Source: Candidatus Hermodarchaeota archaeon (GTDB lineage Archaea > Asgardarchaeota > Lokiarchaeia > Sigyniarchaeales > SOKP01). From it: a stretch of 28,653 nt of DNA. Location: the NCBI GenBank assembly GCA_048885525.1, contig JBHLLP010000044.1:1-28653 (forward strand), written 5' to 3'. The translations under genes were made by a program, and so were the position numbers. Within the stretch, counting starts at the first letter, position 1, and every line of letters starts with the position of its first letter. Positions 1 through 28,653 of the stretch are shown here, piece by piece. The notes below the pieces were generated by a model that saw only the letters and a program-made list of their open reading frames with translations, was not told the origin of the DNA and searched no databases.

Positions 1-171
1 AAAATAACTGAAGGACTTGAAGAATATAAGAGTCGTTATAAATTCAAATTAAAACTCCTAAATCGTAATGTTCCCGTATTCGAAAGTCTAGAATTGACAG
101 GGACTGTTTTAGATAAAATTAATTCTTATAGAGAATTCTTACAAAAGCATGGTAAATATCCAAAAAATTAA
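1..171 (+). CDS. 3' end of a hypothetical protein (5'-truncated by window edge)
   Basis: Frame 1 is open from base 1 to TAA at 169-171: KITEGLEEYKSRYKFKLKLLNRNVPVFESLELTGTVLDKINSYREFLQKHGKYPKN*. It converges on the MttB gene with a 26-nt gap. Not in the ORF track. Confidence 0.7.
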   Translation, partial: KITEGLEEYKSRYKFKLKLLNRNVPVFESLELTGTVLDKINSYREFLQKHGKYPKN

Positions 172-197
172 AATTTTTGCTTGAATTCTAGTTATAC

Positions 198-1643
198 TTA
201 TCTTTGCAGTTCTTTTTTAGCTTCTTGAACTATCTTATTCAGGTCTCCTAAAATATCATTATCGAGTGGTTCTAATTCATAAGATTCCAAGATTTCCTCC
301 TTACGTTCTTTACAAATGATCTCCATACTTTTACTTCCCTTCTCCCTCCAAGGATCATAAATATCTCTATTTAACAAAGAAGGAAACCATAATTCTTTTC
401 TAAAATGCTTACGAGTATGGGATTTTTCTAGAAATGAGCCTTTTGGTCCTACTTCTTGAATAATATCTAAACCAAACGTTTCCGAATCAAATCTTATATT
501 ACGATTAAGACTCTCTACATATGAAATCACCTCTGACTGCATAACAAGCATGTCAAGTGAACTCGCTTGGTCAACTCCCGAAATACCCATGTGTCCAAAA
601 ATGTCAGCTCCTGCAGCAGTCCCCATAGCTAGAGTTAATCCACATTCTAGACCTGCTTGAGCATCAGGTCTCTTTGAATCCGTAAGACCTACATTTAGAT
701 AGACAGGTAAATCATAATATTTTCCCATTTGAGCCAAAGCAACACTGAAAAGTACTTGTTCAGGACCAGAAAAAATTATTTGAACCTTTTTCATGTCAAA
801 GGCATGGCAAATACCACCATAACATACGGGTGTTCCTTCTTTAATAAGCTGAGTAATACATATACCCGCTAAAGTTTCAGCATTTTCCTGTACTAATGTT
901 CCAGCAATTGTAGAAGGTGCGGTTAACCCCATTTGAGCCATTGGACCAATCATTACTGGCATATTGAGTCGAGCAGTTTCGAATAACAGATCAATACCAT
1001 TAAAAGGAAAACTTAGTGGACTTACTGGTTCAAAAAGGGGGAAAAATAAAGGATATTTAATTGCCTCTTTCTCATCTCCTCTCAGAGATATTGCAACTTC
1101 TACTAAAAATTTCGCTGAAGCTCTATTATAAAACCAAAAATGAATTGGTTTAGTAGTATTTTTTATCATTTCAGTAGCTACTTTCACACAGCGCCATTCG
1201 ACTGGAATTTCATGCGGATCAGCCATAGCTCCTGGAATTGTAATTTCATTCAAAGCATCAGAAAATCTCACAGCAGTAGAAATATCATTTAAGGTGGAAT
1301 ACCTTCTTTCATCGCCAGGATTATCAATCCAAAATGCTTGACCAGCAGTTGTATTATAATTTCGTTTCTTGACACCGAATTCAGCCTTTCTTGAAAGATC
1401 CCGACCATATATAGTAAAAATTTTTCCTGCTTTTGAGATGAGTTCATTAACTAAATTTTGAGGTAATTTAACTAATTGGTTCTTAAAATCTACACTTGCA
1501 CCTATATTATCAAAACGTTTTAAAACCTCTTTATGTGGAACATAAATACCAACATCCTCAAGAATTTTAAGTGAATTTTCATGTATCTCATTAATTTCCA
1601 ACCGATCAAGTATTTCTACTTTCATTTGTATCCCTCTTATCAT
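198..1643 (-). CDS. Trimethylamine methyltransferase (MttB) superfamily corrinoid-dependent methyltransferase, non-pyrrolysine type
   Basis: 481 aa with family motifs IHENSLKILEDVG, PVSPL, GLTAPSTIAG..VQENAE.LAG...QL...G.P, TDSK.PDAQAG.E, GP.GSFL...HT. The real start may be ATG 1625, which is preceded by GAGGGA. Confidence 0.92.
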   Translation of the reverse strand: MIRGIQMKVEILDRLEINEIHENSLKILEDVGIYVPHKEVLKRFDNIGASVDFKNQLVKLPQNLVNELISKAGKIFTIYGRDLSRKAEFGVKKRNYNTTAGQAFWIDNPGDERRYSTLNDISTAVRFSDALNEITIPGAMADPHEIPVEWRCVKVATEMIKNTTKPIHFWFYNRASAKFLVEVAISLRGDEKEAIKYPLFFPLFEPVSPLSFPFNGIDLLFETARLNMPVMIGPMAQMGLTAPSTIAGTLVQENAETLAGICITQLIKEGTPVCYGGICHAFDMKKVQIIFSGPEQVLFSVALAQMGKYYDLPVYLNVGLTDSKRPDAQAGLECGLTLAMGTAAGADIFGHMGISGVDQASSLDMLVMQSEVISYVESLNRNIRFDSETFGLDIIQEVGPKGSFLEKSHTRKHFRKELWFPSLLNRDIYDPWREKGSKSMEIICKERKEEILESYELEPLDNDILGDLNKIVQEAKKELQR

Positions 1644-1744
1644 TTAGAGCTATAAGGTATATAAAAAAAATTATATTATGTAGTATAGAATGTAAGTGTA
1701 CTTTAAAAAAATATTGTAAAAAAAAAGATTTTTATTGATTGAGT

Positions 1745-3124
1745 TTAAAATCCCGCTTCTTTCAATTGCCTTTGAATGCCTTGCATTACCTCTGGTGTTA
1801 GTGGATGCTTTAGATGGAATATTAGAACACATATTGCCAAGATGATTGCGGGGATTATACCCATATGTAAACGTATTCCAATCTTAGCTAATTCTGTTTG
1901 AGTAGATGAACCTTCCACATATCCGGTGAGAATATGAACTATTGCAAATATACCAAGCTGAACAGCACGGGATAATCTTGAGAAGAATGCTTGAACTCCA
2001 ACAGCTGTACCTCTTATAGGAGAACGTGTCATGACCATTCTTTCCTGTAAGACCTCTGAAAAATAAATTGTCATAAGAGCCCAAAAGTTTGCCATCATAA
2101 AACCCAAAATCGACATATAGATCATTGAGTCAATTAATCCTGTAAATAATGGCGTAATAAATGCTGATATACATAAAACTATCCCTCCGATCACAGCCGT
2201 TTTCTTGTTATTCTTCGTTCTCTTGGCAAACCAGATCCAAAAAGGTACACCGAAGATTGCAAACTGGAGAAATGGAGCAAATAACAATATCATCCACCAT
2301 TCAGGACCACCTAATAGAAATTCTGCCGCATATGGGACAGTTCCTGTTAAAGAACCTGTTACTATTTGAAATCCAAAGAACAGAATAATATACGTTATAA
2401 AACTCTTTTGCTTAAGAGACAATTTCAATTCCGAGATAAATTGAGGTCGTCTATATTCTCCTATATAATATCGTTCTTTCAACTCAGTATTTTCATACAT
2501 ACCAGGTAGTAGTATAATTACTATTGTTGCCGCAATAGCTACAAATATCCATGCCATGAAAATATATGTAGATGCAACAGCATAAGATATTAACAAAGGT
2601 GGTATAATAGATGCTACCGGTAGTGCTAACATAGATAATGGTGTACCCCACCCTCTTGCTTTTCTCATCGCTTCGCCCGTACGAAATTTATCATAAAAAA
2701 GACTATCAATATTAACAAAAGCGAGTGATGTTAGAGAATCAAATAAACAAGTCATTAAAACTACCCATCCAAAAACAGGTAATGGATTTGTAGCAGCGTT
2801 AGTAACAGGAGGCATAAATAGCAAAGCGAATATAATTGTTGCAGGTATAATACCCATAATTATCCAGGGAAATCGTTTTCCTATTTTTTTTGTGAATTTG
2901 GTATTTCGATCTGTTAAGAAACCTAGGAGTGGGTCGTCTATAGCATCCCATAAGGTGAAAATTAACATTGCAAGGAAGATATAAATTGTTTCCAAACCTA
3001 GAACCCTTTCATAGAAGAAAAATACATATGATCCAAAAACCGTCCATAACATCATACTCCAGAAGCCTGATGAGCTATATGACAAAATATTAAGAATTGA
3101 AGGTGTTTTGTATTCCTCACTCAT
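1745..3124 (-). CDS. MFS transporter, glycoside-pentoside-hexuronide (GPH / MelB-like) cation symporter family
   Basis: About 12 hydrophobic segments; WDAIDDPLLG..TDR.T...GKRFPW N-terminal signature of the MFS_2/GPH family; C-terminal G..Q...A..GIR and P+T motifs. Confidence 0.9.
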   Translation of the reverse strand: MSEEYKTPSILNILSYSSSGFWSMMLWTVFGSYVFFFYERVLGLETIYIFLAMLIFTLWDAIDDPLLGFLTDRNTKFTKKIGKRFPWIIMGIIPATIIFALLFMPPVTNAATNPLPVFGWVVLMTCLFDSLTSLAFVNIDSLFYDKFRTGEAMRKARGWGTPLSMLALPVASIIPPLLISYAVASTYIFMAWIFVAIAATIVIILLPGMYENTELKERYYIGEYRRPQFISELKLSLKQKSFITYIILFFGFQIVTGSLTGTVPYAAEFLLGGPEWWMILLFAPFLQFAIFGVPFWIWFAKRTKNNKKTAVIGGIVLCISAFITPLFTGLIDSMIYMSILGFMMANFWALMTIYFSEVLQERMVMTRSPIRGTAVGVQAFFSRLSRAVQLGIFAIVHILTGYVEGSSTQTELAKIGIRLHMGIIPAIILAICVLIFHLKHPLTPEVMQGIQRQLKEAGF

Positions 3125-3218
3125 TTGCTATCACTTAATTGTTGTTTTTAAATTTAGTATAGGTTTCAATAATAGTTGAATTATGATCTATATAAAGTTT
3201 TAAAAAAGAATATGGTTC

Positions 3219-3228
3219 AAAAAAAAAA
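3219..3228 (-). terminator. Oligo-U (T10) archaeal-type terminator after the PIG-L gene
   Basis: A10 on the + strand directly abuts the stop codon of 3229..4047(-). Confidence 0.55.
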
Positions 3229-4047
3229 TTATAAGATTTTTGGGGGTTCAGGAGGATTTCCTAACATTTCTGACATTTGTTGTTGGAAATTATCGAAATG
3301 CCCTGGTAAGGTTTTCTGGACATAAAAAGCTTCAGCTGCTTTTAAATTGACATTTTTCCCTATTGCAGAGGCTATGGAACGTAGTAGCCTATTAGCATAT
3401 TTGGTAAGTTTTTTCAATTCAGTTGGAGCCACATTTGCGGGATCTATATTAGGGGCAAATAATTGGGCTAACAATTCAAGTGTTGCTTCAAATTTTAAAG
3501 CTGCATCAACTTTTTTTTCAAGAGTAGAGGATATATCAACAAAGTAGTTAGGTGGATGCCCTAGTTGTCCCATTAGCCAAACATCTGAGCATTTATATGG
3601 TTCTATTCCTTCCTTTAACTGATTCGAATATAAAAGAGGAAATGCTGAGAATGCTGCTGCTTCTGCAGCCATTCTTCCTACAACAACATGATCTGGGTGG
3701 ACTTCATAATTTACCCATGGATCAAATGTTACCACCCTATCTGCTCTCAATTTTCTTACATAAAATACTAATTTTTCTCTCAATTCTGGTCCAGATATAA
3801 ATCCAGCATCAGGATAATCTAAAACAATTGTCTCTTCTATACCTATTATCAAATTAGCAGCCATTAATTCTTTCAAACGCATTTCTGCAACGTTTTTTTT
3901 GGTTAAATCTCTTCTTAGTGTGCCCACTTCTCCCTTAGTACAACATAAAGCAAAAATAGAGTGCCCTTCTTCAGCCCATCTAGCTAATGTCCCAGAACAA
4001 TAAAAGGTTGTATCATCTGGGTGAGCAAAAATAGCTAAGATATTCAT
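3229..4047 (-). CDS. PIG-L / LmbE family deacetylase
   Basis: AHPDD and HPDH Zn-binding motifs, T.GE.G, R..E..AA, VDIS....KK..A. ATG 4047 is preferred over TTG 4056 because a TATA box lies 24-31 nt upstream of it. Confidence 0.9.
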   Translation of the reverse strand: MNILAIFAHPDDTTFYCSGTLARWAEEGHSIFALCCTKGEVGTLRRDLTKKNVAEMRLKELMAANLIIGIEETIVLDYPDAGFISGPELREKLVFYVRKLRADRVVTFDPWVNYEVHPDHVVVGRMAAEAAAFSAFPLLYSNQLKEGIEPYKCSDVWLMGQLGHPPNYFVDISSTLEKKVDAALKFEATLELLAQLFAPNIDPANVAPTELKKLTKYANRLLRSIASAIGKNVNLKAAEAFYVQKTLPGHFDNFQQQMSEMLGNPPEPPKIL

Positions 4048-4070
4048 AAAAATCAATATAATTTCATTTA

Positions 4071-4078
4071 ATTTATAA
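4071..4078 (-). promoter_or_regulatory. Putative archaeal TATA box (TTATAAAT), leaderless promoter of the PIG-L gene
   Basis: Located 24-31 nt upstream of ATG 4047, the canonical archaeal spacing. The AT-rich background lowers specificity. Confidence 0.45.
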
Positions 4079-4131
4079 TATTGGAAAATACAAAAAAAAT
4101 TAAAAAAGCAAAAGAAAATTAAATTTTTGAT

Positions 4132-5892
4132 TTATTTAGTTTCTCCATACTTTGCAATCCAAATTGGATCCTTAATTTGTAAAACTCTTCTCTGCACTTT
4201 ACCAACCATAGATTTAGGGATTTCTTCGATAATTTCTATTTGTTTGGGACATTTATAATGAGTTATATTATCTTTGCACCACGCAATTAGCTCATCAGAA
4301 CTGATTTTCCCTTTTGAATCATCATTTAACTGTACCCATGCTTTAACTATTTCACCTGTTTCAGGATCTGGTAAACCAGCAACGGCAACTTCAAGAACAT
4401 CTGGATGAGTTCCTAATAATTCTTCTACTTCCTTTGGAAATACTGAGTAACCCTTATATTTAATCATTTGTTTCTTCCTGTCACGGATAACCATTTGACC
4501 CATCTCGTCCATATAACCAATATCTCCAGTTAGGCACCAAATCCGACCATCCCACTCTCGAAGAGTTTCAGCTGTAGCTTCGGGTCTGTTCAAATATCCT
4601 TTCATTACCTGTGGACCACAAACACAAATTTCACCTGTATAATCAATTCCATAACCTTCCAATGGACCTTTACTAAAGTCTTCAGAGTCAAAAATAGCCC
4701 AATCTACACCAGGATATGGTAATCCAATTGTTCCAGGTGTATCTGTCCCATCAAAAGGTCCTGCGCTTACTGCTGTAGTACATTCTGTAAGACCATAAGC
4801 TTCAACTAATTTTCCTCCGGTTACAGCTTCAAATGTATCCTTTACAGGTTTATGTAATGGTCCTGCACCACTAACGCATAATCTAAACATGTCCTTGAGG
4901 CGTGGTTCAGGATTTTCTTTTAGATAACGAGTTAAACCAATAAAAAGATTTTCGACCCCAGGAATTATAACGCCACCTTCGGGACCAACCTCTAAAATCA
5001 TATCTACAACTTCTTTTAAGTCAAGTTCTCTTTTAGCATAAAGTATGCTAAAATCTCCCCCTTCTATTACTACGTTTTGAACGATTGTCATTCCAAAAGC
5101 GTGAAAAGTTGGTATAATTCCTACACATGCCATTGGATGTTCAGCATCTGGCATCCACATTACATTTTGTTTAGCATTAGTTACACAATTATAATGTGTT
5201 AAAACGGCGGGTTTAGGTACTCCAGTAGTACCACCTGTCATTAAATAAACAGCTGTATCATTTAAGGGATCAATTTCAACCTTAGGAATGTCAATTTCCA
5301 CTCGTTTTTGGCACACATCTAGAAAATTTGTGGCACCTGGAACTTCACCATAAGGAATTGTACCATCTGCGATTAATTGTTCTTTAACAGCAGGAGGAAT
5401 AGCTGCTAAATCAACAATACATGTAGAAATAACAAAATTAAACTTATATTTTTCCTGTATGGGTTTAATAAGACCATACATAACATCCATACATAGAAGT
5501 CCTTTTGGTTTTACTTGTTCGAGAACATGGAGGATTTCTAAAGGTTTGTATGTCGGATTTAGTGGAAGTACAATTCCACCCAATTTAACAGTTGCAAAAT
5601 AACAAATTGTGAATTGAAAGCAGTTTGGTAAAAGTATAGCAACGACATCACCTTTCTTTATTCCCAAGCGGGATAATGACGTAGCAAAAGAATCTGTATA
5701 CTTTCTTAAAACACGATAATTCATGAATGTTTTTGAAAAGTATATTGCTTTGTTTTTAGCAAATTCTTCAGTTTTTTGGTCAAACCAATCTCCTAGGCTA
5801 ATAACTGGAAATTCAGGGTGTTTTGGAACTCCTTTCTGATATTTTTTAAACCAAGGTTTATTATCATCTACATACCATTCGGGTACATTCAT
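4132..5892 (-). CDS. Long-chain fatty acid--CoA ligase (ANL adenylate-forming superfamily, FadD-like)
   Basis: P-loop TGGTTGVPK, YGLTE, GPQVMKGY, TGDIG, DRKK.MI, PKS.VGK motifs. Confidence 0.92.
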   Translation of the reverse strand: MNVPEWYVDDNKPWFKKYQKGVPKHPEFPVISLGDWFDQKTEEFAKNKAIYFSKTFMNYRVLRKYTDSFATSLSRLGIKKGDVVAILLPNCFQFTICYFATVKLGGIVLPLNPTYKPLEILHVLEQVKPKGLLCMDVMYGLIKPIQEKYKFNFVISTCIVDLAAIPPAVKEQLIADGTIPYGEVPGATNFLDVCQKRVEIDIPKVEIDPLNDTAVYLMTGGTTGVPKPAVLTHYNCVTNAKQNVMWMPDAEHPMACVGIIPTFHAFGMTIVQNVVIEGGDFSILYAKRELDLKEVVDMILEVGPEGGVIIPGVENLFIGLTRYLKENPEPRLKDMFRLCVSGAGPLHKPVKDTFEAVTGGKLVEAYGLTECTTAVSAGPFDGTDTPGTIGLPYPGVDWAIFDSEDFSKGPLEGYGIDYTGEICVCGPQVMKGYLNRPEATAETLREWDGRIWCLTGDIGYMDEMGQMVIRDRKKQMIKYKGYSVFPKEVEELLGTHPDVLEVAVAGLPDPETGEIVKAWVQLNDDSKGKISSDELIAWCKDNITHYKCPKQIEIIEEIPKSMVGKVQRRVLQIKDPIWIAKYGETK

Positions 5893-6017
5893 TTTATTTC
5901 CACTTATTTTTTTTTAGATTTACATCCATTTAAAATAATTTGCTGAAATTATTAATAAATGTTTGTGAATCATGTTAAATTCAAAAAATAAAGAAATTCA
6001 TTATGAAAAAGTATTAA

Positions 6018-6818
6018 TTAACTTTTATATTCTATATCTATAGGTCTTCCTGGACTACCTTGATAGTATAATTTCCCTGGTTTACCTCTCCAATTTTTAT
6101 GTAAAACAGTATTTGGATATATTACATTATTATTAGTAGTTAAAGCTCCGCAACCCATTATTGTTCCAGGATAAAAAGTATTATTTTGGCCAATTTTTAT
6201 TTCAATCATTGTAATTTTTCCGAAGATTGTATTTACAGCATGGCTAGAGAGCCCACTGGATGGATAAAAAAAAGAATTGTCACCAATATCAGTAAATTCT
6301 AAGCCCACATATGCATCGTTATAAATAACATTCTTTCCAATTTTGTTATGACTAATTCTACGTAACGTGCGATTAACAAGCCAAGGAAATGGTGATTTTG
6401 ATGTTAACCACATCGGATATTTGATAATAAATCCTCTCTTATGGTAATATTTCATCAATTGTCCTTCCTCACTATTCACATCATCGAGAACACGTCTAAA
6501 TACTCCTTGTTTAGGAGGAGATTTTTTATTCCATCTTCTCGCCCAAAATGCTGTAAATTCTATTAAAATAATAAGATATATATAATAAAGGATTAAAAAT
6601 ACAAAAGGTAACGTGATTAAATGAATTAGGGGGGATACTGGAAAAAGATTTATGAAGCCATATTCAAATAATAAGAATAGACCTAGACAAATATAGAGAG
6701 GTACTAAAAAGCTCAAAAAATTAATTTTAAAAAAATCAATAGCAGGAAGTTCAACTGTTTTTTCTAGTTTTTCCTCGAAACTTGAATTCTCTTCTTTTCC
6801 TTGTATATCAGCTTTCAT
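6018..6818 (-). CDS. Membrane-anchored hexapeptide-repeat (left-handed beta-helix) acyltransferase-like protein
   Basis: Two N-terminal hydrophobic helices, then KIGKNV, DIGDNS, KIGQNN repeats and a terminal YQGSPGRP motif typical of LbH acyltransferases. Confidence 0.7.
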   Translation of the reverse strand: MKADIQGKEENSSFEEKLEKTVELPAIDFFKINFLSFLVPLYICLGLFLLFEYGFINLFPVSPLIHLITLPFVFLILYYIYLIILIEFTAFWARRWNKKSPPKQGVFRRVLDDVNSEEGQLMKYYHKRGFIIKYPMWLTSKSPFPWLVNRTLRRISHNKIGKNVIYNDAYVGLEFTDIGDNSFFYPSSGLSSHAVNTIFGKITMIEIKIGQNNTFYPGTIMGCGALTTNNNVIYPNTVLHKNWRGKPGKLYYQGSPGRPIDIEYKS

Positions 6819-6981
6819 AATAATATATTTGAATATTGGATATAAAAAATTAATTACATATCTAAAAGATAATTCCTATTTTAATTATTTATAGAATAAA
6901 ATCCAAACTTTTTAAGTTAATAATTAATTTGAATTTTCAATTTAGGAGATTTTTCAATTTTATTTTAGTATAGGAATAGAC

Positions 6982-8199
6982 ATGGGAATAACAATCTTTA
7001 AGTATCCTAAGTTATCACCATTATGGATCGCTGTTTTTATTGATATCATTGGATTTTCTATGATACTTCCAATGGCTCCATTTATAGCAGAAAGTTTTTC
7101 CATCCCAATTTTTATAATGGGTATTATACTTTCTATAAACGCGATGTTTTCATTCATATTTGGACCAATCCTAGGAAAACTGAGTGATAAATTTGGGAGA
7201 AGACCATTACTTCTAATTTCACAAGCGGGGACCTTTGCGGGATTTTTAATGCTTGCATTTTCTAATTCAATTTGGTTATTAATAATTTCCAGAATTATTG
7301 ATGGGCTCTTTGGTGGAAATTTTCCTATAGCTAAAGCGATAATTGGTGATGAAGTACCTCCAAAAGATAGGGGTATCCAAATGGCAAATATAGGTGTAGC
7401 TCATGTTTTGGCTTCTCTTATTGGCCCAGGATTAGGAGGAATACTTTTTAGTATTGGAGGTTTATTATACCCTGGATTGTTTGCAGCAGGGCTTTCTTTA
7501 TCCACGATGATAATTACATTTTCTATTTTAAACGAAACTTGGCCTAAAGAAAAACGTGAATTAAATCATGAATTAAAGAAAACTATTGTTATTGACATCA
7601 GAAAAAATAAAGGTGCAATGTGGTATTTGACACTATGGGGTTTTCATACAGCGTCATTCATGATTGCTATGGCATCACTTTCATTTTTTGCACAAATTGT
7701 TTTTGGTTTGGAAGCCTTTGAAATTGGTGTTCTATTAATGATATCAGGTATTTTTCGCGCGGTTGTACGTTTTACTCTATTTAAACCAACAATAATGAAG
7801 ATTGGGGAAAATAATGCAATTAAAGTTGGTTTAGCAATGTTCCTTATTTCTTTCTTTCTTGTGGGGTTTTCTATTAATTTAGTAATGTTTTTTATCTTAA
7901 TAATGTCCATCAGCTTTGCTGCTTCTTTAACTCGTGGACCATTAAATAGTAAGATAAGTCAGTCAGTATCTCCCATGGAACAAGGAAAAATAAATGGTTA
8001 CTCTTCGGGTTTAGACAGTTTTGCTCAAATTATTGGACCCTTACTCGGAACATTCATGCTTAACTTTTTTACTCCCTATTTTCTAAGTTTTCTTATTAGT
8101 TCTGTTGCTTTAGTCCCATTCTTAATGGGTTTCAAAACAATCCAATTAAAGAAATACGATATACCCAGATTAAGTCAAGAAAAGTTAATTAAAGAATAG
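6982..8199 (+). CDS. MFS transporter, DHA1 (TetA-like) drug/H+ antiporter family
   Basis: D..GFSMI.P in TM1, motif A GKLSDKFGRRP, R..DG..GG, GP.LGG motif C; about 12 TM segments. Confidence 0.9.
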   Translation: MGITIFKYPKLSPLWIAVFIDIIGFSMILPMAPFIAESFSIPIFIMGIILSINAMFSFIFGPILGKLSDKFGRRPLLLISQAGTFAGFLMLAFSNSIWLLIISRIIDGLFGGNFPIAKAIIGDEVPPKDRGIQMANIGVAHVLASLIGPGLGGILFSIGGLLYPGLFAAGLSLSTMIITFSILNETWPKEKRELNHELKKTIVIDIRKNKGAMWYLTLWGFHTASFMIAMASLSFFAQIVFGLEAFEIGVLLMISGIFRAVVRFTLFKPTIMKIGENNAIKVGLAMFLISFFLVGFSINLVMFFILIMSISFAASLTRGPLNSKISQSVSPMEQGKINGYSSGLDSFAQIIGPLLGTFMLNFFTPYFLSFLISSVALVPFLMGFKTIQLKKYDIPRLSQEKLIKE

Positions 8200-8321
8200 T
8201 TAATTAACTATTTATTTAAATATTTAAATATATTTTAATAATATTTTTTCAATTTTTATGTAAATAAGAGATTAGAATGAGGAGTATATTCAGTTTATTA
8301 AAATCTTTAAATTAAAATTTC

Positions 8322-8330
8322 TTTTTTTTT
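8322..8330 (+). terminator. Oligo-U (T9) tract downstream of the DHA1 MFS gene
   Basis: T9 run in the convergent intergenic gap. Confidence 0.35.
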
Positions 8331-8344
8331 AAACTAAATCTTCA

Positions 8345-9181
8345 TTAATTTCTTAGAAAATAAACAATAATATTATTGACTTCTGTTGTTCTTGTTTTCG
8401 GAGATTCATGACCCGCTTTTTCAATGATTCTAAGCAAACTATTGGGAATTCTTTTATGCATCTCCTCTGCATTGCTTTTTGAACAAACTCTATCATGGGA
8501 TGCAGCTAATATTAAAGTTTTGCTCTTGATTTCATGTAATTTCTCTAAAGTATTAAATCCCTTTAGTGCTTCTATTTGGAGTTCTATATCTTGGGAAGTT
8601 GGCATAAGAATTGTACTCTCCCTTATCTCGTCTTCAGCTGACCAAATTCCAAAGAATTTCTTCTTAGGATCTGCTTTTAATTCTTTACGATATTTTTGAT
8701 AAAACCAAATACGAGAATTATCCCAAAAAGCTTTCTCTGGGTCTTTTTTAATAAGTTTTAATTGCTCTAGTCTATTTTTTTTCAGTAATTCTAAACCTAC
8801 ATTATCTGGGGCTCCACTTACAGTATTTACTAATATTAACTTATCAACATATTCAGGATGTTGTAGAGCAAACTGCTGAGCTATAATACCTCCCATAGAT
8901 AACCCCAGAACATGTACTTTTTTTATTTCAAGAAAGTTTAATAATCCTTTGATATCATCAGCAAGAGTTTCCATAGTATAAGGTTCTTTAACTCTTTCAG
9001 ATTTTCCAGCCCCTCTGTTATCAAAAGTTATTACTTTGAAATGTTCAGACAACACGGGGATTTGACATTTAAAACCCTCTTTTTTTGCACCAAATCCTTG
9101 AATTAAAATAATGGGATAACCCTCACCAAATACCTCATAGCAGATTTTTATTCCGTTTACTTTAGCAAAAAGTTCTATCAT
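8345..9181 (-). CDS. Alpha/beta hydrolase (paralog A of local family)
   Basis: DNRGAGKS, nucleophile elbow GLSMG, acid HDR, catalytic His AGHE. Confidence 0.92.
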   Translation of the reverse strand: MIELFAKVNGIKICYEVFGEGYPIILIQGFGAKKEGFKCQIPVLSEHFKVITFDNRGAGKSERVKEPYTMETLADDIKGLLNFLEIKKVHVLGLSMGGIIAQQFALQHPEYVDKLILVNTVSGAPDNVGLELLKKNRLEQLKLIKKDPEKAFWDNSRIWFYQKYRKELKADPKKKFFGIWSAEDEIRESTILMPTSQDIELQIEALKGFNTLEKLHEIKSKTLILAASHDRVCSKSNAEEMHKRIPNSLLRIIEKAGHESPKTRTTEVNNIIVYFLRN

Positions 9182-9195
9182 TTAATTCTTGAGGA

Positions 9196-10041
9196 TTAAT
9201 TTTTTAAAAAATTTATAATAGCTTCATTTACTTCTGGTGCTTTTTCTTTTGAGACACCGTGTCTAGCATCCTTTATAACCTTAAAAATACTATTAAGAAT
9301 ATTTTCATGAATCTTTCTTTGTACCGAAAGTGTTGCGATTCGATCTTTCTCTCCGCAGATTAAAAGAGTGGGACTTCTAATTTCATGGAGTCGCTCTGTA
9401 ACATTATGACCATAAACGGCATTTGCAGCATTATTATTATCTTCAAGAGTAGAAGGATTAGTTAAATCAATTTTTACTAAATCTTCTACTGACCATAAAC
9501 CAAAAAATTTTTTCTTTGGATTTTCTTCCATCATCTTAAAAAATTCTCGAGAATAACTTGCTTTTGCTGCTTTTAAAAACGCATTAAGTGGATCATTTTT
9601 TAATTCTTCAAAATAAGTGATTTTTCCCCTACTATACATTTCTGGACCCTGTTCATTAGGGAAACCTGGCCATGAATTTATTAAAATAAATTTATTTACC
9701 CGCTTAGGATATTTTAATATGAAGTTTAAGGCGATCATACCTCCCAATGATTCTCCTAATAAATGGGTTCTCTCTATATTGAGAAATTCCAATAAACCAT
9801 TAATATCCTCAGCGTACATATCCATTGTATAGGGATAATTAGGTCTTGAGCTTTTACCAGCTCCTCTATTATCAAATATTATAACTTTAAAATATTTTGA
9901 TAAAGCACCAACTTGAACAAACCATCCATCTTTTGAACCACCCCAACCATGCACTAGTATGATAGGTTCTCCTTCTCCATGTATTTCATAGCAAATTTTT
10001 ATTCCATTAACTTCAGCATACATTTCTGTCATATACATCAC
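9196..10041 (-). CDS. Alpha/beta hydrolase (paralog B)
   Basis: HGWG, DNRGAGKS, GESLG, KDR, ARHG. The start is probably ATG 10032 (MTEMYAEVNG) by alignment with paralogs. Confidence 0.92.
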   Translation of the reverse strand: MMYMTEMYAEVNGIKICYEIHGEGEPIILVHGWGGSKDGWFVQVGALSKYFKVIIFDNRGAGKSSRPNYPYTMDMYAEDINGLLEFLNIERTHLLGESLGGMIALNFILKYPKRVNKFILINSWPGFPNEQGPEMYSRGKITYFEELKNDPLNAFLKAAKASYSREFFKMMEENPKKKFFGLWSVEDLVKIDLTNPSTLEDNNNAANAVYGHNVTERLHEIRSPTLLICGEKDRIATLSVQRKIHENILNSIFKVIKDARHGVSKEKAPEVNEAIINFLKN

Positions 10042-10072
10042 TTTAGTAGGATAATATTATTAATATTATACT

Positions 10073-10924
10073 TCAAGATTTTAAAAATTTGATAATATGT
10101 TGATTAATTATATGAGGATATTCTAATATTGATTGATGACCAGCGTTCTCAATAACAATAAACTTACTATTAGGGAGCTTTTCATGAATTCTTTGAGTAA
10201 TGACCAAAGGAATTGTTCTATCTTTATCTGCGGCAATTATTAAGACCTCATTTTTAATTTCATGTAATCGCTCATAAGTATTATGGGTTTTTAAAACTTC
10301 ACCTAGATGATAATAATCTCGTTCTGTTAGACCATAAGCAGTTTTTTCTTCTACTAAATCCTCTACCGACCAGATATTATGAAACTTCTTTTTTGGATTC
10401 TCTTTCATTTGTTTCCAAAATTCTCTAGAATAACTTTTCTTAGCACGTTCGATAAATAAATTTAGTGGATCTTTTTGTAGTGATTTATTATCTTTAATAG
10501 CTTTATTTATATACCATTCAATTCCTTGGTCAGGTAAAGCACCTGGTGGCACGATACCGGCTATTGTATTGATTAATACGATTTTGTTGATTCTTTTTGG
10601 ATATTTTAAACAGATGTTTTGTACTATCATCCCACCTAAACTATGTCCGATTATATGCGGCTTCTCTATTTTAAGATAATCTAATAAAGCATTGATATCA
10701 TTAGCAAAAAGTTCCATCGAATAAACACCATCAGGTCTATCTGACTTTCCAGCTCCTCTATTATCAAATCTTATAACTTTGAAATGTTCTGATAACTCTC
10801 CAAATTGAGCACGCCAATGTTCTTTTCTATCACCAAAACCGTGCACTAATAGGACTGGGTCTCCTTCGCCCCTTATTTCATAGCAAATTTTTATACCGTT
10901 AACATCGGCAAATAAATCAGTCAT
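10073..10924 (-). CDS. Alpha/beta hydrolase (paralog C)
   Basis: HGFG, DNRGAGKS, GHSLG, KDR, AGHQ. Confidence 0.92.
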   Translation of the reverse strand: MTDLFADVNGIKICYEIRGEGDPVLLVHGFGDRKEHWRAQFGELSEHFKVIRFDNRGAGKSDRPDGVYSMELFANDINALLDYLKIEKPHIIGHSLGGMIVQNICLKYPKRINKIVLINTIAGIVPPGALPDQGIEWYINKAIKDNKSLQKDPLNLFIERAKKSYSREFWKQMKENPKKKFHNIWSVEDLVEEKTAYGLTERDYYHLGEVLKTHNTYERLHEIKNEVLIIAADKDRTIPLVITQRIHEKLPNSKFIVIENAGHQSILEYPHIINQHIIKFLKS

Positions 10925-11030
10925 AAATATTAAAAAATCCTAATAAAAATAAGTATTATCATAAATTAATTTTAAGAATTATGGCTTCTTTAAATATATA
11001 CTTTTACTAAATAGAATTTAACGAAAGCAC

Positions 11031-11795
11031 ATGATAGAAAAAAAGCTGTTAATTAAAAGTGCTAATGGAAGCGATCTTCACGGGATCCATTATTTGGAAA
11101 GTAAAGAATCAAAATATCCATCTTTACTAATAATGTGTCATGGTTTTACGGGTGATAAATACGAGTGGGGTCGATTTCCTAAATTAGCTAAAGCTTGTAA
11201 TAAAGAGGGCTTTGATGCACTTATATTTGACTTTACAGGCTCTGGAGAAAATAAGAGAGTGCCTATAACCTTATTTAAGCAGATTGCAGATTTAGAATCA
11301 GTGTATCAATGGGTTCAAAATCAAAACTATAGAAATATAGCGGTATTAGGATTATCATTTGGAGGGCTTACTGCATTAGGAGCAAATTTACCCGGAATCA
11401 CAACCTATATTTTTTGGGCACCAGTTTTATTTCTTCATACAACTGATGATCAAGCCAATTGGTTCAAGGATTTAAACAAAGGTCCTGTAGAAATTCCATC
11501 AACTATAGAAGGAAAACCTATAATCATCGATATGACATTTATGACAGATTTTGCAAAGCTTCGAGTAAAATCTCATTTAAAAAACTTGGATTATCCCGTA
11601 TTAATTTTGGTTGGAACATCTGATGAATCAACGCCATGCGAATTAACAAAAAAAGCCTTTAATTTCCTTCCAAATAAAGATGAAAACAAGTTTGTAGCAA
11701 TAGAAAATGCCCCTCATGACTTCGAAGGTGAACATCTTAAAGAATTTATAAAGCATACAATTGACTGGTTGAAATTCCATTTTGGTGTAAAATGA
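11031..11795 (+). CDS. Alpha/beta hydrolase (esterase/acyl-CoA thioesterase-like, distinct subfamily)
   Basis: CHGFTG, FDFTGSGE, GLSFGG, G..DE, APHDF triad motifs. Confidence 0.9.
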   Translation: MIEKKLLIKSANGSDLHGIHYLESKESKYPSLLIMCHGFTGDKYEWGRFPKLAKACNKEGFDALIFDFTGSGENKRVPITLFKQIADLESVYQWVQNQNYRNIAVLGLSFGGLTALGANLPGITTYIFWAPVLFLHTTDDQANWFKDLNKGPVEIPSTIEGKPIIIDMTFMTDFAKLRVKSHLKNLDYPVLILVGTSDESTPCELTKKAFNFLPNKDENKFVAIENAPHDFEGEHLKEFIKHTIDWLKFHFGVK

Positions 11796-11799
11796 TTAA

Positions 11800-12633
11800 T
11801 TATAAAAAGTCTAGGATAATTTGATTTACGTCTGGAGCTTTTTCTAAGTTAACCCAATGGCTTCCTGGAATTACCTTTAATGTACTATTTATAATCTTTT
11901 CATGCAGCTGATCTCTTGCTGCTTTTGAAGCAAGTTTATCTTTATCTCCAGCAATTATTAAAGCTTTATTTTTAATTTCATGCAATCGATTCAATATTTT
12001 ATGAGTGATCAAGGTATTAGTTAGGTTATTAATATCTTGAGGAGTTACGGGGTCAATTCTTTCACTTTCAATTAAATCATTTGCAGAAAAAATTCCATGG
12101 AATTTTCTCTTTGGATCTTCCTTCATTAATTTAATGAACTCGCGAGAGAATCTTAATTTCATTTTTTCATAAAAACTCTTAATAGGATCCTTTAATCTTG
12201 CTTTATATATAGCAATCTGGTTTTCTTTATACATTTGTATGCCCACTTCATCGAGTGGTAAATCTGGAAATGAGCACATAAGAATTATCTTATTAACGTA
12301 CTCAGGATATTTTAAGGTAAAATGTTGTATAATTGCTCCTCCCAAAGAGTGCCCTATAAAATGTGCTTTTTCAATTTTCATAAAATCCATTAATCCCTTT
12401 AAATCCTCAACTAACATTTCCATCGTGTAAGATATATTCGGTCTGTCCGATTTTCCAGAACCCCGATTATCTAATATTATTACTTTATACTTTTTTGATA
12501 ATTCACCAATCTGTGCTATCCAATATTCTTTTTTAGCAGCAAATCCATGTATAAGAAATACAGGGTATCCTTCTCCATAAATTTCATAACAGATTTTTAT
12601 TCCATTAATATTTTCAGCAAATAATTCAGTCAT
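11800..12633 (-). CDS. Alpha/beta hydrolase (paralog D)
   Basis: HGFA, DNRGSGKS, GHSLG, KDK, GSHW. The start ATG 12633 (MTELFAE) is chosen by alignment with paralogs and a TTATAA box at 12658-12663. Confidence 0.9.
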   Translation of the reverse strand: MTELFAENINGIKICYEIYGEGYPVFLIHGFAAKKEYWIAQIGELSKKYKVIILDNRGSGKSDRPNISYTMEMLVEDLKGLMDFMKIEKAHFIGHSLGGAIIQHFTLKYPEYVNKIILMCSFPDLPLDEVGIQMYKENQIAIYKARLKDPIKSFYEKMKLRFSREFIKLMKEDPKRKFHGIFSANDLIESERIDPVTPQDINNLTNTLITHKILNRLHEIKNKALIIAGDKDKLASKAARDQLHEKIINSTLKVIPGSHWVNLEKAPDVNQIILDFL

Positions 12634-12691
12634 AAAAAATAAATAATACATATAGAATTATAACTTTATTGCTTTAAGAAGAATAACCTGA

Positions 12692-15046
12692 TTAAACGGC
12701 TTTTTCAATAATCTTAGGTGGAGTTAATTTTAGAAACTTAAAATTTTCAAAAATTTTTGATAATTCATCGTTAGAAATTATAGAATTAAGCCTTTTAGTA
12801 CTCGAATTTGTATTTACAACATTTTTAACTATAATCTCACCATAATGATTTTTAAGCAAATTCTGCACATCATAAGAATCCTTACCAACTTGATAAATCT
12901 TGCATTCATTGAGTTGCTTACTTAACTCATAAATTACTTTAAGAGTCAATTTTTTAAATTTGGGGAATTTTCTTAAAATTATCAGGTTTATTTCTTCAAA
13001 ATTTTTAATTTTTATTAGTTCCGCTAACTTCTGTGAGATAAATTTCTTAAAATCAAGTTTTAATTCTTGAAGTGAATTTCTTTTTAAGTCTCCCAATTTG
13101 AACTGCTGTAACATTGTTCTTTTCTTAAAAATCTCAGAATACCCTCCAAATCCAATCATCCTTAGAACTTTGCCTTTGTAATTAGGGTTTTTAATTATTT
13201 TTAAATATACTTTATTGAATTCCTTTATAATTTTATTTTGAATGAATTCATGAAATATTTTTAATGAAGTGTCTTTATTTGGTAAGAAGCTATTATTAAA
13301 TGCTTCAAATATTTTATCAATAGCATCCAATTCATCAATTTTGTATTTTTTTAGTTCCTTGATGAGATTCAATGGAAGATAGGAAGAGATATATTCAATA
13401 CCTGCCCATACTAACTCAATTGCTGTTTTTATATTAACTCTTCTTAGAGGTTTCATAATTTTAATATTATTGCTCTTTATTACTATTGGGTTTTTTTCAC
13501 ATAAGATAATATTAAAGGGTTGGATTTCATGGGTTAGAGGATGGGTTTCATCGGGAATAAGATATCCCTCTGAAAATTGGCAGATATAACTCCCCAGAAT
13601 GGGTTTTTGTGCCAAATCCCATTCAACTAAAATTACTTTATTAATATCAAGTAAATTTATTTCATAGTCTAATTCAACATTCTGATTAATTTGGGCAGTA
13701 TTCATTATTTTAGGTTCAGAATTGCCCCAAAAATTCTTAATTTCATAATGCAACGGATTATTTCCACTGAAAATATCTTTAAATACGGGATAGTTTTCAA
13801 TAAAATTATTATTATCAGTATATTCCAAATGATGGCTCTCAAATCCACACTTTTCAAGAATATAATAATGTAGTGGAGTTTCATTCTTGAATGGTGAAGT
13901 CCAGATTAAAGTAGGATAATTATATCTCTTAATAAATTTCATTTGTCTTAACTTATCACTTTGAGTGTTTGTTATAACTAAGGATCGAAGAAACGCATGT
14001 TTTAATTTTAAACCTTCTAAATAAATACCCCTTAATTTTTTCATGTAATCTTGGATTTTAGAAAAAATCTTGCTATAGTTGTTAAATTTACAGTTCTGTG
14101 CAATAGTAATAAATGCATTTACTTCTTCTTCTGGTTCCATATTTAATATGGCTTCATTAACTAAATCTAACGTCCTCTTGTTCATTATTTCTTTTAAATT
14201 AGTCTTAGAATCTTTATGAAACTCTTTTAAATAATCATTAATATTAAAATCAGATTCAAATTTATGTAATAGCAAGTATTTTAGAATTGGTTCTTCAATT
14301 TTATTTACTTTTATAAGTTTAAATACATCTCTCAGGAGAAGTTTCGGAAAATTGATCATTAAAATCTGACTATTAAGTAAAATCTCAACTCTTTTTGAAA
14401 AGTTAAAATTCTCGAAGTTAGAAATTGCTGTACTTATCACTTTTGGATATTTATCTAAGTTTTTATCAGCTAATTCTTTGAATTGTACTGAATATTTTAA
14501 GAACTGTTCATATAAGTTATATTTTAATGTAATTTCACCTATTTTCAAGATATATTCAAAATCTCTTGATTCATCAAACGCTTGATGTAAGAAATTAATT
14601 GCTTCATAATATTTAGTACGCTTAATTAGCTCCTCTGCTTTCATAGTATAGCTTGCTGTTTTACTTTTTTTAACCATACTGAAATCTGACGTAAAATACA
14701 TTTTAGAAATATTTTGACATATCGCTTGGCAAACTTGATTTTCAAGTAATAACAAAATTTTAACAATATGCTTACAAAATTTAGTTCCTTTTTTAAAATC
14801 AGGACAATCATGAATAATTTTAAATCCCAAACCATCTTGAAAAATATTGATCACATACCGAGAATTTCCCGATCCTTGCAGTTCCGATATAACTTTAATA
14901 CTTGGATCTTTTTCAACATTAAAACTAATAATATTTTTATTAGGGATATTTTTTCCTCTATTAAACCTAGCACCATGTACGTGTCTTCTAAAAAAATCCG
15001 CATTTTTGAGATTATTTTTTAAATCTATTATTAACACCTCCTTCAT
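12692..15046 (-). CDS. Large hypothetical protein with N-terminal SWIM-like Zn finger
   Basis: V/L.GS...Y.I.I......HDCPDF.....CKHIV..LL matches the SWIM pattern, with His replacing the first Cys. The rest is mostly helical with no recognisable domain. Confidence 0.75.
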   Translation of the reverse strand: MKEVLIIDLKNNLKNADFFRRHVHGARFNRGKNIPNKNIISFNVEKDPSIKVISELQGSGNSRYVINIFQDGLGFKIIHDCPDFKKGTKFCKHIVKILLLLENQVCQAICQNISKMYFTSDFSMVKKSKTASYTMKAEELIKRTKYYEAINFLHQAFDESRDFEYILKIGEITLKYNLYEQFLKYSVQFKELADKNLDKYPKVISTAISNFENFNFSKRVEILLNSQILMINFPKLLLRDVFKLIKVNKIEEPILKYLLLHKFESDFNINDYLKEFHKDSKTNLKEIMNKRTLDLVNEAILNMEPEEEVNAFITIAQNCKFNNYSKIFSKIQDYMKKLRGIYLEGLKLKHAFLRSLVITNTQSDKLRQMKFIKRYNYPTLIWTSPFKNETPLHYYILEKCGFESHHLEYTDNNNFIENYPVFKDIFSGNNPLHYEIKNFWGNSEPKIMNTAQINQNVELDYEINLLDINKVILVEWDLAQKPILGSYICQFSEGYLIPDETHPLTHEIQPFNIILCEKNPIVIKSNNIKIMKPLRRVNIKTAIELVWAGIEYISSYLPLNLIKELKKYKIDELDAIDKIFEAFNNSFLPNKDTSLKIFHEFIQNKIIKEFNKVYLKIIKNPNYKGKVLRMIGFGGYSEIFKKRTMLQQFKLGDLKRNSLQELKLDFKKFISQKLAELIKIKNFEEINLIILRKFPKFKKLTLKVIYELSKQLNECKIYQVGKDSYDVQNLLKNHYGEIIVKNVVNTNSSTKRLNSIISNDELSKIFENFKFLKLTPPKIIEKAV

Positions 15047-15060
15047 TTAAGAATGCTATT

Positions 15061-17673
15061 TTATTGATTAGTAATAATTTCAGATATCAATTTTGGAAAT
15101 TCCCTCCACTGATTCAATGTTAAAAGAACACCACTTGCTTCTTCGACCATTTTTTTAGCCATCACAGGAGAAAAATTAAATTTGGGAACAACCATAACAA
15201 ATTTAACATCTTTTTCTCTCATCTTCTTCAATTCATTTAAGCTATTTTTAAAATCAAATATATCTGCATCTGTAAAAAGTACATTTAATTTATGTTTAGA
15301 TCGAGCCTTTTTCTCAAATTGATGATTAGCCCATTTAAGAGCAGAGTTAATACATGTGCCGCCTCTCGCTTGAATATCCAGTAATTCATCAACAACCTTC
15401 TCTAACTCTACACCTTCATCTAAATTTTTAATTCTATGAGTGTTTGACTCAAAAAAAGTGAGTGCTAATTCTTCTGGCTTGAATGCATAGACCAACATTG
15501 TAGCACAGAGCGCCATTTGCGATAATTTTAGTCCTGTCATACTACCACTGATATCCAATTCAAGAACTAAACAACGTAGACCTTGGCTTGTTTTAGCCAC
15601 CAAAAAATCATCATTTGAGATCAAATCAACTGTTTTCCCACCTTCTAAAAGATTGCTTACAGATTCTTCGAGATCAATTAGTTCAAAATCATCACCTGGC
15701 GTATAAGGAATTACAATATTTTCTACAATTGGCCCTGAATTAGCTGAGCCGATTAAAGAGTTTGCAGATCTAATGCCCAGATCTATCATAATATGTTTAA
15801 TAATCTCTTTTAATTTTGTTTTAACCTTTATTGAGATATTATGGCGTGAAAAAAACCATTGTTCAAGGAGATCTAAACCACTTCCTGCTCCTAATGAAGA
15901 AAGCGCAGATTCTAGAGCAGCATCACCCATATCTTCAGCAATATTAAGGACCTGCGACAAAAATTTTTCACTTAAAGCACTTAATGCATCCATATTAGTG
16001 GTTTTAGGTGGTGCGGCTCCCATGGCACTTCTTATAATTTGTTCAACTTGCTGAGGACTAAGTTTTAATTTTTTAAGGTAATCCTTATAGGCTTGATAGG
16101 TTAATGAATGTTCCTCCACCATTCTTTTAAAATATTTGAAATTTGCCTCAATCATACTAAGAATTTCTGCTTCTGACATTTTTAACTGCTTTCCTGCCTT
16201 TTTTATTGAATTAATATTAGGAAGAAATCCCATTTCATTAAAATTTTTAACAATATTTCTTAAAATATTTTTATTCACTGCAATTTCTGTGGTTTTATTA
16301 ACTACTTCTTGAATTTTATTAGATAACTGAGATTTACATACAAAATCAGAACAATTATCTTGAGAGGCAATTAAAGTATCAGCTAAATTTTTCATTTGAG
16401 CATTTAAAACACCTGGTTTTACATAACTTATTTTAAGTTCTTGAACTTCTTTATCGATTGTTTTAGACAATAACTTTCGCCATGAAGGAGTTTTTATAGG
16501 ATTTTTTATTAAATTTTTTCGTATATCCTCAAAATTATGTTTCTTATCGACACTATCTAAATCAGTACTAACTTTCTCTAAATATTTATCACTTATAACG
16601 CCCCCAAAATATTGATCATAATTCTTAACACTTTGAAGGGCATCTTTAAAGGGTAAATCTAAACTATTTTTAATAATATTGTCTATTTCTTGCTTCTCAA
16701 AATCAAGATTTGACCCCATTACTTTAGTAGCTCTAAACAAATCATTGAGATTTCGTTTTCCACGTTTTAAATTATTTTTAAGAAGTTCTTTCATAGTTTC
16801 TTTTCCTGTACTATCTAGGATTTTCCCTTTTAAACCAAATTCAGCAAGGCTTAAAGCATCATAAAAGTTCTTTTTAAAAGTATTTTCTAAAGATTTCTTA
16901 AATTCAATTAAATTATCTACTTCTACTTTTCCTATATCATCTTTACTTAAATCTTTATTTTTAACAAATTGAGACAATATTTTTTCTCTTGGTACACTAG
17001 ATTTTTTAATTATTTCATCAAGAATTCCTAATTTCCTCGCAAAATTAATATCTTCTGGCTCTAAATGATTTACCTTTTTCCTTAAAAGTCCTTTTGCTTT
17101 CTCTAATAAAGATTTAAGATCTGGGATTTCATCAAAATGAACAATTGCATTTCTTTCAATTACATCAAGAGCTGTTTTATATGGGTCCTCCTCAAGTTCA
17201 CGAGCAAATCTATTAAAAAAAGTATTAAAAGTCGAATCCATCATCGTCTCCAAATCTAATCCTTCGATCTCAACAAAATAATTTTTCAAGAGCTCTAAAT
17301 CATCATAGATTTCATCCAAATCACTAAAATCCTTAGAAATATCATCTATTAAATCTTTAGGTTTAGTATGATCAAAAATATCAAGATTTTGTATTTCACT
17401 TGAAATTGTATTATTTAATGGATCTAGATACGTTAAAAGTTCTCTTGCTATTTGTTTGGCTAAGTCTTGATTCTCTAAGGGGCTAGTTACTACCGCAACT
17501 TCTAAAAAGTCTTCAATATCACACATACCTCTATTTAAGAATCTTGCAAAGATCAGTTTACACATAGCAATTGCTTGTCTAACAGATGGTTTAATTATAC
17601 ATTTTTCATGGGTTCTCATAGCATTTATAAATTTGAGTGAAAACCAAACTGGATTAGTTGGAAATAATATCAT
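15061..17673 (-). CDS. VWA (von Willebrand A, MIDAS) domain protein, MoxR-associated
   Basis: C-terminal DISGSM (DxSxS), GGT and FTDAD MIDAS residues; YTPGDD...ID motif typical of MoxR-partner VWA proteins; GAGG SD-like sequence upstream. Confidence 0.9.
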   Translation of the reverse strand: MILFPTNPVWFSLKFINAMRTHEKCIIKPSVRQAIAMCKLIFARFLNRGMCDIEDFLEVAVVTSPLENQDLAKQIARELLTYLDPLNNTISSEIQNLDIFDHTKPKDLIDDISKDFSDLDEIYDDLELLKNYFVEIEGLDLETMMDSTFNTFFNRFARELEEDPYKTALDVIERNAIVHFDEIPDLKSLLEKAKGLLRKKVNHLEPEDINFARKLGILDEIIKKSSVPREKILSQFVKNKDLSKDDIGKVEVDNLIEFKKSLENTFKKNFYDALSLAEFGLKGKILDSTGKETMKELLKNNLKRGKRNLNDLFRATKVMGSNLDFEKQEIDNIIKNSLDLPFKDALQSVKNYDQYFGGVISDKYLEKVSTDLDSVDKKHNFEDIRKNLIKNPIKTPSWRKLLSKTIDKEVQELKISYVKPGVLNAQMKNLADTLIASQDNCSDFVCKSQLSNKIQEVVNKTTEIAVNKNILRNIVKNFNEMGFLPNINSIKKAGKQLKMSEAEILSMIEANFKYFKRMVEEHSLTYQAYKDYLKKLKLSPQQVEQIIRSAMGAAPPKTTNMDALSALSEKFLSQVLNIAEDMGDAALESALSSLGAGSGLDLLEQWFFSRHNISIKVKTKLKEIIKHIMIDLGIRSANSLIGSANSGPIVENIVIPYTPGDDFELIDLEESVSNLLEGGKTVDLISNDDFLVAKTSQGLRCLVLELDISGSMTGLKLSQMALCATMLVYAFKPEELALTFFESNTHRIKNLDEGVELEKVVDELLDIQARGGTCINSALKWANHQFEKKARSKHKLNVLFTDADIFDFKNSLNELKKMREKDVKFVMVVPKFNFSPVMAKKMVEEASGVLLTLNQWREFPKLISEIITNQ

Positions 17674-17710
17674 ATTATTTTTCCTCTAAAAAATGAATTA
17701 AATTTTAAAT

Positions 17711-18883
17711 TTAAGCGGAACCTACAACTTGAGAAATGATATTTTTAATGATATCATTTGCTTTAACTCCTGGTTTTGTTTGTATCGCTCCGAATAACAC
17801 GTTACTAGCAATTTCTCCAAGAACTTTATCAGGATCTTTTTTAACTTTTTTTTGTGCTACTCCAGTAAGACGTGCTAGCGCGATACCACTCCGTAAACTA
17901 GCAGGCGTTTGAATTTGATGATGAGTGCGAGTCCGATTAATTAATAAGTATATTTTCTCAAGGGTGCCTTCGTTTATTTTATAATATGGATTATTATGCT
18001 CAATTATCTTCATCTCTGTTTTCTTATCGGGATAATCAAGCTCAATCCATACATTAAATCGATCTTTCAAAGCTTCTCCTAATCTGTGTGTCCCTACTAA
18101 CTCTGAGGGATTCATAGCTCCAATAAAGAAAAATCCTGGCGAAGCCTTTATTCTTCCTATGTGTGGTATTCCTAGAGTTTTTTCTTCTAATGGTTCTAAT
18201 AGGGAATTTTGAGTGTATTCTGTAGCTCTATTAATTTCATTGGCAAGAAACACTCCTCCATTTAACATAGCCTTTATTAAAGGACCTGGATTAAATGCAT
18301 CAAAAGAAAATCCCTTCTGTATTGTAGTCGCAGGGTTGAAACTTCCGACAAGATGAGCAGGCTTGGTTGATTCATCAAATGTTATCCATTCGAAAGAATC
18401 ATTCCCAGTGATTTCTGCTCTTGATTGGGCATAATATCTGCATAATGTTGTTTTTCCAATCCCTGGTGGTCCCACTAAAATTGGGTATAGATTTGATGCG
18501 TCTGCTTCATACATTAAATCAAGTGCATCTTGATATTGACCACTTAAAACAATTTCCATTTTTTCTCCCTTTTGAGAGAGAAGATTCTTCTCAAAAAGTT
18601 CTTTTAAAGTTAATGGTTTTTTGGATGTTTGAGCTTTTGGTGATTGTTTCAGATATGGAGAATTTTTTAAAATTGCCAAATTAACTTGAGTACTTTTTTG
18701 ATTAGGTTTTTGTGATATCCCAGTTTTTTGAGTAGGTTTTATAGCGCTGGATTTTGTTGATGTTGTTGATTTTTGAACAGCTTTTTTCTGAGGAGATTTT
18801 GTAGTTGGAGATTTCGGTCCTGGCTTTTTAGATGGAATAGATTTTGATGGCATGGTCTTTTTGGGTGCTGGTTTTTTCGCCAT
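17711..18883 (-). CDS. MoxR-family AAA+ ATPase with N-terminal Lys/Pro/Ser-rich extension
   Basis: Walker A GPPGIGKT, F.PGPL, Walker B variant FLANEINR, QN.LL..LEE, AMNP.E..GT..L.EAL.DRF, lid SLR. Confidence 0.93.
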   Translation of the reverse strand: MAKKPAPKKTMPSKSIPSKKPGPKSPTTKSPQKKAVQKSTTSTKSSAIKPTQKTGISQKPNQKSTQVNLAILKNSPYLKQSPKAQTSKKPLTLKELFEKNLLSQKGEKMEIVLSGQYQDALDLMYEADASNLYPILVGPPGIGKTTLCRYYAQSRAEITGNDSFEWITFDESTKPAHLVGSFNPATTIQKGFSFDAFNPGPLIKAMLNGGVFLANEINRATEYTQNSLLEPLEEKTLGIPHIGRIKASPGFFFIGAMNPSELVGTHRLGEALKDRFNVWIELDYPDKKTEMKIIEHNNPYYKINEGTLEKIYLLINRTRTHHQIQTPASLRSGIALARLTGVAQKKVKKDPDKVLGEIASNVLFGAIQTKPGVKANDIIKNIISQVVGSA

Positions 18884-18977
18884 TTTTTAAACCTTTAAAA
18901 AATGAAATTTGAATTTTTGTACTTCTTATTATTATTTTAAATTGCTATTTAAAGACTATATCTTATATGAATTTCTG

Positions 18978-18997
18978 AAAAAAAGATTTGAAAAAAA
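18978..18997 (-). terminator. Paired U7 tracts after amrS
   Basis: Two A7 runs on the + strand immediately downstream of the stop codon of 18999..20042(-). Confidence 0.45.
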
Positions 18998-18998
18998 T

Positions 18999-20042
18999 TC
19001 AAATAATGCTAATTGGAAATCCACAATACTCGCAATTTCCAGCATTATCCAAATATAACTGTTTAATACCTAACATTTTTCTTTTAATGACTAATTTAGA
19101 ACATTTTGGGCAATAAGTGTTATCATAATTGCTTGTAGGTAAATTTCCCAAGTAAACATATTTCAGTCCAACTTCTTTTGCGGTATTATGAGCTTCATGT
19201 ATAATTTTTATAGGTGTTGGCTCAAAAAGTCCGTAATTTTGTGCTTTGTAATGAGGAAAGAATCGGCTTATATGATATGGAGTCAATTCCCCTAATTCAT
19301 TAACTATTCTTTCAGCAAGAGACTTAATTGTGTTTTTATCGGAATTAAATCCTTGGATTAATAATGTTGTAATCTCTACATGAACGCCTAGATCTTTTGC
19401 TAGCTTTGCATTTCTCCATACTTTTTCTACATCTGTACCACAATATTTCTCAACCATATCAGAATCTCCTTTTATATCTATATTCATCGCATCGAGGCCC
19501 GCTTCCACTAAATCTCTTAAAACTTCTTCCGTCATGTATCCATTCGTCACATAGGTATTATATAATCCATACTGTTTTGCTAGTTTAAAGACTTCTAATG
19601 AATATTCAAATAATAATGTAGGTTCATTAAAAGATATTGAAGTTCCTTCACATTTTCTTGTTAAACCAATCTCAATAAGCTTTTTAGGAGATAAAAATTC
19701 ATCAGGCGTTGCATACAGACTAGCTTTTAAAGCGCTTGTTTTTGAAAGATGATGATTTTGACACCAAAAACATGCAAAATTACAACCATAAGTTCCAATC
19801 GTGAGAGCTTTGCTTCCCGGATAGAAATGATATAGTGGTTTCTTTTCTATAGGATTAAAGGAAATAGCAGGTATAAAACCATAAACTATTGTAAATATTT
19901 CACCCTCTTTATTAACTCGTGTTTGACAAAATCCAGAATTTCCATTTAAAATTTTACATTTTCTCTCACATGTTAAACATTGAGAATAATTATCATCAAT
20001 TTTACTCTGATATTTAGCCTTTTTAAGGAATACAAGACTCAT
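18999..20042 (-). CDS. amrS: AmmeMemoRadiSam system radical SAM enzyme
   Basis: N-terminal C..C.R.C....G.C..R, PIEKKPLYHFYPG, radical SAM CNFACFWC motif, FNEPT, VTNGY, NIDIKG, SRFFP, VYLGN, and C-terminal CPKC/CEYC. Confidence 0.9.
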   Translation of the reverse strand: MSLVFLKKAKYQSKIDDNYSQCLTCERKCKILNGNSGFCQTRVNKEGEIFTIVYGFIPAISFNPIEKKPLYHFYPGSKALTIGTYGCNFACFWCQNHHLSKTSALKASLYATPDEFLSPKKLIEIGLTRKCEGTSISFNEPTLLFEYSLEVFKLAKQYGLYNTYVTNGYMTEEVLRDLVEAGLDAMNIDIKGDSDMVEKYCGTDVEKVWRNAKLAKDLGVHVEITTLLIQGFNSDKNTIKSLAERIVNELGELTPYHISRFFPHYKAQNYGLFEPTPIKIIHEAHNTAKEVGLKYVYLGNLPTSNYDNTYCPKCSKLVIKRKMLGIKQLYLDNAGNCEYCGFPISII

Positions 20043-20048
20043 TTAAAT

Positions 20049-20627
20049 TCAATTTTCAATTTTAGCGATATCTCTTATAACTTTTTTATTTTTTATTATT
20101 CCATAATCTAAAAATGTATTTGTTGATAGTCTCTCAAATATTTTATCTAATTCTCCTAGTATTTTTGCAAAATATAGATTTATTACTCCCCCATGTGCTA
20201 TTATCAAAATCTTCTTATTTGAAAATTTTAATTCGATATCTTGAATTGCTTTTGAAAATCTTTCAAGCGCATGATTAGCAGTTTCCCAATTATCATATGA
20301 TTGGTTCCTATTTTCTACACAAAGTTTCATAGTTTTGAGATATTCAGTCTTACTTTTTAAGTATCTCCCATTATCTCTAAAAATCTCATTTAAATTCTTA
20401 TTTTTAATGATTTTCTTGTGAAGTTTTTTTAGTAAAGGATAAGCTGTTTGATATGCTTTTTCCTCTTTTGATGTTATAATTATGTCTACATCATCAAATA
20501 AATCTGAATTAAAAAGTTTGATTGCTTCATTTTGACCCTTTTCCGTTAGAACCCATTTTGATATCTTGGTGTTTTCATCAACCTCAGTCTCAGCATGTCT
20601 TAAGATAATTAAAATATTATTAGTCAT
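20049..20627 (-). CDS. Histidine phosphatase (phosphoglycerate mutase-like) family protein
   Basis: LRHAET catalytic motif, LT.KG..EA, S...KAYQTA, L.E and AHGG. Confidence 0.88.
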   Translation of the reverse strand: MTNNILIILRHAETEVDENTKISKWVLTEKGQNEAIKLFNSDLFDDVDIIITSKEEKAYQTAYPLLKKLHKKIIKNKNLNEIFRDNGRYLKSKTEYLKTMKLCVENRNQSYDNWETANHALERFSKAIQDIELKFSNKKILIIAHGGVINLYFAKILGELDKIFERLSTNTFLDYGIIKNKKVIRDIAKIEN

Positions 20628-21033
20628 TTTATCATTTTTAAATATTTACTCTATAGAATAAAAAAGCTTCACTATCTAAAAAATTCACGGGCAATTATTT
20701 GACAGAATTTAATCATCTTCTGCCCTAATTCTGTTTGATTTCTGGAGCTTGTTAAAACTCAGTTCAACAGAAACAATTAAACACTTTAAATAATCAAATT
20801 CATCTTTTTGTTAAATATATTCTATTGAATTTTGAGAAAAAATATCAGATATGAGTAAAGCCTCCAAATATTATAGATTTATTGATTTGGATATTTTAAA
20901 TGATAATTGTCTTTCGAATTTATAGCAATTATTTAATATTTTTAAAAAATATTTAAAAAGTCACTCTATAATGAATTTTTATAAATCCATCATTATCATT
21001 AAGAACGTTTTAAGCTGATAAGTACTGAAATTA

Positions 21034-21849
21034 TTATAAAGAAATAATCAAAATTATCAAATAAACAAGCATTAAATTACCCAAAATAATCCCTGTGTCT
21101 TTTAATGAGGTTCTACCTAATAGATCAGTTCTAGGTTTTCTATAGATATATAGAATCCCTAGGGGAAAAAATAAAATCGGCAAGAATATCAAATAATTAG
21201 TAATTAAAAATGAAATTACCACAATCATCAAAGAAACTGCACAAGCTATCCAAATTACCAATTGGGAAGTTCTAGGTTTTAATTTCGCCAATGAATCTCC
21301 ATCAATCATTTCATGAACCATTTGACCTGTAAATGCTACAGCTGTTATAGCTGCTAATATTAGAGATTCATTTAATTCCATTTCGGGAAAAAAATTCATG
21401 AAAACATCTCCAGCATTAATTTTAATCATAAAATAAGGTAAAATAATATGTGAAACTCCTAAAATAATATGATTAATAATAACAAGCTTTTTGAACTTAC
21501 AATAGAAGACAACCAGAAAAACTATAAGTATTAAGTATATACTGAGAATAGGTCTTAGTAAAATATCATTTATAAAACACATTGTTCCTAGTATAAAACT
21601 TGCCATCGCTAGAACTGCAATTTCTTTTCTACTATATCCTTCCACTCTTTCCAAAGTTTCTTTTTCAGTAGGATCAGTCATATCAATGATATCATTTAAC
21701 GTATTCCCAGTTATTGCATAAAAAGCAAAACCAGCTAATATCCAAATCTGTGAACTTATATCATAGCCATTCAAATATATACTAAGTAAACATGGGATCA
21801 ATACAGAAAAAATATATTCTACCCGAAGAAGTTTAAATCCCTTACTCAT
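21034..21849 (-). CDS. UbiA superfamily intramembrane prenyltransferase
   Basis: N-terminal KLLR, first Asp-rich motif NDIIDMTD, Y...K, degenerate second motif HEMIDGD; about 8-9 TM helices. Confidence 0.8.
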   Translation of the reverse strand: MSKGFKLLRVEYIFSVLIPCLLSIYLNGYDISSQIWILAGFAFYAITGNTLNDIIDMTDPTEKETLERVEGYSRKEIAVLAMASFILGTMCFINDILLRPILSIYLILIVFLVVFYCKFKKLVIINHIILGVSHIILPYFMIKINAGDVFMNFFPEMELNESLILAAITAVAFTGQMVHEMIDGDSLAKLKPRTSQLVIWIACAVSLMIVVISFLITNYLIFLPILFFPLGILYIYRKPRTDLLGRTSLKDTGIILGNLMLVYLIILIISL

Positions 21850-21969
21850 ATAAAAAGACTACTCATATAATTAATGCAATAAGTTAAGTTCTAATATTCT
21901 CAAAAAAATTTAAGATTTTTTGAAGATATTTATTTAATTTTTAAGGAAAAATTTTGGATATGATAATTT

Positions 21970-21989
21970 AAAAAAAATAATAAAAAAAA
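21970..21989 (-). terminator. Paired U8 tracts after the 94-aa ORF
   Basis: A8 at 21970-21977 and 21982-21989 on the + strand, just downstream of the stop at 21993. Confidence 0.45.
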
Positions 21990-21992
21990 GTT

Positions 21993-22277
21993 TTAGAATC
22001 TTTTAAGCTTTTTCTGTTTTAAATCTTTTAATCCAAAAGTAAATTTTTGTGGATTTAATAAATAATAGTTCATTGATTGCTTCCATTTTTTATCTTCTCG
22101 CTTCTTATCTATTGAATCAAGAGTTTCTTTCTCAATAACAATTGTCTCAATTTCTTTTTCTATATTTTCTTTTGCCTCCTCTAAAATAACTTCTAATTTT
22201 TCTTTTACTTCTTCTATTAGTCTGAACTTAGCAAAGTCCTTTAATGTAGAAATTATTTTTTCTTCAGCTGTTGCCAT
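21993..22277 (-). CDS. Small hypothetical protein (94 aa, charged, coiled-coil-like)
   Basis: Strong SD-like GGAGGGG just upstream of the ATG; followed by U-tracts; E/K-rich helical composition. Confidence 0.7.
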   Translation of the reverse strand: MATAEEKIISTLKDFAKFRLIEEVKEKLEVILEEAKENIEKEIETIVIEKETLDSIDKKREDKKWKQSMNYYLLNPQKFTFGLKDLKQKKLKRF

Positions 22278-22279
22278 TT

Positions 22280-22435
22280 TTATGCCCCTCCGTTATTTCT
22301 ATTTATTCGATATAAGTATAAATATTTCTTTCCTTGACTTCCATAAGAAGAAATCGATAATCTTGACTTGGAATGGTCTGTTTCGTGTAAAACTTCTTTC
22401 AATATTACATCCATTTCTTTAATATTTGTTTTCAT
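22280..22435 (-). CDS. Unannotated small protein (51 aa)
   Basis: Translated by hand: MKTNIKEMDVILKEVLHETDHSKSRLSISSYGSQGKKYLYLYRINRNNGGA*. GGAG lies about 9 nt upstream, and the stop is 2 nt before the next ATG. Below the ORF-track cutoff. Confidence 0.55.
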   Translation of the reverse strand: MKTNIKEMDVILKEVLHETDHSKSRLSISSYGSQGKKYLYLYRINRNNGGA

Positions 22436-22539
22436 TTTTTTTTCTCCATTATTTTTTATTTTTTAAATTATAAATTGCTTAAACAATTAATTAATGTTGT
22501 GTATAAAAAATTAAAGGTGAAGAAAAAAGTTTAAACAAA

Positions 22540-22547
22540 TTTAAATA
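22540..22547 (+). promoter_or_regulatory. Putative TATA box (TTTAAATA) of the leaderless PhoU-like gene
   Basis: Located 23-30 nt upstream of ATG 22570 and preceded by an A-rich BRE-like run. Confidence 0.45.
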
Positions 22548-22569
22548 TTAGCCTATACAATAATATTTT

Positions 22570-23460
22570 ATGGAGAGTATATTTAGAAAACTACAAAAAA
22601 TAAGTGGCTCATATTTTGTGAGTTTACCTAAAAAATGGGTTGAAAACTTTAATTTAAGTAGTAAATCACCTGTGTCTATAAATATTCGTACTGATGGCTC
22701 ATTAACAATCTCACCAAAACATGAGCAAGAGGATTCGAATCTAAGAGAGGAACTTACACTTCATTCAAGTCCGTACATTGCCAGAGAAATTGTAAAACAC
22801 TGTCTATCCGGACAAACTAATATAGTTGTAATCTCAGATAAAGAAATAGATAAAGAATTGAGAAGTGAAATAAGATGGTTAGTTAATGGGCTTCCAAATA
22901 CAGAAATAATTGATGATAAAAAACAGAGATTGGTTATACAGAATTTTGGCTATAAAAAGATTCCTACAAAAAAACTTATTCAACGACTCTTATATTTAGT
23001 TGCTGATATGTTAGAAAATATATTAGAAGACAGAGTCGATGATTTGAAATACAATTTTGGTCAGTTAAAAAAATTTTATTTTATATTAGTAACACATATA
23101 CGAACCTATCTTAGGACCGGGATTTATGTCTCAGAAGACACTGATTTTACGCCACTTGAAGCTATGGATTATCGCATGTTTTGCGAAAAAGTTGAAGAAA
23201 TCGGTAAGATTCTTAGAGATATGAGAATAAATGAGAAAGTTAGAGAATTCTTCCTAGAGATTAATCAATATTTTAATGATGTAATGAACGCTTACCTAAA
23301 AAAAGATTATGTTTTAGCCCATAAAGCTTGGCTATTAAAAAATGAATTAGTAGATAAAGCAAATTCTTTAATGAGTAAGTTAGATTATGAGGACAGAGAT
23401 AAGATAAAAGATATGATAAGGATTGCGGAGAAATGTAAAGATATGTCAGCTTTCATATAA
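22570..23460 (+). CDS. AbrB/SpoVT-type DNA-binding domain + PhoU-like helical domains (archaeal phosphate-uptake-regulator family)
   Basis: N-terminal RKLQ..SGSY.VSLPK.W...DGSL.I.P AbrB-fold motif; later helical repeats with E.IG and IAE...D motifs. Confidence 0.82.
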   Translation: MESIFRKLQKISGSYFVSLPKKWVENFNLSSKSPVSINIRTDGSLTISPKHEQEDSNLREELTLHSSPYIAREIVKHCLSGQTNIVVISDKEIDKELRSEIRWLVNGLPNTEIIDDKKQRLVIQNFGYKKIPTKKLIQRLLYLVADMLENILEDRVDDLKYNFGQLKKFYFILVTHIRTYLRTGIYVSEDTDFTPLEAMDYRMFCEKVEEIGKILRDMRINEKVREFFLEINQYFNDVMNAYLKKDYVLAHKAWLLKNELVDKANSLMSKLDYEDRDKIKDMIRIAEKCKDMSAFI

Positions 23461-23467
23461 GAAGTAA

Positions 23468-26400
23468 TTATCTAGTACTTTGGATAAAGCCTTTTTCTTT
23501 TTTCTGTTTTTCTTCCCATTTTTTTCGCTCAGCTCGAAGTCTAAAGAGATCAACATCCTTAAAAATTAAGCCTTCCTCTTTTGGAGGAACATTTCTTTCT
23601 ACCCGCTCTTTTTCTGGTGTATAAATAAGGGAATTCCCATAATCGGCTACGTTTGCAAAGAAGGTGTAAGCATAAATTGATCTACGAGCATCAAAATGAA
23701 CTGCCTTGAAATCAGCAGTAACAGGTGTGAAGGCAGGATTTAAAATAATATCGACAGGGGGCTCGAAGTTTTTTAGTTCAACTCTTAAATCCATATCAAG
23801 AAAATCTCGGCAAGTAGCAATAGCTATTCTACCATATTCTGTATTACACACTATTGTTTTATTAGGTAAACTAGTAGTATCTATTCCTTCTTTAAATCTA
23901 CCTCTTTTGAGACTTATGATGGCAGGGATATGCTTTTCTTGTTGCCAGAGAATTCCATCAGGTCCTATAACTAAACTTATATTGCTTTTTGTTTCAATGT
24001 TGTGATAGGACCCAGGGATAATATACATTCCATATGTCTTAGCAAGATTTAATAAATCTTCTAGAAATTGCGTATATTTGAGATCTACTGTCATTTCTGG
24101 AAACAGTAAAATGTTAATACCTTCTTCATGAGCATCTTCAATCATTTCCTTTACTTTTGATTCAACCTCGTTAATTTTTTCTTCTTTTAGTGTTAATAGA
24201 CCTTTAGGCTTTTCCTCATAAAACTCATTCATTATATCACCAGAGTTTGAGATACCAATTTGAGCAATCCCTACTCTACACTGATTTCTTGGAGACTTTG
24301 GATACTCTTTTAACAAATCCCTGTATTCAATAACATATTTTTTTGTTATACTATCCTTTTCTAAGAAAGTACTGACTTCTTCAGAATACTGTTGAATTTC
24401 AACAATACGAGGTGATTGACTTGATTCTATTGGGCATGATGGTGTAATAATGCCTTCTATACTTCTTGAAACAGAGGGTTTATTAATTGTGTTTAGGGCA
24501 GAAAAGAGTATTTTTTCTTCTTTAGTTATTCTATCTAATCTTTCTAAAACTTCGTTTTCTTTATCCTTATATCCAGCTTTATGAAACAGTTCTGCTGATG
24601 ACTTTAAATAATTCGATGCGTAATTTAAAAATTCTTGCTTTCTATTTACATCTAATTCGTTATCTGCTTGGATTAAATACCAAGCGGCATCGAAATAAGT
24701 TGATGTTGCAAGTGCCCAATCTGAACCATTTTTAAATCCACCCTTATCATACAGATCTGCCGCTTTTCTGAGAATTGATTTAACATTTGGATACAAAGTT
24801 TTTTTGACTTCCATATCATTAGACTGATCAAATTTACATCCCCCTTCTAAAGCTAAACAAAAATTTGAATTTCCCTGAGCTAGGAACTTTAATTTACTTT
24901 CGGTAAAGTAATCGCTAGCTTTTGCAAATAATTTTGCTGCTTCTGCGAATTTTTCTGGATCCTCATAGTTTTCAGCCAATTCCATACTTTCCCAAGCTCT
25001 ACAGAGATGATATATCGCTTCAATTTCTGCTCGTTCTCTTTTAATTTTATACAATATACATATATCCCTGAATTGAGTTGCTGCATTGCCAAATTTTTCA
25101 GCAGCAGCAATATGATCTCCCTTTTTTCCTAAAATTCTTGCCTCATCAAGATTTATTCTAGCAGAACAATGATTCATCCTTACTTTAGCAACTTTCTCAA
25201 GTTTTTTTAATTCTTTTGACCTTCTAACATTTCTCCTAATAAATCTAATTGTAAAAATAGCATTATCAAAAAGATCTCTGGTTTTTTCATAGCTCTTTAT
25301 AGCATCATCATATCTTTCTTTTTTGCTAAGATCTTCAGCTTCTTCTAAATATATCCAAGCCCCATAATATCCTGCTTCGTAATTAAAACTGGGTAGTGTT
25401 TGCAAAATCTCAGTAGCTACTTCATAACTTTCTTTGGCTTTTACATGATTTTCCCTTTTATGATATGCTTTTGCTTTTTCAATAAGATTCCACGCTTTAG
25501 TATATTTTTTCTTTTCAATTGTTCTCTCTTTTAAAGGTTTGTATTCCATTGATGATAATGAATCCTCATGAGCATTTTGCGCTTTCTGATAATACTCTGC
25601 TGAAACCATATGATTTCCTAAACGATCTTCTAAGCGAGCAATATATTCATAACAAGCAGCCGTATAATAATGATAACCTCTATCTGAAGATTCAATAGCT
25701 ATACGTAGAAATAGCTCTCTTGCTTGTATTAGGGGTTTTTCTTCAGTAATTAGAATACCTAATTCCTCATAAAGCAAAGCTAAACGTAATTGTATTGCTA
25801 AAAAAAGTCTATATGATTCAATTGAATATTTAATATTACTTTTTGCTGCCTTTATGGCAAGTTCTAAATTTTTAATTTTTTCTTCTTTATCTTTAGTGAT
25901 ATCCGCAAGAGTCCTATATGCTCTGTAAAGAGAAGTGAGACCAGCTGCTCTTACAGTTCCTCCTTTATATTCTTTTGAGAGATTTTCAGTCTTATTTGCG
26001 TAATGCAACATTTTTTGAATATATTTTTCTTGAGGGTCATCTTCTGACGCAAGAATAGCTAATTGTGAATAAAAATGAGTTAAATACTGGTAAATATATA
26101 TAATATAAGGACCAAATGCAAGTCTTTTCAATGCTTTATTAGCATATTCAATTCCTATTTTAGCATAAGACTTCCGCGTATCCGCCCTTAAAAAACTTCT
26201 GCTTGTGAATTGGTCATAATAAACAATAGGTATGAAATCCATAAAGCAATAAATACCAGTATATAAATTATCGAAGATTTTATCTAGTTTCTGCACTTCA
26301 TGCACATCATTTAGAATTCTCTTCTGTAGATATTCAAATCTGCCAAAAATACCACCAAAATAATCTATACTATATATAGCACCTAATGCTCCACAAATAT

Positions 26401-27304
26401 TTCTTGAGTTTTTAAAAAATATAACAGACTTTTCCAATAGCTCAAATCCTTCTTCAGCGAACTTTACTCGTTCTTTTTTTTCTTCAACATATAAACTCCC
26501 AAATATACAATAGATAAAACCAGTTGCGCTATAAATGTCTCCAAGAATTTGATCATTAATAACTTCATCACAATTTTCAGCCAATTTTAGTATATCTTCA
26601 CATCTTTTTAAAAATCTTTTGTTGATTCTTTCTTGCTTTTTATCTCCATAAGTAAGTTCCGTCCACCTATTCATATGAAACATTAATAAAAATTCGCCAT
26701 ACAATAGCCTACTTCTAATTTCGATTGTATCAAATTCTTTTAAAAGCATCCAAGCCTTTTCTATTAAATTACGACCCTTCTTGCTGTAACACTCTAGTTC
26801 AGAAGGATTAGAACATATAGACACAAAATGCATCATTGGTTCTACGATCACAGCTGATAATCTTATACAATTTTTCGTATCATTTGCTTTTGAATATTCT
26901 TCAATAAGTTCTAAGAGAATATCAACTGATTTTTTTAAATTTTTTCTCGCCTCTTCAAGTGAAGTAATAACTAAGCAACTTTGAGCAAGTGCTTTAGCTT
27001 TGCATTCCTTCCCTAATAGGTTATTATTGGTTTGGATAAAAAGACTTTCCGCATAATGAAACGCATTAACAGCTTGTTCATTCCAATTTAAATAGTCTTT
27101 TTTAATTTCAGACGCATAAACGGCTCGAAAACATATATCTCCTAATTTATCATAAATTTTAGCAGCATCCTTCAACAAACCTTTCTCTAAAAATGATTTG
27201 GCAACTTCTTCATATAAATCTGCCGCTCTCTCCCAATTATAATTACTTTCTTCAACTTTTGCTTTTTTAATTAAAGTTTCTTCTTGGTTACTCTCGACAC
27301 TCAT
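23468..27304 (-). CDS. Giant TPR/SNAP-like solenoid protein with C-terminal carbon-nitrogen hydrolase (nitrilase-superfamily) domain
   Basis: About 950 aa of helical repeats (e.g. AWNLIEKA..., AWIYLEEA..., ARINLDEA..., AWESMELA...), followed by RVGIAQ, LFPEM (Glu), IIPGS, QEKH (Lys), G.IAIATCRD (Cys), NPA and G.SLI. Confidence 0.88.
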   Translation of the reverse strand: MSVESNQEETLIKKAKVEESNYNWERAADLYEEVAKSFLEKGLLKDAAKIYDKLGDICFRAVYASEIKKDYLNWNEQAVNAFHYAESLFIQTNNNLLGKECKAKALAQSCLVITSLEEARKNLKKSVDILLELIEEYSKANDTKNCIRLSAVIVEPMMHFVSICSNPSELECYSKKGRNLIEKAWMLLKEFDTIEIRSRLLYGEFLLMFHMNRWTELTYGDKKQERINKRFLKRCEDILKLAENCDEVINDQILGDIYSATGFIYCIFGSLYVEEKKERVKFAEEGFELLEKSVIFFKNSRNICGALGAIYSIDYFGGIFGRFEYLQKRILNDVHEVQKLDKIFDNLYTGIYCFMDFIPIVYYDQFTSRSFLRADTRKSYAKIGIEYANKALKRLAFGPYIIYIYQYLTHFYSQLAILASEDDPQEKYIQKMLHYANKTENLSKEYKGGTVRAAGLTSLYRAYRTLADITKDKEEKIKNLELAIKAAKSNIKYSIESYRLFLAIQLRLALLYEELGILITEEKPLIQARELFLRIAIESSDRGYHYYTAACYEYIARLEDRLGNHMVSAEYYQKAQNAHEDSLSSMEYKPLKERTIEKKKYTKAWNLIEKAKAYHKRENHVKAKESYEVATEILQTLPSFNYEAGYYGAWIYLEEAEDLSKKERYDDAIKSYEKTRDLFDNAIFTIRFIRRNVRRSKELKKLEKVAKVRMNHCSARINLDEARILGKKGDHIAAAEKFGNAATQFRDICILYKIKRERAEIEAIYHLCRAWESMELAENYEDPEKFAEAAKLFAKASDYFTESKLKFLAQGNSNFCLALEGGCKFDQSNDMEVKKTLYPNVKSILRKAADLYDKGGFKNGSDWALATSTYFDAAWYLIQADNELDVNRKQEFLNYASNYLKSSAELFHKAGYKDKENEVLERLDRITKEEKILFSALNTINKPSVSRSIEGIITPSCPIESSQSPRIVEIQQYSEEVSTFLEKDSITKKYVIEYRDLLKEYPKSPRNQCRVGIAQIGISNSGDIMNEFYEEKPKGLLTLKEEKINEVESKVKEMIEDAHEEGINILLFPEMTVDLKYTQFLEDLLNLAKTYGMYIIPGSYHNIETKSNISLVIGPDGILWQQEKHIPAIISLKRGRFKEGIDTTSLPNKTIVCNTEYGRIAIATCRDFLDMDLRVELKNFEPPVDIILNPAFTPVTADFKAVHFDARRSIYAYTFFANVADYGNSLIYTPEKERVERNVPPKEEGLIFKDVDLFRLRAERKKWEEKQKKEKGFIQSTR

Positions 27305-27390
27305 AGTAAAGATTTTCTTGAAGTCCTATTGATTTCCCTAATTCAATAATTATTTTTTGGAGTTATTAAAATTTAATATATAAAAATCCA

Positions 27391-28653
27391 TTATCTTGTA
27401 CTTTGAATAAATTGCATTTTTTTTTGCTCTTTTTCCCATTTTTTTCGTTCCGAACGTAATTTGAAAAGGTCAATATCTTTATAAATCAACCCTTCTTCTT
27501 TTACTGGAATGATTCTTTCAGTGCGATCTTTCTCGGGGGTATAGATTAGCGAATCTCCAAATTCTGCAACATTAACAAAAAAGCAATAAGCATAAATAGA
27601 TCTACGAGCGTCAAAATGTGCTGCTTTAAAATCAGCAGTAACAGGAGTGAATGCAGGATTGATTACAATATCTACAGGAGGTTCAAAATTTTTTAATTCT
27701 ACTCGTAAATCCATATCAAGGAAATCACGACATATTGCGATAGCAATTGTTCCGTATTCAGTGTTACAGACTAGGATTTTTCGAGGTTTTGAGGTAGTTT
27801 CTATAGCTTCCTTAAACCTTTTATCTTTAAAGTGAATTATTGCCGGAATATGCTTTTCTTGTTGCCAGAGAACTCTATCAGGAGAAATAACCATACTTAT
27901 ATTTTGTTTTGTTTCTTGGTCGTGAAAGGAACCTGGAATTATATACATATTATATTTCCTAGCAAGGTTTGATACTTCTTCTAAAAGTTCTTTATAGTTT
28001 AAATCTATGGTCATTTCTGGAAATATTAAAACACTTATATTATTTTTATTCGCATTAGCAACCATTTCTTGTACCTTATTTCTCACGATCTTTATTTTAT
28101 CCTTTTTAAGTCCCAATAGACCAGAGGATTTCTCTTCAAAAAATTCTGCTATAATATCACCAGTTGTTGATAAGCCAATTTGGGCAATACCTATTCTAAA
28201 TTGACTTTTTTGGGTTTTAGGATCCTGCATAAGAAAATCTAAATAAATTATTTCATATTTTTTCTTTTCAGTTTTTTTTTCTACATACCTTCTTATTATA
28301 TTTTCTGTGATTTGGTGTACCTCACTTAATCTAGGAGATTGACTAATTTCTATAGGACAAGCTGGAGCAATTATACCAGTGGTACTTCCAGAGATTTCAG
28401 GCTTTTTTATCGAATTTAAGGCAGAAAATAAAATTTTTTCTTCCTTTTCAATCAATTCAATACGATTCAATACTTCATTTTGTTTCTCTTCATAACCTGC
28501 TTTACCGAAAAGATCTGCTGTCGATCTTAGAATCTGTTCTCCTAATTTAAGAAGTCTTTCTTTCTCTTTTAGATCCAGCTCTTCATCTGCTTTAATTACA
28601 TGCCATACACCATCAAAATAAGTAGAAGTAGCTATAGCCCAATCTGCACCATT
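27391..28653 (-). CDS. Second TPR-nitrilase paralog (5'-truncated by window edge)
   Basis: The frame stays open from 28653 (NGADWAIATSTYFDGVWHVIKADEELD...), aligning with NGSDWALATSTYFDAAWYLIQADNELD of the first copy, so the track's start at 28470 is an artefact. Intact FPEM/QEKH/ICRD triad. Confidence 0.88.
   Translation of the reverse strand, partial: NGADWAIATSTYFDGVWHVIKADEELDLKEKERLLKLGEQILRSTADLFGKAGYEEKQNEVLNRIELIEKEEKILFSALNSIKKPEISGSTTGIIAPACPIEISQSPRLSEVHQITENIIRRYVEKKTEKKKYEIIYLDFLMQDPKTQKSQFRIGIAQIGLSTTGDIIAEFFEEKSSGLLGLKKDKIKIVRNKVQEMVANANKNNISVLIFPEMTIDLNYKELLEEVSNLARKYNMYIIPGSFHDQETKQNISMVISPDRVLWQQEKHIPAIIHFKDKRFKEAIETTSKPRKILVCNTEYGTIAIAICRDFLDMDLRVELKNFEPPVDIVINPAFTPVTADFKAAHFDARRSIYAYCFFVNVAEFGDSLIYTPEKDRTERIIPVKEEGLIYKDIDLFKLRSERKKWEKEQKKMQFIQSTR

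Follow-up and report, generated by a model that had tools for sequence, protein, structure and literature searches.

In the DRT1 system, effector activity of the nitrilase depends on oligomerisation, and the conserved C-terminus is swapped to act as a lid that closes the neighbouring active site (PMC13275509). Class 3 UG/Abi reverse transcriptases bear one of two domains, a nitrilase or a phosphohydrolase, and the substrate of the nitrilase is stated to be unknown in the 2026 DRT1 structure paper (PMC13275509). DSR2 offers a second point of reference: it combines effector and sensor without an NTPase, recognises a phage protein by direct binding and has an effector that works as an oligomer (PMC10981675). 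We found no publication describing a family in which a long solenoid is joined to a nitrilase, and the word 'nitrilase' is absent from both of the Asgard defence surveys consulted (PMC11291487, PMC13700489).

The window analysed here, the whole 28,653-nt stretch of contig JBHLLP010000044.1 from a Candidatus Hermodarchaeota archaeon, carries two genes of this kind, which lie next to each other on the minus strand as adjacent, co-oriented paralogs, in agreement with the original prediction. The features to which we refer are as follows.

21034..21849, minus strand: UbiA-family prenyltransferase gene, conserved anchor of the variable site (Pfam PF01040)
22570..23460, plus strand: convergent gene of 296 aa with an N-terminal MazE/AbrB (SpoVT-AbrB) domain (Pfam PF04014, E value 2.4e-7)
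23468..27304 including the stop codon, minus strand: P0001, complete solenoid–nitrilase gene, 1278 aa (ORF list and translation)
23471..24304, minus strand: nitrilase-fold (CN hydrolase) cassette of P0001, residues 1001–1278 (Pfam PF00795, VIA, PADLOC)
23471..23488, minus strand: near-invariant C-terminal tail FIQSTR, following a basic helix
24095–24097, 23933–23935, 23888–23890 and 23810–23812, minus strand: catalytic tetrad E1070, K1124, E1139 and C1165, respectively
24305..24484, minus strand: linker, residues 941–1000 (AF2 and alignment of relatives)
24311–24343, minus strand: lead-in of the nitrilase module, KKYVIEYRDLL
24407–24442, minus strand: conserved linker motif PSCPIESSQSPR
24485..27304, minus strand: TPR/SNAP-like alpha-solenoid, residues 1–940, 37 helices (AF2)
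26585..26944, minus strand: most variable solenoid patch, residues 121–240 (dN/dS windows and pairwise identity)
27305..27390, minus strand: 86-nt spacer between the copies, with a TATA-like TTTATATA at 27377–27384
27391..28653, minus strand: P0002, 3′ part of the upstream paralog, 420 codons, 5′-open at the contig end (ORF list, BLASTP)

P0002 comprises the end of a solenoid, the linker and a whole nitrilase cassette, its 5′ part lying beyond the contig end, where no overlap with another contig was found (C44, P0002 side). Its orthologues are 1276–1298 aa long, and it is incomplete on account of the assembly end, not because the gene is broken. The two proteins share 64 % identity over 421 residues (BLASTP, E = 0), with 60 % in the visible solenoid stretch and 68 % in the nitrilase domains. 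The motifs quoted in the original prediction (PSCPIESSQSPR in P0001 and PACPIEISQSPR in P0002, FPEMT, QQEKHIP, CRDFLD and the terminal FIQSTR) occur in both copies; its description of the enzyme cores as nearly identical holds for such invariant blocks, but not for the domains overall. P0001 is 85.5 % identical to copy 2 of locus L035 and P0002 84–89 % identical to copies in L038, L083 and L039, and in the tree the nitrilase domains of P0001 and P0002 do not group as sisters. Since each copy has closer orthologues elsewhere, a recent tandem duplication, if that is how the predicted duplication is to be taken, is ruled out, and sequence comparison identifies the two as old paralogs. The spacer between them probably carries P0001's own promoter; a TGAATG-N9-CATTCA palindrome common to the regions upstream of three copies in the C54/C49 array is absent from it.

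The C-terminal domain belongs to the nitrilase (CN hydrolase) superfamily on the evidence of its sandwich fold, its catalytic tetrad and its Pfam score (CN_hydrolase: 27.8 bits for P0001 and 36.1 bits for P0002, gathering cutoff 23.2). AlphaFold2 models bear out the predicted helical and nitrilase parts. The C-terminal model (pLDDT 86.6) has a nitrilase fold that matches mouse Nit2 (VIA: Z 25.6, rmsd 3.5 over 239 residues; Foldseek: E value 5e-15) and more than 40 other entries of the superfamily at Z 23–25; all nitrilase branches are matched equally well (VIA), the closest being Nit2 and carbamoylase structures. The Glu–Lys–Cys triad reported previously is intact and is accompanied by a second Glu, E1139, which aligns with the FQE Glu of Nit2; all four columns (E1070 in FPE, K1124 in EKH, E1139 in FKE and C1165 in CRD) are invariant in 34 sequences.

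By score, the cassette appears nearest to defence-type models, with modest similarity. The PADLOC model RTasNitrilase scores 35 bits in P0001 and 52.8 bits in P0002; RT_UG5-nitrilase reaches 50.3 bits, CARF_nitrilase 49.4 and Drt1a 19.5, compared with 36.1 bits for Pfam CN_hydrolase, and no curated NCBIfam enzyme family was matched (best hit aguB, 20.8 bits against a cutoff of 410). When a profile of the 34 sequences was searched against the PDB, DRT1 (9yfd) came top at an E value of 2.4e-4, practically tied with Nit2 at 2.8e-4; the alignment with 9yfd starts at the catalytic Cys and extends over the C-terminal helix into the tail. Within that tail, alignment A4 has I, Q, S and T without exception and F at 90 % conservation or more, while R lies outside the 90 % columns of A4 and is at least 90 % conserved in alignment A1. 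By analogy with DRT1, FIQSTR is a candidate in-trans active-site lid. The close clade of this nitrilase (49 representatives at E < 1e-30) is fused to many different N-termini and is C-terminal in nearly all complete members, and more distant relatives sit on LRR, HEAT and nSTAND3 proteins (the last being P0163).

The remainder of the protein is a single helical arm. An AF2 model of residues 1–960 contains 37 helices and no further domain (pLDDT 89.5, pTM 0.79), and Foldseek matched it to generic long TPR superhelices only (IFT-A, Ctr9, Ski3; TM 0.2–0.35). Neither P0001 nor P0002 contains a P-loop family (Pfam, NCBIfam), no Walker A motif was found in the solenoid protein sequence and no transmembrane segment was detected in the solenoid (maximum KD19 hydropathy 1.57); the N-terminus is hydrophilic and has no recognisable secretion domain. 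The arm of approximately 940 residues evolves unevenly, its N-terminal third changing fast and its C-terminal half being conserved. At dS 0.5–0.9, dN/dS is 0.52–0.55 over residues 1–225 and 0.06–0.07 in the nitrilase domain, an approximately eightfold difference in line with the idea of a variable arm on a conserved enzyme. Residues 121–240 show the lowest pairwise identity across the family (0.38–0.49) and, in several comparisons between orthologues, a dN/dS of 0.8–1.3 (2.1 in one window), compared with 0.05–0.25 beyond residue 460, all in 40-codon windows that are noisy Nei–Gojobori estimates with a single reference sequence common to all. We regard this patch as a candidate ligand-recognition surface.

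These features are reminiscent of DSR2, and we consider the chances about even that the family consists of cytoplasmic, single-polypeptide, NTPase-free, DSR2-like sensor-effectors specific to Asgard archaea. In such a system, the variable head would bind a foreign or abnormal protein, most likely of viral or mobile-element origin, the hypervariability of residues 1–225, and of 121–240 in particular, being our reason for proposing a viral-protein binder. Binding would alter the conformation or oligomeric state of the protein, and the nitrilase domains, which as nitrilases would be expected to depend on contacts within an oligomer and on a lid supplied in trans by the C-terminus (here FIQSTR), would then become active and cut a C–N bond in an essential target, either a small molecule or a protein, leading to cell arrest. 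The overall logic would be that of DSR2 and the warhead a DRT1-type nitrilase.

The C-terminal cassette is exchangeable, as had been suggested for this scaffold. Among 81 complete 3′ ends, 67 were typed as nitrilase, eight as RING-like, five as TIR (TIR_2 61 bits; ThsB_TIR above cutoff) and one as metallophosphoesterase (MPE). The clearest exchange is that of L041, an orthologue with 89.5 % identity up to residue 1002, in which a stretch of 220 nt coding for a RING-like finger stands at the same UbiA-adjacent site in place of 801 nt that encode nitrilase, the DNA on either side being 90–92 % identical. Relics of the nitrilase end persist just past the stop codon, SIQSTR* following the RING gene and FIQSTR* the MPE gene, which shows replacement in place by both modules. 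The linker, which is disordered (pLDDT < 50 in residues 1–46 of the C-terminal AF2 model), keeps its motif in TIR-, RING- and MPE-type relatives, and the junctions fall at three different points, each just past that motif. Whichever role the proteins have, these cassette replacements and the relics they left provide a clean natural case of modular receptor rebuilding.

The RING-like cassette also underlies the main rival reading, which we consider possible but doubtful: the proteins would be substrate-targeting modifiers whose solenoid recruits endogenous clients and whose cassette modifies the bound client, the nitrilase being a protein amidase or deamidase, the RING-like finger a ubiquitin-type ligase and the phosphoesterase a phosphatase, with an output that feeds an Asgard ubiquitin-like or proteostasis pathway. 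The logic would be analogous to that of CHIP and PP5, eukaryotic co-chaperones that combine TPRs with a U-box and with Metallophos, respectively. That a RING-like cassette has taken the place of the nitrilase in an otherwise orthologous gene suggests that one output can stand in for the other on a given bound target, pointing towards action on a bound protein and away from metabolite destruction, and one relative, P0072, unites a RING-like finger, a protein kinase and a nitrilase in one chain. However, the RING assignment itself is weak (zf-C3HC4_3, E values 0.17 and 0.0012, below cutoff), and the ThsB-type TIR, the defence-type nitrilase and the phosphoesterase, whose motifs we read from the sequence as CpdA/Mre11-like and not PPP-like, fit small-molecule effectors better.

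The distribution of the family bears on both readings. Homologue searches returned 68 full-length or partial sequences, all from Asgard archaea where the source was named, suggesting that the family is confined to Asgard MAGs. It is present in 46 of the 151 Asgard genomes sampled and in 13 of the 25 genomes of its own family, is often found in tandem (at least two copies at 18 of 77 loci) and reaches seven nitrilase copies in the genome of JBHLLP010000044.1. Copy number is thus variable, as anticipated, and the family, being multicopy and patchy, cannot be a housekeeping orthologue that is single-copy and uniformly conserved. UbiA relatives adjoin solenoid genes in 16 loci, in 14 of them at 68–88 % identity, and the site that they anchor holds one to three copies, with copy sets, order and cassette type varying among the 16 genomes, close relatives included. 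Patchiness, copy-number flux and a variable site and head together read as conflict-like evolution and would be unusual for housekeeping adaptors. On the other hand, orthologues are retained at the same syntenic site over dS up to approximately 0.9, steadier than many defence genes, which counts against an immune role and favours client modification.

The neighbourhoods likewise weaken the immune reading. The 77 immediate neighbours are metabolic or housekeeping genes, and co-location with defence genes, which the original prediction had raised, was not found among them using PADLOC and Pfam: PADLOC returned only eight 'mad2' matches, one oxidoreductase model and, in single neighbours, JAB (two models) and E1–E2 models, and Pfam identified eight methyltransferase-domain proteins, presumably the eight 'mad2' matches. 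Housekeeping surroundings without defence islands, together with the JAB and E1–E2 models, are consistent with client modification. No conserved partner or recurrent downstream gene was seen across the 77 loci, and no relatives of the family were found in viral contigs. With neither an NTPase, a partner gene nor a defence-island context, the evidence here runs against an immune role. The convergent MazE-like gene (59–91 % identity) occurs in eight of the 77 loci fetched, each lying at a UbiA-anchored site or beside one, and was not seen at the remainder; no MazF-like gene lies near it. A toxin–antitoxin pairing with the solenoid gene was rejected, as the gene is convergent and not co-oriented, has only an N-terminal AbrB/MazE domain and is limited to those eight loci; it is best described as a syntenic flank. 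In sum, the original prediction of either a ligand-gated effector or a substrate-targeted protein deamidase is partly supported: of four checks proposed with it, three (copy number, swapping and dN/dS) agree with it, and defence co-location does not.

It is very improbable, and we strongly disfavour the idea, that the protein is an ordinary metabolic amidase or carbamoylase that a helical extension merely scaffolds or regulates: the intact tetrad, the generic fold nearest to Nit2 and carbamoylase structures and the metabolic neighbours would suit such an enzyme, but it is missing from most sampled Asgard genomes (12 of the 25 from its own family among them), reaches seven copies per genome, is swapped among orthologues for non-homologous TIR, RING-like and MPE modules and lacks a curated NCBIfam match. 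A polymorphic-toxin-like weapon, in which a repeat-rich carrier delivers an exchangeable C-terminal toxin to competitors, is just as improbable, since the exchangeable cassettes and the occurrence of the same nitrilase cassette at the ends of β-helix/PKD/TSP3 proteins, which may be extracellular, are outweighed by a hydrophilic N-terminus with neither transmembrane segment nor recognisable secretion domain, the lack of a conserved downstream immunity gene and the typically cytoplasmic location of TPR solenoids.

Nitrilase domains are a recently recognised and unexplained class of immune effector, and the solenoid family would provide a second, simpler setting for such a warhead, with natural controls in which the sensor is kept and a TIR, phosphoesterase or RING-like module takes the place of the nitrilase. 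Asgard archaea are the closest known relatives of eukaryotes, and the family is expanded and diversifying in them. If immune, it would represent an NTPase-free receptor class unmentioned by the Asgard surveys (PMC11291487, PMC13700489); if it modifies targeted clients and is linked to ubiquitin-like tagging, it would bear on the origin of eukaryotic protein-quality-control adaptors. A broader proposal, unlikely as it stands and offered as speculation, is that Asgard archaea keep NTPase-free solenoid receptors at fixed hotspots and re-deal their outputs, one scaffold being wired to immunity or to ubiquitin-type tagging. Re-dealing would then mean replacing the cassette that lies between the conserved linker and the gene's final codons, with nitrilase giving way to a RING-like or a phosphoesterase module and with TIR as a further output; nitrilase, TIR and phosphoesterase would serve metabolite-destroying immunity and RING ubiquitin-type tagging. 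Such receptors would prefigure, in prokaryotes, the eukaryotic coupling of repeat sensors to TIR and RING outputs, and would offer a tractable route to the substrate of defence nitrilases.

Compared with known systems, the family resembles DRT1 (RT, helical repeats and nitrilase; PDB 9yfd) in being a large multidomain protein that ends in a nitrilase-fold effector with a conserved extreme C-terminus, and the alternation of nitrilase and phosphohydrolase in class 3 RTs resembles its cassettes. DRT1, however, is bacterial and has an RT and a DNA-adduct regulator where this archaeal (Asgard) family has a 940-residue TPR-like solenoid; no reverse transcriptase domain was found in P0001 or P0002 (Pfam, PADLOC), residues 1–960 being all helical, TIR and RING-like alternatives have not been reported for DRT1, and the sequence likeness of the nitrilases is weak, at the E value shared in effect with Nit2. 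The CRISPR-ancillary CARF-nitrilase (PADLOC PDLC01989) likewise uses a nitrilase as the output of a sensor, but that sensor is a nucleotide-binding CARF domain and not a solenoid, and there is no CRISPR context at these genes. STAND/NLR-like proteins (Avs, bacterial NACHT, nSTAND) share the repeat sensor, swappable effector, lineage expansion and variable sensor region; they differ in their NTPase switch, which is absent here (Pfam, NCBIfam, helical AF2 model, no Walker A), so nucleotide-dependent oligomerisation cannot drive activation of the solenoid family.

Nta1, which acts on N-terminal Asn/Gln, is similar as a nitrilase-fold enzyme acting on proteins; no specific sequence affinity to Nta1 was seen, no Nta1 entry being among the best PDB sequence and fold matches listed. 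In CHIP and PP5, TPR modules deliver an enzyme, namely a RING/U-box ligase or a Metallophos phosphatase, to the clients they bind; their TPR domains have three repeats, against approximately 18 in the solenoid family, and the phosphoesterase cassette, unlike PP5, lacks PPP motifs. DSR2 differs in carrying its effector at the N-terminus, not the C-terminus, and in that effector being SIR2 and not a nitrilase (no SIR2 domain was found in P0001 or P0002 using Pfam), and the two have no sequence relationship. Nonetheless, as one NTPase-free chain that couples an enzymatic effector to a large sensor region, for which we infer ligand binding here, DSR2 provides the closest parallel to the way in which these proteins may function.

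The window ends in two solenoid-nitrilase genes:

23468-27304, minus strand, complete solenoid-nitrilase ORF of 1278 codons (product P0001; ORF list and translation)
27391-28653, minus strand, last 420 codons of a second solenoid-nitrilase ORF, which runs off the contig end (product P0002)

The genes are separated by an 86-nt spacer, and their products share 64 % identity over an alignment of 421 residues. All of the motifs cited in the original prediction of tandem TPR-nitrilase fusions were found in both proteins. Pfam returned CN_hydrolase at both C-termini, exceeding the gathering score, while the matches within the first 950 residues (TPR, SNAP and MIT) were all weak. An NCBIfam search gave no curated family for P0001 or P0002, and phmmer detected no PDB sequence relatives of the whole protein or of a TIR-type relative. 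No contig overlapping the end of the window's contig was found to extend the truncated P0002 gene; the orthologous far flank of the site lies on contig C37, at the end of which no solenoid fragment was seen.

Relatives with 44–68 % identical solenoids revealed three C-terminal modules, or cassettes, other than nitrilase: a TIR domain (TIR_2, 61 bits; ThsB_TIR above cutoff), a calcineurin-like phosphoesterase (43 bits) and a RING-like Cys/His finger of about 45 residues, for which RING matches were sub-threshold. The 81 solenoid genes with complete 3′ ends, drawn from 77 loci, encode 67 nitrilase, eight RING-like, five TIR and one phosphoesterase cassettes. The junctions differ: TIR begins after FLEKDS and the phosphoesterase after QFTEE, and the RING type retains the lead-in of the nitrilase module (KKYEIEYRDLLK.HPKS).

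The RING-type locus L041 (JBHLPZ010000204.1) captures such an exchange most clearly, at the DNA level. Its gene is 89.5 % identical to P0001 from residue 296 to 1002, with 92 % DNA identity to window 24297–24700 and 90 % to window 22440–23495, the latter stretch containing the final nine codons with their stop codon, as well as the MazE-like neighbour. Inside these matching flanks, 220 nt encoding the RING-like finger replace 801 nt of nitrilase coding sequence, and the RING stop codon is followed by a SIQSTR-stop relic whose DNA is the same as that at the window gene's end. An independent relic, FIQSTR-stop, follows the stop codon of the phosphoesterase-type gene at L088 at a distance of 22 nt. 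These remnants show that the nitrilase is ancestral and has been overwritten at both loci and, together with the DNA-level replacement, give the direction of cassette exchange.

The nitrilase cassette also occurs on other proteins. When the cassette alone was used in an exhaustive, profile-free search, 49 cluster representatives had E < 1e-30, with no further match until 1e-11. The complete proteins of this set measure about 500–1800 aa, and nearly all of them carry the cassette at the C-terminal end, P0071 being an exception. The N-terminal partners of the cassette include the window-type solenoid, a distant solenoid with a CARDB-like domain, classical TPR, beta-helix/PKD, alpha/beta-hydrolase, an Arf-like GTPase and a protein kinase with a RING-like finger, and more distant nitrilase relatives are found on HEAT, LRR and nSTAND3 proteins. 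A quick, weakly resolved tree of the cassette was star-like and the solenoid label was not monophyletic, which would fit module mobility.

Several of these architectures were recorded individually. The 658-aa P0072 joins a RING-like finger and a Ser/Thr kinase to the nitrilase cassette. In P0072, P0096/P0097/P0099, P0163, P0159 and P0140/P0152, the cassette or one of its distant relatives lies at the start or end of another architecture; these include giant beta-helix/PKD/TSP3 proteins, an nSTAND3 NTPase plus PUA, LRR, and TrmB plus HEAT. A distant solenoid branch of 22–31 % identity (P0067–P0070, P0080 and G038:C1:2422231-2424195) ends in a CARDB/BatD-like beta-sandwich, followed by a KaiC-like ATPase in some members and by the nitrilase cassette in one (P0080). 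The window itself contains a row of hydrolase genes:

8345-12651, minus strand (four genes) and plus strand (one gene), five alpha/beta-hydrolase (Abhydrolase_1) paralogs

A Rosetta-stone link between these five genes and the hydrolase-nitrilase fusions was rejected, as the similarity is generic only (19–31 %).

An AlphaFold2 model of residues 939–1278 (built from 35 sequences, pLDDT 86.6) is disordered over its first 46 residues, where the conserved PSCPIESSQSPR is located, and the folded remainder is a nitrilase sandwich matching mouse Nit2 (Foldseek E 5e-15; VIA Z 25.6, rmsd 3.5, 239 residues). Carbamoylases, amidases, Nit proteins and nitrilases all gave similar VIA Z values of 23–25; hence, the fold singles out no one branch. 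A 34-sequence alignment shows no variation at the catalytic residues E1070, K1124, E1139 and C1165. PADLOC models for RT-associated, UG5 and CARF nitrilases scored 49–53 bits on P0002, compared with 36 bits for the generic Pfam model. A first PDB profile search (alignment A2) was swamped by the TPR columns of other members and was repeated with a nitrilase-only alignment, for which the top sequence match was the RT-nitrilase antiphage protein DRT1 (9yfd, E 2.4e-4). This match begins at the catalytic Cys and continues through the basic helix at the C-terminus of the cassette; statistically it is tied with Nit2, which aligns to the domain's other half. The nitrilase acts as the effector of DRT1: it requires tetramerisation, a conserved swapped C-terminus closes the adjacent active site, and its substrate is described as unknown (PMC13275509). 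By analogy, the near-invariant FIQSTR end of the cassette is a candidate for the role of this active-site-closing C-terminus.

Residues 1–960 of P0001 are predicted to form a continuous solenoid of 37 helices (pLDDT 89.5, pTM 0.79), for which Foldseek found no specific structural relative, only generic long TPR superhelices (TM 0.2–0.35); ESM Atlas matches were likewise only generic TPR leads, below 0.9. A hidden NTPase was rejected, given the lack of a Walker A motif or NTPase family match and an all-helical model, as was a membrane segment, since the protein has no hydrophobic segment and a hydrophilic N-terminus. P0001 is therefore a soluble helical-repeat arm carrying one enzyme.

Residues 1–35 (window 27200–27304; consensus LL.KA..EE..YNW..AA.LYE) are near-invariant even in distant relatives of 22 % identity. 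The first helices match helix 1 of the MIT domain (Pfam MIT: 24.7 bits in P0001; 31.3 bits, above cutoff, in the homologue P0027), and comparison of another homologue, P0064, with Vps4 MIT structures gave E around 0.1. They may represent a generic TPR-like cap only or a real MIT-like docking element.

Evolutionary rate varies along the protein. Pairwise identity among 40 full-length nitrilase-type proteins averaged 0.38–0.55 for residues 1–450, 0.55–0.74 for residues 451–950 and up to 0.89 for the enzyme. Regional dN/dS (Nei-Gojobori, against two orthologues with unsaturated dS of 0.5–0.9) was 0.52–0.55 for residues 1–225, about 0.22 for residues 226–700, 0.13–0.15 for residues 701–940 and 0.06–0.07 for the nitrilase. 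Residues 121–240 reached 0.8–1.3, and 2.1 in one window, in several comparisons using 40-codon windows, which are noisy and share a single reference sequence; the gradient is strong, and these windows do not prove positive selection.

The family is patchy within its phylum. A word-indexed search recovered 68 relatives, and all those with a named source were labelled Asgard (Loki/Promethearchaeota, Hod, Thor, Hermod, Odin). A scan of 185,579 species, one genome each, returned 171; the best 80 of these came from Asgard-labelled or unclassified archaeal MAGs, except for two contigs. L045 (JAFCGI010000032.1) and L095 (DATKTW010000007.1) are binned as Pacearchaeota and a Nanopelagicaceae bacterium, respectively; they carry full Asgard-typical solenoid-nitrilase genes and are probably mis-binned. 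Matches were present in 46/151 sampled genomes, 25/73 high-quality genomes and 13/25 genomes of the window's own family. The window's genome encodes seven nitrilase cassettes, six on window-type solenoids and one on an unrelated classical TPR protein (contig C3). Its assembly breaks inside these solenoid-gene repeats: the end of contig C54 and the start of C49 overlap exactly by 77 nt within a solenoid gene, which reconstructs a second array, with three complete genes in tandem. Upstream of each copy in this array lies a shared element, AAAACATTTTAAATTGAAC-TGAATGTTTATTAATCATTCA, with the palindrome TGAATG-N9-CATTCA; the palindrome is absent from the 86-nt spacer upstream of the window copy, where a TATA-like box is present instead.

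Solenoid genes recur at one variable chromosomal site, marked in the window by the following gene:

21034-21849, UbiA-family gene, relatives of which adjoin solenoid genes in 16 of the fetched loci

In 14 of these loci the UbiA relative is 68–88 % identical, and the radical-SAM gene and the far flank are likewise syntenic in two genomes that were inspected closely. What lies between the anchors varies, with two nitrilase genes and a MazE-like gene in the window and L035, three nitrilase genes in L039 (genome G117), a TIR type plus a nitrilase type in L043 (genome G057), a RING type in L036, L037, L041 and L109, and a single nitrilase gene in L042, L075, L090 and L096. The order of solenoid lineages is also variable: the orthologue of P0002 adjoins UbiA in G117 and L083 and is on another contig in the genome of L035.

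No conserved partner gene beyond synteny emerged from a search of 12, then 77, loci. Recurrent neighbours are UbiA, a TauE exporter, methyltransferases, an acyl-CoA dehydrogenase, an ACT protein, a radical SAM protein and a MazE/AbrB-like protein, for which a toxin-antitoxin reading was rejected. Among 77 immediate neighbours, the PADLOC 'mad2' model matched eight, presumably the eight methyltransferase-domain proteins that Pfam identified in the same set. Single neighbours matched an oxidoreductase model, JAB (two models) or an E1-E2 model, and the other Pfam matches were to metabolic enzymes. Defence context is a negative result, and scans with the solenoid and nitrilase alignments found no relatives in viral contigs.

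Elsewhere in the window, a row of three genes was noted:

17711-18883, minus strand, MoxR-type AAA+ ATPase (AAA_5; weak match to the MoxR domain of MoxR-vWA-beta-propeller ternary systems)
15061-17673, minus strand, vWA protein of 870 aa
12692-15046, minus strand, 784-aa protein with no family match

One possibility is a MoxR-vWA ternary module with a conflict or chaperone role; the row showed no synteny with the solenoid site in G117. In addition, an MttB-superfamily (trimethylamine methyltransferase-like) gene (198–1643, minus strand) is one uninterrupted frame of 481 codons, apparently a member without pyrrolysine.

We give about an even chance to the solenoid-nitrilase family being a conflict-type sensor-effector, on account of an exchangeable enzymatic tail that includes TIR, the affinity of the nitrilase to defence nitrilases, a hypervariable head, patchy distribution and flux in copy number and order at hotspots. 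The main rival, which we regard as possible though rather doubtful, is a client-targeting protein modifier in which the nitrilase would act as a protein amidase and the RING-like finger as a ligase; support for it comes from the replacement of nitrilase by RING, from the housekeeping neighbourhoods and from the ubiquitin-type neighbours seen occasionally. Neither a plain metabolic enzyme nor a secreted polymorphic toxin is likely.

Full-text literature searches found no paper on a TPR-solenoid nitrilase family in Asgard archaea, and the word nitrilase is absent from both Asgard defence surveys found. For a conflict-type sensor-effector, the closest working analogy is DSR2, because P0001 has no NTPase; in DSR2, an oligomeric effector is fused to, and controlled by, a large sensor region to which a phage protein binds (PMC10981675). 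The warhead, in turn, is reminiscent of the nitrilase of DRT1.
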